The notes beneath the pieces are model-generated. The model was not told the origin of the DNA. It did no database searches and was given only the letters and a program-made list of their open reading frames with translations. A stretch of DNA of 64,000 nucleotides, taken from the NCBI GenBank assembly GCA_964427615.1, contig CAYRUR010000002.1, positions 17,847 through 81,846 of the forward strand, in the 5' to 3' direction. Each line of letters begins with the position of its first letter. The stretch's first letter is position 1. Source of the stretch: an uncultured Gammaproteobacteria bacterium. Lineage in GTDB: Bacteria; Patescibacteriota; Microgenomatia; Levybacterales; GWA1-39-11. The translations under genes were made by a program, and so were the position numbers. This document shows positions 1-64,000 of the stretch, in pieces.

Positions 1-37
1 ATTTTATTTTAAAAAACTTTAAGAAAGGAGGGGAAAT

Positions 38-202
38 ATGGCTACAGCAAACGGTAGAGAAATCTACAGAATAGGCAACAAAGCAGCGGGAAACCGTGAA
101 GTTGCGATAGTGGAAGACGGTGAGGAACATGATTTTCCAGCAGAAGCAGAAACAACTTACGCTGACATCAACACTCGTTTTCCATATGAACTAGAGGTCT
201 AG
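38..202 (+). CDS. small hypothetical protein (54 aa), not in the ORF track; strong SD aaggagggg 7 nt upstream of the ATG
   Basis: ORF read by hand: MATANGREIYRIGNKAAGNREVAIVEDGEEHDFPAEAETTYADINTRFPYELEV. Consensus-like RBS. Lies in the phage late region. Confidence 0.3.
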   Translation: MATANGREIYRIGNKAAGNREVAIVEDGEEHDFPAEAETTYADINTRFPYELEV

Positions 203-284
203 CTATCTATACGAATAAGGAACGCTCAATGAGGAGAACTAAGTGATGGTGCACCTAGTTCTCCTCTAAACCATGTAGAACATT

Positions 285-968
285 ATGGCAAAAAAACAGA
301 GTCAAATTATCAACACCCTAGGTGATGTTTTTCAGTTTATGAAACCGTATGCAGGAGGATCAATTCCAGATGCTGAGTATGCTAACTGGAAGAGATGGGT
401 GCAACTAGGACAACAGGATGCAGTCAATAGAGGGTTTTGGCGTAGGCTTCTTATACCTGTATCTTTTCAAATTACTGCAGGAGATGAGGATGCTTTATTG
501 CCTGATAATTTTCACAAAATAAATGGACTCTACGCACTAGATGTTAATGGTGTGGACTGGAATCAACCAAATAACAGTGATGGACAGACATTATATGTGT
601 TTATGGATCCAGAAACTGCCAAATGGAAAGTAAAGTTTAAAGGCTTTACGCCTCAAACTAGTGTTACCGCTACACTTTGGTATTTCTATAACCCACCAAC
701 TCCAATTGATGAGATAGATCCTATTCATCTTGATGGTGAAATGATAGGGTTTTACGCACTCAAAGAATACTTTAGAAAAGCAAGGCAACCCGGTTCACTT
801 GATGATGCTCGAATTGAATATGAAAACAGAAGAGAAGAGCTGTTGAGTCTAGAAGTAATCCCCTCTCCTCAAGAGCTTCTTTCTTGGGGTAGTTATTCCT
901 CATACACAAACACTAACCCTACAGAAAGGCAGTATTACAGAGGTAGATATGGAAGAAGGAGAAGATAA
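285..968 (+). CDS. phage structural protein, possible T7 gp11-like tail tubular protein A (gatekeeper/adaptor)
   Basis: 227 aa. 'NRGFW...LLPD' recalls T7 gp11 'SRGWTF...LLPD'. Sits immediately upstream of a gp12-like gene. Homology recalled from memory, not computed. Confidence 0.35.
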   Translation: MAKKQSQIINTLGDVFQFMKPYAGGSIPDAEYANWKRWVQLGQQDAVNRGFWRRLLIPVSFQITAGDEDALLPDNFHKINGLYALDVNGVDWNQPNNSDGQTLYVFMDPETAKWKVKFKGFTPQTSVTATLWYFYNPPTPIDEIDPIHLDGEMIGFYALKEYFRKARQPGSLDDARIEYENRREELLSLEVIPSPQELLSWGSYSSYTNTNPTERQYYRGRYGRRRR

Positions 969-1007
969 ATATGCAGGATTCAGAGCAGAAAAGTAAAAGA
1001 AGGGTAG

Positions 1008-2954
1008 GTGACTTTTGTGGCTAGAAAATATCCTACACGCAGAAAAGATCCTCCTCTTAAAATTACAGGCACACGAGGCTTTTCAAGAGGATGGAATACG
1101 CTTACTCATCCATCTACTATTAGGAATGACGAGTTAGCAGAAGCACAAAACGTACTGTACTCACAAAATGGTGTTCTTTCCAAAAGGCCGGGTTCAATCA
1201 ACATCGGCTCTGCAAGAGGAGCCTCAACTATTATTAATGCCTTATCAGGTGTTTATAGCATTGGTAATCCTGCAACAAACTATCTTTTAAGAATTTCCGA
1301 TGATGGAATACTACAAAAGTATAGCTTTGATTCTGATACATGGATTGATATTGCAGGAAGCCCAACCTTTTCCAATGTTGAAAGCACCATCTTACAAGCC
1401 TATGGGCACGCCTATATCCTCAACAAGAGTGATGCAATGGTGAAGTGGGACGGTTCATCCTTCTTTACTTTTACAGCTCTTGCCAATCCTACAACAGCCC
1501 CCACTCTTGCAAAAACAGGAAGCGCAACAGGAAATCGTTCATATTATTACCGCTATGTATGGTACAACGATGTGGGCAATACTATATATAGTGATTCGGC
1601 TCATTTGGACAATCTGCCTGATGAACTGGATGCTTCCACCTATGTCACACTTACGCTTCCCGCAGCTCCTGCAGGAGCAAAAAAGGTAGGTATATTTAGA
1701 GGTAGATTAGATACTGAAGAAGTATTTTATGATGAGATTCCGGCTACCCAAACAACATATACCGATAAAGGAACAGGAGAAGAAGATCCTCTCTATGGTA
1801 TTCCTACCTCTAACACTACCGGAGGATTTCACTTCAAGTTCGCAGATGTTTATAGAAATACTCTTATTGGAATTACTACAGAAATGGGAGATCACACCCT
1901 TGTATTTTCTGCAGGAGGAGATAAGTTTGACTCTTTTGGAAGAGCAGATGGCGGTGGATACTACTCATGGAGAAGGGATGATGGAGACCCTATTACTGCA
2001 GTACATTCTTTTCAGGAAAAACTATATGTTTTCAAGCATAGAAAGATAGGTGCGTTTGCTTTTGATGAAAATGGTGGAGCAGTAACTGATATTAATCTAG
2101 CAGTTGGAGCAGTCTCCCACAGGTCTGTTCATGCTGCAGGAAATGACTTACGCTTCTGGTCAAGAGATGGAGCCATGAGCCTTGGAAATGAACCTAACTT
2201 CGCTAACATCATCCGCACTCGCATACTATCTGCAAGGGCTGATAAGTTAGTCCAATCCTTAACTGCTGCAGAGTTTGAAAAGATTTCAGGTGTGTACTAC
2301 AAGAATTTATCCTTATGGGGAATTCCTACAGGTGGAGCAGATAAAGGTATTACCTCAACCATTATTTATGATGAACGGTATGTTGCTTGGAGTGAGTGGT
2401 TAGGACTAACTCCTAATATATGGTGCATCTACGTGAATGAAGACAACGAAGAAAAACTATATTACGGAGATGCGCAAAGTGGGCATGTAGTTGAGTGTTG
2501 GAGTGGTACACATGATAGGGGACAACCAATAGTGTGGCGTGTAGCAACAAAACAGTTTGATATGGATAAACCCTTTCAATACAAAACGTTCTCTACTGCT
2601 TATTTCATATTTGGAAACGTTGCAGGAACAGAAACTCGTATTACCTTAGTAGAAGATGGTGTTAGGTCACAAGTCCCTCTTGCTTTATATGCAGATCAAG
2701 GAAATCAAGGTTTTGGAGTAGATCAATGGGGAACAATGGAGTTTGGAGATACTTCAGGAGAATTTACAGGAGAAACATCAGGATTGTTAGTAAGATATCT
2801 CGATCTTGGAAACATAGATAGGTTATCTATGCAAGCTGTATTCCAGAATGCCGGGCTATCAGACAACATAGAACTTATGGGTGTGTACTTTGCCTATTCT
2901 GAAAGTTCTGCTCCTCTTCCGGGCTCTTATCAGCTGAAGAGAGTTGCTAATTAA
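1008..2954 (+). CDS. phage structural protein, possible T7 gp12-like tail tubular protein B (nozzle); GTG start
   Basis: 648 aa. N-terminal 'GFSRGWNTL...GVLSKRPG' resembles T7 gp12 'GSRQVNGWSSETEGLQKRPP'. GTG start directly after an in-frame stop, with a 'gaaggg' SD. Confidence 0.4.
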   Translation: MTFVARKYPTRRKDPPLKITGTRGFSRGWNTLTHPSTIRNDELAEAQNVLYSQNGVLSKRPGSINIGSARGASTIINALSGVYSIGNPATNYLLRISDDGILQKYSFDSDTWIDIAGSPTFSNVESTILQAYGHAYILNKSDAMVKWDGSSFFTFTALANPTTAPTLAKTGSATGNRSYYYRYVWYNDVGNTIYSDSAHLDNLPDELDASTYVTLTLPAAPAGAKKVGIFRGRLDTEEVFYDEIPATQTTYTDKGTGEEDPLYGIPTSNTTGGFHFKFADVYRNTLIGITTEMGDHTLVFSAGGDKFDSFGRADGGGYYSWRRDDGDPITAVHSFQEKLYVFKHRKIGAFAFDENGGAVTDINLAVGAVSHRSVHAAGNDLRFWSRDGAMSLGNEPNFANIIRTRILSARADKLVQSLTAAEFEKISGVYYKNLSLWGIPTGGADKGITSTIIYDERYVAWSEWLGLTPNIWCIYVNEDNEEKLYYGDAQSGHVVECWSGTHDRGQPIVWRVATKQFDMDKPFQYKTFSTAYFIFGNVAGTETRITLVEDGVRSQVPLALYADQGNQGFGVDQWGTMEFGDTSGEFTGETSGLLVRYLDLGNIDRLSMQAVFQNAGLSDNIELMGVYFAYSESSAPLPGSYQLKRVAN

Positions 2955-3623
2955 TTACCTGTTAAGACACTCTTTGTAAGCCTTTATGTGGATGTTAGTT
3001 GCTTCTGCCAGGCACTTTCTGTACTCCTCCGAGTCGTATCTAAACTCACTACTTATTACGGCACACTTATAGTTCTTTGAAGATGCAGCATTTTCTGCTT
3101 CTACCTTACATTGATTTGATTTGAGTATTATTGCGTCCTCTGTCTCAGGCAATTCTATGTTTGGTTCTGTTTTAGGAATAGGCACTCCCTCATACTTTAC
3201 TGTGGGAATAACTATCAAATCTCTTACACTTCTACGTGATCCTTGTATGAGTTTTTGTGCATACTCACACTCACTGTTACTGTGAGTTTTGTATATTTCT
3301 CCATCAATGATGCATTCAACATATGGATTTCGCTGGGTTGATGTTGGAACAGATTGTCTATTATTTAATGTTTCTTCAGGTTGAGTAGTAGAAAGATTTG
3401 TCTTTCTAGGAGCAGGGGTAAGCTCTTGGTATTTGTTTTGAGAGTCTGCTTTACTCCGATTCTCTTCAGAGTGAGTACCATTAACCGGAACCCCCGTAAT
3501 GTTTGACTTTGTTTTGTTAGGAATGTATGAGCCCACATATACAGCTAAAACAAGAAGCGCTGCAAGAGAAAGGAAGATAAGTTTGTTAGGTATTTTTATA
3601 TTCATTATTTTAGCAAGCCACAT
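2955..3623 (-). CDS. membrane-anchored Ser/Thr-rich protein with Cys-containing C-terminal domain
   Basis: 222 aa. N-terminal hydrophobic anchor (LIFLSLAALLVLAVYVG), low-complexity S/T/N/P linker, C-terminal domain with several Cys. Opposite strand to the flanking phage structural genes. Confidence 0.5.
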   Translation of the reverse strand: MWLAKIMNIKIPNKLIFLSLAALLVLAVYVGSYIPNKTKSNITGVPVNGTHSEENRSKADSQNKYQELTPAPRKTNLSTTQPEETLNNRQSVPTSTQRNPYVECIIDGEIYKTHSNSECEYAQKLIQGSRRSVRDLIVIPTVKYEGVPIPKTEPNIELPETEDAIILKSNQCKVEAENAASSKNYKCAVISSEFRYDSEEYRKCLAEATNIHIKAYKECLNR

Positions 3624-3677
3624 ATTTTAAATAGCGAGGTAGTCTAAGAATAGAGAAGCCATATTGCACATTAAAAG

Positions 3678-4352
3678 TTATTTAAAGAGTCCTCTAATCC
3701 AAGAGAGTACGCTTCTGACAACCATAAAAAGGGTAACAACCCCAATGTAGAGGAAGAAAATTACAACAATAATAAGTGAACCTGTTTCAAACAGAGTATC
3801 AGTTGTTGATTTCGTTGAGGTTAGAGTTAACTCTGGTGTAGGGGTTGGTGTAGGACTAGGTGGATACCATTGAGGAACTGTAATAGTCCAGTAGGCAACA
3901 GTTGACCATCTTCCACCAATCGTCTTTTTGACATTAACATACCATGTGCCCGGAGCAACATTCTCAAAGTAAAGGGGGTTACTAGTGAAATCTGTAAGTG
4001 GTCCAGGATCACATCCTGCACATTTACTGATTACAGCACTGTATGCAGTAAAGTTAGGATCTTTGACATCAAAAATAATATTGAAGGTTGATCCATCGTC
4101 ATTTGGAGATGGGTAGAACGATGCTTTGATGGTAGATGGATAAGTTGGAGGAGGAGGTACATAATAAGTATCTTCTTCATAAAAATACCCTCCTCCGCAT
4201 TTAGCAGATAAAGGGGTTCCATCACAACAAGAGGATCCACATACACCACCATGCCAAGAACAACAACCAGAACGGGCAGAAACAGAGGATGGAAGCATTG
4301 AAAAAATTATTAAGAAAGAAAAGAAGATTAATAATATTTTCAAAGTTTTCAT
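3678..4352 (-). CDS. secreted Cys-rich / Pro-rich protein with C-terminal TM anchor
   Basis: 224 aa. Signal peptide (MKTLKILLIFFSFLIIFSMLPSSVSA). Cys cluster CCSWHGGVCGSSCCDGTPLSAKCGGG. PPPPTYP and PSPTPTPTPE linkers. C-terminal hydrophobic helix. Confidence 0.55.
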   Translation of the reverse strand: MKTLKILLIFFSFLIIFSMLPSSVSARSGCCSWHGGVCGSSCCDGTPLSAKCGGGYFYEEDTYYVPPPPTYPSTIKASFYPSPNDDGSTFNIIFDVKDPNFTAYSAVISKCAGCDPGPLTDFTSNPLYFENVAPGTWYVNVKKTIGGRWSTVAYWTITVPQWYPPSPTPTPTPELTLTSTKSTTDTLFETGSLIIVVIFFLYIGVVTLFMVVRSVLSWIRGLFK

Positions 4353-4365
4353 TTAGATTTGTACA

Positions 4366-4839
4366 TTAAAAGTTGGAGAATATTTGCACAGCAACATCAT
4401 CTTTTGTTGCAATACAAGAATATTTGTATGGTTTTTCTAAAGCTTTTCTGTGAGAGGGTGAATTAAGCCATGATTCAAGAGCTTTATCGTTTTCATACGC
4501 ACGAAAAATCATATTTTCAGATAGAACATAAGGATAACTGTAATATTTATCACGAAATCCCTGATGGTTATCTTCGCCATCATCAACCCTATCTTGTGCA
4601 ATAACACAAAGTCTCTCATCTTTTATATATGGTTGAAAGCCTTGCGATACCCGCCATTCATTGACGAGTGCCGTAAGTTTTTCAGCAGAAAGATGAATAA
4701 CTACCTGTGTTGGAGTTGGGACAGTAGGTGTGCCATAAGAAGTGGGCATTACTGAAGGAAAAACAACAGTCAACATGGTAGCAATTCCTAGTAATAGGAA
4801 GGAAAAAATAAAAAACAATACCGCTATCTTCTTTTTCAT
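4366..4839 (-). CDS. CAP/SCP (PR-1/YkwD-like) domain protein with N-terminal signal/TM
   Basis: 157 aa. N-terminal TM. Motifs ...NHQGF...SWLNSPSHRKALEKPYKYSCIA... resemble the CAP-domain HxxN and S..H signatures. First gene of the minus-strand trio. Confidence 0.5.
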   Translation of the reverse strand: MKKKIAVLFFIFSFLLLGIATMLTVVFPSVMPTSYGTPTVPTPTQVVIHLSAEKLTALVNEWRVSQGFQPYIKDERLCVIAQDRVDDGEDNHQGFRDKYYSYPYVLSENMIFRAYENDKALESWLNSPSHRKALEKPYKYSCIATKDDVAVQIFSNF

Positions 4840-4856
4840 AAGCTTATAGTAAAAAG

Positions 4857-4886
4857 ATTATAGCAAAAAAGTAAAGGAAAGTAAAC
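4857..4886 (-). promoter_or_regulatory. sigma70-like promoter (minus strand: GTTTAC-18-TATAAT) driving the 4839<-2955 three-gene cassette; shares the divergent region with the 4888 gene
   Basis: Plus-strand 'gtaaac' (4881-4886) and 'attata' (4857-4862) give a minus-strand -35/-10 pair. The start codon lies about 18 nt downstream. Confidence 0.35.
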
Positions 4887-4887
4887 T

Positions 4888-6135
4888 ATGGCATTAATAC
4901 CAAGAATACAAGATCAATTTAACTGGTGGGATCCTCGTAAATATGAGTTTGGGCTTTCAGAGAAGTTGTCTGATGTCTTTGGTCAAGGAAGAACTGGTCA
5001 GGGAGGGTCTAACATGTTTGGCGATCAGTCAAAAACCACCTTAGTACCTGCCGGTATTTCTGCCAGTGGTCAAACAAAATTTGCTCCAATGGGACAATCT
5101 GGAGCTTATGGAAACACTCTTTATAATGCGAATAATAGACCTAATTACACCGCTTATAATGACACCTCTCCAGGTGGCAACACTAATACTTCTACAACCA
5201 ACCAAAACACCAACAGCACAGACGGAAACACAGGTTTTGTAGACTTGGCTGCTATGGAACGTGCTTCCAGACTAAATGCAATCCGCAACAACCTTAACTT
5301 CATAAAAGATCAGGTACAAAGAAGCATTGGTGAAGCAAGAGGAGTAAGAGATGAAGTAGTGGGCAACATTGGAAAAACCTACTCCAACCTCATAAAAGCA
5401 GCTGAAGGCAAAAGAGATACTTCTCTTGAAAATTTAGGACAAGAGGAAATAGACACTCAAAATACATACGGTAGAGCAAAAGGAAATGCAAGGAGAGCAA
5501 CACAAAGTGCATTACTTAAAAATAGATTAATGGCACGTGCTCTTAACCGTCTTGATTCTTCGTTTTATGAGGACAGACAGCATGAAACTAATTTAGAAGG
5601 AGCAAGAGCACAGTCCCAACTAGGAGACGAAGAAGCAGGAAAGCTTGCAGGAATAGGTACACGGAAAACTGAGGTAAAGAACTGGTTTGAACAACAATCA
5701 GCAAATATTGAACAAGAACGGGCACAACTCGAATCTGAAGCAGAGAGAGATTATCAAAGACAGGTTAATGCTGCACTTGATACTGAACGTGGTTTCTCTC
5801 TTGACTCAGTTGAACAAGCAGAGGAAGCAGAAAGAACTTTTGCTTCAAGACTGAATCAAATTAGAGAATATATTCAAGGCAAAGCATCACGTATCGCTGA
5901 AATTGCAGCTAGTGCAGGTAACTACGATCAATCCATTTCATCCTTTGAAGCTGTAAACCCCGCTCTAGCAAGAATTTTATCTAATATGCAAGGACTTAAT
6001 ATGGCTCAAAAAGTTATTGAAGGACTACCCACTTTTACTAATGTAACTGATTCTGGGCAAGACATAGGCTTTATGCGTGAAAGTAAGAGAGACGACTATG
6101 AAGAAAGGTTAAGAAGGTTTGGACTATTAGCATAG
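4888..6135 (+). CDS. phage virion protein (coiled-coil rich; possible internal virion/core protein)
   Basis: 415 aa. N/T/G-rich N-terminus then a long charged coiled-coil region. Sits between the gp12-like gene and the giant protein, as T7 gp13-15 do. Confidence 0.5.
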   Translation: MALIPRIQDQFNWWDPRKYEFGLSEKLSDVFGQGRTGQGGSNMFGDQSKTTLVPAGISASGQTKFAPMGQSGAYGNTLYNANNRPNYTAYNDTSPGGNTNTSTTNQNTNSTDGNTGFVDLAAMERASRLNAIRNNLNFIKDQVQRSIGEARGVRDEVVGNIGKTYSNLIKAAEGKRDTSLENLGQEEIDTQNTYGRAKGNARRATQSALLKNRLMARALNRLDSSFYEDRQHETNLEGARAQSQLGDEEAGKLAGIGTRKTEVKNWFEQQSANIEQERAQLESEAERDYQRQVNAALDTERGFSLDSVEQAEEAERTFASRLNQIREYIQGKASRIAEIAASAGNYDQSISSFEAVNPALARILSNMQGLNMAQKVIEGLPTFTNVTDSGQDIGFMRESKRDDYEERLRRFGLLA

Positions 6136-6147
6136 GAATTATGAAGT

Positions 6148-9100
6148 ATGGGTTTTTTAAACGATATCCTCAAGACTCTCAAGCGTAACACCCTTGATAA
6201 AACTGACCTTGACGAAAAGGCAGGAAGTTTCATATCCCAAAACGTAACTAGGCCGACAGTAAGAGGGTTGTCCGATATTAAGAACTTTATCAAAAGCCCT
6301 CAATCCATTGATTTACCTGAAGTTCCAGACTTTGCAAAGAGAGTAGGGGAGATAAATACGCCTTTTGGTAACTTCCAACCTCTTCCTTTTGTTCGTGATG
6401 TTGTTAATGAGCCTTTTAGTTTTGCTGCTAACACTGCATCTGACTTAGTACAAGCAGGAGTTAGGCTTGCCAAACAAAAACCCTACACACAATATCAAAA
6501 CCTCAAAAGTCCTGCTTCAAAGTTTGGATATAACATAGGGGCTCTTGCAAACCCTAGATTAAAAGAGCAGTTAGGTATTAAAAATAACCCTCAAGAAGTA
6601 ATAGCAAACGTTGCAGAAACAGTCATGGGTCCTCTATCAGTGTATGGGGGAGGAAAAATTTTTAGTACAGGAAAACAAGCACTGAAGCAATCAGGAGCAA
6701 AATCTCTGCGAAAAATACTAAAAAAAGAAGCGAAGATCAACGCCAAAATAGGTGGTTTTTATGGCTCTATGAGTGGGTTGGCAGAGGGACGAAATGATGA
6801 GTTGGGAGATCAACTTGTTAAAGGTGCAAGAGGTGGAGTAACTGGCATTATTGGAGGTGGAGCATTAGGAACCGCAATCCCCCTTGCAGGAGCAGGCACA
6901 AGACGTGCGTTAAACAGTCATAACAAAATGATGCGTGAGGAATCTCTTGAGCAATTTGCAAGAAACTTACCCAAATATTTAGAAACCCCTAAGCTGGATC
7001 CAGTTATTGCTAAATATAAGCGAGCATTGCAAGTTGATAAGCGTACAGCAAAAGAAATAAAGGAGGCAATATACCAAACATTTTCAGGGTACTTGGATAA
7101 AGGAGCTGATATACTAGACCGCTCAACAAAGGAATTTCTACCCCAATTTGATAACCTAGATCCAAGATCAAAAGCACATATTTGGGCTTATATCTTAGAC
7201 AGAAAGCAGAATCTAGGGAAAGTACCACCTCACCCACTTATTCAGGATTTGGATAACGCAATATTTAAAGTAGCAGGATTCGATGTTAGACAAAGTGGAA
7301 CTTTCGCAGGGCCAAAAGCTGCAGAATGGGCATTGAGAAAAACAGGAAAATTCACAAATCTTATGGACAAAAAACCACGTTTTGAGATTGATGATAGGAA
7401 ATCAAAGGTAGATTTGGGTGAAATATATACAAATGGATTTTACTCTGCAAGCTTAAATAAAGTACTCAAACACCCTGAATTGTTTAAACAATATCCAGAA
7501 CTTAAGGACATAAAAGTTAAGTTAGAGCCTCTAGATCTAGGAACAAATGGGTTTTATGATCCAAAAACAAATTCCATAACTATTAATGAGTTAGCAGTAG
7601 AAAGCGTTGACCCAAAACAGTTACTGCTTCATGAGGTTCAACATGTAATTCAAGGAATTGAGGGTTTTGCAAGAGGTGCAAGTGTTGGTATGGATGAAAA
7701 GGAGATTATAAGGAAATTCAGGCCAATGGTAGAGAATCTACCTGCATTCAGAGATTTAAAAACAGAGGTAGAAAAAAATGATTTCATTATCAATTTTGCA
7801 AGAAGTCAAACTAGATCTAACGACTTAAGAGAACTTGCTTATGATGCGTATAGGAAAAGTTCAGGAGAAATAGAATCTCGTTCTGTTGAGAACCGCATGG
7901 GTATGACACCTGAACAAAGAGCAACTACACTTCCTTACTCAGATCAAGGCATACCACTTAAAGACACCATTACACGACTTGATGACGGTTCTGTACAAGA
8001 AGATATCCCTCAAAACATACGAGAAATAGGAGGGAAAATAAAAGACTTTATTACTAGAAACTTCAGTAACAGGGAAAATACAAAACTTGAGTTATTTGAA
8101 GCACAGCCCAAAACAGTAGCTTTTATTCAAGAAAAGCTAGGTATTGATGTATCTAAATTTAAGCATACGATTGATAGTTTTGATGTTAGACATGCAACAA
8201 ATCGTCACTCAGCATTTAACAAAGGAAATCTTCAAAAAGGAGAAGTCCCTTTAACAATAGAAGACTTTGAAAATGTACCTCTTATACTTTCAAACCCTGA
8301 TAACATTAGACTTTCTTCAAAACCAACCAAACAGGGGAATTTTGCAATCATCTATCAAAAGAGAATTGGAAACGAAGTTTACTACGTGGAGGAAATACGA
8401 AACTCTTCAAGAACACTTGCATTAAAAACGATGTATAAACAAAAACCTTCCTCTGTAAGTTATAGTCTTGAAGACCCTAACTTTGTACGTCCGTCTGAAA
8501 AGACCCCGACTTCGGAAGGTAATGAAGGTATTATACCACAGGTTAGCAAGACTTCACAACCTATTAGTAACTTGGGGAATTTGTCCAGGCAACAGCTATT
8601 AAAAGTACAACCAAGAACAGTACGATTACAAGAACGATTGAACCCAAATAATCTTTCAAGTTCCAATCAGGTCCTTCCTGAAGTTCCCAGTAGTGTTTCA
8701 TTAAATGATAGTATACCACAGCTACCAGCACCTATGAATAGAATCGCTCTGCCAGGAGGGTTTGTCGCTAGAACTCCAGGAGAAGCAAAGCGTTTATTTA
8801 AAAAGACAGGACAAGCTCCTGAGTTAGATTTTTCTTTAAGAAATAGTAAAAAACCAATAGAAATAAAAGGGGAAGCTCAGTTCTATAATGCAGAACCAAA
8901 TTCAGCGAAACTTAAGATAAGATCACAAAAAGCAAAAGAGAATCAGTTTAAAACAGAGTTTGATGAATGGCAAGATCACTTATTTGATACCACAGGAGCT
9001 AGAACAGTAAAAGGAGCTATAGATGATGTGGCAAAGCTTATGGGAGAAGCAACAGAAGCAGGACAACGTAGAAGTTTTGAGAATACAAGCACAGGAAAAA

Positions 9101-11859
9101 TAATCAGTAACAAAGCAGGGCAGAAACTGCAAAAAGGATTTCTAGAAAGAGCTAAGAATTGGAAAGACAAACCAAAAGTTTTTTACGTAAGAGAACGTTT
9201 TGACAGAAACCTTGAAGATATAGCAGGAGAAGATGCGCCTATGCTTATCGAGAGGTATTTTAAACCAGTGCAAAAAGCAGAAGCTAACAGGCAAAGGTGG
9301 TTGAATCAAGAACGTACAGCAATCAAGAAACTTGACATCAAACCCGGTAGTGCAGAATCAAGAGTACTACAACTATATGGTGAAAGAAAGATGAGTCTTG
9401 ACAGACTTAAAAAAGAACTTCCTAATACTTGGCAAAAGGTAGTTGAGGCGGAAAAAATATTTAGAACAAAATATGACCAATACCTTGTTGATATCAATAA
9501 GGTGCTTGTGCGAAATGGATACGATCCCATTCCTAAAAGAAAAGACTACTTTATTCACTTTCATGATCTGAGCAATGTTTTAGAGCGGTTTGGTATTCCT
9601 GTACGAGACAACACCATTCCCACTGATATTTCAGGACTTACCGCAGACTTTAAACCAGGAAAAAACTTTTTCACCAGTGCACTCCCCAGAGAAGGAGACT
9701 TAACTGATTTTGACGCTGTTAAAGGTATGGACCGTTATCTTGAAGGAGCAAGCAAGCAGATTTTCCACACTGATAATATTCAGAATTTGAGATTATTTGA
9801 AAAGGGCTTAAGAGAACGATTTGCAGGCACAACTCACCTTTCTAATTTTGTTGCTGATCTAGGAGAATACATCAATAATTTAGCAGGCAAGAAATCAATG
9901 CTTGATAGAAGTGCTGAAGGATTAGTAGGTAGAAATGTCTATGCAGGAGCACAGCGAATTAGAAAACAGGTAGGAGCAAACATGGTGGGAGCTAATATAT
10001 CTTCTGCTTTAACAAATTCCATTCCTCTTACCCAATCTCTTGCTACAACTAGCAAACCAGCTTTTGTCAAAGGCATGTTAGGAGCTGTTATTTCTCCTTT
10101 AAAAAATGACGGATTTGCTCAAAAGTCAGACTTCTTAACAAGACGTTTTGGTTCAGATCCACTTTTTGTGAGAAATTGGGATAAGGTTGCAAATAAGGGT
10201 GCTTGGATTTTTAAAGTTGTTGATAGATTTGTCTCTGAAACCATTACTAGGGCAAAGTATCATGAAGGACTTTCAAAAGGCTTGTCTCCAGAACAAGCAC
10301 TTAAAAGAGCAGATGATTACGCATCACGCTTAATAGGGGATAGGTCTCTTGGTTCACAACCAACCTTATTTGACTCAAAAACAGCTGGATTTCTTACTCA
10401 ATTTCAACTTGAAGTTAACAACCAAGTATCAGTACTTATGAAGGATATCCCTCGCATGAATGAGGGAAACAAAGTAGCCATAGCTTCTGCATTAGGACAA
10501 GTGGCACTCTATTCCTATCTTTATAACAACCTCTATGAAAGCTTTTTTGGCAGAAGACCTGCTTTTGATCCATTAGGAGTAGGTATACAGGCATATGAGG
10601 ACTATACCAACCCCGATATGAAGGAAGGGCAGGCTACCAAAAACACTGCAATAAACATTGCAAGCCAACTTCCCTTTACCTCTGTTCTCACAGGAGGTAG
10701 ATTGCCTACTAATGCAGCTCTTCCCGATGTTTCTGCTCTTGTAAAAGGAGAGACAAGCGTAGGTAAAGAGTTGCTAAAGCCGGTAACCTACATATTTCCT
10801 CCCACAGGCGGAGGGCAGATTAAGAAAACAATCGAAGGAATTGGTGCATTTGCACAAGGTGGAAGTGTCAGCAAATCAGGGAGAGTGCGTTATCCTATTG
10901 AGCAAACGCCTGGTAATTTTCTAAGAACTGCCATTGGTGGGCAATACGCTTTACCACAAGCAAGAGAATACTTTAGAGAAGGAAGAACTCCTTTAGGTGA
11001 AGCTCAATCTGAAGCATTCCTAAATACACCTATAGATCAAAAGCAAGCTTTTTACGATACGATTATGCAGCAAAGAGCAGATAAAAGAGAGGATGACAGA
11101 ATAAATGATGCAATTAAATCTAATGGAGATGTATCACAGACAGGAGATATAATACGCTGGCTGGATGAAGAAGGAAGTGTTCAAACAGTAGATCTCTCAG
11201 AAAAAGCCATCTCTACCACCAAAAAAGGAATTGACGCCTATGATAAAGATAGTAGTAATAGCCCTGCTGCTAAAGCACGTAAAATCTTTTCTGCACCAGA
11301 GGATCAAGTATCCTCAGAACAAAAAGAGGCAATCTATAAAAAGTTTGGGTTCACAGCAGAAGATGTGCGCTACGACTATATCTCTCAAGATAAATTCTCC
11401 AACGATGAAAGAACTGCATATATTGTTGATAAAGATCTTAGCCATGATGAGCTTGTTGAGCGCATCTTAACAGGTAGACGGGAAAGTATCTCAGGTAAGA
11501 TGTTTGTGAGGGATGGAGTAATTGATAATTTGCGAGATTTAGGACTACTTAGCTACGGTGAGGCAAAACAACTAAAAGCAATTAAACTAGATAAAGATGG
11601 AAAAGCAAAAACAGGTTCAGGAAGAAAAGGATCAAATAAACAACTAAAAGCTATATTAAAATCAAAACAACAGGATGCAAAAGAATTGTCAGAACTTTTT
11701 GGATCACTTACTAAAAGCTCAGAAGGTAAAGCGAGAAGATCAAAAGCAGTAAATTTGGCGAGTGTACTTAATACAAAAAATAGTAATACTTCCTCTAAAA
11801 AACGCATAGAAGACGTATTGCGCCAAAAGCGTAAAATCGCTCCTATCAACTCAATATAG
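6148..11859 (+). CDS. giant phage internal virion/ejection protein (1903 aa) with HExxH zinc-metallopeptidase-like motif
   Basis: Uninterrupted 5.7-kb ORF. HEVQH motif encoded around 7630-7644. Lys-rich C-terminus. Position equivalent to T7 gp16 or a tape-measure protein. Confidence 0.7.
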   Translation: MGFLNDILKTLKRNTLDKTDLDEKAGSFISQNVTRPTVRGLSDIKNFIKSPQSIDLPEVPDFAKRVGEINTPFGNFQPLPFVRDVVNEPFSFAANTASDLVQAGVRLAKQKPYTQYQNLKSPASKFGYNIGALANPRLKEQLGIKNNPQEVIANVAETVMGPLSVYGGGKIFSTGKQALKQSGAKSLRKILKKEAKINAKIGGFYGSMSGLAEGRNDELGDQLVKGARGGVTGIIGGGALGTAIPLAGAGTRRALNSHNKMMREESLEQFARNLPKYLETPKLDPVIAKYKRALQVDKRTAKEIKEAIYQTFSGYLDKGADILDRSTKEFLPQFDNLDPRSKAHIWAYILDRKQNLGKVPPHPLIQDLDNAIFKVAGFDVRQSGTFAGPKAAEWALRKTGKFTNLMDKKPRFEIDDRKSKVDLGEIYTNGFYSASLNKVLKHPELFKQYPELKDIKVKLEPLDLGTNGFYDPKTNSITINELAVESVDPKQLLLHEVQHVIQGIEGFARGASVGMDEKEIIRKFRPMVENLPAFRDLKTEVEKNDFIINFARSQTRSNDLRELAYDAYRKSSGEIESRSVENRMGMTPEQRATTLPYSDQGIPLKDTITRLDDGSVQEDIPQNIREIGGKIKDFITRNFSNRENTKLELFEAQPKTVAFIQEKLGIDVSKFKHTIDSFDVRHATNRHSAFNKGNLQKGEVPLTIEDFENVPLILSNPDNIRLSSKPTKQGNFAIIYQKRIGNEVYYVEEIRNSSRTLALKTMYKQKPSSVSYSLEDPNFVRPSEKTPTSEGNEGIIPQVSKTSQPISNLGNLSRQQLLKVQPRTVRLQERLNPNNLSSSNQVLPEVPSSVSLNDSIPQLPAPMNRIALPGGFVARTPGEAKRLFKKTGQAPELDFSLRNSKKPIEIKGEAQFYNAEPNSAKLKIRSQKAKENQFKTEFDEWQDHLFDTTGARTVKGAIDDVAKLMGEATEAGQRRSFENTSTGKIISNKAGQKLQKGFLERAKNWKDKPKVFYVRERFDRNLEDIAGEDAPMLIERYFKPVQKAEANRQRWLNQERTAIKKLDIKPGSAESRVLQLYGERKMSLDRLKKELPNTWQKVVEAEKIFRTKYDQYLVDINKVLVRNGYDPIPKRKDYFIHFHDLSNVLERFGIPVRDNTIPTDISGLTADFKPGKNFFTSALPREGDLTDFDAVKGMDRYLEGASKQIFHTDNIQNLRLFEKGLRERFAGTTHLSNFVADLGEYINNLAGKKSMLDRSAEGLVGRNVYAGAQRIRKQVGANMVGANISSALTNSIPLTQSLATTSKPAFVKGMLGAVISPLKNDGFAQKSDFLTRRFGSDPLFVRNWDKVANKGAWIFKVVDRFVSETITRAKYHEGLSKGLSPEQALKRADDYASRLIGDRSLGSQPTLFDSKTAGFLTQFQLEVNNQVSVLMKDIPRMNEGNKVAIASALGQVALYSYLYNNLYESFFGRRPAFDPLGVGIQAYEDYTNPDMKEGQATKNTAINIASQLPFTSVLTGGRLPTNAALPDVSALVKGETSVGKELLKPVTYIFPPTGGGQIKKTIEGIGAFAQGGSVSKSGRVRYPIEQTPGNFLRTAIGGQYALPQAREYFREGRTPLGEAQSEAFLNTPIDQKQAFYDTIMQQRADKREDDRINDAIKSNGDVSQTGDIIRWLDEEGSVQTVDLSEKAISTTKKGIDAYDKDSSNSPAAKARKIFSAPEDQVSSEQKEAIYKKFGFTAEDVRYDYISQDKFSNDERTAYIVDKDLSHDELVERILTGRRESISGKMFVRDGVIDNLRDLGLLSYGEAKQLKAIKLDKDGKAKTGSGRKGSNKQLKAILKSKQQDAKELSELFGSLTKSSEGKARRSKAVNLASVLNTKNSNTSSKKRIEDVLRQKRKIAPINSI

Positions 11860-11902
11860 CCACAAAAAAGGCCACACACGTTAGCTTAAGAATAGAGGGA
11901 CT

Positions 11903-12817
11903 ATGATCTATCTTGCTAACGATAAATACAACGATGCTCTAACTTCCGGTTATACTGTGGGTCAATCAACCCTTTATATCTCAACTCCTCCTGATAACGT
12001 ACCAACTATTATTGTTGCAGCAAAAGGAACAGATAACGAGACCGTTTTCGCAGTAACCGGTAAAACAGTTAACTCACTTACTGGTGTTACAAGGCTTCGT
12101 GGTGCAAATGTAGACTTAGACGCTCAAACTCCTATTACCTGTCTTAATAATCAAGAGTTTGTAAATCAGTATGCAAATGCTGTATCCAGTGCTCAGTCCC
12201 TATCTGACATTATATTCGCAGTAGATGGAGGCTCTACTGACGACTACGCAATATCTGTTGATCCTGCTCCTTCTGCATATGTTGAAGGTAATCTTTTCTT
12301 ATTCAAAGCAAACACTGCAAACACTGGAGCTTGCACTTTAAATGTAAATGGACTTGGTGCAAAAGCATTAAAAATCAATAAAGATCAGGATCCTCCTAGT
12401 GGATATATCAAGGCAGGTTCAATTGTTGTTGTTGTGTACAACGGAACAAACTTTGAGATTGTGAGCGTAGCAACTTCTCCTGGTGTAACAAATGCTGAGA
12501 TAACAGCAATAGATGGCCCAACAGTAACCTTTGATCTTAATGCAACTAATAAGCATAAGGTTGTCTTAGGTGGTAATAGAATCCTAGCACTCTCAGGAGG
12601 GTATTTGGATCAATACTTCACTATTAAGCTAGTTCAGGACGCAACAGGAGGTAGAACACCCACTTGGTTCTCGGGAATTACATGGGCGGGCGGTTCTGCT
12701 CCCAGCCTTACTACAACTGCTAATAAAGCAGATAGATTCGGATTCATTGTTACAAGTGTTGATGCAAGCGGAGTACCAAACGCATTTGAAGGACATGTGA
12801 TTGGGCAGGATATATAA
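11903..12817 (+). CDS. phage tail fibre / receptor-binding-like protein
   Basis: 304 aa, beta-rich, G/T/N/A-rich. Downstream of the internal virion proteins. 'agaggga' SD. Confidence 0.45.
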   Translation: MIYLANDKYNDALTSGYTVGQSTLYISTPPDNVPTIIVAAKGTDNETVFAVTGKTVNSLTGVTRLRGANVDLDAQTPITCLNNQEFVNQYANAVSSAQSLSDIIFAVDGGSTDDYAISVDPAPSAYVEGNLFLFKANTANTGACTLNVNGLGAKALKINKDQDPPSGYIKAGSIVVVVYNGTNFEIVSVATSPGVTNAEITAIDGPTVTFDLNATNKHKVVLGGNRILALSGGYLDQYFTIKLVQDATGGRTPTWFSGITWAGGSAPSLTTTANKADRFGFIVTSVDASGVPNAFEGHVIGQDI

Positions 12818-12819
12818 CT

Positions 12820-13977
12820 ATGGCACAACTTCAATTCAGGTCTGACGACACAATTGAATGGAAAGAAGGATTTGGAAACGGTAAAGACGGAGATTTGGTT
12901 ATTTCTACCAATAGTACTTTTTCTGCTGCTAATGCTGGTTGTGTTGGCGCCTTGGGCACCAAAACTTTGACGCTTGATGCTATCTCAACTTTTGCCAATG
13001 GAGACTTAATCCTAATTCATCAGTCACGAGGTGTAGGCGCTGGCAGCTGGCAGTTAAACAAAATTCTATCAGGAGCAGGCACCACTACTCTTACCTTAGC
13101 CCATGACCTAACCAACACCTACACTGACTCAGGGGACTCTCAAGCTCAAGTCTTACAACTCAAACAGTACCGCTCAGTGACAGTTAATACAGGAGTTACC
13201 TGGACAGTCCCTGCCTGGGATCAAAATAAGGGTGGTATTATCGCCTTTTTATGTAAAGGGACTACAACTATCAATGGCACGATTGATGGGGCCGCAGGTA
13301 CCTCTCAAGGACAGGTTAAAGGAGGATATCAAGGAGGTAAAGGACTTAGTGCTCAAAATGCCTGGTCTGGAGAAGGAACAGCGGGCGCAGCCAAGGTTAC
13401 TGATGGCTTTAGTAACGGGAGTGGAGGAGAAGGTGGACATGATTATCAAAACAACGCTGGAGCTGGAGGAGGAAATGGAACTGCTGGTCAAAGTGTTACA
13501 GGTAGAGCTGGTGGTTCAGTTTCAGGCAATACTGAGTTAACGCTTATTACTTTTGGTGGTGGTGGTGGAGGTTCTGGGTATGATGGTGGAGTTGGAGGAA
13601 ACGGTATTTGGGGAGGTGGCGGAGGTGCTCTTGGTATTATCATCTCCAAAGACTTTACCTGTGCTTCTGCTAACTCAATTACCTTTAATGGCTCTAATGG
13701 GTTTGCTGAATTTCAATCAGCAGGTGGAGCAGGAGCAGGGGGCTCACTCTTGCTTAAAGGAGAAACTATTAATGTTGGTTCAGGAAAGATCGTGGCTGTA
13801 GGCGGGAGTGGAGTGAGTGGAAGCTTAAAAACCAGTGGTAATGGAGGCACAGGCCGTATCCACGCTGACTACAGCAAGTCCATATTAGGCACTACTAGTC
13901 CTACGATTGACAGCAGGCTAGACCCAACGATTAAAGAAATGACATCTGGAGGATCATTTTTATTGAATTTTATATAA
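12820..13977 (+). CDS. glycine-rich phage tail fibre-like protein (beta-helix / Gly-repeat)
   Basis: 385 aa with GGxGG runs (GGGGGSGYDGGVGGNGIWGGGGGALG). Typical of phage fibre or depolymerase stalks. Confidence 0.45.
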   Translation: MAQLQFRSDDTIEWKEGFGNGKDGDLVISTNSTFSAANAGCVGALGTKTLTLDAISTFANGDLILIHQSRGVGAGSWQLNKILSGAGTTTLTLAHDLTNTYTDSGDSQAQVLQLKQYRSVTVNTGVTWTVPAWDQNKGGIIAFLCKGTTTINGTIDGAAGTSQGQVKGGYQGGKGLSAQNAWSGEGTAGAAKVTDGFSNGSGGEGGHDYQNNAGAGGGNGTAGQSVTGRAGGSVSGNTELTLITFGGGGGGSGYDGGVGGNGIWGGGGGALGIIISKDFTCASANSITFNGSNGFAEFQSAGGAGAGGSLLLKGETINVGSGKIVAVGGSGVSGSLKTSGNGGTGRIHADYSKSILGTTSPTIDSRLDPTIKEMTSGGSFLLNFI

Positions 13978-13979
13978 CT

Positions 13980-14237
13980 ATGGCAAAAATTGAACTTGAA
14001 CTATTAGAAAAACTCTTTGACGCAAAACTTGCGCCTATTGCTGAAGATGTTAAGAACATTAAACAAGCAATTAACGGTAATGGCAAACCGGGACTTAAAC
14101 AGAGAGTAATGACACTTGAGGATCAACACCAAGGTATCACAAAGAAGTTTGCTATTGCTACAGGCGTGCTTAGTCTCACTCTTATGACAGTTTTTGAAAT
14201 AGGAAGAAAGTTCTTAGAGAAAAAAATAGGATTATGA
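13980..14237 (+). CDS. small protein with C-terminal TM helix; holin/lysis-associated candidate
   Basis: 85 aa. Hydrophobic segment ATGVLSLTLMTVF. Sits immediately upstream of the amidase gene, overlapping it by ATGA. Confidence 0.35.
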   Translation: MAKIELELLEKLFDAKLAPIAEDVKNIKQAINGNGKPGLKQRVMTLEDQHQGITKKFAIATGVLSLTLMTVFEIGRKFLEKKIGL

Positions 14238-15391
14238 AAAAAGTTTGTATTGCAGTAGGACATTGGAATATAGAAGGTATAACCTCACAAGGTCTTAGAA
14301 AGTGGAGAAGGGTAGATGCGCTTAAAAAATCTACTGGTGCAAGTGGGGAGCGGAATTATCACTGGGATAAAGTTATGCCTCTATTGAGAGATAAGCTTAT
14401 CAAAGCAGGAATTCAAGTACATATTACTGATGCTATATACAGTAATGACATATACAAACAAGACTACGACTTATTAATTGCACTCCATTATGATGGTGGA
14501 GGGACTGAAAATAGGTGCATGATTTCCTCTCCCTTAAGAGGCGTAAATCCTCCTTACCTATATAAAGAAGCCCATGACAAAGCGGATGAATTCTGTCGAA
14601 TTTGGAAAGAGATTTACCCTGCCATGACAGGAGCCATTAATAGAGATAATCGCATTACTGCTGGCATGACAGAGCATTATTTATGGGATTACGTGAAAGA
14701 AGGTACTCCCGCAGTTCTTATTGAACACTTTAACCATACCTCCGCAAAAGGACAAGAACTTAAGAATAATCCAGGGTTAGTAGCAGAAGCAGATTTTCAA
14801 GCAATAGTTAAATTTTTAGGTATTCAAGTAGAAAGCCCTAAACCTCAACAAGAACCAACAATGACTATCTCAGTAGTTGAGCGTGATTGGTTAGTGAGTC
14901 GTGCAACAACCGCCAAAGAAGTTGCCCAGTACCTAGAGATAGACAACCCAGACCATGCCCCCTTTGACACCTATAAAAAAGTAATTGCAGGTATCAAAAG
15001 TACTGCTACAGCAATCCAAACGCAACTTACGGATACTCTCGAAAAACTTGCTGAAGCAACTCAGGAAATAGCCAATAGAAAAGAACAGGTTAGCAGGTTA
15101 GAAAACCTAGTGACAGAGAAGCAAAAATACTATTTAGCCCAGATTGATAGTCTAAATAAGAACTTCAAAAACACCCCAGAACTGATGAGGGTAGCAGAGG
15201 GCAGGATAGCAGCACTGGAAGGGCAGTTAGATCAAGCACAAAAAGACAAAGGGAAGGCATTAAATCAGGTAGCAATACTACAAGCAAGCCTTGATGCATG
15301 TCAAAAGGCGAATACTCAAAAACTTGATACAAATACTCTCATTGTGGAGCTTATTAAAAGGGTTATTCCATTGGTTAAAAAAGGACTATGA
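14234..15391 (+). CDS. putative endolysin: N-acetylmuramoyl-L-alanine amidase (Amidase_3-like) with long C-terminal coiled coil
   Basis: CIAVGHWN, LIALHYDGG and VLIEHFNHTS resemble the Amidase_3 Zn-ligand blocks. C-terminal ~180 aa is heptad-rich. Confidence 0.5.
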   Translation: MKKVCIAVGHWNIEGITSQGLRKWRRVDALKKSTGASGERNYHWDKVMPLLRDKLIKAGIQVHITDAIYSNDIYKQDYDLLIALHYDGGGTENRCMISSPLRGVNPPYLYKEAHDKADEFCRIWKEIYPAMTGAINRDNRITAGMTEHYLWDYVKEGTPAVLIEHFNHTSAKGQELKNNPGLVAEADFQAIVKFLGIQVESPKPQQEPTMTISVVERDWLVSRATTAKEVAQYLEIDNPDHAPFDTYKKVIAGIKSTATAIQTQLTDTLEKLAEATQEIANRKEQVSRLENLVTEKQKYYLAQIDSLNKNFKNTPELMRVAEGRIAALEGQLDQAQKDKGKALNQVAILQASLDACQKANTQKLDTNTLIVELIKRVIPLVKKGL

Positions 15392-15651
15392 ATATTGTCA
15401 GATCAATCAATAACAAAAAATACAGGGCTGTTAGAGCTGAGAAGCAAGGGGAGGATGTAGCTGTCTATTATAGACTGGTCTACTTCACAGGTGAAGTAAG
15501 AAAAATGCTTGGCATACCATACCACGTACTACTTGCAGCAATACGCAATCTAAACATTAAGCGAGCTGGTAGGGATTATCTATTAACTCAAGACGACATT
15601 AAAAAAATTAAAAAAGTGATTGGAGGTGATAAGCATGAGATTACCAACTAG
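15388..15651 (+). CDS. small phage protein, possible HTH DNA-binding (Xis/terminase-small-like)
   Basis: 87 aa. 'MLGIPYHVLLAAIRNLNIKRAGRDYLLTQDDIKKI' looks like a helix-turn-helix. ATGA overlap with the upstream gene. Confidence 0.35.
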   Translation: MNIVRSINNKKYRAVRAEKQGEDVAVYYRLVYFTGEVRKMLGIPYHVLLAAIRNLNIKRAGRDYLLTQDDIKKIKKVIGGDKHEITN

Positions 15652-15883
15652 AGATAGCGCAGCAGGAAAAGGAATTGCAACAGCATTACAAGCCCTGTGT
15701 GGCTTTATATTTGGCTTGGTGTTAGTTGTATGGAACGTGCCAGGAGTACCACAAGCAGTCTTTGGGTACGTACAGAATAACGTAATTGCATTAATTATGT
15801 TTTTCGGAGTTCCAATGGCAATAGCATCAGGAGTTGTAGGTTTTGTTATGAACCTTATTAGAGAAGAAGTTAAAAACTACTAA
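15635..15883 (+). CDS. small membrane protein (2 predicted TM; holin/spanin-like candidate)
   Basis: ORF-track 15620..15883. The internal ATG at 15635 is preceded by a ggaggtga SD. Two hydrophobic helices. Confidence 0.4.
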   Translation: MRLPTRDSAAGKGIATALQALCGFIFGLVLVVWNVPGVPQAVFGYVQNNVIALIMFFGVPMAIASGVVGFVMNLIREEVKNY

Positions 15884-15897
15884 AACATAAACTAATT

Positions 15898-16251
15898 ATG
15901 GTTGAGAAAAAATACGACTTCACAAACGAAGACGATAGAGCATTGTATCAGTATGCTAAAGGTAATGCGTGGGAACACAATACTCGAAACCTTGAGATAG
16001 CTCAACAAGTTATTAACCCTTCAAGCGAGTCTTTTATTGTCAGGGACTACGACAATTACGGTAATGAAATAGACCTCAAGATAGATAATCAATTTCTCTT
16101 TGGAATGCACCTTATAAAACAAATCCTCATTAAAGAAATCGCTGAATCAGGCGGAGAAGGTGAAGCATACGCTCAAGAACTGCAAGATAAACATTTTGTT
16201 GAAATGATGGAGGGCAGGGATTACCCACTCCCCATACCAGTACATAAATAG
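15898..16251 (+). CDS. hypothetical phage protein
   Basis: 117 aa, acidic, no recognisable motif. Confidence 0.4.
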   Translation: MVEKKYDFTNEDDRALYQYAKGNAWEHNTRNLEIAQQVINPSSESFIVRDYDNYGNEIDLKIDNQFLFGMHLIKQILIKEIAESGGEGEAYAQELQDKHFVEMMEGRDYPLPIPVHK

Positions 16252-16262
16252 AAGGAGGCAGT

Positions 16263-16655
16263 ATGGTAAGACGCAAAGAACACTTTCCCCGACACGTAAG
16301 ACGGGAAATGCGTCAGGAACAAGACTATGCCTGTGCTATTTGTGGCACTTCTTGTCGAGGACATAAATTCAATGAACCACCCCTAGAAGCTCATCACATC
16401 ATCCCTGTTAGTAAAGGTGGAACTCACGAAAAACATAATTGTGTAGGGTTATGTAACGAGAATTCATGCCATGAAACAGCTGATTATGTAGCGATTAAAG
16501 AAGGAAAATTCTTTGATGAAGTAGTAATGACTGAGGGAGTTGAATATTATTTAAATCATCCGATGAGAGAGGTATTTATGGATAGAAGGAGACGGAGAGA
16601 GTTAGTTAGGATGAACGAAATTAGGGATGAGTTGTATTCGATGGTGGCGGATTAG
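16263..16655 (+). CDS. HNH endonuclease
   Basis: CAICG...HHIIPVSKGGTHEKHNCVGLCNENSCH is the HNH/Cys-box motif. gaaggagg SD. Such genes typically sit at a phage genome end near packaging genes. Confidence 0.75.
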   Translation: MVRRKEHFPRHVRREMRQEQDYACAICGTSCRGHKFNEPPLEAHHIIPVSKGGTHEKHNCVGLCNENSCHETADYVAIKEGKFFDEVVMTEGVEYYLNHPMREVFMDRRRRRELVRMNEIRDELYSMVAD

Positions 16656-16719
16656 TAGTAATTCAAGATGCTACTAAGATATCAGTAGCATTAATAGTAG
16701 TAATTATAGGCAGTTTGCG

Positions 16720-16737
16720 AGTGACATTGATGTCACT
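16720..16737. repeat. perfect palindrome AGTGACAT-TG-ATGTCACT, flanked by 11-bp direct repeats TAGTAGTAATT (16656-16666 and 16696-16706)
   Basis: Read directly. Lies just after the HNH stop at the edge of the phage module. Confidence 0.6.
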
Positions 16738-16894
16738 ACCAAATAAGACCCTAGAGTAAAATAAACCTTTCAAAAATCAGGTTCAAATACACAGCTATAA
16801 ATAACTCTCCCTATACCCTTTTCTAAGGCAGTAATTGATAGAGTAGTCCTACTCAAACTAAATAAGCTTTTCACACGCCTTTTAGCCTCAGAAT

Positions 16895-16924
16895 TTGACA
16901 TATTATGATCTGGTTATATATAAT
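16895..16924 (+). promoter_or_regulatory. near-consensus sigma70 promoter TTGACA-18-TATAAT
   Basis: TTGACA at 16895-16900, TATAAT at 16919-16924. Followed by the aaaggaggtga SD and a small ORF. Confidence 0.5.
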
Positions 16925-16951
16925 CCCGCCCTTGAAAGGAGGTGATGTAAA

Positions 16952-17098
16952 GTGTTCATGACGTTATTTAAAATTCAAAGGTATTGCATAGGTCGTGAAA
17001 AGTCAGCATCCACAAACCAACAAAAAGCCGTTTGGAGCCTAAGTGGGGGAATTTCAAGGTCATTGTTTTATGTTTATTTAGCAATTTTTAAATATTAA
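16952..17098 (+). CDS. small ORF (~48 aa, GTG start; alternative ATG at 16958) downstream of a strong promoter and SD
   Basis: VFMTLFKIQRYCIGREKSASTNQQKAVWSLSGGISRSLFYVYLAIFKY. Not in the ORF track (<60 aa). The expression signals are unusually strong for a 'non-coding' region. Confidence 0.25.
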   Translation: MFMTLFKIQRYCIGREKSASTNQQKAVWSLSGGISRSLFYVYLAIFKY

Positions 17099-17902
17099 AA
17101 CAATAAGGAAAATAAACCTGCCCATATTTTCCCTCTTGACATTTGCACGCTTATGTCGTAAAAGTATTATTGTGCGACATATTATATTGTACTATCCTAC
17201 TGGGTAAGAGTAGTATTTTTTAATGCAACATATTCGTTTCATTCTTATTACAAATACACATTATTTGTGGTACCGAGAGGTATAATTTTGCTCCTATCTT
17301 ATACCTCTCTCAAGGGTCTTTTCGTAAGGCCCAAATGATACAAAAAAAGTAAGAAAATTAAGGCAGATAGCACTCCATAAGGTAATATGTTAAATATAAT
17401 TTACATCACTCGTTTGGAGCATAAAATCAGTGTTTTTTGAATATTTAGCTTCAAATTTTAGTAGAATAGTACCTTTTGTAAAGAGGTAGATGAGGCTAAA
17501 ATGTAAAAGCTTGTTCGATTTTTTTTCGTATTACACTCGGCAAAGAGAAAGAGATAAAAATATCACATGCAGCTACATACTGACAAGGGCGTGAAAACTC
17601 GCCTCTTTGTACCTGTGAAAAGTGAAGTTTTCCACATTATTAAAATTATAGGTCTATTTTATTTATTATAGGTCTATATTTTGATAGTATCAAACTATAT
17701 CATCTTACTCCCCTCTCCTACTCATTTCTCCCCTCTATTCTGCTCGTTTTCTAAGTACAAATCAGGTACAAAATTATTTTCAAAAAATCCTTTATTTGAA
17801 AATAAAAAAGATACACCTTCCAAATGCTTAAAGATAGCTAGAATTAGCCCTCAACATCCATATCCACTCTCTACCCCAAAATCTAGGTTCAAATAGGTTC
17901 AA

Positions 17903-18300
17903 AAAATGAGTATTAAGTATTAAGAAGTAAGTATAGAAAGAAATTCAAAACGCAAAAGTAAAAAGTCAAAAGTTTTGAAATAAACTTCCACCTTATAAAA
18001 TTTGTCATTCCAGACTTGATCTGGAATCCATGTCTTCATTCTCTGGATCCTGGATCAAGTCCAGGATGACATATTTATGTTTGTTTTAATAACTGTTCTA
18101 AACCCCAACCGCTAAACACTTGTTTTCTATGCTCTATTTTCTGTTTACTGCTTTCTGACTTCTTTTCATTCTTAAATCTTGAATCATAAATCCTAAATCT
18201 TATTTTCTGTTCTCTGTTTACTGTTTACTGTTTTCTTTTCCTAATTCTTAATTCATAATTCTTAATTCGTTTCTCTAATCCCTAATCTCTAAACACTCCT
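17903..18300. repeat. composite intergenic word-repeat element, long copy (gagtattaagtatta / aaaacgcaaaag / ttctgtt-ctctgtttactg / cttaaatc / cttaattcataattc / ctctaatccctaatc modules), including the hairpin element 18004-18070
   Basis: Homologous module by module to 40908-41068, 44921-45100 and 49385-49635. Confidence 0.6.
18004..18070. repeat. MITE-like double-hairpin element GTCATTCCAGA...TCCAGGATGAC
   Basis: Imperfect terminal inverted repeats (gtcattccaga / tccaggatgac). Two perfect 7-bp stems: TTCCAGA-cttga-TCTGGAA and TCCTGGA-tcaag-TCCAGGA. Confidence 0.55.
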
Positions 18301-18313
18301 TTACTTCCCACCG

Positions 18314-19111
18314 TCATATTCCCCACTTAGAAAACGCGATGAGGATAAAAACTGCCAAAAACCCTACCCACAAATATTCCCAAAGAATACCTTTGAAAAG
18401 ATGTTTTTCTACCCATGCATGAGACAAACCCAAGTAAGTGTAAAAAATACCAATCAAAAAAATAGAATAAATAGATGCATCTACTGGCCAAACAATAAGC
18501 GCAAATGATAACTGAGTTATCATCAGAGAAATAAGTAAAGAAAGTATGGCAATTTCTTTCATCCGTTCCCTTTCCAAAGCATATGCCCACAAAGACTGAA
18601 ATGTGAGTAAAAATACAATTACAGAAAGCACTAGTGGGGGTACAAACGGCGCAAAACGCAGTGAAAATACGATATTTATCAAGAAAAATAAAACAAGCAA
18701 CGTAATAACAAAAGACACAATACGTGCGCTTCGCAACAAATTAATAGTTCTTATAGCAGAGATTGCAAAGATATTCTGTGCTAAAAATAACGAGTAAAGC
18801 CCAAATGCATACACAAAAGTACTTAATAGCATCGTAACTACTCGTGAAGGAATAAGCAGATAGAAAAATGAAAAAGAAAGAGAATACAAAAATGGCAGAA
18901 TGTAAATAGGAATCGCAAACACTGCCTGCGTATCTTTTTTCACAATCAAAAAAAAGAACCCTACCGTCAACAAGGAAAGAACAAGTCCAAGTGCTAAGTG
19001 AATAGCACCACTAAAAAACCCTGAGGTGAAAAAAAATGCTGAAAGAAAAAAGACACAGGCAACAAATTTTTGTCTTTTATTAAAATTAACAGGTATTTTT
19101 GGAACACGCAT
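18314..19111 (-). CDS. polytopic integral membrane protein (unknown function)
   Basis: 265 aa, about 8 hydrophobic helices. ATG start confirmed. Confidence 0.55.
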   Translation of the reverse strand: MRVPKIPVNFNKRQKFVACVFFLSAFFFTSGFFSGAIHLALGLVLSLLTVGFFFLIVKKDTQAVFAIPIYILPFLYSLSFSFFYLLIPSRVVTMLLSTFVYAFGLYSLFLAQNIFAISAIRTINLLRSARIVSFVITLLVLFFLINIVFSLRFAPFVPPLVLSVIVFLLTFQSLWAYALERERMKEIAILSLLISLMITQLSFALIVWPVDASIYSIFLIGIFYTYLGLSHAWVEKHLFKGILWEYLWVGFLAVFILIAFSKWGI

Positions 19112-19331
19112 ACAATTACAAACTCATTATGGGTCAGATTGTTTAAAAAACAGATACTAACAATCACTAATTATAGTCTATCACTTCCCTCATTTCCACT
19201 TTCACTGCTTTGGTTTAGGATTAGATTATTGTTTATTGATTATTAGCGGGTTAACGAGTTGGAAGACGAAGAGTTTGTAAACCTCGATCAAATGTAGTGC
19301 TTAGAATTTATACTATGACTATAGGATATTT

Positions 19332-20069
19332 CTATTGCTGCACGAAATCTGCATTACTGTAGACACTTTGTACATCATCATGCTCTTCTAGTTTTTCTAA
19401 AAGATTCATCACTCTATTCTGCACTTGCGTATCAGAAACCTCAATAGTTGTATTTGGCTTGTATACAATTTCCGCATTTTCTATTACCAAACCTGCACTT
19501 TCAATTCCTTTCTTAACTGCCTGAAAATCAGTTACAGAAGTACTGATAACCACACTTTCACCCTCTTCTTCTACATCCTCCGCTCCTAACTCCAATGCTA
19601 TATTTAGTATTTCATCCATTGACTTCCCATTTTTTTGTACCACCAGTTCTCCCATGTGTGAAAAAAGATAAGCAACAGATCCGGGATTACCAAATGATCC
19701 TCCATTTTTATCAAATATATTTTTTACTTCAGCTACCGTTCTTTGGTTTTTATCTGTTACAGCTTCGACAATAATTGCTACTCCTCCAGGAGCAAATCCT
19801 TCATACACAACTTCCTCAAGTACTATTCCATCTCCTGCGCCTGCTCCTTTGGCAATTGCTCTGTCAATATTATCTTTGGGCATATTAGCAGCCTTTGCCT
19901 TATCAACTGCAAGTCTTAATTTAAAATTTGACTCAGGGTCAGTAATACCTCCACCCTGCTTCACTGCAATAGTGATTGCATTGGATAACTTACTAAAAGC
20001 CTGACCCCTTTTTTGGTCAGCTGCACCCTTTTGTCTTTTAATTGTTGACCACTTACTGTGTCCACTCAT
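19332..20069 (-). CDS. yebC: YebC/PmpR family DNA-binding transcriptional regulator
   Basis: MSGHSKWSTIKRQKGAADQKRG... is the canonical YebC N-terminus. 245 aa. Confidence 0.9.
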   Translation of the reverse strand: MSGHSKWSTIKRQKGAADQKRGQAFSKLSNAITIAVKQGGGITDPESNFKLRLAVDKAKAANMPKDNIDRAIAKGAGAGDGIVLEEVVYEGFAPGGVAIIVEAVTDKNQRTVAEVKNIFDKNGGSFGNPGSVAYLFSHMGELVVQKNGKSMDEILNIALELGAEDVEEEGESVVISTSVTDFQAVKKGIESAGLVIENAEIVYKPNTTIEVSDTQVQNRVMNLLEKLEEHDDVQSVYSNADFVQQ

Positions 20070-20138
20070 AGCCTCTCATTATACAGCAGTTACCTTGACT
20101 TTTTCAATAAAACTGGTTAAAATAGCATATCTCACACA

Positions 20139-20765
20139 ATGGCACCTCTCAAAGATTTAGCTATAAAACACGCATTACAAAACAACTGGCAAGAAGCAAT
20201 AGAAGCAAATCAACAGTTGCTTGAAGAAAACCCTTCTGATATTGACACCTTAAATAGATTAGCCTTTGCTTACTTAAAATCAAACCACATTGAAGAAGCA
20301 AAAGAATGCTACAGTAAAGTACTGCAACTGGATGCAACTAACCCTATTGCTCTCAAAAACTTAAAAAAAATCGACACAATTGCTCTAAATGGTAACCCAG
20401 TTCATTCAAATGGAAAAGCTGCTCTTTCTTTGGAAAATTTATTTATAGAAGAAGCAGGAAAAACAAAAGTTATTGAGTTAAAAAACATTACTGATAAAAA
20501 GACACTCTCCAATATTCAACCAGGAGATAGCGTAAAACTGGTTATCAAAAGATCTAAAATATTTGTCCAAACCCCAGACGCTACTTATATTGGAATGCTT
20601 CCTGATCAGATGGGAGCTCGACTTATTTCACTTATCCAAGGAGGAAATGAATATCAAGCATATATAAAAGGACTTAGTGAAAAATCAGTAACTATCTTTG
20701 TGAAGGAAATAAAACGATCAAAAAAGTTTAAAGACTTTGCCTCTTTTAGCACGGTAAATGTCTAA
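20139..20765 (+). CDS. tetratricopeptide-repeat protein
   Basis: TPR-like helices (LNRLAFAYLKSNHIEEAKECYSKVLQLDATNPIALKNL). Confidence 0.55.
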   Translation: MAPLKDLAIKHALQNNWQEAIEANQQLLEENPSDIDTLNRLAFAYLKSNHIEEAKECYSKVLQLDATNPIALKNLKKIDTIALNGNPVHSNGKAALSLENLFIEEAGKTKVIELKNITDKKTLSNIQPGDSVKLVIKRSKIFVQTPDATYIGMLPDQMGARLISLIQGGNEYQAYIKGLSEKSVTIFVKEIKRSKKFKDFASFSTVNV

Positions 20766-20769
20766 ATTT

Positions 20770-20925
20770 ACTTCTTTTTTGATACACGAAATAGTATTCT
20801 CTCTTTGTGCAACTCTTTTTTCGCCTCTTCTACTTGCCTACCAATACCCTTCTCTTTCCGTAAAGATACAAGACTCCAAAGGAAAGAAATAAGAAGAAGA
20901 GTCAAAGTAACAATCCAAAAATCCA
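20770..20925 (-). CDS. small TM protein (~51 aa), not in the ORF track
   Basis: Minus-strand ORF MDFWIVTLTLLLISFLWSLVSLRKEKGIGRQVEEAKKELHKERILFRVSKKK read by hand. Coordinates approximate. Confidence 0.2.
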
Positions 20926-20957
20926 TTGCTTGTATTATACCATAAATTTACTACAGG

Positions 20958-21785
20958 CTATTTAAGGAGCTCTTCATGTAAATAAACACTTACATCTGCT
21001 GCTGCAGGTGAAGGACTATAAACAACCGGAATATTTAAAATACGTCCTAGACTGCGGATAGTTTCATTCTCAGGAATCCTTGCAACAATCTGCGATTTAT
21101 CCTTTTTTTCACCGTTTTTGACAAATATGATATTATAACCACCATTTTTAAGCATATGAGAGACATCACCTGCAAATCCATTTACAGAAGTCAGATTTAC
21201 TACCTCCACACTTGTCCCTTCATTAATGATCTCAATACTACGGAATAACTCATTTACTGCATCAATGACGGTTTGATTTCCACTTTGTGTACGAGAGAGC
21301 TCCTGATATACGACTGTTTTTTCTTCAACTTCATCAATAGAACGAGCTAAAAAGAACAATTTGGCAAGATCAAAATTGTTTAAATGTACTCTTGCGTTAT
21401 CAGAAGTAAATAATAGACCAAAGAAAGAACTATAAGAAAAAAAGTCTTTTTTAATATCAGTTGTACTATTAGCTTTTTGCAGTTTGATACTTGCATCCAA
21501 AGGTATTCCTAACGCAATACTTTTTTGTAACAAAGACTTACCATCAAAATCGCCAGGAATGCTCTCAACCTTCAAAACTGCAATTTTTTTACGTTCTTTA
21601 TCTACTTTTATAACAGTAGTTTTATCCGCCTCTACAAGAAAAGTATAGAAAGATGAAGTAAAACTTCTATTTTGAAAAGAAAAAAAAGCCTTACCGCTTA
21701 AAGAAATCAATAAAGCAATGCTTAACAGAAAAAGAAACACCTTTATATATCTCAAATTTGCATGAGTGTTTTTTTTATGAACCAT
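20958..21785 (-). CDS. membrane-anchored protein, possible LytR_C-like C-terminal domain
   Basis: 275 aa. N-terminal TM. C-terminal 'VEVVNLTSVNGFAGDVSHMLKNGGYNII' resembles the LytR C-terminal domain. Weak support. Confidence 0.4.
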   Translation of the reverse strand: MVHKKNTHANLRYIKVFLFLLSIALLISLSGKAFFSFQNRSFTSSFYTFLVEADKTTVIKVDKERKKIAVLKVESIPGDFDGKSLLQKSIALGIPLDASIKLQKANSTTDIKKDFFSYSSFFGLLFTSDNARVHLNNFDLAKLFFLARSIDEVEEKTVVYQELSRTQSGNQTVIDAVNELFRSIEIINEGTSVEVVNLTSVNGFAGDVSHMLKNGGYNIIFVKNGEKKDKSQIVARIPENETIRSLGRILNIPVVYSPSPAAADVSVYLHEELLK

Positions 21786-21805
21786 AGTGTATACAAAATA
21801 AAATT

Positions 21806-22022
21806 AAATTCTAAGCACGAAATTCTAAATTTTAAAAGTTATCGTCATCGCGAAGAAAAGCTTGTTCCCGTGGCGATCTCTTTTTGCAAGGGGATTGCTT
21901 CGTCCGTTTTACTTACTCGCAATGACGGATACCATTCTCTTCTTGCTTTATAAACTTTACAAACTTTCTACTACCTCCAACTCGTTAACTCTTTAACTAG
22001 CAACCCATTAACTAACTTGTCC
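21806..22022. repeat. composite intergenic repeat (aattctaaa words + GTCAT hairpin element + aactcgttaactctttaactagcaaccc module)
   Basis: Same architecture as 49385-49635 and 33200-33383. Confidence 0.55.
21842..21928. repeat. MITE-like element TCGTCATCGCGAAG...GGGGATTGCTTCG...CTCGCAATGACG (87 nt)
   Basis: Terminal inverted repeats cgtcatcgcgaag / ctcgcaatgacg. Second copy at 49426-49504 shares all four conserved blocks. Confidence 0.55.
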
Positions 22023-23696
22023 CTAGCTAAACGCTGCTGCCCCTTTTTGCTTCAAAAGCCGGATTTTATCAAGATTATCTTCTTCTATAATATGAGCCAC
22101 GTGCACACCTCCTGAAAAATGAGGAATAACTACATAATCAGCTCCATGTTTGTACAGCATTTTTTCATCATCTCCATTTTGAGCAAACACAATAACTTTT
22201 GCTTTTTTATTCATCTTATGAATGGAATCAAGCAAAATAAGATTATCCTTTACATCAGGAACTGTCGAGATAATCACTTTAGCAGTATGCAAATGTGCTT
22301 TTTCTTGAATCTCATGATCCGCAATATCACCAAATAATGATAATCCATTTTTCTCTTGTATTTTTTTCACGATATCCGGATTGAAATCAACTACTACAAA
22401 GGTGTGACTACTCTGCTCTAGTGCATGTAAAATACTCATCCCAGTTCTATTGGCGCCAATTAACACTACATGATCTTTCAATTCACCCAATTCCATATGG
22501 TGCTCTACTCCCTTCTTTCTTTCCATAAAGGAAAGATAGCGATGCATTTTTTTATAAATATCATTTCCATGTAAAATAAAGTAAGTAGAGAAAACAAAAG
22601 TAACAACGCCAACAAAAGTAATAGTCGAAACAACCTCTGCAGGAATATGTCCTAAATTATGTCCCATGAAAGCAAGAATAAAACTAAACTCAGAAATTTG
22701 ACCCAAAATTAGTCCGGTAAAAAAGGACGTTCTCTTACGATACCCCATCAGTCCTAAAATAGAAATGACTACAAGAGGGCCTCCTATAAGCACAAAAAAT
22801 GACAGAATAGTTGCTGGAATGACAATAGAAAGCATATCAGCAAAAACCATGTTCATTCCCAGTGATACAAAAAACAACGTGATGAAAAAGTCTCGCAGTG
22901 GTCTCACACGTGCACTGATTTGGAAATGCTCTGTGGAATTAGCTAGTGCAAGACCCGCTAGAAACCCTCCGATTTCAATTGAAAATCCAATCAATGGGGA
23001 ACTCACCAACGCCGCCACACCAAAAGCCCATGCAATGCTAAATAGAAATAACAGTTCTGAAGAACTTGAAACATAACTAATAATTTTAGGAAGTACATAC
23101 TTACTCAAATAAATAACAATTCCAAAAAGTGCAGCAACTTTTGCCAACACAAATGCAAAATCAAAAATAGTTAACCCAGATGAATTCTCAAATCCGGAAA
23201 GAATAACCAAAGTGAGAATAGCAACAAAATCCTGAATCAGTAAAATTCCAATTGCAATTTTTCCGTATAAGCTGTTGAGATCTCGTTTATCAGATAATAA
23301 TTTAACAATAATAATTGTACTGGAAAATGTTAATCCAATGGCAAGATATACTGAAGAAACGAGAGAAAAACCCAGAGCTAGAGAAAGCAAAAAACCTAAG
23401 AGTGCGGTAATAACTACTTGTCCTACTCCAGCAACGACCGCAACTTTACCTACTGATTTCAATTCCTGGAATCGCAACTCCAATCCTAAAGTAAATAACA
23501 AAAGTGTAATACCAAATTCTGATAACACCTGTAATACTTCCTGCCCATCACGAATTTGAAAAAGAGCTAAAGGTCCTACAATAATACCAGTGAGAAGGTA
23601 GGCAAGAATTGGTGGCTGTTTTAAAAAACGAAAGATAAGAGAAAAAACAACTGCAATACAAATTACACTGGTAATTTCAAAAAAAATAAATTCCAT
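22023..23696 (-). CDS. Kef-type monovalent cation:proton antiporter (CPA2) with C-terminal RCK/TrkA-N domain
   Basis: 557 aa. 12-13 TM helices followed by a soluble Rossmann-like domain (VVLIGANRTGMSILHAL). Confidence 0.8.
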   Translation of the reverse strand: MEFIFFEITSVICIAVVFSLIFRFLKQPPILAYLLTGIIVGPLALFQIRDGQEVLQVLSEFGITLLLFTLGLELRFQELKSVGKVAVVAGVGQVVITALLGFLLSLALGFSLVSSVYLAIGLTFSSTIIIVKLLSDKRDLNSLYGKIAIGILLIQDFVAILTLVILSGFENSSGLTIFDFAFVLAKVAALFGIVIYLSKYVLPKIISYVSSSSELLFLFSIAWAFGVAALVSSPLIGFSIEIGGFLAGLALANSTEHFQISARVRPLRDFFITLFFVSLGMNMVFADMLSIVIPATILSFFVLIGGPLVVISILGLMGYRKRTSFFTGLILGQISEFSFILAFMGHNLGHIPAEVVSTITFVGVVTFVFSTYFILHGNDIYKKMHRYLSFMERKKGVEHHMELGELKDHVVLIGANRTGMSILHALEQSSHTFVVVDFNPDIVKKIQEKNGLSLFGDIADHEIQEKAHLHTAKVIISTVPDVKDNLILLDSIHKMNKKAKVIVFAQNGDDEKMLYKHGADYVVIPHFSGGVHVAHIIEEDNLDKIRLLKQKGAAAFS

Positions 23697-23728
23697 TGTT
23701 TTAGTCTAGCATTTCACCGAGATACTAT

Positions 23729-24499
23729 TCAACGAGCAGGAGCATCCAGAGGCTCCAACTGCTCTAAAAATACTGATAATTCTTCAGGTAGGTCAGATAC
23801 AATAGATATCTCTTTTTTTGTCTCAGGATGCATAAAAGATATCTTATGAGCATGCAAAAAAAGTCTGGGTACATATTTTCTATCAAGCTTCATATTTTTC
23901 CTGCCTGCATACAAGGGATCAGCAAATAAGGGATGACCGATATGCAAAAAATGAACTCTAATTTGATGCGTTCTTCCTGTTTGAGGATACGCTTCTACTA
24001 GACTTACTATCTCCTCTTTCTTATTTGCTTTAAATAACCGATACTCTTTTACTTGATATCGAGTAAGTGATTCTCTTCCCTGAGGCAGTACCCCAAAACG
24101 CTTTCTATTCCAAGGAAGCCTACCTAATGGAACATTTATTTCACCAGTTGCAGGAACTATCTTACCATGTGTTAATGCTAGGTACGTTTTTTTTATTGTC
24201 CCTGCCTTAAACTGCGCCATTAAGTCCAGTAAAACAGAAGGCGTTTTGGCAATTAATAAAATACCTGATGTCTCTTTATCAATACGATGAGCAATACCTG
24301 AGCGAGACTGAAAAATCAGATCTTCCTCCGTCGTGTCTGACATATAATACCCTTCTCTCTGCTCTGCCCATTCTTGTACTGTAGTATGGTAACGCGCTGT
24401 GTCTGATTTGTTGACTATCATGCCTGCGGGTTTATCTATAACAAGAAGCGCATCATCTTCATATAAAATGGAGATTGGCAGAATCTGCTGGTTATTCAT
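23729..24499 (-). CDS. RluA-family pseudouridine synthase
   Basis: HRIDKETSGILLIAK is the catalytic Asp motif. 256 aa. Confidence 0.85.
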   Translation of the reverse strand: MNNQQILPISILYEDDALLVIDKPAGMIVNKSDTARYHTTVQEWAEQREGYYMSDTTEEDLIFQSRSGIAHRIDKETSGILLIAKTPSVLLDLMAQFKAGTIKKTYLALTHGKIVPATGEINVPLGRLPWNRKRFGVLPQGRESLTRYQVKEYRLFKANKKEEIVSLVEAYPQTGRTHQIRVHFLHIGHPLFADPLYAGRKNMKLDRKYVPRLFLHAHKISFMHPETKKEISIVSDLPEELSVFLEQLEPLDAPAR

Positions 24500-25179
24500 T
24501 TACGTCTCCTTTTAAACACGATTTGTTGGTTTATCAGCAAGAGGATTCCTGCAACAAAAAATAATCCCATACATAACAGCTGTGAGAAAGAAAAATGAAA
24601 GAAAAGATCAGCGCTTTGTGTAAAAAATAATAATGCTAAAGTGTGCAAACATACCAACATAACTACTAAAAGTGCCACACTTCCATCTCTAAGCGTGTAA
24701 TTGTTGTGAAATTTTATTAACAACGCAAATATTGCTACCAATAGTAAAAAAACTACTCCCTGTGCGTATCCATAGTAAGAAGGTAAAAGAACACTTACCG
24801 TACTTAAAAGAAAAAGAGGAAAAAGAGACAATCCATAGATATCATATACGCGTAACATTGTTTTTTTCTGATGAAAGAAAAAGTACAAAACTGCTGCCAT
24901 GCCCAATATAAAACCAAAAAAAGAAAGACCCGAAAACTTGAAAATATAAAAAAATTGTAATGGATGTATCCAATCAAACTGCAATGTGTCAAAAATAAAA
25001 AATAAGCGCGCCGGAATAAAAGAGATGGCAAAAGCAATAAAAGCAACATCAAATACTCGTGATAGCGAAATATTTTTTCTTAATAACACAAAATCATTTT
25101 TTGATAACACATACAAAACAAACAGTGAAATAACTGAGGCAACAAAAAAAGAAAGATAATAAATAATAGTTAAAGTCAT
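24496..25179 (-). CDS. integral membrane protein (unknown)
   Basis: 227 aa, about 6-7 TM. ATGA-type overlap with rluA. Confidence 0.5.
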   Translation of the reverse strand: MTLTIIYYLSFFVASVISLFVLYVLSKNDFVLLRKNISLSRVFDVAFIAFAISFIPARLFFIFDTLQFDWIHPLQFFYIFKFSGLSFFGFILGMAAVLYFFFHQKKTMLRVYDIYGLSLFPLFLLSTVSVLLPSYYGYAQGVVFLLLVAIFALLIKFHNNYTLRDGSVALLVVMLVCLHTLALLFFTQSADLFFHFSFSQLLCMGLFFVAGILLLINQQIVFKRRRK

Positions 25180-26552
25180 CTTTTAATTAGGTTCACTATT
25201 CTTCTAAAAATAGAGACATGATGAGCAAGTAATTGTACTCTGATAAGCCCTACTGTAGCAATAGATAAGCCAATACCCATCAACACACTTCCTACTCCAA
25301 AGATATCAGCAAGGCCTCCGGCAAGAATAACTGGAACCAAAGAAAACACACCCACCAAAGCAAAAAGCAATCCATATATTTTTGAGCGGAAATTTTCCGG
25401 TGCCATTTCCTGAATTATTGCCTGACTCGGCACAAATACCATAGCATTTCCTACTCCCGCAAAAAAAGAAATAACCAGTGCTAGACTTAGTACGTCTACT
25501 TCTAACCGTGCTGGCAAAAGTGTATTCAAAGTACCAATTACCTCACTATGCGCAATGGAAGTAATGAAAGGAAACAAAAGAAGCACAAAGCCTGACAAAA
25601 ATAACCCGTAATTCATCAAGTTATCTTTACTTTTAACACTGTTCACTCCTCCAATCAACAACGCTGAAAACATAAGTCCGAATGCTGCCGGTGCAAATAC
25701 GAGCAACGAAACATCTTCTGTGGGAACCTGCAAAATACCTTTGGCATATCCAGGAATAACTGTTGCCAACACCAAAATAATAACTTGTGAAAAAATAAGT
25801 AAAAAGAATGCTCCTCGCAATTTTCCACTTTTTCTTAAAATTGCGTAACTATCTAAAAATTCTCTTCTTACTGCATTTTTTAAATCTTTTAACAAATGTT
25901 TTAGCGAAAGCCCTCCTGTCTTTGTTTTTTCCGGAGGGATAGAAAAAGCAGAGACTGAGGCAATAAGAAACAAAATAGAAAGCAGGATAAATACATGGGT
26001 CCTTCCCAAAAGCGTCAAAGCGGGTCCTGCAAGGACATACGCTATTAAGATAGACCCAAACAAATTAAGTCCAAAAATAGAGTTAGCAGCTATCAGTTGT
26101 TTTCTACCTACCAGATGAGGAATCAAAGGCGGTTCTGCAGGCACATAAAATTGAGTAATAATGGCAATTGCCAGAGCTACCAAATACATTACAAATACAG
26201 ACTGAATATTAAAAAATAGAACTACCAGAGCAAGTGCACGCAATATGTTTCCAAACACCAATATTTTAGGTTTACTGATATGATCTGCCACAATACCTCC
26301 AATAAAAGAAAAAATAATTTGAGGAATCAAAAAAATAAGAATCAACATAGATACCGCAAAATTAGAAGAAGTCAGATAAAACACCAAAAAAATTAAAATG
26401 ATGTTCATCATATTAAAGGCAATTTGAGAAAAAATAACAGAAAGAGAGAAATAAAAATAAGGAGGATATGATAACACTTTTAAGATGTGAAAATTTTCAA
26501 ACGCACGAGATATTTGTTTTGCCTTCTTTGATAAGAGGTTTTTTCTATTCAT
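25176..26552 (-). CDS. MFS transporter
   Basis: 458 aa, 12 predicted TM, MFS-like loop motifs. Confidence 0.7.
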   Translation of the reverse strand: MNRKNLLSKKAKQISRAFENFHILKVLSYPPYFYFSLSVIFSQIAFNMMNIILIFLVFYLTSSNFAVSMLILIFLIPQIIFSFIGGIVADHISKPKILVFGNILRALALVVLFFNIQSVFVMYLVALAIAIITQFYVPAEPPLIPHLVGRKQLIAANSIFGLNLFGSILIAYVLAGPALTLLGRTHVFILLSILFLIASVSAFSIPPEKTKTGGLSLKHLLKDLKNAVRREFLDSYAILRKSGKLRGAFFLLIFSQVIILVLATVIPGYAKGILQVPTEDVSLLVFAPAAFGLMFSALLIGGVNSVKSKDNLMNYGLFLSGFVLLLFPFITSIAHSEVIGTLNTLLPARLEVDVLSLALVISFFAGVGNAMVFVPSQAIIQEMAPENFRSKIYGLLFALVGVFSLVPVILAGGLADIFGVGSVLMGIGLSIATVGLIRVQLLAHHVSIFRRIVNLIKR

Positions 26553-26563
26553 ACATGAGGCTT

Positions 26564-27118
26564 TTATGCTCTTTTGGTATAACTTCCGTCCCGAGTATCA
26601 ACTACAACCTTATCATCTACTTCAATAAAAAGAGGAACTCTTACCTTCATGCCATTTTCCAGCACTGCGTCTTTATACACATTACTAGCTGAATCCCCTC
26701 TCACTCCCGGTGCAGTATCTACAATTTTCATGGTTACTTTTGGAGGAAGCATCAGACCCAAAGGTTCTTCCTGATAAAATTGTACGGTAGCCGTATCTCC
26801 TTCTACAAGAAATTCATGGCCTGGTAATAGCGAAATTTCCACTTGAATTTGTTCGTACGTTTCAGGATCCATAAAGTAAGCATTCTCATCATCTTTATAC
26901 AAAAACTGAAGCTCTCTTTTCTGGACATGTATGTTCTGCACTTGTGCTCCACTTATATATCCTCTCTCAACAATAGAGCCACTTCTGATATTGCGCACCT
27001 TTACTTTAATATTGGCAGAACCCCTTCCCATTTTAATGTGCTCATAAGATAGCACTTGGTAGATGTGTCCGTCCTCCTCGTAAGCAGTCCCTGCTCGTAG
27101 CTCTGTAACAGAAATCAT
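26564..27118 (-). CDS. efp: translation elongation factor P
   Basis: 184 aa. KVKVRNIRSGSIVERGY... and the KOW/OB architecture are typical of EF-P. Confidence 0.9.
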   Translation of the reverse strand: MISVTELRAGTAYEEDGHIYQVLSYEHIKMGRGSANIKVKVRNIRSGSIVERGYISGAQVQNIHVQKRELQFLYKDDENAYFMDPETYEQIQVEISLLPGHEFLVEGDTATVQFYQEEPLGLMLPPKVTMKIVDTAPGVRGDSASNVYKDAVLENGMKVRVPLFIEVDDKVVVDTRDGSYTKRA

Positions 27119-28629
27119 TTTTTATTTCCTCCTTTAAGTAATTGTATTAATAATTCAACTCCATAGCCAGTCCCACCTTTTGGACCCAGCTCATACTCAC
27201 TCTCTGCAAAAGCAGGTCCTGCAATATCTAAATGCACCCATGGCACATTATCTACAAATTCTTGTAGGAAAAGTGCTGCTGTGATAGATCCTCCCCAGGG
27301 ACTAGAAGACAAATTAGCAATATCAGCTACCTCACTTTTATTAAGTTTTCTATACTCCTCTACCAATGGCATTTCCCACATTTTATCTCCTGAACGACTA
27401 GCAGCCTCTAACACTTCTTTCTTCAATTTTTCATTGTTACTATATAAAGCAGCATAGTCAGTACCAAGTGCTACCATACATGCACCAGTGAGTGTTGCAA
27501 GATCAATAATTTCTGTTGCTCCTTTCTGTACTGCAAATGAAAGACTATCCGCCATTGTAACTCTTCCTTCCGCATCTGTATTTAATACCTCAATTGTTTT
27601 TCCATTGAGTGCTTTTAAGACATCTCCAGGTACATAGGCACTGCCTGATACCAAATTTGGCGTTGCTGCTATCAGTCCTATCACCTCAAAATCTGGCTCA
27701 ATAGTTGCGATAACAGAAAATACGCCTAAGACTGCTGCAGCTCCTGACATATCTGATTTCATAGTAGTCATATATTTTTCAGGCTTTATAGATACTCCAC
27801 CCGTATCAAATGTTATGCCTTTTCCTACCAAAGCTAATTTTCTTTTTGATGTCGTTTTTTTAGGTAAGTAATGAAGATAAATAAATTTGGGAGGAGTATC
27901 TGCAGCACGTGCCACACCCAAAAATGCATTCATTCCCATTTTTTCTGCCTCTTTACGATCATAGATTTCACATGTTATTTGAGTACTGCTTCTGGCTATA
28001 TCTTGGGCAATATTAGCAAGCATCGTAGGAGTTGCAACTGCTGCCTGTTCATTGACTAAATCACGAGCCAGTTTTACTGCGTTATAGGTCAATTGAGGTA
28101 AAGAAATTGCTTCTTCAAGCTCTTTTTTTATCTGTCCTTCATGTGAGAAAATGAGCGTGGAAAGCATACGGCCGTTTTTTTCATTTTTTTTGTACTGACC
28201 AAAAGTATAGGTTCCGTATAAAAATCCTTCTGCTATCATCCTCAACTGCTCTTCCACCGATAAAGACGATTCAGATTTACCCAAGACAGATACAGCCACT
28301 GAATCATTTCCTTCACGAATCTTTTTTGCTACTCCAGCTGCAATTTTTCTTAACCGAGGGGACGTTAACTCTTCTTCTTCTCCCAATCCTACTATGAGAA
28401 TTTTACTACCTACCACAGCAGAAGATGAAGGATAATACGTAATTATTTCTCCTTCTTTTGCTTCAAATTTCTCGAGTTCTATTACTTTACTCAACGACCC
28501 ATCCAGCAGTGCGTCAATTTCATCAAAAGTCTTACTTGTTTTATATCCTTTTTTTGTTTTAAATAAAAAGAGGAGTAAATTATCAGCTGAGATGTTTGAT
28601 AATGGACGTTTTACGGTTTCGATATGCAT
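27115..28629 (-). CDS. pepA: leucyl aminopeptidase (M17)
   Basis: NTDAEGR signature (VLNTDAEGRVTMADSL) and LVGKGITFDTGG. Confidence 0.85.
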   Translation of the reverse strand: MHIETVKRPLSNISADNLLLFLFKTKKGYKTSKTFDEIDALLDGSLSKVIELEKFEAKEGEIITYYPSSSAVVGSKILIVGLGEEEELTSPRLRKIAAGVAKKIREGNDSVAVSVLGKSESSLSVEEQLRMIAEGFLYGTYTFGQYKKNEKNGRMLSTLIFSHEGQIKKELEEAISLPQLTYNAVKLARDLVNEQAAVATPTMLANIAQDIARSSTQITCEIYDRKEAEKMGMNAFLGVARAADTPPKFIYLHYLPKKTTSKRKLALVGKGITFDTGGVSIKPEKYMTTMKSDMSGAAAVLGVFSVIATIEPDFEVIGLIAATPNLVSGSAYVPGDVLKALNGKTIEVLNTDAEGRVTMADSLSFAVQKGATEIIDLATLTGACMVALGTDYAALYSNNEKLKKEVLEAASRSGDKMWEMPLVEEYRKLNKSEVADIANLSSSPWGGSITAALFLQEFVDNVPWVHLDIAGPAFAESEYELGPKGGTGYGVELLIQLLKGGNKK

Positions 28630-28702
28630 AACTTCTATAATTCTAGCATTTAGAGGCGAAAAATCAACCCGCAGCTCACAACAATTTTAACATACCTGCA
28701 AG

Positions 28703-28733
28703 TTTACACAGAACAGGGAGCATATGATATAAT
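28703..28733 (+). promoter_or_regulatory. candidate promoter for tRNA-Leu (TTTACA-19-TATAAT)
   Basis: TATAAT at about 28728-28733, roughly 16 nt upstream of the tRNA 5' end. Confidence 0.3.
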
Positions 28734-28749
28734 TGTAACGGCCTGTTTT

Positions 28750-28835
28750 GCCGAGGTGGTGGAATGGTAGACACGCGGGTCTCAAAAACCCGTGAGCGTA
28801 ACCCGCTCATGAGGGTTCGAGTCCCTCTCTCGGCA
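28750..28835 (+). tRNA. tRNA-Leu (anticodon CAA), type II with long variable arm; no encoded CCA
   Basis: Cloverleaf folded by hand: acceptor GCCGAGG/TCTCGGC; anticodon stem CGGGT/ACCCG; loop CTCAAAA; variable hairpin gagcg/cgctc; T-arm GAGGG-TTCGAGT-CCCTC. Confidence 0.85.
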
Positions 28836-28963
28836 CATTTCAACTAGATTACAAAGTAAATACCGCGCGAATAAAGAGTTGACTGTTTGCGTTCAAGCTT
28901 AAACCAGAAATTAAACACAAGTTAATCACATCCCTCTTTGTAGGATATACTATTAAGACTATT

Positions 28964-29557
28964 ATGAATTTATTTAAAAAAGGAATTACAAAACTAAGAA
29001 AATGGATTCAGGCACTTCCCGATAGAAAACAATATATTGATTTTATAGCGGGTATTTTGGGTATTCCTGCTCTTATTATGGTTTTATTATTGAATTACAA
29101 TAATCTACAGGGAAGTAAAAAAACAGAAGATAAAACAACACAGCCCCCAGCCCCTATTATTATTGAAAAAACAGTAACCCCTGAAAAAGAATCAGAAAAC
29201 AAAAATAACAGCACTACTGCACCCACTACTCAAGTCTGTAAAAAAGAAATTGGACCAATAGAAATTACCTATCCTGAGGAGAATGAAACAATATCTGAAA
29301 ATCCTGTTACCGTTATCATTGATTATGATAATGATACGTACTGTTCTGTTGTTTGGTCTTATCGCATCAATGGAGGATCTTGGTCAGAATACACGAATAG
29401 TTCCATTTCACTATTTGACATGCCTGCTGGAAAGAAAAAATTGGAACTCAGAGTACAAAGCACCGTATCACAAGACACAGAAAAGCTTGAAAGAAACTTT
29501 ACATATGAGAAAAAAGCAGATGAAAAAGCTGCTTCTGTCTCAGCGAATATGGACTAA
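28964..29557 (+). CDS. membrane-anchored hypothetical protein with extracytoplasmic domain
   Basis: 197 aa. N-terminal TM (FIAGILGIPALIMVLLL), then a T/P-rich linker. Confidence 0.5.
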   Translation: MNLFKKGITKLRKWIQALPDRKQYIDFIAGILGIPALIMVLLLNYNNLQGSKKTEDKTTQPPAPIIIEKTVTPEKESENKNNSTTAPTTQVCKKEIGPIEITYPEENETISENPVTVIIDYDNDTYCSVVWSYRINGGSWSEYTNSSISLFDMPAGKKKLELRVQSTVSQDTEKLERNFTYEKKADEKAASVSANMD

Positions 29558-29660
29558 ACAGCTCTTTATTTTCTAGGGACAAATCACCAATAACAAAACA
29601 AAAACCTCACATTCCTATCGGTGATACTACCCTCCTTTTGATCATTGCCAACAAACTTGT

Positions 29661-31358
29661 TTACACCTGAGATGCTTCAAGTACAGGGGAAGAAGGAGTT
29701 ACTATCTTTTTAGTACTTTTGTCCAGCCTAAAAAGTAAGAAACGATGGCCGGTCAACGTAAAAAGATATGGCTTGTCTTTGATACGAGGAAAGGCTACTT
29801 CTGAGGCCATTTCAACCGGTTTAATTCCTGCATACTCTGCTAAATCCAATTGAAAGTATTGTGGTTTGCGGGAAAGATTAAAAATACAAAGAATATCATC
29901 ATCTGGATGAGTCCTGACAAAAGCAAAAATACTTCTATTTTCAGGGTAAATCATCTTCATGCCACCCTTACCAAAGGCTTCTGTTTTTTTTCTGATTTTA
30001 ATAAGCGTTTTGATGTAATTAAGCAATGAATAAGGAAGTCTTTCTTGTGTCTTTACATTGACAGATTGATAGTGAAACATCGGATTTTCGATAATTGGCA
30101 AATATAACTGTTCTGGATCGACCATAGAAAATCCTGCATTTCTGTCAGGAGTCCATTGCATCGGCGTTCTTACTCCATTTCTATCTCCCAAGAAAATATT
30201 ATCCCCCATTCCTAGCTCATCTCCATAATAAATAACAGGACTACCTGGAAGCGTAAAGAGCAAGGCATACAGCATATCAAGCGTCAGACGGTCATTATCT
30301 ATCAATGGAGCCAGTCTTCTTCTAATACCAACATTGATCCTCATCTTAGGATGTTTTGCATACTCGTTGTACATAAAATCCCGTTCTTCATCAGATACCA
30401 TCTCAAGCGTTAATTCATCATGATTTCTTAAAAATTTAGCCCATTGAGCAGTCGGAGGAATACCAGCTGTTTGTTTTAAGATATCAACAATTGCTTTTCT
30501 ATCCTCTTTGCGCAACGCAAGAAAAATACGAGGCATGACAGGAAAGTTAAAAGCCATATGAAACTCGTCTCCATTACCAAAATAAGGAATTGCTTCAGTA
30601 GGCCATTGATTTGCCTCTGCTAAAAGAATAGTCCCTGGGTAATCCTCATCCATCATTTTGCGGATTTCCTTAAAATAGGCATGAGTTTCAGGCAGATTTT
30701 CACAGCTGGTCCCTTCTCTTTCAAATAAATAAGGCACAGCATCACAGCGAAATCCATCAAGGCCTAAATCCAGCCAAAAGCGCATCACCTTCTTCATTTC
30801 TTCCCGGACTTCCGGATTATCAAAATTTAAATCAGGCTGATGGCTGAAAAATCTATGCCAATAATATTGTTTGGCAACTGGATCCCACGTCCAGTTTGAT
30901 ACCTCTGTGTCAGTAAAAATAATACGCACGTCTTTGTATTTTTGATCATCATCTGACCATACAAACCAATCTCTTTTAGGACTATTTTGATCTTTTCTCG
31001 CTTCTTGAAACCATGGATGGTCACTGGAGACGTGGTTAAAAACCATATCAGCTATTACCCGAATACCCCGCTTATGAGCCTCATCTACAAATTCTTGAAA
31101 GTCTTCCAGAGTTCCATAATCCGGATTTACGTTATAATAATCTGCCACATCATATCCATCATCTTTTAAAGGAGAAGGATAAAATGGCAAGAGCCATACA
31201 CAATTGACACCGAGATTTTGGATGTAGTTAAGTTTGTGAGTCAATCCTTTAAAGTCCCCTATGCCATCTTCGTTGCTGTCATAAAATGACTTGACGTGCA
31301 CTTCGTAAAAAATGGCGTCTTTATACCACAGATGATTATTATTTTGTGCCTTGGCCAT
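29661..31358 (-). CDS. treS: GH13 alpha-amylase-family enzyme, trehalose synthase/maltose glucosyltransferase-like
   Basis: WYKDAIFYEVHV, GIGDFKGL and VIADMVFNHVS are GH13/TreS signatures. The ORF-track start at 31409 is a TTG; the ATG (MAKAQ...) at 31358 is preferred. Confidence 0.7.
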   Translation of the reverse strand: MAKAQNNNHLWYKDAIFYEVHVKSFYDSNEDGIGDFKGLTHKLNYIQNLGVNCVWLLPFYPSPLKDDGYDVADYYNVNPDYGTLEDFQEFVDEAHKRGIRVIADMVFNHVSSDHPWFQEARKDQNSPKRDWFVWSDDDQKYKDVRIIFTDTEVSNWTWDPVAKQYYWHRFFSHQPDLNFDNPEVREEMKKVMRFWLDLGLDGFRCDAVPYLFEREGTSCENLPETHAYFKEIRKMMDEDYPGTILLAEANQWPTEAIPYFGNGDEFHMAFNFPVMPRIFLALRKEDRKAIVDILKQTAGIPPTAQWAKFLRNHDELTLEMVSDEERDFMYNEYAKHPKMRINVGIRRRLAPLIDNDRLTLDMLYALLFTLPGSPVIYYGDELGMGDNIFLGDRNGVRTPMQWTPDRNAGFSMVDPEQLYLPIIENPMFHYQSVNVKTQERLPYSLLNYIKTLIKIRKKTEAFGKGGMKMIYPENRSIFAFVRTHPDDDILCIFNLSRKPQYFQLDLAEYAGIKPVEMASEVAFPRIKDKPYLFTLTGHRFLLFRLDKSTKKIVTPSSPVLEASQV

Positions 31359-31562
31359 AAATTTAGGTAGTCGTAAATACACAATAAAGAATATGGTTAT
31401 TGTACACAAAAAATTGTATTGTTTAAAGAGGATTTTTCTTTACAAATAAATACTGTACTGATAGAAAATAAGAGAATTTGTTTTCACTAAACATCGCTTT
31501 CAAATAATACCTTTATCATCTGAAGTCGTAGGAAATTTGATCATTTGCACAGCTGAATATGC

Positions 31563-32855
31563 CTAATCGCTAATGAAACCAAGAGCTCTTCCGTTCTGTT
31601 GTTCAACCCTACTAATGTGTCTTCCACTACTATCCATCAATTCTATAATATTATTCTCTCCATCTATAGGAGTATTATCCTTTACTCCTGTAGGACTTGA
31701 TTTAAGAACCATATAAAACTTTTCATTTGGAGATATAAAGATAGACCATATTTCTCTCTGCTTATTTATCTCATCTTGAGAAATTGGAATCTCCTTCTGC
31801 TTTATACCTGCTAGACTAACGTCAAGTCTATATAGCTTATGTGTTCTATCAAGCGTAGATAGCAAAATGCTATCGCTTTTAGGAAAAATCGTAGCTGTTC
31901 TTATTTGAGGAATACCAGTTATTATCATTTCTTTTTTTGTTTTAATATCATAATAGTATTTCTCATCACGTAAATCTCTGATAATCCCATTTCCCTTATA
32001 AAGCCAATAATATGCTGGCGAAAACTCTTTCTCTTTTGGTTTATAAACTTGCTCTTGTGAAGTGCCGTCAAGATTTGCAAAAAAAGCATTTTCTTTTGAA
32101 TGAAAGCATTCTCCTATACATCCTTCCCAATCAGCTATGGTAAAACCTAGCTTACTATTACTGAACCATCCTGCAATACGTGACTGAGATGGAAGATTTA
32201 TTTTTTGAGGCTTTTTATGAGCAATTGAAACTTTATATTTCTGCCCGAAATACCCATCCGAGAAAACAAAAGCGTCACTATCAGGAGACCAAAATAGATC
32301 TACAACTTGGTTAATATCATCTTTCTCATCAGCAAATACTAATGTATTTTGTGAACCATCAGTATTCACCAGCCATAACTCACTCTGATTTTTGTGTCCA
32401 TTCATTGGAAAACCTTTTCTACTCAAAACGTACACCATTTTTTTCCCATCTGGTGAAATTTTTACTTCAGAAAATCGAAAATCCATAGTAGTGGGAAGTG
32501 TAAGTATTTCCTTTTTGTCTTTAGTATTGAAATCGTAGCGATAAATGTGAGTAGTAAAATCATCCTGTTCATGACCAAATGCTCGTATACCTTTATGGAA
32601 TGAGTATAGAATAATGGGTAGCTGACTAACCTGCTTATTTGTGAATATGATATTTTCACTTTGGGATTTAGTGATTTTAGCAGTATCATGATTACCATTG
32701 ATCCAGAACATATACCCTCCTGCTCCAATTACCGTAATAATTAACAAAACAGCAAAAAAAGAAAACACTTTTCTCCATTTATGAGAGTTATTTAACTTGT
32801 CCTGTTCTGGTGAAATGAATTGAGGACTAGAAGACTGTTGATTTACCTGTTCCAT
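31563..32855 (-). CDS. membrane-anchored TolB-like beta-propeller (PD40 repeat) protein
   Basis: N-terminal TM. Repeated SPDGKK / WSPDSD motifs typical of TolB/PD40 blades. Confidence 0.55.
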   Translation of the reverse strand: MEQVNQQSSSPQFISPEQDKLNNSHKWRKVFSFFAVLLIITVIGAGGYMFWINGNHDTAKITKSQSENIIFTNKQVSQLPIILYSFHKGIRAFGHEQDDFTTHIYRYDFNTKDKKEILTLPTTMDFRFSEVKISPDGKKMVYVLSRKGFPMNGHKNQSELWLVNTDGSQNTLVFADEKDDINQVVDLFWSPDSDAFVFSDGYFGQKYKVSIAHKKPQKINLPSQSRIAGWFSNSKLGFTIADWEGCIGECFHSKENAFFANLDGTSQEQVYKPKEKEFSPAYYWLYKGNGIIRDLRDEKYYYDIKTKKEMIITGIPQIRTATIFPKSDSILLSTLDRTHKLYRLDVSLAGIKQKEIPISQDEINKQREIWSIFISPNEKFYMVLKSSPTGVKDNTPIDGENNIIELMDSSGRHISRVEQQNGRALGFISD

Positions 32856-33080
32856 AAGGATCTATCTATAGCTTCTCATTGTTAAAATTACTTGTCAAGT
32901 TTCAAACACAGCAACACTGTTTTATTTTATAAATAAATTGTGAACATTGGAAAAAGTTGAAAACAACTTGAAGAATATGTAAAAACGCCCACTTCTCTCA
33001 TTGAGCTCTGTTACTACAGTAGATTAATTTGCGCAAGAGTTGCTGTGCAATTTGTAGCCCGATATATCAGGGGTGAAAAG

Positions 33081-33151
33081 TGGACCTACCGGGAATTGAA
33101 CCCGGAACTTACCCATGCGAAGGGTACGGTATGCCGTTTACCTATAGGCCC
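33081..33151 (-). tRNA. tRNA-Ala (anticodon CGC)
   Basis: Reverse complement folds as GGGCCTA-TA-GGTA-AACGGCA-TACC-G-TACCC-TTCGCAT-GGGTA-AGTT-CCGGG-TTCAATT-CCCGG-TAGGTCC-A. The Ala-identity G3:U70 pair is present. Confidence 0.8.
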
Positions 33152-33199
33152 AGAATAACCCTTATTGTACTATGAAAAATGAAAATCGTATAGATGCCT

Positions 33200-33383
33200 G
33201 TGGAACGTTATTTCTCGACAAGCTCGAAATATAAAGATTTTATTTTTCGACCAAGCGAAGTGCGTGGAGAAAATTTATTATTTCAAAACTGAGGAAAACT
33301 AAACCCTAAGCACTAACCCCTAACCGCTCCTTCTTCTTTCCAACTCGTTAACTCTTTAACTCGCAACCCGTTAATTTATATAT
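33200..33383. repeat. composite intergenic repeat (cgaagtgcgt hairpin module + ctaagcactaacccctaacc words + aactcgttaactctttaactcgcaacccgttaa module)
   Basis: Module matches 21971-22022, 45060-45100 and, reverse-complemented, 19240-19262. Confidence 0.55.
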
Positions 33384-34721
33384 TTACTCCTCAAAAGCAG
33401 CTGCGTGGTTTTGGTCAATGTTGTAAAACCGGATTCTATCACCACGAAATAGCAGATCTCTTTCTCCCACTGCTCCATTTCTGTGCTTTGCTACTAAAAT
33501 GCTCACAATACGCTGAGGACTCATAGCCTCATCTTTTGAATACAAAAACATAACTACGTCAGCATCTTGTTCTATGGATCCTGACTCTCGCAAATCCGCA
33601 AGTTGTGGTCTTCTATCTCCTGTTCTATGCTCTATCGCACGAGAAAGCTGAGACAACGCAATCACCGGAACCCGTAACTCTCTTGCCAAATTTTTTAAAT
33701 TTTGAGAAACATACGTTACCTCCTGTACACGACTCTCCAATTTTTTTCCTGGATTTACCAATTGCAAATAGTCCACAACTAAAAGGCGTACTCCATGCTC
33801 TGAATGCAATCTTCTGGCTTTGGTGCGCATTTCAGAAATAGTAATACCAGGAGTATCATCAATATAAATAGGAGCTTCTGCTAACTCTCCCATTGCTTGA
33901 GACAGTTTTTCAAAATCCTCATCAGTTAAATTACCTGTTTTTAGCTTCCATGCATCAATATCTGCTTGACTTATGAGCAGACGATCCACCAATTCCTCTT
34001 TACTCATTTCAAGTGAAAAAATACCGACAGGAACTTTCGTGTTCACTGTAATATGCTGAGCACAATTCACGACAAATGCCGTTTTACCCTGACCAGGACG
34101 TGCAGCAAGAATAATCAAATTTGAATTCTGAAAACCTGACAACATGTTATCTAAATCTACAAACCCTGACTCCACTCCTCGTATACCTCCTTCTTTTTTA
34201 TGCAACTCATCCAACCTATCAAAACTTTCAGCCAGTGTTTCTTTAATATGTACAAACCCTTGTTTTGCATGATCCTGACTCACCCGAAAAATCGTTTGCT
34301 CTGCCCGATCCAATACTTCAGAGGAAGGTGCATCTTCCTGAAAAGCAAGATTGGTAGTCTCTGCTCCTAATTGGATCAGTACTCGTCTGATGTACTTCTC
34401 ACGAACAATTTCTGTATAGTGCTCTAGATTTGCTGCAGTAGGTACTGCATTTGCTAATGAAGTAAGATAGGAAGAACCTCCTACTTTTTGAAAGAGTTTT
34501 TTTGTTTTTAAAAGACTGGTAAGTGTAAGCGTATCAATGGGTTTTCGTTGCTCGTACAGATCAAGCATACACTCAAAAATACTAGCATTTGCTTCACTAT
34601 AGAAATATTCAGGCTTTACCTGTTGAGAAGCAGAACTGATTGCTTCTTTATCAATGAGGATTGCGCCAAGCACTGCAGCTTCCGCATCTTCATCATGTGG
34701 GGGAATTCGTGCTATTGCCAT
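33384..34721 (-). CDS. dnaB: replicative DNA helicase DnaB
   Basis: 445 aa. Walker A GQGKT(A) in 'ARPGQGKTAFV'. DnaB N- and C-terminal domain architecture. Confidence 0.9.
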   Translation of the reverse strand: MAIARIPPHDEDAEAAVLGAILIDKEAISSASQQVKPEYFYSEANASIFECMLDLYEQRKPIDTLTLTSLLKTKKLFQKVGGSSYLTSLANAVPTAANLEHYTEIVREKYIRRVLIQLGAETTNLAFQEDAPSSEVLDRAEQTIFRVSQDHAKQGFVHIKETLAESFDRLDELHKKEGGIRGVESGFVDLDNMLSGFQNSNLIILAARPGQGKTAFVVNCAQHITVNTKVPVGIFSLEMSKEELVDRLLISQADIDAWKLKTGNLTDEDFEKLSQAMGELAEAPIYIDDTPGITISEMRTKARRLHSEHGVRLLVVDYLQLVNPGKKLESRVQEVTYVSQNLKNLARELRVPVIALSQLSRAIEHRTGDRRPQLADLRESGSIEQDADVVMFLYSKDEAMSPQRIVSILVAKHRNGAVGERDLLFRGDRIRFYNIDQNHAAAFEE

Positions 34722-34724
34722 AGC

Positions 34725-35219
34725 TTATTTTGCAAGATAAATGGCAGATTCTTCGACTTCTTCTCTTTTTGAAATATTTACTTTTGGTAACTTTTTAACA
34801 GCATACCCTTCAGGAAAAAGACTACTTTCACCAAAAATAATAGGTGTTACCGCAGAGAAAAAAGAAAGTGTTGGTTCTTCAAGTGGTTCTACTGCATGGA
34901 TTAAAATTGCATCAAAATCCTCAATATCTTTGATTTGTTTTACTGCTGAGGATGGAAAGAGAAGTATTTTTTCATTATCTGCTATAAGCGTATATATAAC
35001 ACTATCACCTACGTTTTCTCCTTTAATACTCACTCCTTGCACCTCATACTCTCCTGCCCCATGGATTGCCAAAACATCCTTTTCGAGTAAACCTGAGTGT
35101 GCGGTACTAGAGGTAAACAACACAACTTCATTATCAGGATTTGCAGAAGGATCAACTAATAAAGTTGTTTTTTTTGTTTTTATCCGGATGCCGTCTCCGG
35201 TAAGTGAAATAACTTCCAT
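34725..35219 (-). CDS. hypothetical protein (operonic with dnaB)
   Basis: 164 aa, balanced composition. The fully antisense 175-aa ORF on the plus strand looks like low-complexity junk. Confidence 0.5.
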   Translation of the reverse strand: MEVISLTGDGIRIKTKKTTLLVDPSANPDNEVVLFTSSTAHSGLLEKDVLAIHGAGEYEVQGVSIKGENVGDSVIYTLIADNEKILLFPSSAVKQIKDIEDFDAILIHAVEPLEEPTLSFFSAVTPIIFGESSLFPEGYAVKKLPKVNISKREEVEESAIYLAK

Positions 35220-35295
35220 ACTTTATATTAAGAAATCAGAAAAAGAGGATAATCTCTTGTTTATTTAGCATTATCCTACCACATAATCGCTTTCC

Positions 35296-35324
35296 TTGAC
35301 AAGAGGATGTTTTTGAACTATCAT
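35296..35324 (+). promoter_or_regulatory. sigma70-like promoter TTGACA-17-TATCAT
   Basis: Read directly. About 24 nt upstream of the ATG at 35348. Confidence 0.5.
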
Positions 35325-35347
35325 ATGTGAGATATTCAGCTCAAAGT

Positions 35348-35779
35348 ATGAAAGAACGCATTATCATTGTTTTTATTGCTGTCACTCTTGGCATTCTTGT
35401 TACTACCGTCGGTTACCTCATTTATCAATCTACCAAAGTTATTCCTGACACAGCAGACACACCTAACAAAGGATCCCTTCTCCAATCACAAGAAACTGAA
35501 AACAAAGATGGTCATTACTTAAAAGTTAATGATCCAAAAAACGAAACAGTTGCCACTACCAGAACAATTCAAGTAAAAGGTGAAACAAATCCTGAAAATA
35601 CGATAGTAGTCTCCTCCAACCAAGAAGACGTAGCAGTTACTCCTACTGCTAACGGATCATTTTCCGTATCTGTTACTATAGATGCAGGGGCAAATAAAAT
35701 TATTACTCGCAGTATTGCACCAAATGGAGAAACTAAAACTGACGAAAGAATAGTAACATTCTCATCTGAAGATTTTTAA
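35348..35779 (+). CDS. secreted/membrane-anchored hypothetical protein
   Basis: ORF-track start 35327 is a GTG inside the -10 region. The ATG at 35348 (MKERIIIVFIAVTLGILV...) gives a signal anchor. Confidence 0.5.
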   Translation: MKERIIIVFIAVTLGILVTTVGYLIYQSTKVIPDTADTPNKGSLLQSQETENKDGHYLKVNDPKNETVATTRTIQVKGETNPENTIVVSSNQEDVAVTPTANGSFSVSVTIDAGANKIITRSIAPNGETKTDERIVTFSSEDF

Positions 35780-35780
35780 T

Positions 35781-36545
35781 ATGAAAAAAAGAATATTATT
35801 TTTAACACTTATAACAGCATTTGCATTATTTGCCCATCAAAGTGCTCTCTTAACCAGAGCAGCTACTCCTACTCCCGAAGAGACCAATTCAGAACTTGAA
35901 ACTATAGAAAAAATAAAAGATATGGTAGCAAGCCGAGTTGCAGAACTTGATCTGGTAGAGAAAAGAGGGTTCTTAGGAGAGGTAAGTGAAGCTTCTAATA
36001 CATCAGTAAAAATAAAAGACCTACAGGGAAAGATAAAAAACATAGACATTGATGAACTAACAGAATTTCAAGCTGCCAAATCAGAAGAATTCGGCATATC
36101 AGATATTAAAAAAGGAGACATCATCTCCTTTGTAGGACTTTATAACAAAGATACAGAACGGTTATTAGCCCGCTTTGTAAAAAAAGCTACTGCCATTCCT
36201 ACTTCTTTTGAAGGAGTTATCTTAGAAAAAGACACAGAGGAATACACCCTAACCGTGGTAAATGAAAAAGGAGAAAAAAGAACCGTTGATATTGAGAGCT
36301 CCACTGATACCTATGCCTACTCAAAAGGACAAGAGGAAGAAAAATCAGGGTTTTCAAAAATAGAAGTCGGAGAAAGAGTAATTGTTACTGGCTTTCCAAG
36401 CAAAGAAGACAGCAACAGACTTTCAGCATCCCGTATCTTGGTTTTGCTTGGCATACAACCTTCTGAAGCAATGAAAAAACATATGGGGAATATAGAACCA
36501 AAAACAGATACAGAAATTACTCCTACAACCACTGAGAAAGAATAG
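35781..36545 (+). CDS. secreted hypothetical protein
   Basis: 254 aa. Signal peptide MKKRILFLTLITAFALFAHQSA. Confidence 0.55.
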   Translation: MKKRILFLTLITAFALFAHQSALLTRAATPTPEETNSELETIEKIKDMVASRVAELDLVEKRGFLGEVSEASNTSVKIKDLQGKIKNIDIDELTEFQAAKSEEFGISDIKKGDIISFVGLYNKDTERLLARFVKKATAIPTSFEGVILEKDTEEYTLTVVNEKGEKRTVDIESSTDTYAYSKGQEEEKSGFSKIEVGERVIVTGFPSKEDSNRLSASRILVLLGIQPSEAMKKHMGNIEPKTDTEITPTTTEKE

Positions 36546-36571
36546 ATTATAGTCTCCTTAAAATAATGTCA

Positions 36572-36603
36572 TTCTGGCAAACGAAGTGCGTCCAGAATCT
36601 TTT
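36572..36603. terminator. rho-independent terminator-like hairpin TTCTGG-caaacgaagtgcgt-CCAGAA followed by TCTTTT, between convergent genes
   Basis: 6-bp stem plus T-run, 26 nt after the 36545 stop. Also part of the GTCAT/cgaagtgcgt repeat family. Confidence 0.45.
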
Positions 36604-36650
36604 ACTAATCTTTAACTACAGAAAAGCTTATTCTCTTCTAACCTAAGACT

Positions 36651-38048
36651 TTATACTCTTCTTACTACTTTTACTCCTTTTTTCGTATCTTTTAGAAGAT
36701 ATCCTCTTTTCTCCACATCAGCTCGCAATTTATCTGCTGCTGAGAACATTTTATTTTTTCTCATATGCTCGCGCTGCTCTACCATTTGTATGATATCTCC
36801 TGGAATATTCGTCAATTCATGAGATTTCTCTTCTATAGAAAGACCCAAGACCTCATCCATTTTATATATTGTTACCCGTTTTACTGCATCAGTTAATTTA
36901 GGAGAACGAATCATCTCCCACATGACTGATATTGCTTTTGGCATATTCAAGTCGTTACTTACTGCATCTTGAAATTCCCGCTCAAAATCAATATCAGGAT
37001 ATACTCCTTCTACTTCCTCATCCTCCAAACCAGCCACCGCCTCATATAATCTATCAAGTGCAGCTTGTGCTCCTGTCAAAGACTCCCAGGTAAAATTCAT
37101 TTGTGCTCTGTAATGCGTCTGGAATGTCAGGTAGCGATATGCCAAAGGACTATACTTTTTTTTCTTGAGTCCCTCAATCGTGTACATATTGCCCTTTGAT
37201 TTAGACATTTTTTCACCGTTAACCAGCAAGTGTTCATGATGCACCCAGTACTTCACAAATTCCTGTCCTGTAGCAGCTTCAGATTGGGCAATTTCATTGG
37301 TGTGATGTACTGCAATATGGTCTACTCCACCTGTATGAATATCCAAAGTCAAACCCAAATATTTCATAGACATAGCAGAACACTCAAGATGCCAACCAGG
37401 AAAACCTTCTCCCCAGGGAGAATTCCAACGCAGAATATGATCTTTAAATTTTCCAACAGTAAAAAACCACAGAACAAAATCCTGCGGATTTCTTTTATTT
37501 GCATCCACATAAACCTCTTCTCTGGCACCCACCACTTCCTTACTCAAATCCTGACCTGAGAGCTTGTTATAATCCGCAAATTTTGAGACATCAAAATAAA
37601 TCGCCTGAGGTGTTTTGTAAGCATATCCTTTCTCAAACAGTGCTTCAACCAATGCTATCTGGTCCTCAATATGCTCTGTTGCACGGGGTACTACGGTAGG
37701 TCTTTTGATATTTACTGCATCCAAAGATTTGAAAAAATCTTCTTCAAAAAAACGAGCCAACTCTAATACATCTTTACCAAATTTTTTAGCTCCTTTTTCT
37801 AATTTATCCTCACCTACATCAGCATCAGAAGTCAGATGTCCTACGTCCGTAATATTCATAACATGACGTACAGAAAATCCATTTATTTCAAGTGCTCTGC
37901 GTAAAATATCGTCATTGATGAATTTACGCACATGTCCTATGTGTGTGTAGTCATACACCGTGGGCCCACACGCATACATCCGCACATCATCTGCGTCCAT
38001 TGGAGTAAATTCCTGGATCGTTCGGGTTAAAGTGTTATAAAGCCTCAT
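36651..38048 (-). CDS. cysS: cysteine--tRNA ligase
   Basis: [13 protein letters not shown] (HIGH motif) and KMSKS ('EKMSKSKGN'). Confidence 0.9.
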
Positions 38049-38208
38049 ATGTGCTCCATTGTACCAAAATAAGGAGTAAGAAGTAAGTAGTAAGTATATT
38101 ACTCTAAACTTAAATGCTAAAATCAGAATCTTAATTCATCATCCTGCTATTACCAATTCCTTACACACTTATCACAAAAAGCATATAAATGAGTCTTATA
38201 GTCAAAAT

Positions 38209-38508
38209 ATGGTTTTAGCATTACTCATCATTCTTATTATCCTCTGGTTTTTTGGATTTATACCTTTTGCTCTTTTCCAAACACCTCTTTTTACCCTTAA
38301 TGGTAACACTATAACTCTCTACGAGTTACTTATATTTGGAGTCGTATTATGGCTTATTGGACTTCTCCCCAGTCCTTTACGAGAGATAGGAGCTGTTCTT
38401 TTACTTTTGTGGGTTCTATCTGTTCTAGGATTTTTAGCTATTGGAGGACTTTCTCAAATCCTTATTATTGCTATTATTTTAGGAGTAATTGTTTCCCTCT
38501 TTTCGTAG
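38209..38508 (+). CDS. small integral membrane protein
   Basis: 99 aa, three hydrophobic helices. Confidence 0.5.
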   Translation: MVLALLIILIILWFFGFIPFALFQTPLFTLNGNTITLYELLIFGVVLWLIGLLPSPLREIGAVLLLLWVLSVLGFLAIGGLSQILIIAIILGVIVSLFS

Positions 38509-38534
38509 TTTTTACTAGCAAGTAAGGACAGTTT

Positions 38535-39824
38535 TTATTTCTTCAATAATTCCTGAATAGCAGCATTGAGTTGATTATCATAGGTCATCTGAGCACTTTT
38601 TGAAGCATCAAATTTCACTTCCAAATCAGGTTTTAATCCCTCTTTATGCACCCACGTACCGTTTGGAGTTAACCACTTTGCAATAGAAATGTGTACACTA
38701 GCGCCATTCTCTACATCAACTGCTTGCTGAATCGTTCCTTTTCCAAAACTCTTTTCACCAAGAAGCGTTGCTCGTTCATGATCTCTCAATGCACCTGATA
38801 CAATTTCAGAAGCAGAAGCAGAACCACCATTTATCAGTACAATAAGCGGATAATCAAGCAAAAGACCTTCTCGTTCCACTGACATCTTCAGCACTTCTCC
38901 TTCACCATTCTCCTGCATTACCACCACATTTCCCTTCTTTAAGAATTCTGAGGCAATAAATACAGCATCAGTCATGTATCCCCCAGGATTGTTACGAAGA
39001 TCTAAGATAACTCCCTTAAAATCTTGTGAAGCTCTCATCTGAGGATAAAGTTTGTTAATATGAGTAATCCATTCATTATTTGTTCTATCACCAAATTGAG
39101 AAAGTCTTACATAAGCAACACTTCCCTGCCCCTCTCCTTTTTTCGCATCAGCACACTTTTCATCATTACAATTGATTTCCTTTATCCAAGAACGTACAGA
39201 ATCGATTTTGATAACATCTCGTTTTATTTTGATATCAACAGGAGCTTTAGCTTCTTTATGTAGAATTGATAAGGTTACGGTACTCCCTTTTGGACCTCTA
39301 ATGGTATCAACTGCTTTATCAAGAGTCCAACCAAAGGTCTCTTTCCCATCAACTTTCAAAATAAGATCCCCATTTTGAATGCCAGCAGCCTTTGCTGGAG
39401 ATCCATCAAGGGGAGCAATGATCATAATGCGATTTTCGGGTGACATACTCAGCTCAGCTCCTATCCCACTGAATTCACCTGCAAGTTGCGTTTTGAAATC
39501 TTTATTTTCTTTTGGAGGGAAAAAAGAAGTATATGGATCATCAAGGCTAGAAAGCATACCTTGAATAGCTCCATATAGCAATTTTTGAGAATCTATTTTG
39601 CTTTTATCATAATAATCTCTCTCGACTCTTGCCAAAACGTCATAAAAAAGACCCATATCAAGATTCTGACCTGGAGGAGGATTTTTTGACTGAACATCAA
39701 CAATAGGCTGATAATTTTTCCAGGCAAAAGCAATCTTGTTGGTACCAAAAAAGTATCCACCTAGGATAGCTATTGCAATGACAAGCAAAAGCTGGAAAAC
39801 ATTGAGAGAAAGTTTTTTCTTCAT
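38535..39824 (-). CDS. ctpA: S41 family C-terminal processing peptidase
   Basis: PDZ domain followed by the S41 catalytic region (LINGGSASASEIVSGAL). N-terminal TM. Confidence 0.8.
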   Translation of the reverse strand: MKKKLSLNVFQLLLVIAIAILGGYFFGTNKIAFAWKNYQPIVDVQSKNPPPGQNLDMGLFYDVLARVERDYYDKSKIDSQKLLYGAIQGMLSSLDDPYTSFFPPKENKDFKTQLAGEFSGIGAELSMSPENRIMIIAPLDGSPAKAAGIQNGDLILKVDGKETFGWTLDKAVDTIRGPKGSTVTLSILHKEAKAPVDIKIKRDVIKIDSVRSWIKEINCNDEKCADAKKGEGQGSVAYVRLSQFGDRTNNEWITHINKLYPQMRASQDFKGVILDLRNNPGGYMTDAVFIASEFLKKGNVVVMQENGEGEVLKMSVEREGLLLDYPLIVLINGGSASASEIVSGALRDHERATLLGEKSFGKGTIQQAVDVENGASVHISIAKWLTPNGTWVHKEGLKPDLEVKFDASKSAQMTYDNQLNAAIQELLKK

Positions 39825-40057
39825 TACTCAGGCTTTACAGTGTAGGGCAATAATGCCAGATAGCGAGCCCTTTTAATTGCGGTTGTCAGCTTTCTTTGAT
39901 TTTTTGCAGAAAGTCCTGTACGAGAACGAGGTAGTATTTTACCTCTTTCACTTACAAATTTTGTCAACAACTCATATTCCAGAAAATCTGGTTCTTTATC
40001 TTTGTAAATAGTATCTACTTTTTGTTCTTGTTTTGCTGTTCTTCGTGTTGTTCTCAT
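39824..40057 (-). CDS. rpsR: 30S ribosomal protein S18
   Basis: [42 protein letters not shown]. Confidence 0.9.
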
Positions 40058-40072
40058 AAGTATCTATTAAAA

Positions 40073-40555
40073 TTAAAATGGAATATCATCAAGACTTATA
40101 TCTTCTGACTCATCTGATTTTGCCATCTTTTCCTTTTTTTCTCTTTTTTCGCCTTCTTCTCTTGGAGATTCCTCTTCAGCAGTATCTTCTGCTACGTATT
40201 CACCATCATCTCCAGCCCCTTTCTTGCTATCTAAAATCAACATATCGTTGATAATAATCTCTGTTGTTGTCCTTTGTGCTCCATCCTGTCCAGTCCAATT
40301 TCGAGTAGAGATTCTTCCTTCAACATATACTTTTCTTCCTTTTGTTAACAGTTGTGAACATAGCTCAGCTAATTTATTCCAAGCTACAATTCTATGGAAT
40401 TCAGTATCTTCCTTCTTTTCTCCTGAATCCGTAGTCCATCCACGATTGGTAGCAATACCAAACGTACAAACCGCAGTACCCTGTGGTGTGTATCTTAACT
40501 CTGGATCACGTGTTAAATTACCAATTAACTCTACTCTATTTAAACTTCTTGCCAT
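40073..40555 (-). CDS. ssb: single-stranded DNA-binding protein
   Basis: OB-fold N-terminus. Acidic tail ending DDIPF. Confidence 0.9.
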   Translation of the reverse strand: MARSLNRVELIGNLTRDPELRYTPQGTAVCTFGIATNRGWTTDSGEKKEDTEFHRIVAWNKLAELCSQLLTKGRKVYVEGRISTRNWTGQDGAQRTTTEIIINDMLILDSKKGAGDDGEYVAEDTAEEESPREEGEKREKKEKMAKSDESEDISLDDIPF

Positions 40556-40556
40556 A

Positions 40557-40829
40557 TTAGTCTCTTATTAATAAATGTCTTAAGACAGATTCCTGTAACT
40601 GAACCTTCTTTTCTAGGTCATCTGCTACTTTCTCAGATGTAAAACTGTACAGTACATAATCTCCTTTTTTCTCTCGGTTAATTGGATAAGCAAGCTTTTT
40701 TTCACCGAGCTCTTTTATTTCACCCTTTTCTACTTCTCCAGCCCATTTCTGGACGTCATCCAAGAGTGTTTTCTTTTTTTCTTTTGACAATTCACTTTTT
40801 AAAAGTAATACCAATCTATAATTTCTCAT
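40557..40829 (-). CDS. rpsF: 30S ribosomal protein S6
   Basis: ORF-track start 40841 is a TTG. The ATG at 40829 gives MRNYRLVLLL..., a typical S6 N-terminus. Confidence 0.85.
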   Translation of the reverse strand: MRNYRLVLLLKSELSKEKKKTLLDDVQKWAGEVEKGEIKELGEKKLAYPINREKKGDYVLYSFTSEKVADDLEKKVQLQESVLRHLLIRD

Positions 40830-40907
40830 ATATAAATGCAAATTAGTTTCTCCTTATGATACAAAACAACACCTAAAAATACAAGAGCTAATTTGCAATG
40901 ACCAAAA

Positions 40908-41068
40908 GTGAGTATTAAGTATTACTGAAAACTTAAATCGCAAAACGAAAAGCGCAAAACTAAAACGTAAATCTAAAAATTATTCTAGCAACTATAAATT
41001 CTTAATTCCTGATTCATAATTCTTAATTCATTTCTCTAACCCGTTAACTAACTCTAATAACTAATCCC
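40908..41068. repeat. composite intergenic word-repeat element in the rpsF / htrA divergent region
   Basis: gagtattaagtatta...caaaacgaaaagcgcaaaac...cttaattcctgattcataattcttaattc...ctctaacccgttaactaactc. Confidence 0.55.
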
Positions 41069-41118
41069 TTCCTTATTGATTGACAGTGAAGCCAGAGAGG
41101 AATACAATAAAACTACAG

Positions 41119-42285
41119 ATGGCTATGAAAAGGATGATGATACTCTTAGTAGTACTTATCGGCATACTTGCCGTTATCCAATATGCGCCTCTTGTGTCAA
41201 ATATCTTCCAACAGAATGCTCCGCTTCCCCCTCTTTTTGAAGAACAGCAACCAAACAATACAGGTAATGTTGATGGGACACAGGGAGTCGTTGCAACAGT
41301 CAAAAAAGTAGGACCTGCAGTCGTTACCATTGGGGTAGAATCAAAACCGCAAACCACTACGCCCTTTGAAGATGATCCCTTTTCTTTCTTTTTTGGTCCG
41401 CCTATTCCACCACCCTCTGATACCACTCCCACTGAAGAATATATAGGGTCTGGTTTTATTATTCAAAAAGATGGGCTCATAGTTACTAATAAACACGTTG
41501 TCTCTGACCCTAATACCACCTATTTTATAGTTGATAATAAAGGCAATAAATTTAACATCAGCAAAATATACAGAGATCCTTTAAATGATATCGCCATGCT
41601 GAGCGTTGATAATGCGCCTCTTGGTGGTTTTCCCGTTGCACAATTAGGTGATTCTTCAAATCTGGAAGTCGGCCAATTTGTCATAGCTATCGGTACAGCC
41701 TTGGGAGAGTTCAGAAATACCGTAACCACAGGGGTTATTTCAGGTCTTGGCAGAGGTATTACGGCAGGCAGTCCTCTTGCTGGATTTGTAGAGAGACTTG
41801 ATAATGTTATCCAAACAGATGCGGCAATCAATCCGGGTAATTCAGGAGGACCACTCCTGAATGCATCAGGACAAGTTATTGGGGTAAATACCGCAGTAGC
41901 CAGTCAAGGAGAAAACATCGGATTTGCGATTCCTATTAATGCTATTAAAGAGTCTCTCAGAAATTTTAATGAAACTGGTCAATTTAATCGTGCATTTTTA
42001 GGGGTATCCTACTCTATGATCAACCCTCGTACAGCCCAACTCAATGATGTACCACAAGGTGCATTAGTACGAGAGGTTATTCCTGACTCTGCAGCTGCTA
42101 AAGCTGGTATCCAGGTAGGAGATATCATCACCAAAATGGAAGGTCAAGAACTCACAGATGAAGAAGGAGGTATCGCAGCTATTATTGCGAAGAAAAAAAT
42201 AGGAGACACCCTTTCTCTTACAGTATTTCGAGACAATAAATCTATAGAGCTTAAAGCTACTCTCGGACCAGCTCCAAATCAGTAA
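41119..42285 (+). CDS. htrA: HtrA/DegP-family trypsin-like serine protease with PDZ domain
   Basis: GNSGGPL (Ser motif), TNKHVV (His region), C-terminal PDZ. ORF-track start 41080 is a TTG; the ATG at 41119 (MAMKRMM...) gives a signal anchor. The start is uncertain. Confidence 0.75.
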   Translation: MAMKRMMILLVVLIGILAVIQYAPLVSNIFQQNAPLPPLFEEQQPNNTGNVDGTQGVVATVKKVGPAVVTIGVESKPQTTTPFEDDPFSFFFGPPIPPPSDTTPTEEYIGSGFIIQKDGLIVTNKHVVSDPNTTYFIVDNKGNKFNISKIYRDPLNDIAMLSVDNAPLGGFPVAQLGDSSNLEVGQFVIAIGTALGEFRNTVTTGVISGLGRGITAGSPLAGFVERLDNVIQTDAAINPGNSGGPLLNASGQVIGVNTAVASQGENIGFAIPINAIKESLRNFNETGQFNRAFLGVSYSMINPRTAQLNDVPQGALVREVIPDSAAAKAGIQVGDIITKMEGQELTDEEGGIAAIIAKKKIGDTLSLTVFRDNKSIELKATLGPAPNQ

Positions 42286-43501
42286 TAGCAGACGATACCG
42301 CTGTATGAGCTGCTAAATACATGGCCATATTCCATGACTGATTTGCGACACCCATAGGCGTTCCATGCTGTCCATGTAAATACTCGTTAAATTCCCAGCC
42401 AAACAGCTTGTTAGCTTCTGCAAGACGTATCAGTTCTTTTTGTGCTAATTCTTTATCAGATTGTGCAAGCCACATTACCCAAAATCCTCCAATAAATGGC
42501 CAAATACCTCCATTATGATACTGCCAAGGATAATTTTGCCTTCCTTTTGTCATATACTCTTTAAAATCCTGCTCTCCTGGATAAATAGGAGGATACATTG
42601 CCTTTACAGGATATGGTAAATTGGTACCCGAACGCAAAATAAAGTCGGTGATGAGTTTTGCTTGTCCTTTATCTGCTAATCCTACGAGACACGCTAAAAT
42701 ATTACCAAAGACCTCACACCGCATCTCAAAGTCTTTATGAGATACGTAACCAATGTAATATGGTAAATACACTGCCTTTGTGTTGATATACTCTATCCAT
42801 TGTTTTGCATGACGAGATGTCTGAGTGTAACTATTATCAGGAATGTAGGAAAAGTTACTACTGGTGCCTTTACGTATCCAAAAAAGCGTGTTAAAAGCAG
42901 TATGAATTTTCTGTAAAAGAGGTTCCAAATCATGACGTCTTTCTACCTCAATACGCAATTTTACGAGCCAATACCAGATAGCATTGGTATACAAAACGGT
43001 CCCTCTGCGAGGCATTTCATCTGCCCAATCAGCAGCTTCACCTTGTTCTAATAAATTATCATTATTAACGTCTTGATATGAAAGCCAAATAAATGCTTTT
43101 TCTAATTGTTCTTTATATTGGCTATAAAAATGTTCATCTTTTGTCTGGTCTACATATTGCAAAACCGCTATACTCCACCAGATGGTTCCATCAATAGAAC
43201 CGCTACTCCTCCACTGCACCTCTTTTTTTTCTGGTTTGTAGTCAAAAGGAATTTGCCCATTGGCAGCTTGTGCTTCTGCTAGTGTAGCAAGCGATGTTTT
43301 TAAGACCTGTATTAACTCCTCATTTTTTGATGCAAGTATCCCCAGAGAAGAGACACCAATATCACGGGTTACCAATGCATCGTAGTTTTTTTTTGTTCCT
43401 TCAGAGTTAGCAGAGGCTGCTATAAGTCCAAATTTGGTACTATTTTGCAGCAGTTTTTGTATTGCTTTTGCATAACACTCAGAAGTTATCTGTGGTTGCA
43501 T
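42257..43501 (-). CDS. (alpha/alpha)6-barrel glycoside hydrolase, glycogen-debranching (amylo-alpha-1,6-glucosidase, GDE_C)-like
   Basis: 414 aa. Overall similarity to the GDE C-terminal / GH15-like six-hairpin fold. Convergent 29-nt overlap with htrA. Confidence 0.45.
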   Translation of the reverse strand: MQPQITSECYAKAIQKLLQNSTKFGLIAASANSEGTKKNYDALVTRDIGVSSLGILASKNEELIQVLKTSLATLAEAQAANGQIPFDYKPEKKEVQWRSSGSIDGTIWWSIAVLQYVDQTKDEHFYSQYKEQLEKAFIWLSYQDVNNDNLLEQGEAADWADEMPRRGTVLYTNAIWYWLVKLRIEVERRHDLEPLLQKIHTAFNTLFWIRKGTSSNFSYIPDNSYTQTSRHAKQWIEYINTKAVYLPYYIGYVSHKDFEMRCEVFGNILACLVGLADKGQAKLITDFILRSGTNLPYPVKAMYPPIYPGEQDFKEYMTKGRQNYPWQYHNGGIWPFIGGFWVMWLAQSDKELAQKELIRLAEANKLFGWEFNEYLHGQHGTPMGVANQSWNMAMYLAAHTAVSSAITDLELVRE

Positions 43502-43625
43502 ATCTTTTATCTATACTAACAAAAAAGCTTCTGTATGGTAAGTAGCAATTATCTTTCTTTTTTTCTCGACAATTACCGTATTATAAGATTGCTCTTTTAC
43601 TTTTTTTTACATATAATAGCCTTAC

Positions 43626-44918
43626 ATGCACCAACCGGTTATTGAGTCGTTGTATCCTTTAACCTTTAGAAAAAAAGATGCTTCATTATTAGGAGAACAT
43701 ATACGACTGCGCCATAGTGTAGAACTGGTAGGAGTAAAACGAGTAGGTATCAGCAATTTCTTACGCTTTTTCCTGTATCATCCACAAATAGTAAAAATAT
43801 ACATAGGACAAAAAAATCATCTCTTTATTCCCGTAGACCTTAACGACTTAATAGAAAGAGAAATCGTACCTTTCTGGACACTTACGTTTAAAAGAATGGT
43901 TGATGTGGTAGAAAAATCTACTCTAGACCCTACTATAAAACAAGCTATTTCTTCCCGATTTTTAGCAAGTATTCAAGCCCAAGATCATTTTTTAACTATG
44001 GAAAACATCCGAAGCTCTTTGATAGAGATGGTAAACGCGGGATTTTTCCCTACGCTGTTTTTACTACGATTTGACAGAATACAAGAAGCAGTTACCCCGG
44101 AGTTTTTTGATAATTTACAAGGACTACTTGATGCCACAGGACAAAATATGTCATATGTATTTACCAGTTTTCGCCCACTTGACCAAATTGCTCCTGTTGT
44201 TTTTCCTAGAAAATCACTTTCAGGCTTTTCTCACATTATGTATCTCACGTCTGCTTCAAAAAAAGATATGCAAATTATTTTAGAAACATTACAAAAACGA
44301 TATAGTCTTAATCTTTCTCCTAAAACAGAAACCACAATGCTTGATCTTGCCGGAGGACACGTTCAGTATTTGCATTTTTTCCTAGTTGTTTTACATGAAT
44401 TGGGAAAAGATATTAAAAGTACTGAAGAACTTATATCCATGTTAGAACAAGATGAACGCATTACTTTACAATCAGAAGAAATTTGGGAAAGTCTGTATAA
44501 AGAAGAACAAGCAGTACTCACAAAAGTCCTGAACAAGAAAGCAATCACCCAAAAGGAAAAAGAAGAAGCCATGTATTTATGGAACACAGGCATTCTTACG
44601 AGTGATAACGAATTTTCCAGCCCACTTTTCAGATCTTATGTACAAAAAAGAACTGACTTTGTTGAGGAGGAGACTATTGAATTTTCTAAAAAAGAATATC
44701 TACTTTTCAATCTTTTGAAAGAACATATTAATTCTGTGTGTGATAGAGACACGATCATCGCCAGAGTGTGGCAGGAATATGAAGAAACAGATGTCTCAGA
44801 TTGGACGATTGATAGACTCATAGCACGCCTGAGAAATAAACTAAAACAACAAAAAAGCCCCTACTCTATTATCACGATTAGAACAAGAGGATATAAATTG
44901 GTGAGATCTGCGGAATGA
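43626..44918 (+). CDS. transcriptional regulator with C-terminal OmpR/PhoB-type winged helix and N-terminal ATPase-like domain
   Basis: C-terminal 'ICDRDTIIARVWQ...TIDRLIARLRNKL...IRTRGYKL' is a trans_reg_C wHTH. No receiver domain. N-terminal ~300 aa is P-loop-like but degenerate. Confidence 0.55.
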   Translation: MHQPVIESLYPLTFRKKDASLLGEHIRLRHSVELVGVKRVGISNFLRFFLYHPQIVKIYIGQKNHLFIPVDLNDLIEREIVPFWTLTFKRMVDVVEKSTLDPTIKQAISSRFLASIQAQDHFLTMENIRSSLIEMVNAGFFPTLFLLRFDRIQEAVTPEFFDNLQGLLDATGQNMSYVFTSFRPLDQIAPVVFPRKSLSGFSHIMYLTSASKKDMQIILETLQKRYSLNLSPKTETTMLDLAGGHVQYLHFFLVVLHELGKDIKSTEELISMLEQDERITLQSEEIWESLYKEEQAVLTKVLNKKAITQKEKEEAMYLWNTGILTSDNEFSSPLFRSYVQKRTDFVEEETIEFSKKEYLLFNLLKEHINSVCDRDTIIARVWQEYEETDVSDWTIDRLIARLRNKLKQQKSPYSIITIRTRGYKLVRSAE

Positions 44919-44920
44919 TA

Positions 44921-45100
44921 GTAAGAATTATGAATTAAGAAGCAAGAGTTAAGTGTTTACTTAAAATGCTAAGCACTAAATCCTAAATTCTAAATTTTTG
45001 CTTTCTGTTCTCTGCTTTCCATACTTAATACTTACTACTTAATACTTTATACTAATCTCAAACTCGTTAACTCTTCAACTCGCAACCCGTTAACCAATTT
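44921..45100. repeat. composite intergenic word-repeat element
   Basis: taagaattatgaattaagaagcaag...ctaaatcctaaattctaaat...ttctgttctctgctttcc...aactcgttaactcttcaactcgcaacccgttaacc. Confidence 0.55.
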
Positions 45101-45145
45101 CCCTCCTCTTGCATCTTCTCAGTAAATCTTGCATACTAAAACCAT

Positions 45146-45547
45146 ATGGCAGATGGTCAGGGAATTGTTGGCAATATTGCCGGAAAAGTCGCTGAAACAG
45201 GTAAAGGAATTGCTACTGGTATAAAAAGCGAATTAGAAGAAAGCATAAAAACTACCACTACTCAAATCAGTGGTTCTCAGCCCAATGACCAACAAATGGC
45301 ACAAGCTAAAGCCCAAGAAGAAGCAAAAAAACAGCAAAGATTGAATGCTATCCGTTCTCAACTCCATCAGGAAGCGCTCATGATGGGAGTGTCAGCCCCT
45401 ACTCCTCAAGAAACACCACAAGAAGAAGAGAAATCATCACCAGGACTTTCTGAATTAGGCTCGCTTAGATCAGGAGGTCCTAAAAGAAATGTACTCCTAG
45501 AACAAACCCAAACCAGACGTGAAACAGGACGCAATTTCAAAGGATAA
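45146..45547 (+). CDS. hypothetical protein (Q/E/K-rich)
   Basis: 133 aa, low complexity, ATG start. Confidence 0.45.
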   Translation: MADGQGIVGNIAGKVAETGKGIATGIKSELEESIKTTTTQISGSQPNDQQMAQAKAQEEAKKQQRLNAIRSQLHQEALMMGVSAPTPQETPQEEEKSSPGLSELGSLRSGGPKRNVLLEQTQTRRETGRNFKG

Positions 45548-45626
45548 AGCCATACTCCATTTCCAAAATCCCACTATAAGCTCTCTGCTTGTGAAAATAG
45601 TGCAAAGATAGTATGATTATCCTATT

Positions 45627-46850
45627 ATGAAAACAAAAATTGAGCCAAGACTCTTAAAGGGATTCAGAGATTTTTTGCCTGAAAAAGCTCGTAAAAGACA
45701 GTATGTTATTAATACAGTAAGACAAGTATTTGAGTTTTATGGTTTTGAGCCGCTTGAGACCCCAACACTTGAGTATGAAGAAATCCTGGCAGGGAAGTAC
45801 GGTGAAGAAGGAGAAAAACTCATGTACCGCTTTCAAGATTCCGGAGACAGACGAGTTGCAATGCGTTATGACCAAACAGTGCCTTTGGCTCGTGTTGCTG
45901 CTCAATACAGAGAAACGCTTCCTCTCCCTTTCAAAAGATACCAAATCCAAAACGTTTTTAGAGCCGAAAATCCCCAAAAAGGACGCTTTCGGGAATTTCT
46001 ACAATGCGACATTGACATCGTAGGTATTAACTCTGCTCTTTCTGATGCAGAAATTTTGGCCACTGTTGCAGATACATACAGCGCGCTTGGATTTACTCAA
46101 TTCACAATTCTATTAAATGACAGAACAATTTTTGAAGGAATCCCTCCCGTAGCCATTACCATCATTGATAAATTGAAAAAAATAGGTGAAGACGCAGTCA
46201 AAACACAACTCAAAGAAAAAGGTCTTGATCCCGATCTCCTTGATACCATAAAACAAGCAAAACCCACCTCCCGAATTCAAGAAATAATGCGTATCCTTGC
46301 CAAACGAGGTATTGATAACAATCAAGTACGCTTTGAACCTACTCTTGCACGAGGACTTGATTACTACACGGGGGTTATTTTTGAGATAGAAATTGCAGGA
46401 TATACCGCCGGATCAGTTGGAGGAGGCGGAAGATATAATGAATTGCTTGGAATGTTCATGAACACTTCTTTGCCTGCTGTTGGTTTTGCCGTCGGCTTTG
46501 ACAGAACAGTAGAAGCCATGGAACAATTAGACCTTTTTCCAAAAGATCTTACTACTTCTCAAGTATTAGTTACTATATTTGACAAAACACTCACCGAAAA
46601 ATCACTGGAAATAGCCTACTTTTTGCGTTCTAGTGGTATCAATGCAGAAGTATATCTGGATGAAAATGCAAAAATGGAAAAACAACTCAAATACGCCAAT
46701 AAAAAAAATATTCCCTATGTAGTGATTATTGGACCAGACGAAGCAAATAAAAATGAGGCAACCATCAAAAACCTTACCACAGGACAACAAAAAACAATAC
46801 CTGAGGAGCAATTACTGGATGAAATAAGAACTGTTGGCGGAAAGGATTAA
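45627..46850 (+). CDS. hisS: histidine--tRNA ligase (class II)
   Basis: Class II motifs 1/2 (FRDFLP..., MYRF...RYDQT, FREFLQCDID) and a C-terminal anticodon-binding domain. Confidence 0.8.
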   Translation: MKTKIEPRLLKGFRDFLPEKARKRQYVINTVRQVFEFYGFEPLETPTLEYEEILAGKYGEEGEKLMYRFQDSGDRRVAMRYDQTVPLARVAAQYRETLPLPFKRYQIQNVFRAENPQKGRFREFLQCDIDIVGINSALSDAEILATVADTYSALGFTQFTILLNDRTIFEGIPPVAITIIDKLKKIGEDAVKTQLKEKGLDPDLLDTIKQAKPTSRIQEIMRILAKRGIDNNQVRFEPTLARGLDYYTGVIFEIEIAGYTAGSVGGGGRYNELLGMFMNTSLPAVGFAVGFDRTVEAMEQLDLFPKDLTTSQVLVTIFDKTLTEKSLEIAYFLRSSGINAEVYLDENAKMEKQLKYANKKNIPYVVIIGPDEANKNEATIKNLTTGQQKTIPEEQLLDEIRTVGGKD

Positions 46851-46875
46851 ATATAATTAAAAGCCTAATAGTAGG

Positions 46876-47343
46876 TTATTTTCCTCTAAAACGAGTTTGC
46901 AAATAACTTGATCCTGCCTCTACCACCTTCATCCTCCATGTATATGATTCATCTGAAAGAAACCTCCAATCGTAGTCTTCAAGTATCTCAAAAAAATCTT
47001 CTATATCTTCCTCCTCGCGTCCTTGAACACGGAAAAATGCTTCAAGCTGCAGCATCTCTCCCATGGAAATGGCCTCATCAGAAATCCCTAACTCATCTTT
47101 AAAGTAAGCCCTCATCCATTCAAATAACGCTGGATCTTCTACACTTATCAATCCTATCTCTCCAAATGCTGTGAGAATATCTTCTAATGGTTTATCCTCA
47201 GAAATCTTAAGATCTTCCAGCGTAATTCCTCGCACTTCGAGTGCTCTCGTAAGAGGAAAAGGGAAAATTCCTCTTTCATCATCTTCTGAGGTTTCTGTTT
47301 CGTCAAAAAATGACTCATCTATATAACGTGTGCCTTCTACCAT
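46876..47343 (-). CDS. acidic hypothetical protein
   Basis: 155 aa, Asp/Glu-rich. Confidence 0.45.
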   Translation of the reverse strand: MVEGTRYIDESFFDETETSEDDERGIFPFPLTRALEVRGITLEDLKISEDKPLEDILTAFGEIGLISVEDPALFEWMRAYFKDELGISDEAISMGEMLQLEAFFRVQGREEEDIEDFFEILEDYDWRFLSDESYTWRMKVVEAGSSYLQTRFRGK

Positions 47344-47366
47344 TTTTTACCTTTCCTTCCTACATA

Positions 47367-47395
47367 TTGTAATAAGAAGCATTTTCGAGTATAAT
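47367..47395 (+). promoter_or_regulatory. sigma70-like promoter TTGTAA-17-TATAAT placing the TSS at or next to the rpmE ATG (leaderless)
   Basis: The -10 element ends 8 nt before the ATG at 47404. No SD. Confidence 0.45.
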
Positions 47396-47403
47396 TGTAC
47401 CAT

Positions 47404-47694
47404 ATGAAAGCAGGAATACATCCAAAATACAATACAGAAGCGCAAGTTGTTTGCTCTTGTGGCAATATGTTTACTGTGGGTTCCACCCAAGATACTATTC
47501 ATGTTGAGCTTTGCGACAGGTGCCATCCTTTTTATACAGGTCAACAAAAATTTGTAGACACTGCTTCACGTATTGAGAAATTCCAAAAGAAAGCACAAGC
47601 TGCTCGCCCAATCGTGAAGAAAAAAGAAGAAAAAACAACAGAGCCTTCAAAACCTCTGACCCTCCGCGAGATGCTGCAAGGTCTTAAAAAATAA
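47404..47694 (+). CDS. rpmE: 50S ribosomal protein L31
   Basis: MKAGIHPKY...C..C...C..CHPFYTG is the L31 zinc-ribbon signature. ORF-track start 47395 is a TTG. Confidence 0.85.
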
Positions 47695-47732
47695 CCGTAT
47701 CTCCCTATACATCACCTAAAGAGGGGCTTTCT

Positions 47733-48659
47733 ATGGAAAATAATCCTATTGCGCTACAGATAAAAGAAATTGATGAAAAAATACAAGAGGCACAACTCCT
47801 GTTACAAGACCCAGAGCTTGCTACCCTTGCTCAGGAAGAGCTGGCGAGTCTAAAAATACAAAAAGAAGGACTAGAAAAAGCGCTATCAGAATACAATACT
47901 TCATATGATCAAGGAGGTAAAAGCTCAGCAGGAGCTACCCTAGACCGAAAAAATGCTATTATTGAAGTAAAAGGTGCTGCCGGAGGAGATGAAGCAAAAA
48001 TTTGGGCAAAAGAATTACTGCGCATGTACACTCGCTATGCTGAAATTCACCATTTAAGATGCGAGATGTTAGATGAAAATACAATCAAAGTAATCGGAAA
48101 AGACGCCTTTAAAACATTTAAATACGAAGCTGGAGTACATCGGGTACAGCGTGTTCCGGACACTGAAAAACGCGGGAGAGTGCACACCTCCACCGCCATT
48201 GTATCTATTTTGCCAGAACTGGAAGACATAGATCTACATATCAGAAGTGAAGATATAGAATTTGAAGCATTCCGTGCAGGAGGACACGGAGGCCAAAACG
48301 TCAATAAAGTATCAACCGCAGTCAGACTCAAACATATTCCCACCGGTCTTGTCGTAACCTGTCAAAATGAGCGTTCTCAAAATCAAAATAGAGAGCTTGC
48401 TATGCAAGTCTTACGTGCTAAATTATGGGAGATGGAAATTGAAAAAAGAAATGAGATGGTCTCAGAGCTCAAGTCAACACAGGTAGGAAAAGGGATGCGC
48501 TCAGAAAAAATCAGAACATATAATTTCCCCCAAAGTAGAATAACAGATCATCGTATCAATACTTCTTATCACAATTTAGAAGAAGTTCTGGCTGGAAGTA
48601 TGGATAAAATGATTGAAGATTTACAAACGCACGAAAAAGAACAAGAAGAGAATGCCTAA
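47733..48659 (+). CDS. prfA: peptide chain release factor, RF1-like (N-terminally short, 308 aa)
   Basis: GGQ motif ([16 protein letters not shown]). Codon-recognition tripeptide region '[17 protein letters not shown]' aligns to the RF1 PxT motif, not the RF2 SPF motif. Confidence 0.7.
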
Positions 48660-49315
48660 CGCACCTCTACTTTTACTGCTCCCACATTCTGACAACTAGT
48701 AAGCTGTTTCCATTCACCATCATATTTTGCTTTTTCATCAAATAATTCTTTCAAAGGATTGCCACTTTTTTTCTGATACATATATAAACTGCCATCCCAC
48801 ATACACATTACATCTCCAGGCCGAAATTGTCCATATACTCCTTGTAATTGATAAGAAGCAGCAACCACATATCCTGATTCAGAGGGCATATAGTAAAAAT
48901 CTTTAGTAGATGATCCTTTATATACTGCTCTTATAGCCCCTGTATACTCTCCTTTTCCTTCAATAATGTCAGCAACTGACAAAGACGTTATCGGATATTC
49001 TTTCGTGTAATAAACGGTGTACCAATTAGAATTAGGTACCTCCAAATGTACCGAAAGACCTTGACCTTTCTGGATAACAGAAGATTGTAACGTGACATTA
49101 ACAGTAGGAGGATTTGAGAAATCAACAACTTCCTGAGATGCTCGAGAGACTTGTTGATTTTGGTTACTGACTAAAAATAACGTAACAGGCAAAGACAACA
49201 GCATCAGCAGTGTTGTAGCATAAAAAAATGTCGTACCCGCACTCCCTTTCTGATTTTTAAAATAACTACTTCTATCTTCTAAAATAGATGTACAATTTTT
49301 GATAAAGCCAATCAT
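48656..49315 (-). CDS. membrane-anchored hypothetical protein
   Basis: 219 aa. N-terminal TM ([22 protein letters not shown]). Confidence 0.5.
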
Positions 49316-49384
49316 TATAAGGACGTCTCTGCTTTAATCAAATCACTTCCACTTTAAAAAGTCAAGAAAGATGAGATCCTTGAA

Positions 49385-49635
49385 TAGTAAATTCTAAACT
49401 CTAAATTCGAAATTCTAAAGAATATTGTCATCGCGAAGGAACTTTAATTCCTGTGACGATCTCTTTATTATCAGGGGATTGCTTCGCTTACACTCGCAAT
49501 GACGTTTTTGTTTACTGCCCTCTGCTTTCTGTTCTCTGCTTACTGTCTTCTTATTCCTGAATCTTAAATCATAAATCATGAATCATATTCATAATTCGTA
49601 ATTCTTACTTCTTAATTCTAATTCTTAAACGCTCT
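49385..49635. repeat. composite intergenic word-repeat element containing the hairpin element 49426-49504
   Basis: attctaaactctaaattcgaaattctaaag + GTCAT element + tttactgccctctgctttctgttctctgcttactg + cttaaatcataaatcatgaatc + cataattcgtaattcttacttcttaattctaattc. Confidence 0.6.
49426..49504. repeat. MITE-like element TGTCATCGCGAAG...GGGGATTGCTTCG...CTCGCAATGACG (second copy)
   Basis: Conserved blocks shared with 21842-21928 (terminal inverted repeats, gtgacgatctcttt, aggggattgcttcg). Confidence 0.55.
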
Positions 49636-49638
49636 ACG

Positions 49639-50565
49639 CTATTCACTAAGTGTTTCCTTAATAACTTCAATAATTTGAGTAAGAGAAAGTTTGGTAGGCA
49701 CAGAGGTAGGATTTTTAGAACTACCGTTCAGAAGCATTTTCTTTGATACGTGCAAAAACCAAGAAGCATCAGGATCCATTTTTCTTATTGCTTTGTACGC
49801 AGGTGTCAGGTCAATATCTGCTACTTTTCCCGCCTTGTCCTCATATTTTTTTCGAGGTTCAGGACGTGCTTTAATACGCACAAACCCCAAACGAGGGTCT
49901 TTGCGTACTACCAAAACATACCCTTTTAGTTGTGCCAATTTGAGAAGTGCATCCTGTACTGATTCTACTCCCACTGCCTTTCCATAAGGCGTATCAAAGG
50001 GAATTGCTTTCTCCTCTAACTCCTGTTCTGCAAAAACTCTTCCCTCAAAAACAAGGAGTACTTTGTCCAAGGCAGACATCACAAATTCTACACACCCCAA
50101 ATCGTCTTGTGGATTCTCCATTTTATATCCATCTATAATACTCTCAAATTGGAAATCATAGCGATAAGAAAATGAATCAGGAAAGTATACATCCTGAAAA
50201 TGGTCAGTATCTATCACCAAATCAACAATACGCTGTAATGCTTTATACCGTGTCTCCTGTTCCTTAAAGTTTTCATGTTGTTCTGCAACATAATCAAGTG
50301 TTCGTTTGGCAGCACACACTTCTCTATCACTGGTCTGATGATGATCCAAAGGTCCCATACCGGTATCTACCGTAATAATTTTTTTATCTCCTATTTCTTG
50401 AATTACCTGGTCTATCCCTTCCTCAGTTCCTAACATCCTTCCCCCTGCAGGGACAAATTCAATAATTGCATCTTGCCAATCTGGAAGAAATCGCTTTATG
50501 AGCCAAACAGAAGTAATTGCATCTAAATCAGGAGCACTGTGAGCAACGATGATTTTCATAAGCAT
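49639..50565 (-). CDS. DHH-family phosphoesterase (NrnA-like nanoRNase / pAp phosphatase)
   Basis: AHSAPDLDAITS and DHHQ motifs. DHH plus DHHA1-like architecture. Confidence 0.75.
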   Translation of the reverse strand: MLMKIIVAHSAPDLDAITSVWLIKRFLPDWQDAIIEFVPAGGRMLGTEEGIDQVIQEIGDKKIITVDTGMGPLDHHQTSDREVCAAKRTLDYVAEQHENFKEQETRYKALQRIVDLVIDTDHFQDVYFPDSFSYRYDFQFESIIDGYKMENPQDDLGCVEFVMSALDKVLLVFEGRVFAEQELEEKAIPFDTPYGKAVGVESVQDALLKLAQLKGYVLVVRKDPRLGFVRIKARPEPRKKYEDKAGKVADIDLTPAYKAIRKMDPDASWFLHVSKKMLLNGSSKNPTSVPTKLSLTQIIEVIKETLSE

Positions 50566-50624
50566 TAGTATACCATACTTTCCTCACCTCACCTTATCCT
50601 TGACTTTCTAAAATAATTTAACCT

Positions 50625-51044
50625 ATGATTAAAGAAGATATGGATGGAAAGCGCAACCTAAAACCAGAACTCAAAGAGATTTATGACAGGGTCATGAACA
50701 CAAAAGTAAAGCCTGGTACTCCAAAAGAAAATCCTCCCACTTCCTCCCCTGAAAAAGTGACAGCAACAGAAAATACAACTCCTACTACCCCACCACTAGC
50801 AACACAATCAGCTCCCACACCAACTGAAAGCCAACCACCCGTACAAAAAGACGCTGCTCCTGCTGATAAACATCTTCCTGCTGACAAACCATTCACCTAC
50901 TCCAGCAAAGACGCAAAAGATGGTAAAAAGACTACTACTATTTTAGGTATCAATAAAAGCCTTTTTATCGGACTTACCATTATTTTTATTATTGCCTGGA
51001 TTCTTGGATGGGGAGTCTTCTTTGGCGTTATTCCTCTTTTATAA
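50625..51044 (+). CDS. Pro/Thr-rich protein with C-terminal TM anchor
   Basis: 139 aa, low-complexity PT-rich. C-terminal hydrophobic helix. Confidence 0.45.
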   Translation: MIKEDMDGKRNLKPELKEIYDRVMNTKVKPGTPKENPPTSSPEKVTATENTTPTTPPLATQSAPTPTESQPPVQKDAAPADKHLPADKPFTYSSKDAKDGKKTTTILGINKSLFIGLTIIFIIAWILGWGVFFGVIPLL

Positions 51045-51068
51045 GGTATTTTCAGCTCAAACACGCAC

Positions 51069-52511
51069 CTAATAGGCTTGTGCAAAAAGCCATCTGTGTT
51101 TTGCTTCTTTCCTGCAATACACGCAAGCTCCTTTTTCCTCTTTTGCATTGAGAGGTAAACACCGAGTAGTTGCCTTCGTCTCTTCCTTTATCTTTTTTTC
51201 ACACACTGGGTCTTCACACCAGAATGCTAGTAAAAATCCTCTGGTTGTACTCATCACTTCTTTAAATTCTTCATATGAATTAATAACTCGAGTATTTTCC
51301 TCTGTAAACTTTTTTGACTTTTCAAATAAGTTTCTTTGGATTTTTCCAAGTGTATCAGCAACAAAAGTGGCAAGGTTTTCTAATGCGACGCTCTCTTTTT
51401 CTGATGTGTCGCGACGGTACACTGTTACTGATTTGTTTTCCATCTCCCTTGCACCCAACTCTATGCGTATTGGTACTCCTTTTAAATCCCATTCGTTAAA
51501 TTTGTACCCTGGAGAGTGTCTATCATCGTTATCTATCAACACTGCATCTTTCTCTAATCCAAGGCTTTCCTTAACTTTATGTGCATATGAAGCAATTTCC
51601 TCACCCTGATCTCCTTTTGCAATTGGGACAATAACAACTTTATACTCTGCCATATGGGGCGGAATTACTAACCCTTTATCATCACCATGCACCATAATAA
51701 GTGCTCCTAAAGATCTGGTTGAAAGTCCCCAGGAAGTTTGCCAACCGTACTGAGTATCTCCTTTTTCATCTTGAAATGTTACCCCAAAAGCTTTAGCAAA
51801 ATTCTGACCCAAGTCATGTGAAGTACAGCCTTGTAAAGCTTTTCCATCTGGCATCAGCATTTCATACGTATAAGTCACATCAGCACCTGCAAATTTTTCA
51901 GACTCAGATTTTCTTCCCGCAATACCATAAATTGCATATTCTTTCTGATACAAATCAATATATGCCTGTAGTGCCTCATCCACCGTTTTTTGTGCATCCG
52001 CGTGTGTTGCATGCACTGTATGTCCTTCCTGCCACAAAAACTCAGTATTACGCAAAAATGGATAAGGACGCAGCTCCCATCTGACTACATTTGCCCATTG
52101 ATTTATTTTCATAGGCAAATCCCTGTAAGAAGAAATCCAGCGTGCAAATGCATCATTGATAATGGTTTCAGAAGTTGGTCTTACCACAAGCGGCTCTGTT
52201 AACTCTTCTCCTCCACCCACTGTTACCACTGCTAGCTCAGGAGAAAACCCTTCTACATGATTTTTTTCTTTTGCTAAAAAACTTTCAGGAATAAAAAGAG
52301 GAAAGTACACATTGGAAGCGCCAATATCATGCTTTATCTTCTCATTAAGATACTGTTGTGCTTTCTCCCACAAAGCGTACCCATAAGGACGGAAAATAAT
52401 AGTTCCTCGTACTGGCCCATAATCTGCCAGCTCTGCTTTTAATACAACATCAATATACCACTCTGAAATGTTGTCTGATTTTTTACTAATGGCTTTTACA
52501 TCTTTTCCCAT
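51069..52511 (-). CDS. proS: proline--tRNA ligase (archaeal/eukaryotic-type ProRS)
   Basis: 480 aa. Class II core with a C-terminal Zn-binding domain and no INS editing domain. Confidence 0.85.
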   Translation of the reverse strand: MGKDVKAISKKSDNISEWYIDVVLKAELADYGPVRGTIIFRPYGYALWEKAQQYLNEKIKHDIGASNVYFPLFIPESFLAKEKNHVEGFSPELAVVTVGGGEELTEPLVVRPTSETIINDAFARWISSYRDLPMKINQWANVVRWELRPYPFLRNTEFLWQEGHTVHATHADAQKTVDEALQAYIDLYQKEYAIYGIAGRKSESEKFAGADVTYTYEMLMPDGKALQGCTSHDLGQNFAKAFGVTFQDEKGDTQYGWQTSWGLSTRSLGALIMVHGDDKGLVIPPHMAEYKVVIVPIAKGDQGEEIASYAHKVKESLGLEKDAVLIDNDDRHSPGYKFNEWDLKGVPIRIELGAREMENKSVTVYRRDTSEKESVALENLATFVADTLGKIQRNLFEKSKKFTEENTRVINSYEEFKEVMSTTRGFLLAFWCEDPVCEKKIKEETKATTRCLPLNAKEEKGACVYCRKEAKHRWLFAQAY

Positions 52512-52562
52512 ATGGCAAAATTATAACCAAAGACTACCTGACAAGCAACAAACAAAGAGGTG

Positions 52563-53480
52563 TTAGATACTTTCAGCATTCCATTCTCGAATGGCTGATG
52601 CAATTCTAGGAGCAAGCGTTATCACTTTCAGCTTTTCAAATTGTTTTTCCTTTGGTACTGCAATTGCATCAGTAACAAATACTGCATCAACAGCTGATGC
52701 TTGTAATATCTTTGAAGCATCAGCAGCCAAAAGAGGATGGGTTGCCATGACATATACCTTTTCAGCACCTTGTACTCGCAATGCGTCTACTGCCTGTACT
52801 ACCGTCTTCCCAGTAGAAATAATATCATCAACAATAAAACAAATTGGTCTAACCGTACCTTTTACTTCTGCAACTTGTATCTCTCCTGTCTCATAGTCTC
52901 TGTCTTTATTCACAATAACTTGTTCTACTCCACCCAACTCCCCAGATAACAAATCAAGTCTTCTAATCCCACCCATATCAGGAGACACAATGGATACTTT
53001 TTCCAAATCAGGCTCTATTTCTTTTATTTTGGCAGCAAAAAGAGGAACTGCGGTATCTGCTTTTACCGGAATAGAGAAAAGCTCTGGAATTTTAATAGAA
53101 TGAGGATCTACTATCCAAATCCTTGAAAGCCCTACTCCTTCAATAGTCTTGATAATTACCTCCAAAGGCACTGCCTCGCCAGAACGAAAGATATGATCAG
53201 CTCGCATATACCCCATGTAAGGTACAATTCCCGTAACAGAACGTGCGCCTTTATTGATAAAAGCATTGATAAGAAAAGCAAATTCTAAAATATTTTCCTC
53301 AACAGGATCAGCAAGTGATTTTATAAGGTAAATATCCTCACCTAATACTTCTTCCAAAACTCTGACTCGTTTTTCTTTATCAGGAAAAATATGAATTTCA
53401 GGATAAAACAGGGGAACACTTAGTGCACGAGCCACCTTTTCTGATAACTCTTTATGGTGTAAATCGCCATATAACTTCAT
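52563..53480 (-). CDS. prs: ribose-phosphate pyrophosphokinase
   Basis: PRPP-binding motif (FIVDDIISTGKTV). 305 aa. Confidence 0.85.
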   Translation of the reverse strand: MKLYGDLHHKELSEKVARALSVPLFYPEIHIFPDKEKRVRVLEEVLGEDIYLIKSLADPVEENILEFAFLINAFINKGARSVTGIVPYMGYMRADHIFRSGEAVPLEVIIKTIEGVGLSRIWIVDPHSIKIPELFSIPVKADTAVPLFAAKIKEIEPDLEKVSIVSPDMGGIRRLDLLSGELGGVEQVIVNKDRDYETGEIQVAEVKGTVRPICFIVDDIISTGKTVVQAVDALRVQGAEKVYVMATHPLLAADASKILQASAVDAVFVTDAIAVPKEKQFEKLKVITLAPRIASAIREWNAESI

Positions 53481-53559
53481 AGGCTACAAGCGTCTAGCGC
53501 ATACATCCTCAAGCGTTTTAATAAAAGGATTACTAGACGCTTTTCCAACTAAAAAACGC

Positions 53560-53841
53560 TTATTTTCCTCCGAGAAGTCCTTGTAGTCCTCCTCCCATTT
53601 CCTGCATCTTTTGTGCAGATTTTTTCTGAGCTTTTTCAATTGCGTCATTAACTGCATCTCTGATGTCCATAGCCTCTTCATCATTGATTTTAAGACTCTT
53701 TACCTTCATGTCTCCGCTCATCACAATCTTTACTCTTCCCTGCTCGCTGGTTACTTCAATTTTAGCAAGCTCTTTCTGGACTTTCATTGCCTCATCTCGC
53801 AATTTTTTGAGATCGCTAACGCCTTTTAATGGATTAAACAT
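53560..53841 (-). CDS. ybaB: YbaB/EbfC nucleoid-associated protein
   Basis: 93 aa. Characteristic YbaB sequence, downstream of dnaX. Confidence 0.85.
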   Translation of the reverse strand: MFNPLKGVSDLKKLRDEAMKVQKELAKIEVTSEQGRVKIVMSGDMKVKSLKINDEEAMDIRDAVNDAIEKAQKKSAQKMQEMGGGLQGLLGGK

Positions 53842-54029
53842 ATAAAAATCACCTCCTTACCTTGAATAACCCCATTATAACAACATTTTGTATTATTTGT
53901 CGAAGGGTGAGATGAGAGATGGTGAACGGGTTGGAAAAAAAGTTTATAAAGTAATTAGGAAAAAATAAACAGATATTTAGAATTTAACTTGCCAATAAAA
54001 TCTTAAAACTTTTAATTTTTGAGTTGTAC

Positions 54030-54185
54030 TTCGATACACTCAGCATCCTGAGCTTGTCGAATGGATACTTTTGCATTTTGCCTTTTGACTCCGATGGAAT
54101 CGAGAGTCATCCTCGATATTATCGGGATTGAGTTTTAACTTTCTTTCCATACTTGATTCTTACTTCTTAATACTTAATACTAACT
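54030..54185. repeat. composite intergenic repeat (small hairpins + reverse-oriented aagtattaagtattaagaagtaag module)
   Basis: ctcagcatcctgag and cgagagtcatcctcg hairpins. Ends 'ccatacttgattcttacttcttaatacttaatac'. Confidence 0.45.
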
Positions 54186-55595
54186 CCCTACTTTCACCTG
54201 CAATGTAACACTTTTGCCAATAATTGCTGAGGCGCATTTCTCAATAACTTTACGTGCCTTTTCTTCTGAAAGTTTGTCCCCATGAAATTTATAGGCTGTA
54301 GAAACAGTCAAAGCACTATCTCCCACTTCCACCAGACTACATCCTCGCAAAATTCCAGCAATAGAATGATTTTCTTGTTTTACACTATCTATGAGCTTTC
54401 CAAAAAGCTCTGCATTTCCTACTGAAACGGTCACCTGCTGTTTTTTAGGAGAAGCAGAAATAGTTGCTTGTGTTTTTTGCTCTGGCACTTCTTGTTTTAC
54501 TTCTTGCTTGATAGATACCTCTTCTTCTCCAAAACTCCATTTTATAATTGCTAGCTCAAGTGGCAGTTGAGGAATAACAGAAAACTTTATATCTTTATAT
54601 GCTTGATTAAATAATGTCAGCAGCTGCTCAAGTGATGAGGCTGAAAATGAAAGATCAGATGCCTTTTTTTCAAGACCTGCTTTTGCCATTAATAGCTCCC
54701 GCAAGCTTTCCACTACTCTTTCATTTACAATTTTAAAATCCACTCCCATACCTGAAAGCTCCTGGATAATTTCCAGTCCTTTCTTCCCATCTTTGCTGGC
54801 CAGAGCAATAATAAGCTCTTTTACCTGCGTATCAATACTCTCTGCTTTGTAAAGGGATTCAACAGTCTCAAGTGTTATCTTTTTACTCTCACCTGCTGCA
54901 AGTGCAAGTTCTTCCAAAACTTTCATCCCATCTCGAAATGAACCTTCTGCTAACACATATATTTTTTCAAGCACTGCATCCTCTATTTGCAGACCCTCTC
55001 CTTTTGCTGCTCGCATCACAGAACGGATAATTTCTTCTTTGGTAGGCTGTTCAAATGCAATGTGAAAGGTTCTGGAAATAATAGTTGGCAACACTTTCCA
55101 AACTTCTGTAGTACAAAGAATAAATACAACGTGGCTAGGTGGTTCCTCAAGTGTCTTGAGGAGTGCATTAAATGCCTCATTCGTAAGCATGTGGACCTCA
55201 TCAATGATATATACTTTTTTAGATAAAGATGAAGGAGCAAATTTTACCCGTTCTCGCAGTCCGCGTATTTCATCCACTCCTCTATTTGAAGCCGCATCAA
55301 TTTCTAATACATCAACATTTGATCCATTGGTAATAGAAATACATGCCTGACAAGTATTACAAGGTTCTATTGCCCCATTGTCTACTTGTTTTTTTCCACC
55401 TTCTGACTTTTTTTCGCAATTGATTGCTTTTGCTAAAATGCGTGCTGCAGATGTTTTTCCAAGTCCTCTGGAACCAGTAAAAAGAAACGCATGAGGAATT
55501 TCACCGCTTTTAAGAATTGCTAAAAGACGCTCTCGTACAGTAGTAAGATCTAAATCAGAGATTGTTTGAGATCGGTATTTTCTATAGAAAACCAT
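54180..55595 (-). CDS. dnaX: DNA polymerase III subunit gamma/tau
   Basis: GSRGLGKTSAARILAK Walker A. Zn module CNTCQAC. SRC motif. Confidence 0.9.
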   Translation of the reverse strand: MVFYRKYRSQTISDLDLTTVRERLLAILKSGEIPHAFLFTGSRGLGKTSAARILAKAINCEKKSEGGKKQVDNGAIEPCNTCQACISITNGSNVDVLEIDAASNRGVDEIRGLRERVKFAPSSLSKKVYIIDEVHMLTNEAFNALLKTLEEPPSHVVFILCTTEVWKVLPTIISRTFHIAFEQPTKEEIIRSVMRAAKGEGLQIEDAVLEKIYVLAEGSFRDGMKVLEELALAAGESKKITLETVESLYKAESIDTQVKELIIALASKDGKKGLEIIQELSGMGVDFKIVNERVVESLRELLMAKAGLEKKASDLSFSASSLEQLLTLFNQAYKDIKFSVIPQLPLELAIIKWSFGEEEVSIKQEVKQEVPEQKTQATISASPKKQQVTVSVGNAELFGKLIDSVKQENHSIAGILRGCSLVEVGDSALTVSTAYKFHGDKLSEEKARKVIEKCASAIIGKSVTLQVKVGS

Positions 55596-55642
55596 AAAAA
55601 TAAAATACTAAATCCTAATACCTAAATTCTAAATTATTTTAA

Positions 55643-56011
55643 TTAAGAATCAAGTTTTTTAATTATTGTTGCAAAAATTCTCATAAGTTCATTAGCTTCC
55701 TGAATCAGTCTTTCTTTTTCTGTTTTTAAGTCATCAGAAACAACTAACAATTTCAGCCAATATATAGTCTCTTTTGCTTCTTTTTTACATATCCTCACCC
55801 TGTGAATAAGATCTTTCCTACTTATTGCGTCGTTAGCCTCTATATAATTTGCTCCTATTGAACCTGAAGAACGCATAAGTTGCTGCATATCACTTACCAG
55901 CAATGAAGAAGTTTTAATTTTTCTAAGAAAGGATCTTATGGATTGAGCAAACAAAAAAGTTCTATCTTCTAAATCATAGTTATTATCAGTCTTTTTTTGC
56001 ATTAATTCCAA
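55643..56011 (-). CDS. four-helix-bundle protein (23S rRNA intervening-sequence protein family), free-standing
   Basis: 122 aa. Matches the TIGR02436-like four-helix-bundle family (…GANYIEAND…KETIYWLKLL). Confidence 0.6.
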   Translation of the reverse strand: MELMQKKTDNNYDLEDRTFLFAQSIRSFLRKIKTSSLLVSDMQQLMRSSGSIGANYIEANDAISRKDLIHRVRICKKEAKETIYWLKLLVVSDDLKTEKERLIQEANELMRIFATIIKKLDS

Positions 56012-56045
56012 CTTTAGAATTTAGTGTTTAGAATTTAGAATTTTC

Positions 56046-56435
56046 CTAATCATGATGATGGCCTAACAGGTGCATGAGTCCGTGCTCAACTAATTCAGCG
56101 ACTCTATCATCTATCAGCATTTCCATTTCTGCTGCTTCATGCACCACAAAAGGATAGGAAATTACTACATCTCCTAAAATAAGCGTATCTTTTGGCAGAA
56201 CAGCTGCTTCTCCTTCAATTTGAGAAAAAGAAAGAACATTCGTAGTCTTATCAAGGTTGCGGTACTGCCTATTGAGTTGTCTCATCTTACGATCTCCAAC
56301 AACAGCAATAGAAACCTCAACAGGTCCTACCATACCGTTTTTCTTCAAAACTTCTTCTACTGTCTTCTTGATGCGCTTACGATCTACTTTGTATCTGCTT
56401 TCGACGAAAATGGGGACAGAAATAGTATTATCCAT
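56046..56435 (-). CDS. ybeY: rRNA maturation RNase YbeY
   Basis: HGLMHLLGHHHD is the YbeY H3xH5xH metal motif. Confidence 0.9.
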   Translation of the reverse strand: MDNTISVPIFVESRYKVDRKRIKKTVEEVLKKNGMVGPVEVSIAVVGDRKMRQLNRQYRNLDKTTNVLSFSQIEGEAAVLPKDTLILGDVVISYPFVVHEAAEMEMLIDDRVAELVEHGLMHLLGHHHD

Positions 56436-56613
56436 GGTATTGCTTTGCCATTTTTCTTGCGAGTTCTTTCTTGAATTTTTTAGCCAGTGATGGCTTAAGG
56501 TAAAATTCTCTCTTTTTCATTTCATGAATAATCCCCTCGCTCATAACTTTGCGAGAAAATTTTCGAATCAAAGCATCTTGTGAATCACCTGGTTGTTTTT
56601 TAACAAAAACCAT
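56428..56613 (-). CDS. rpsU: 30S ribosomal protein S21
   Basis: The internal ATG gives MVFVKKQPGDSQDALIRKFSRKV...REFYLKPS..., which is S21-like. The ORF-track N-terminal extension (to 56703) is hydrophobic junk. Confidence 0.7.
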   Translation of the reverse strand: MVFVKKQPGDSQDALIRKFSRKVMSEGIIHEMKKREFYLKPSLAKKFKKELARKMAKQYHG

Positions 56614-56709
56614 AAAAAAGCACCCCCTTTCATACCTCCTTTTAAAAAAGAAGTTATATACTGTACCAATTATATTACAAAAGAGGAGAAAAAGAAAATC
56701 CAAAAATAC

Positions 56710-57870
56710 TTATTTCCCCTTATTTATACTCTGGATCAATTCAATAATTTCTGTATGATCTTTTTCAAGATTATGTTCTATTATTCGTTTTCCTAATCGC
56801 TCTGCACCCCACAAACGTATCACTCCTCCCTTTTGAGGGTCTATAATCTGCTCAACACAACGAGCAACTAAGTACTTGAATTCATGAGCCGAATTTCCAG
56901 GTGAAAAGATTTGATTTCCCCATCTCTCAAACTGAGCCTCTGTCACTTCTATTTCAAATCCCAATTTTCTGGCTCGTCTTTTATTCAGTGCATGAGATTT
57001 ATACAATAACGCGTTAGAGAACGTGATGTAATCAAGAGGACCAATACCAGGCAGATGAATACCTCTAGGGAAATTGTAATAATAATCAATACCGCACAGA
57101 AGCTTTCTCTTTTTGTCTTCTTTTTTCAGTTTTTGAAATATTTTAGAAATCTGGGTAATATTACGGGTCTCAGCGGAATTTAAAAGAATAGAAGTTTCTG
57201 GGAAAAAGTGATATATGCGCTTTATAATTTCTAAAAGATACGCTTCACTCATGCGCCATTTTTGAGAACCAAAAGGAAAAAAGGGCTCATTTTCAGGCTG
57301 TAAAATCACAAAAGAAGAAAGTTCTTTTTTAGAGTACATTGCTGTTAAAGCAGACAACAAGCTACCTAAATACTCATATGCCTTTTGAGCAATGTAATCT
57401 TCTGGCATAATAACAGCTCCCTTTGCTGGTAATGGAGTATTTTCTAACACAATCTGTGGAATATGTTCTTCCGGCCATCCAAATGTTTTGATAGGACCTA
57501 CATTCAGGCAAATTCTTACCTTATTTTTTATGCAGTAATCCAAAAATGGCTTGTAATAGGAGAGATCCGCATTTCCTTTTTTATCAACTGCTCTATTCCA
57601 CCGGATACCAAGACGAATATCTGTTATCAATAATTGCTTAACTAAAATATCCAGGATTTGCAGAGCTTCATGAGGTGTTTTTAAATACCTTTTATTTTCT
57701 CTTTCATACATCTGCTCTACCAATTCTGGAGAAAAAGACGTACCAATCCGCACTTTTTCTAGCTTTTTTTTATAAAATGCCACATAAGCATCTTGTGATA
57801 AGTCTGCTCTTTTATGTGTTCTGTATTGTCTGGGAATATTAAAAAACCAATCACTGAGTAAATCAAACAT
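56710..57870 (-). CDS. clan GH-A (GH5-like) glycoside hydrolase
   Basis: LQPENEP acid/base NEP motif in a TIM-barrel-sized protein (386 aa). Confidence 0.45.
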   Translation of the reverse strand: MFDLLSDWFFNIPRQYRTHKRADLSQDAYVAFYKKKLEKVRIGTSFSPELVEQMYERENKRYLKTPHEALQILDILVKQLLITDIRLGIRWNRAVDKKGNADLSYYKPFLDYCIKNKVRICLNVGPIKTFGWPEEHIPQIVLENTPLPAKGAVIMPEDYIAQKAYEYLGSLLSALTAMYSKKELSSFVILQPENEPFFPFGSQKWRMSEAYLLEIIKRIYHFFPETSILLNSAETRNITQISKIFQKLKKEDKKRKLLCGIDYYYNFPRGIHLPGIGPLDYITFSNALLYKSHALNKRRARKLGFEIEVTEAQFERWGNQIFSPGNSAHEFKYLVARCVEQIIDPQKGGVIRLWGAERLGKRIIEHNLEKDHTEIIELIQSINKGK

Positions 57871-57905
57871 AGATCCTCCTTTATGGAGGATAAGTATAGC
57901 AGATA

Positions 57906-58235
57906 CTAAATTTGGGGACGACTTGCAGGTCCTATGAGATGAAAATGCAGATGATCCACAATTTGTGCGCCACCACCATTTACCTCAATTTTATAGCCTC
58001 TTGTATCTAAATTATTTTCTTTGATAAGCATTTGTATTGCATTTTTAATAGCAATTAACACATCATTGTCTTCTTCTTGCAACTTATAAAACTCAGGAAT
58101 ATGCTTTTTAGGGATAATTAAAAGGTGAACTGGAGCAACAGGATGAATATCTTTGAAAGCAATTACCTTTTCATCTTCATATTGGATAGAAGCAGGAATT
58201 TCTCTGTTGATAATTTTACAAAAAATACAGTCCAT
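57906..58235 (-). CDS. HIT-family (histidine triad) hydrolase
   Basis: HxHxHxx motif VDHLHFHLIG. 109 aa. Confidence 0.85.
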   Translation of the reverse strand: MDCIFCKIINREIPASIQYEDEKVIAFKDIHPVAPVHLLIIPKKHIPEFYKLQEEDNDVLIAIKNAIQMLIKENNLDTRGYKIEVNGGGAQIVDHLHFHLIGPASRPQI

Positions 58236-58285
58236 TTCTTAAATTAGTCTAACCAAAATTGACTTTTTATGCAAGAATTCTCTTA

Positions 58286-58314
58286 TTTCAAAATTAACAA
58301 TCTTATAGTATAAT
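58286..58314 (+). promoter_or_regulatory. promoter TTTCAA-17-TATAAT, 6 nt upstream of the ATG (leaderless transcript)
   Basis: TATAAT at 58309-58314. ATG at 58321. No SD. Confidence 0.4.
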
Positions 58315-58320
58315 GCTGCT

Positions 58321-59274
58321 ATGTCGAGAATAGAAAATCCATACACACGAGGTGTAAGCGGATTTGAGATTTCAAGCTCAGGTCATTTATTTGACCCAGA
58401 ACAACTATTTGGCATTGTTAATCAGCTAAATATTAACACTCCTGAAGATAAGCAGCTAAAAATTGAACTCTATGCAACGCATCGGCTGCCTGGAATGGCA
58501 TATATTGAGGATATAAGAAAACGTGCTGGAATAGGACTTCCTATTCCTCCTCAGGTTGATGCTTCCTATGTAAAAGGAATGCAGGAGCAATATCCTCTTG
58601 CAAATGTATCACGAATACATGCACCTTTTACCTATAATACACAAGAGACTTTACAAAAACCCTTTGCTGAGAAAGGAATGGCAAAAGCAAGGAGTGTGCT
58701 ATACGCAGTCATTTTTGGGTCTGCAAAAAATATGCATGCGGTCGATGTAGCTCATGATCTTTCAACACCAGAACACCCAGTAGACCTTAATGCCCATGTT
58801 AATATCATCGAAGGATTTGCAAGGGACAACAGACTTGACGAACTGAGAAATCCTCATGCTCTCTTACTTGTAGAAAATGAAACGGAAAAGTCAGTTAATA
58901 ATGGTATTTCGACTCTAGACCCTCGCTATGTAGTTGAACAGGTAATCCTTCCCCATAATCTTGATGGACTTGTACATGGATATGACCATGACGCCAGTAA
59001 GTTTGCAGAACAGATGACAGACCCTCTTATCCAAAAGCACTTAAAATCTATTCACTTCGCAGATAAGGGACATAAAATGATGAATATTGATGACCCTAGA
59101 ATTGAACAGTTTATGAAAATACTTGCCAATATTCCTTTTGCCAAACCAGTAACTGTAACTTTTGATCTAAATCCTTTAGAAGTGGGCAAATTAACACCAA
59201 GAGCACAATTTGATTACATAAAAAGAGTAACTGAGAAAATGAGAAGGATACAAGAAGAAGAACAGGTTAGATAA
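58321..59274 (+). CDS. hypothetical protein, possibly xylose-isomerase-like TIM-barrel (sugar phosphate isomerase/epimerase / AP-endonuclease 2 fold)
   Basis: 317 aa. 'IHAPF' and 'LLVENE' blocks are reminiscent of that fold. Weak support. Confidence 0.3.
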   Translation: MSRIENPYTRGVSGFEISSSGHLFDPEQLFGIVNQLNINTPEDKQLKIELYATHRLPGMAYIEDIRKRAGIGLPIPPQVDASYVKGMQEQYPLANVSRIHAPFTYNTQETLQKPFAEKGMAKARSVLYAVIFGSAKNMHAVDVAHDLSTPEHPVDLNAHVNIIEGFARDNRLDELRNPHALLLVENETEKSVNNGISTLDPRYVVEQVILPHNLDGLVHGYDHDASKFAEQMTDPLIQKHLKSIHFADKGHKMMNIDDPRIEQFMKILANIPFAKPVTVTFDLNPLEVGKLTPRAQFDYIKRVTEKMRRIQEEEQVR

Positions 59275-60375
59275 TTATGCACCTATCTTAAATTCTATAA
59301 CGTCTCCATCCTGCACGATATATTCTTTTCCTTCCAGTCTTGCTTTGCCTAATTCACGAGCTTTTTTGCGACTCCCTGTCTCTATGTAGTCTGCAAATGA
59401 GATAACTTCTGCTTTAATAAATTTTTTAATAAAATCAGTGTGAATTGCTCCTGCTGCATTTTGTGCATTGATTCCTTTTTGAATAGTCCAGGCTTTTACT
59501 TCTTTCTCTCCTGCTGTCAAAAAGGAAATAAGTCCTAGTGTCTCATATGCCTTTGCAATCAGCCTTTCCAAGCCTGATTGCTGAAGTCCCAAATCATCTA
59601 AATACATAGCCTGCTCATCTGGGGTAAGAGCAGAAAGCTCTGCTTCTATTTTGGCACTTACTACTACAAATTTTTCTTTATCTACCCCTAGCCACTCTGC
59701 ATACTGATGTGTTAAATGCTCTATTCTGTCAGGAGTATAGTCAGCTTCTGTAACATTTAATACAATAATTTGTGGTTTTGAGGTGAGTAAAAATAGTTCT
59801 TTTACTCTTTCTCGTTCTTCATCTGTGAGGTCTATTTGGTATGCTGGTGTGCCTCTATTGAGTCCTGTATTTAATTTTTCTACTGCACTTGCCAGGACTT
59901 TATCAGTACGAAATGTTTTTTCATTTATCTTGCCAATTGTCTGCAGATCTGCCAGGATGAGTTCTGTAAGGATAGTCTCGTAGTCACTTCTTGGGTCTAC
60001 TGCACCTTCTTTGATAATATCAGGATCCATGAAGTCGCGCACAACATGGGCAATAACACTTACTTCTCTGATGTGGGATAAAAATTTATTTCCTAACCCT
60101 GCACCCTCTGCTGCACCTTTTACCAGTCCAGCAATATCCACAAATTCGACAGTTGCGTATTTAATAGGTGGTAATGCATTCATGCCCTCCTCTACCTTCG
60201 TAAGCTCTGCCAATTTTTCCAAGCGTACATCAGGAACAGGAACCACACCAACATTTGGCTCAATGGTTGCAAAAGGATAATTAGCAGCCAAAGCTGCTTG
60301 TTTTTTAAGAAGTGCGTTAAAAAGTGTGGATTTACCAACATTTGGTAATCCCACAATTCCTACAGATAAGTTCAT
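59275..60375 (-). CDS. ychF: ribosome-binding ATPase YchF
   Basis: GIVGLPNVGKSTLFNAL G1 motif. C-terminal TGS domain. 366 aa. Confidence 0.9.
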   Translation of the reverse strand: MNLSVGIVGLPNVGKSTLFNALLKKQAALAANYPFATIEPNVGVVPVPDVRLEKLAELTKVEEGMNALPPIKYATVEFVDIAGLVKGAAEGAGLGNKFLSHIREVSVIAHVVRDFMDPDIIKEGAVDPRSDYETILTELILADLQTIGKINEKTFRTDKVLASAVEKLNTGLNRGTPAYQIDLTDEERERVKELFLLTSKPQIIVLNVTEADYTPDRIEHLTHQYAEWLGVDKEKFVVVSAKIEAELSALTPDEQAMYLDDLGLQQSGLERLIAKAYETLGLISFLTAGEKEVKAWTIQKGINAQNAAGAIHTDFIKKFIKAEVISFADYIETGSRKKARELGKARLEGKEYIVQDGDVIEFKIGA

Positions 60376-60485
60376 AAAGGAGATTATACCAAGAAATAGT
60401 AATTTATGGAAAAAGAAAAGGCATCAACATAAATTGCCTGAGAGGTGGAAAAATAGAGAAAGATCACCTTTGTTATAATCAAGGA

Positions 60486-61076
60486 ATGATAAAGGCAATT
60501 ATTTTTGATGCAGACGGTGTTTTAATCAACGGAGAAATGTTTAGTGTCCCCCTGGCAAGAGATTACGGAATCTCAACCGATAAGACGCTGCCATTTTTTA
60601 CAGGAGTTTTTAAAGAATGTTTGATCGGTAACGCTGACCTTAAAGAAGCAATACAGCCATTTTTGAAAGAATGGGGTTGGGATAAATCGGTGGATGAATT
60701 CTTGGCTTATTGGTTTAAATCTGAACATAATGTTGACGAAAAATTAGTAATGTTTATACAAAAATTGAGAGAAAAAGGAATTAAATGTTATGTAGCCACA
60801 AACCAAGAAAAATACAGAGTACAGTACATGCTTAATGAGATGGGTTTTTCAAGATCATTTGATAAAGTCTATTCATCCGCTCATTTAGGTCATAAAAAAC
60901 CAAGTGTAGAATTCTATTCGAAAGTGTTTGCAGATTTAAATCTTACTGACAAAAAAGAGGTTTTATTTTGGGATAATACAGGTAAAAATGTAGAATCAGC
61001 AAAAGACTTTGGTATCAATGCTGAACTTTATACTTCCTTTGAAGATTTCGAAAAAAAGATTCAAGATTATCTCTAA
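60486..61076 (+). CDS. HAD-family hydrolase
   Basis: IIFDADGVL DxDGV motif I at the N-terminus. 196 aa. Confidence 0.75.
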   Translation: MIKAIIFDADGVLINGEMFSVPLARDYGISTDKTLPFFTGVFKECLIGNADLKEAIQPFLKEWGWDKSVDEFLAYWFKSEHNVDEKLVMFIQKLREKGIKCYVATNQEKYRVQYMLNEMGFSRSFDKVYSSAHLGHKKPSVEFYSKVFADLNLTDKKEVLFWDNTGKNVESAKDFGINAELYTSFEDFEKKIQDYL

Positions 61077-61123
61077 CTCTACTTAATATACTTTCTGAAA
61101 TATATACTATTTCTACGATAAAT

Positions 61124-61828
61124 TTATACTTTAAATTCCTTAGATAATTCTCTTATTCCATCTATAATTAAGCTACAGATAGAGACAGCATCAACATCTG
61201 TGTCCTCTATACAATAAAGCGTCGTAATATCTATTTGTGGATCTAGTCGAGGATCAAGACTTCCACTTATCTTTCCATTCACTATACTAAAATTCTGGTC
61301 TGGTATTCCGTTTATAGTCGTATTGTTTAAGTTTAACTCCTGGCTGACTATGTGAATACTTCCTCCTCCCAAAATAACATTGCTTATTTTTCTTTTCTTT
61401 TGAGGAATTAACCTTCTATGACCTAAATTAGATAATTCTCTCATTGTTTTTATCCATTCTTTACCTGAGTGATACGGTTGATATTTTTCAACTATTGAGA
61501 ACAAATCTGGATAATTTGTTTCTGGATCTTTTAACCCAAACCTTGAGAAATCTGCAACTAATTCGTCTCGTATCTCCCTTACAGGAAACATTACTTGTCG
61601 CTCGAATTTCTTAACCTCATCACTAGATAAATTTGGCACAATCTTCTTATTCCAATACCCAAATAGTATATTGTCTACTAACCGATTTGCCCTTGTAAGT
61701 ATATCTTGAGTGATGTTACGCACTTTTCCAGATACCTCAACACTATCTACCTCTTGTGTACAAAGGTTTTCTAATTCAGTTACCCTTTCAGATAAGTACT
61801 CTATTTGTTCCTTAATATCACTATTCAT
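61124..61828 (-). CDS. hypothetical protein (unknown function)
   Basis: ORF-track start 61858 is a TTG. The ATG at 61828 (MNSDIKEQIEYL...) is preferred. No recognisable domain. Confidence 0.45.
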   Translation of the reverse strand: MNSDIKEQIEYLSERVTELENLCTQEVDSVEVSGKVRNITQDILTRANRLVDNILFGYWNKKIVPNLSSDEVKKFERQVMFPVREIRDELVADFSRFGLKDPETNYPDLFSIVEKYQPYHSGKEWIKTMRELSNLGHRRLIPQKKRKISNVILGGGSIHIVSQELNLNNTTINGIPDQNFSIVNGKISGSLDPRLDPQIDITTLYCIEDTDVDAVSICSLIIDGIRELSKEFKV

Positions 61829-62093
61829 AACTTCTTTAAGTATACTGCATGAACCCAAACTACATAGCTAAGATCACATATAGCACTCTCTAAATAATGA
61901 GTCAATGAAAAGATTATAACAACAAATGGTAATTTATGGGAAAAAGAAATAATGTCAACCTAAATCACTTGGGAAACTAGACATTTCTCCATTTCCCCTC
62001 TTCGAGAGGCTACAGCATCCAAATTTGTGCACTTCAGAGATTATCAATTAGAAGATAAATGAAACTTCAAGAAATATCTGGCTGATTTAAAAC

Positions 62094-63371
62094 TTAAGAT
62101 GAATCCTCCCCCGATTTCTTAATTACTTCCGGCGGTAACATCATCCAACTACCTCTTTTTGCAGGAACTCTTCTAGTCATAGTCATACTGTCGACCGTAT
62201 CAGAGGGTGGTAATAAACCAATCAGAGGTTTCTGCTCATTTTGTTTCCTTTTCAATTCTTCAATTAACCCCTTATCATACTTTTTTTGTCTGCCCCAGCT
62301 TTGTCTGTGTGCTTTAGCGCTTTTGCGCCAAGAGGGTTTAAGGTGCTTATCGTAGAGCTTGCTAACAAGAGTATCCTGGTCATCGGGTGGATAAACAGCA
62401 AATTCCATTAAACCCCTTTCTTTTATCTTTTCTGGCAACTTTGTATAATATTGATTCAGTCTCTTTAAGTCTTCCTTTAAATCTATCCCTATAATAAAAC
62501 TCTGTTCATTTCCTACAAATAGTGGTACTGTCCGTGAGTGGAGTTTATCCGAAGATACAAAAACAGAACAAAATGGCAGATAGTATAAGTAAGAAATATC
62601 TATTTTATTCGAAGGGCGTTCTTTGGCAATCAGACTTTTATGTGCACACAAGTAAAAGAATAAATCTACTTTTAGAACATGAGCGGCATAGGGAGCAAAT
62701 TCCTCAAACGGCATAGGTCTTGTGCTATACCACCTTTTCAAAATAGGTCTTCTTACTTTCTCAGGAACATCAAGTATATTCAGGGCTAGGTGGATCAACT
62801 GGTTATACTTTCCTTTCACAAAACTATCCGCAAATCTTTTAACGTCCGCTAAGTTAGCAAGGCTTGTCTCTGAAGGAACAACACTTCTTGCCTGATCAAT
62901 CAGCGAGTCGAAATTCAGCTCGGTTAGAGATTTTCTCCAATCCTTAGCTACTTTCCGTTCTATTTCTAAAAATTCATACCTTTTCCACCTTTCAAGGGCA
63001 GCTGCTTCTGGAAACTGCTTGAAATCAACACTTATTTTACCCTCGGAAGTTACATTGTATTGACCCCCTCTTACTATTGGACGATGATGAGTAGACATTT
63101 CAACTTTTTCCCCCAGCAAATCATCTATAACCAGCGTTAAGTGAAATATGTTAGGCACAGAGTGCATAATTGGAGTTTTGTTGGCTAGTTCTCCCACAAT
63201 CTCCTCTGACGTACGAGGTACTTTCCCTTTTTTTCTTGCCTTTTCTAAATCTGCCAAAGTCTCAACATAAAAAATTGGCGTTATACTTGCCCAGAAGAAA
63301 TTATCAAACCAAACAGCCTCGTCTAATGTCAGACTCTCTAGGAATGATTTATCAAAAATAGTTGATAACAT
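62094..63371 (-). CDS. hypothetical protein (425 aa, unknown function)
   Basis: ATG start. Basic C-terminus. No recognisable motif by eye. Confidence 0.5.
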   Translation of the reverse strand: MLSTIFDKSFLESLTLDEAVWFDNFFWASITPIFYVETLADLEKARKKGKVPRTSEEIVGELANKTPIMHSVPNIFHLTLVIDDLLGEKVEMSTHHRPIVRGGQYNVTSEGKISVDFKQFPEAAALERWKRYEFLEIERKVAKDWRKSLTELNFDSLIDQARSVVPSETSLANLADVKRFADSFVKGKYNQLIHLALNILDVPEKVRRPILKRWYSTRPMPFEEFAPYAAHVLKVDLFFYLCAHKSLIAKERPSNKIDISYLYYLPFCSVFVSSDKLHSRTVPLFVGNEQSFIIGIDLKEDLKRLNQYYTKLPEKIKERGLMEFAVYPPDDQDTLVSKLYDKHLKPSWRKSAKAHRQSWGRQKKYDKGLIEELKRKQNEQKPLIGLLPPSDTVDSMTMTRRVPAKRGSWMMLPPEVIKKSGEDSS

Positions 63372-63518
63372 AATTACAATTTACTCTTATAAAAACTGCC
63401 CTATCTTAAAGGCAGTAGAACTAGTTAATAACAAAACTAATAACAATCCTCTCTAAGTCTCAATTTTATATGCATTAGCACTAGGTCAGCGCGAGTTTTT
63501 GTCCATTTTTAGACAAAT

Positions 63519-63866
63519 TCATTTAATTGTGTAATTACTAAGATTATTTGCCACTAAGATAGCATTCAACTGACCTTTATAGTCACTGTCATGGATAGTT
63601 GAATAAATTTCCTTGTTTTTGCCTATCCAATTCTTATAAGTAGCTTCAATTCTTGGTATACGAATACTTGCAAGCCCAGTTACGCTGTTTGCTTTTTTAA
63701 GAGCTTCTTCCAAATGTGAGAGAGCCTTTTCTACTTCAAGGTTGCCAATTTTCTTAATCGATGGTATTCCGTCTAAAGAAACATTAAATAAACCATCAGC
63801 ACGATTTTCTTGAATCATTTTTTGAGAATACTCAAACCTATCACCATTAAGTGTTCTATACAACAC
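63519..63866 (-). CDS. hypothetical protein (GTG start in the ORF track; possible ATG at about 63818)
   Basis: 115 aa, no motif recognised. Confidence 0.4.
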   Translation of the reverse strand: MLYRTLNGDRFEYSQKMIQENRADGLFNVSLDGIPSIKKIGNLEVEKALSHLEEALKKANSVTGLASIRIPRIEATYKNWIGKNKEIYSTIHDSDYKGQLNAILVANNLSNYTIK

Positions 63867-64000
63867 CTTGACGTTGATATCCTGTTTCCTCTTCGTAAAT
63901 AAATTGCTAGGGAAATTTAAACCCTTAAGAAGTAGGAGCTTGGTAAATTGTCTGTTGATATTGTTGACAGTATCGTTTATTTGAATACTTTCAACGATAA

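Follow-up and report, generated by a model that had tools for sequence, protein, structure and literature searches.

REPs are among the commonest bacterial repeats. REPs that carry a GTAG tag are mobilized or maintained by RAYT/IS200-type (Y1) HUH tyrosine transposases, which read the tag together with the foot of the stem, and in the BIMEs of E. coli, the NIMEs of Neisseria, and the RIMEs of rhizobia, REP-type hairpins lie among short repeat modules between genes. Another branch, the CGTC-tagged REPs, is described in the text and peptide table of Di Nocera, De Gregorio & Rocco 2013 (PMC3733652) as hairpins with an unpaired CGTC tag (variants TGTC and CCTC), a stem of 8–9 bp that starts with AT, a loop of 4–5 nt, and a 3-nt unpaired tail with the consensus CCA. 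As presented there, these units mostly form head-to-head dimers, with the tags outside and the partners 1–100 bp apart; they lie between unidirectional or convergent ORFs, with some in-frame intragenic copies, and no transposase is linked to them. The same account places them in five phyla and counts Neisseria dRS3 (CGTC-1) and Rickettsia RPE-4 and RPE-6 among their members (PMC3733652).

Here we describe two short repeats, elements A and B, in a 64-kb stretch of DNA from a reduced-genome CPR host; by the window we mean that whole stretch, at its full length (Table 1). The two elements share four blocks that are identical or differ by a single base. Within the 64 kb, every block occurs as two exact copies and no more, and shuffled sequence yields ≈0.7–1.7 block matches even with two mismatches permitted. 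The segments between the blocks are only ≈45% alike. The likeness of A and B continues ≈40 nt leftward (repeat D6), and aattctaaa words precede both. A first-pass annotation had already reported the four common blocks with variable spacers and the preceding words, and both observations are confirmed here, the former also by an independent covariance model that matches all four halves of the two elements. Because the variable segments are so dissimilar and the blocks identical, the pair does not demonstrate recent transposition; the two window copies are old.

Table 1. Repeat elements in the window, their parts, and their neighbors; positions count from the first letter of the window
Feature	Position	Strand	Details
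CGTC-type REP head-to-head dimer	18003..18071	+	two perfect 8-bp stems, loop CTTGA each; tGTC ATTCCAGA cttga TCTGGAAT CCA / spacer / TGG ATCCTGGA tcaag TCCAGGAT GACa
LytR_C protein	20958-21785	-	neighbor of A
Promoter-like word module TTTAAA-17-TAGAAT	21808..21836	-	directly downstream of A in the sense of the flanking genes
Element A	21843..21927	+	85 nt; head-to-head heterodimer of two REP-like half units, tags outside; outer tags CGTC 21843-21846 and CGTC 21927-21924 (-)
A left half unit, ATCGC type	21843..21880	+	R1 match 21841-21882 (+), 23.8 bits, E 1.7e-4; tag CGTC 21843-21846; stem ATCGC 21847-21851 / GCGAT 21873-21877; loop GA 21852-21853 / GTG 21870-21872; degenerate apical segment 21854-21869; tail CTC 21878-21880
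A right half unit, ATTGC type	21890..21927	-	R1 match 21889-21929 (-), 49.1 bits, E 1.3e-11; minus strand CGTC ATTGC GA GTAAGTAAAACGGAC GAA GCAAT CCCC
Kef/NhaP-type antiporter	22023-23696	-	neighbor of A
Single GTC-tagged unit	36568..36601	+	GTC ATTCTGG caaaCGAAGTGCGT CCAGAAT CTT; 7-bp stem
ORF without Pfam match	48656-49315	-	neighbor of B
Promoter-like word module TTTAGA-17-TAGAAT	49391..49419	-	directly downstream of B
Element B	49426..49504	+	79 nt; head-to-head heterodimer; orientation as A; outer tags TGTC 49426-49429 and CGTC 49504-49501 (-)
B left half unit, ATCGC type	49426..49463	+	R1 match 49424-49465 (+), 23.4 bits, E 2.1e-4; tag TGTC; apical hairpin GGAAC-tttaa-TTCC; 1 stem pair broken (C.A, from GTGACGAT)
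B right half unit, ATTGC type	49474..49504	-	R1 match 49473-49506 (-), 35.0 bits, E 1.2e-7; minus strand CGTC ATTGC GA GTGTAAGC GAA GCAAT CCCC
DHH-like ORF	49639-50565	-	neighbor of B
Block GTCATCGCGAAG	21844-21855 and 49427-49438		
Block GTGRCGATCTCTTT	21870-21883 and 49453-49466		
Block GGGGATTGCTTCG	21890-21902 and 49474-49486		
Block CTCGCAATGACG	21916-21927 and 49493-49504		

The half unit from which both elements are built combines an unpaired (C/T)GTC tag with a foot stem of 5 bp (ATYGC/GCRAT), a purine internal loop, an apical hairpin, and a C-rich tail. Read on the purine-rich strand, the unit takes the form (C/T)GTC - ATTGC - GA - [hairpin] - GAA or GTG - GCAAT - CYC, with the foot stem followed by a 2 × 3 internal loop of purines in which GA stands opposite GAA or GTG. 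Elements A and B are heterodimers of two such halves: the left one has the foot ATCGC/GCGAT and the loop GA/GTG, and the right one has the foot ATTGC/GCAAT and the loop GA/GAA. The apical hairpin is free in sequence but keeps its pairing, and its length ranges from 4 to 45 nt across the family. In the window, the apical hairpins are partly decayed; a clean stem (GGAAC/TTCC) is found only in the left half of B, where one foot pair is broken. The base that precedes GTC is C or T in 117 of 125 unselected partner halves. Tails read CTC or CCC in the window and TCC, CCC, TCG, TCA, or CCA in the family as a whole, and alphaproteobacterial copies have the tail CCAG. The smallest frequent form of the unit, GTCATTGCGAGCGAAGCGAAGCAATCCC, is identical in, for example, Calothrix, Anaerolineae, Acetobacteraceae, Phycisphaerae, and delta-proteobacterial MAGs, and a 28-nt core is identical across phyla. 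Near-identity of such a core across phyla is unusual for REPs.

Covariance model R1 was built from 58 partner halves of other phyla and contains no window sequence. These halves, which the exact search pattern does not fix, were chosen for approximating the foot blocks GTCATTGCGAG and GAAGCAATC with at most four mismatches overall, and the apical hairpin was left unconstrained; statistics on the foot stem are therefore partly conditioned on the choice. Run with filters off, R1 gives exactly four significant matches in the window, namely the halves of A and B, and the next best match has an E-value of 0.5. We then aligned the 58 halves with the four window halves (alignment A3, 62 rows). Paired cells amount to 84% in A3, compared with 70% in column shuffles and 24–52% with slid partners. 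Cells changed on both sides number 99 against 36.5 expected, a count that none of 500 shuffles reaches, and double changes occur in all seven apical pairs. In the foot, a T-A pair changes jointly to C-G (111 T-A, 7 C-G, few mixed), and two nominal stem positions are conserved as tandem G.A/A.G. Taken together, the paired cells and double changes point to a folded single strand under selection. Covariation had been proposed in the first-pass annotation as the means of telling RNA structure from DNA terminal inverted repeats (TIRs). The compensatory changes are indeed strong and support a folded single strand, but they would fit RNA and single-stranded DNA alike, and a count that bears on the strand of action (G.T 13 versus A.C 7) is not significant. 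Folding predictions favor the purine strand over its complement in 226 of 313 units (72%) with RNA parameters and in 83% with DNA parameters, an edge that largely reflects a single conserved loop.

Compared with the CGTC-tagged REPs as portrayed in the published text, the A/B family shares the tag, the A-T/T-A start of the stem, the ATCGC/GCGAT foot, a short C-rich tail, head-to-head dimers, unidirectional or convergent placement, occasional in-frame copies, and the lack of a linked transposase. The units themselves are built differently. Where the CGTC-tagged REPs have one stem of 8–9 bp and a loop of 4–5 nt, A and B have a 5-bp foot stem, the purine loop, and a variable apex of 4–45 nt, and the tail is CYC in the A/B family instead of CCA. 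Because a conserved purine loop interrupts the stem and a free hairpin caps it, A and B fail the strict CGTC definitions of stem and loop. The range differs as well: the published text reports five phyla, whereas the A/B family extends far wider and includes Patescibacteria, Chloroflexota, Cyanobacteria, and phage contigs. On the basis of sequence, we would place A and B, as a compound-stem variant, within the CGTC-tagged REP superfamily or beside it. The kind of repeat is known, and the A/B variant and its breadth appear undescribed when set against the text and peptide table of PMC3733652. The available supplements of that paper contain no nucleotide consensus and none of the A/B family's peptides, and the typical peptides of the family are absent from its table of intragenic copies. 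A string search of the accessible literature with the block sequences and the translated peptides returned nothing relevant.

The window also holds a textbook member of the CGTC-tagged REPs, which belongs to a different family from A and B. This dimer, at 18004-18070, fits every item in the published description, and its loop CTTGA is that of CGTC-3, according to our back-translation (GTCATCGCCGGGCTTGACCCGGCGATC) of VIAGLDPAI, a published peptide. It lies at a switch of strand and GC skew, adjoining a plus-strand, partly phage-like gene block. The first-pass annotation had listed three sites as relatives of A and B, and these fared differently. The hairpins at 18004-18070 do belong to the superfamily, but their stems are of 8 bp, not 7 bp, and they are of another family. 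The hairpin at 36569-36600 is likewise a superfamily relative from another family, a single unit at 36568-36601 with a 7-bp stem; its R1 match is weak (E 2.7), which makes it superfamily-like and not a member of the A/B family. The supposed related loop at 33241-33270 has only the word CGAAGTGCGT in common with the loop at 36582 and contains no GTC-tagged unit. Across the window, GTC is not enriched before perfect hairpins, and the only convincing cases of this sort are those at 18004 (two units) and 36568. Overall, 64 kb of the source genome carries two dimers of the A/B family, plus one dimer and one single unit of related families.

Beyond the window, we scanned one genome per species with a pattern based on the right-hand unit, GGGATTGCTTCG N1-30 CGCAATGAC. 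Among the matches listed, it finds more than 120 loci in ≈15 phyla; our own estimate of chance matches is ≈8 for 21 fixed bases in 596 Gb. The same pattern occurs in 82 viral contigs, and plasmid copies are found in Novosphingobium, Methylocystis, Methylosinus, Halomonas, and Aulosira. Heterodimers of the A/B type are also present in Gammaproteobacteria, Betaproteobacteria, and Gemmatimonadetes MAGs and in three metagenome contigs. For 125 of 235 selected halves, an inverted partner lies upstream; the median spacer is 22 nt. Units occur singly, in head-to-head pairs, or in same-strand arrays (L056, L143, and L207, for example); by nhmmer, 53 arrangements are head-to-head, 29 tandem, and 7 tail-to-tail, counts that are lower bounds because nhmmer recovers only one of the four window halves. 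With these further copies, the earlier suggestion of a repeated, structured, and probably mobile miniature family holds.

Several features of REPIN–RAYT systems recur in A and B. In both, two inverted units combine into one larger hairpin, and a conserved unpaired tag adjoins the foot of the stem; both are non-autonomous and non-coding, and neither has a target-site duplication. In the minimum-energy folds of whole A and B, the left half pairs with the right half, and the fold z-scores of the whole elements are −2.9 (+) and −3.0 (−) for A and −3.7 (+) and −3.4 (−) for B. The systems differ in the tag, which is GTAG in REPINs and CGTC or TGTC here, and in the RAYT gene, which we found neither in the window nor in the loci examined. 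REPIN families, moreover, are inherited vertically within particular lineages, whereas the A/B-family core is nearly identical across phyla. Like the hairpins of BIMEs, NIMEs, and RIMEs, those of A and B are embedded among modules, in this case a promoter-like module along with heptamer-like word repeats. These modules show no sequence relationship to those of the known mosaics, and the host here is a CPR bacterium with a reduced genome.

We consider it reasonably probable that A and B are REPIN-/BIME-like head-to-head dimers of REP-type units, that is, selfish hairpin DNA served by a trans-acting mobilizer. The units would be non-autonomous selfish DNA, and, by analogy with the GTAG REPs, a trans-acting enzyme that reads the tag and the stem foot may copy them in the form of folded, single-stranded hairpins. 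Phages or plasmids might ferry them between phyla, and they would persist where hairpins are tolerated, at the 3' ends of genes and in loop-coding segments. Units that are transcribed would act as intercistronic stem-loops, and in the window, such a stem-loop could delimit the upstream message at its 3' end.

A different origin had been put forward in the first-pass annotation, which took A and B for MITEs bounded by TIRs. A classical MITE would derive by deletion from a DDE-type insertion sequence and move by way of its terminal inverted repeats. DDE MITEs share with A and B the small size and the inverted-repeat look: the ends, GTCATCGCGA and TCGCAATGAC, are complementary at 10 of 11 positions, and 79–85 nt is a fitting length. 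An intergenic site would also suit a MITE, as would the lineage-specific occurrence of element A. We nevertheless regard this origin as very improbable. The flanks of A (...aagttat / ggatacc) and of B (...agaatat / ttttgtt) contain no direct repeat, so the target-site duplications that had been sought as a check are absent at both copies. Because units also occur singly and in same-strand arrays, GTCATCGCGAAG and CTCGCAATGAC each form the foot of a hairpin of their own; what had been taken for a TIR is thus the foot of an autonomous hairpin. Within one element, the halves also differ in type (ATCGC versus ATTGC), and neither a parent insertion sequence nor a transposase with the A/B ends turned up in the window or at ≈200 loci. 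The ends differ as well from those of integron attC sites, reading YGTCAT ... ATGACR against the core sites RYYYAAC ... GTTRRRY, and the window has no integrase.

The search for a cognate enzyme, likewise proposed in the first-pass annotation, was made at several levels. Among the ≈60 window ORFs, there is no Y1, IS110, DDE, or integrase domain, and all-against-all clustering of ORFs within 1.5–2.5 kb of a unit at ≈200 loci revealed no recurrent protein family. The neighbor clusters comprise generic families (ABC ATPases and response regulators) and the structural genes of one phage clade, which carries the unit vertically. No autonomous insertion sequence with the same termini was found in the window or in ≈1.5 Mb of loci. 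Such repeats have been linked to small genes for GIY-YIG nucleases; the clustering did not bear this link out, and we reject it for the sample.

Comparison with relatives indicates how the elements come and go. In the relative L210, gene order is kept (M17 peptidase, EF-P, MFS, LGT, pseudouridine synthase, antiporter, LytR_C, YebC, and DUF5656), and the distance from the antiporter stop to the LytR_C start is 6 bp, compared with 237 bp in the window. Across 45.8 kb of sequence from three relatives, R1 detects no unit. From this short junction and the lack of units in the relatives, it follows that the mosaic holding A is lineage-specific. A second case is L208, a Roizmanbacteria-like metagenome contig in which a near-identical heterodimer lies in frame within a gene for a DUF2298 membrane protein; it reads GTCATCGCGAAG...GTGGCGATCTCTTTTTG...GGGATTGCTTCG...CGCAATGAC and encodes the peptide ...VIASEAKQSLPAGRQGQKEIATATSSLRDD... 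The same gene carries a second dimer, of the ATCCC type, in a different loop. Both dimers are absent from a homolog of 82% identity and from seven of eight other homologs, and one more distant DUF2298 homolog has a decayed copy in the same loop. Set beside its homologs, L208 shows insertion and deletion dynamics with breakpoints not placed to the base, the loops of L208 and L209 being too diverged for that. As with the Rickettsia RPEs, the L208 dimer is translated in frame and missing from close homologs; in contrast to them, the window copies are intergenic, and both the host phylum and the sequence family are others.

Within the window, A and B are flanked by co-directional minus-strand ORFs. 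Each is positioned between the end of a minus-strand gene and the promoter-like module of the next gene, as part of a lineage-specific intergenic mosaic. The module beside A is homologous to that beside B (repeat D6) and is a neighbor, outside the repeat unit proper. The words of the module beside B also occur, with no REP dimer, at 44962-44999 and 55601-55638 (repeat D4). The ≈60 window ORFs are either housekeeping genes (aminoacyl-tRNA synthetases, ribosomal proteins, SSB, DnaB, DnaX, EF-P, and RF-1, among others) or have no Pfam or NCBIfam match. The antiporter beside A has its best homologs, at 55–60% identity, in Candidatus Levybacteria, Microgenomates, and Woesebacteria, which places the window in a CPR/Patescibacteria bacterium; a cyanobacterial origin, which the heptamer words had initially suggested, is rejected on these grounds. 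The identical locus is present in a Logan assembly of SRR7082976.

This setting, with both window copies just upstream of a promoter-like module, is one that a structured RNA or cis-regulatory element with a function for the host might occupy, for example as an intercistronic stabilizer, a processing site, or a terminator-like insulator. We consider such a function unlikely. On this view, the binding of a universal factor to the tag, the foot, and the purine loop would account for the conservation, and the number of copies would reflect recruitment and not selfish spread. The strong covariation and the invariant purine loop speak for a host RNA, as do the better folding of the purine-loop strand with RNA parameters (226 of 313 units) and the preference for unidirectional and convergent contexts (by crude ORF calls, 23 convergent versus 9 divergent). 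In L143, ≈10 copies all lie on the gene strand. The strongest argument is the identity of the 28-nt core across phyla, and near-identity of this kind could reflect host function. Against these points, single units show no consistent direction relative to the flanking genes (17 versus 12), and dimers present both strands. Neither A nor B has a T-tract terminator, the orthologous junction in L210 has no element, and the in-frame copy in the membrane-protein gene of L208 is hard to reconcile with a host RNA. Rfam 15 returned only two tRNAs over the whole window, with a best E-value of 0.18 (a snoRNA model) in the element region, at gathering and E-value thresholds, and it gave no match at eight element-rich loci. 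The alternative suggestion of the first-pass annotation, a small RNA family, is therefore not upheld. Two known RNA motifs were set aside on inspection: the GA...GAA flanks resemble the borders of stem II in the hammerhead, but there is no CUGAUGA core, and a k-turn would need a larger loop.

The hairpins might instead be targets of recombination or integration, serving as landing sites for IS110-family elements or phages without being mobile themselves. The CGTC-1 REP dRS3 of Neisseria and REPs of Pseudomonas are reported to be used in this way. The membership of dRS3 in CGTC-1 favors this idea, and so do the units in many viral contigs and the position of the 18004-18070 dimer at a strand and GC-skew switch beside partly phage-like plus-strand genes; in the syntenic L210, a phage-type integrase lies on the side that matches the edge of this dimer. 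At A and B, however, no junction with an insertion sequence or prophage was demonstrated, and the window contains no IS110 or integrase gene. Moreover, landing would explain how units are used and neither their origin nor their multiplication. As an account of A and B, we find it quite improbable.

A bolder form of the selfish-hairpin reading is that the ATTGC-GA unit is a universal hairpin module, conserved in its tag, its foot stem, and a tandem G.A purine loop, that circulates horizontally with phages as its vehicle and is read by a class of enzyme not yet described. We think this improbable, although much would follow from it. We know of no mobilizing enzyme for the CGTC branch of REPs, and a circulating module, if real, would answer the question of what mobilizes them. 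It would also explain the identity of the 28-nt core from Patescibacteria to Proteobacteria and the in-frame settling of units in protein genes. With its nearly letter-perfect conservation over ≈15 phyla, its occurrence in phage contigs and in reduced CPR genomes, and its ability to lie in frame in genes, the compound-stem unit offers a sharp probe for the mobilizing enzyme. There is a practical side as well, in that gene callers turn the units into spurious peptides (for instance, VIASEAKQS and DCFAxLAMT) or inflated ORFs, which a model such as R1 would flag. Finally, CPR genomes are usually described as repeat-poor. The window illustrates that they can carry mosaic intergenic regions composed of REP dimers and word repeats.

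Units of the REP-like hairpin family also occur inside a coding sequence. The gene for a Roizmanbacteria-like DUF2298 membrane protein, on metagenome contig L208, contains two REP dimers that are translated in frame. An 82%-identical homologue (from locus L209) is without both dimers, and P0127, a more distant homologue, carries a decayed copy located in the same loop. The second of the L208 inserts has CGAAGTGG at its apex, a sequence similar to the 10-mer CGAAGTGCGT. This 10-mer has two exact copies in the window, each in a hairpin loop, and allowing at most one mismatch there are five matches versus 0.8 expected.

Elsewhere, the units are found in arrays and clusters. A viral contig (L143; IMG/VR contig 3300035498_002011) bears ≈10 units, every one of them on the same strand as the genes. 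For most of them, an outer palindrome (roughly CCGCCC(T)TAC...GAGGGCGG) holds the unit at its tip, an arrangement that looks like insertion into hairpins already present. On a bioreactor-metagenome contig (L207), a 10-unit cluster of ≈800 nt lies between two genes and mixes tandem and head-to-head arrangements. The dimers of Mucilaginibacter species have a minimal apex (GAGGTACGAAG) and a spacer of ≈45 nt that is conserved across species of the genus and carries a hairpin of its own (ctgtacagag...ctctgt). Because the minimal-apex dimer and its hairpin-bearing spacer are kept across these species, the whole ≈100-nt dimer behaves as one unit.

Other repeats occupy the intergenic regions of the window, which are made up of heptamer-like words (taattct, aatcata, ttctgtt, and aaattct), an unusual feature in a CPR genome. 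Read on the minus strand, the aaattcta words give sigma-70-like TTTAGA-17-TAGAAT motifs. A 44-nt repeat (CTCCAACTCGTTAACTCTTTAACT.GCAACCC.TTAAC...) is present in three copies with 84 to 86% conservation; two begin 2 to 4 nt past the stop codons of minus-strand genes (antiporter and dnaB), and plus-strand genes flank the third. Between dnaX and ybeY is an ORF whose product belongs to the 23S rRNA intervening-sequence protein family.

Coordinates of the features described
Feature	Sequence	Position	Location
In-frame REP dimers	L208	451-546; ~741-819	ORF L208:82-1347
Unit array	L143	between 2397 and 10280	
10-unit cluster	L207	10553-11313	
Mucilaginibacter dimers	L046, L050, L067, L080-L084, L093, L117		
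10-mer, exact copies	window	33256-33265; 36582-36591	
Word-repeat regions	window	18071-18313; 40991-41049; 44962-45072; 49505-49645; 54142-54185; 55601-55638	
44-nt repeat	window	21975-22018; 33338-33381; 45057-45100	
Intervening-sequence ORF	window	55643-56011	
Region with the strand and skew switch	window	1-18300	
CGTC dimer	window	18004-18070	
SU10-adaptor-like match (weak)	window	285-968	left block
1903-aa ORF	window	6148-11859	left block
HNH endonuclease	window	16263-16655	left block

At ≈17 to 18 kb in the window, the genes change strand and the GC skew changes sign: to the left the genes run on the plus strand and the skew is positive, and to the right they run on the minus strand and it is negative. 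The junction of the two blocks is the site of the CGTC-tagged dimer. In L210, a syntenic relative, a phage-type integrase is found on the corresponding side of the DUF5656 gene. The left block and its switch could be explained by integration of an element or by a terminus of replication.
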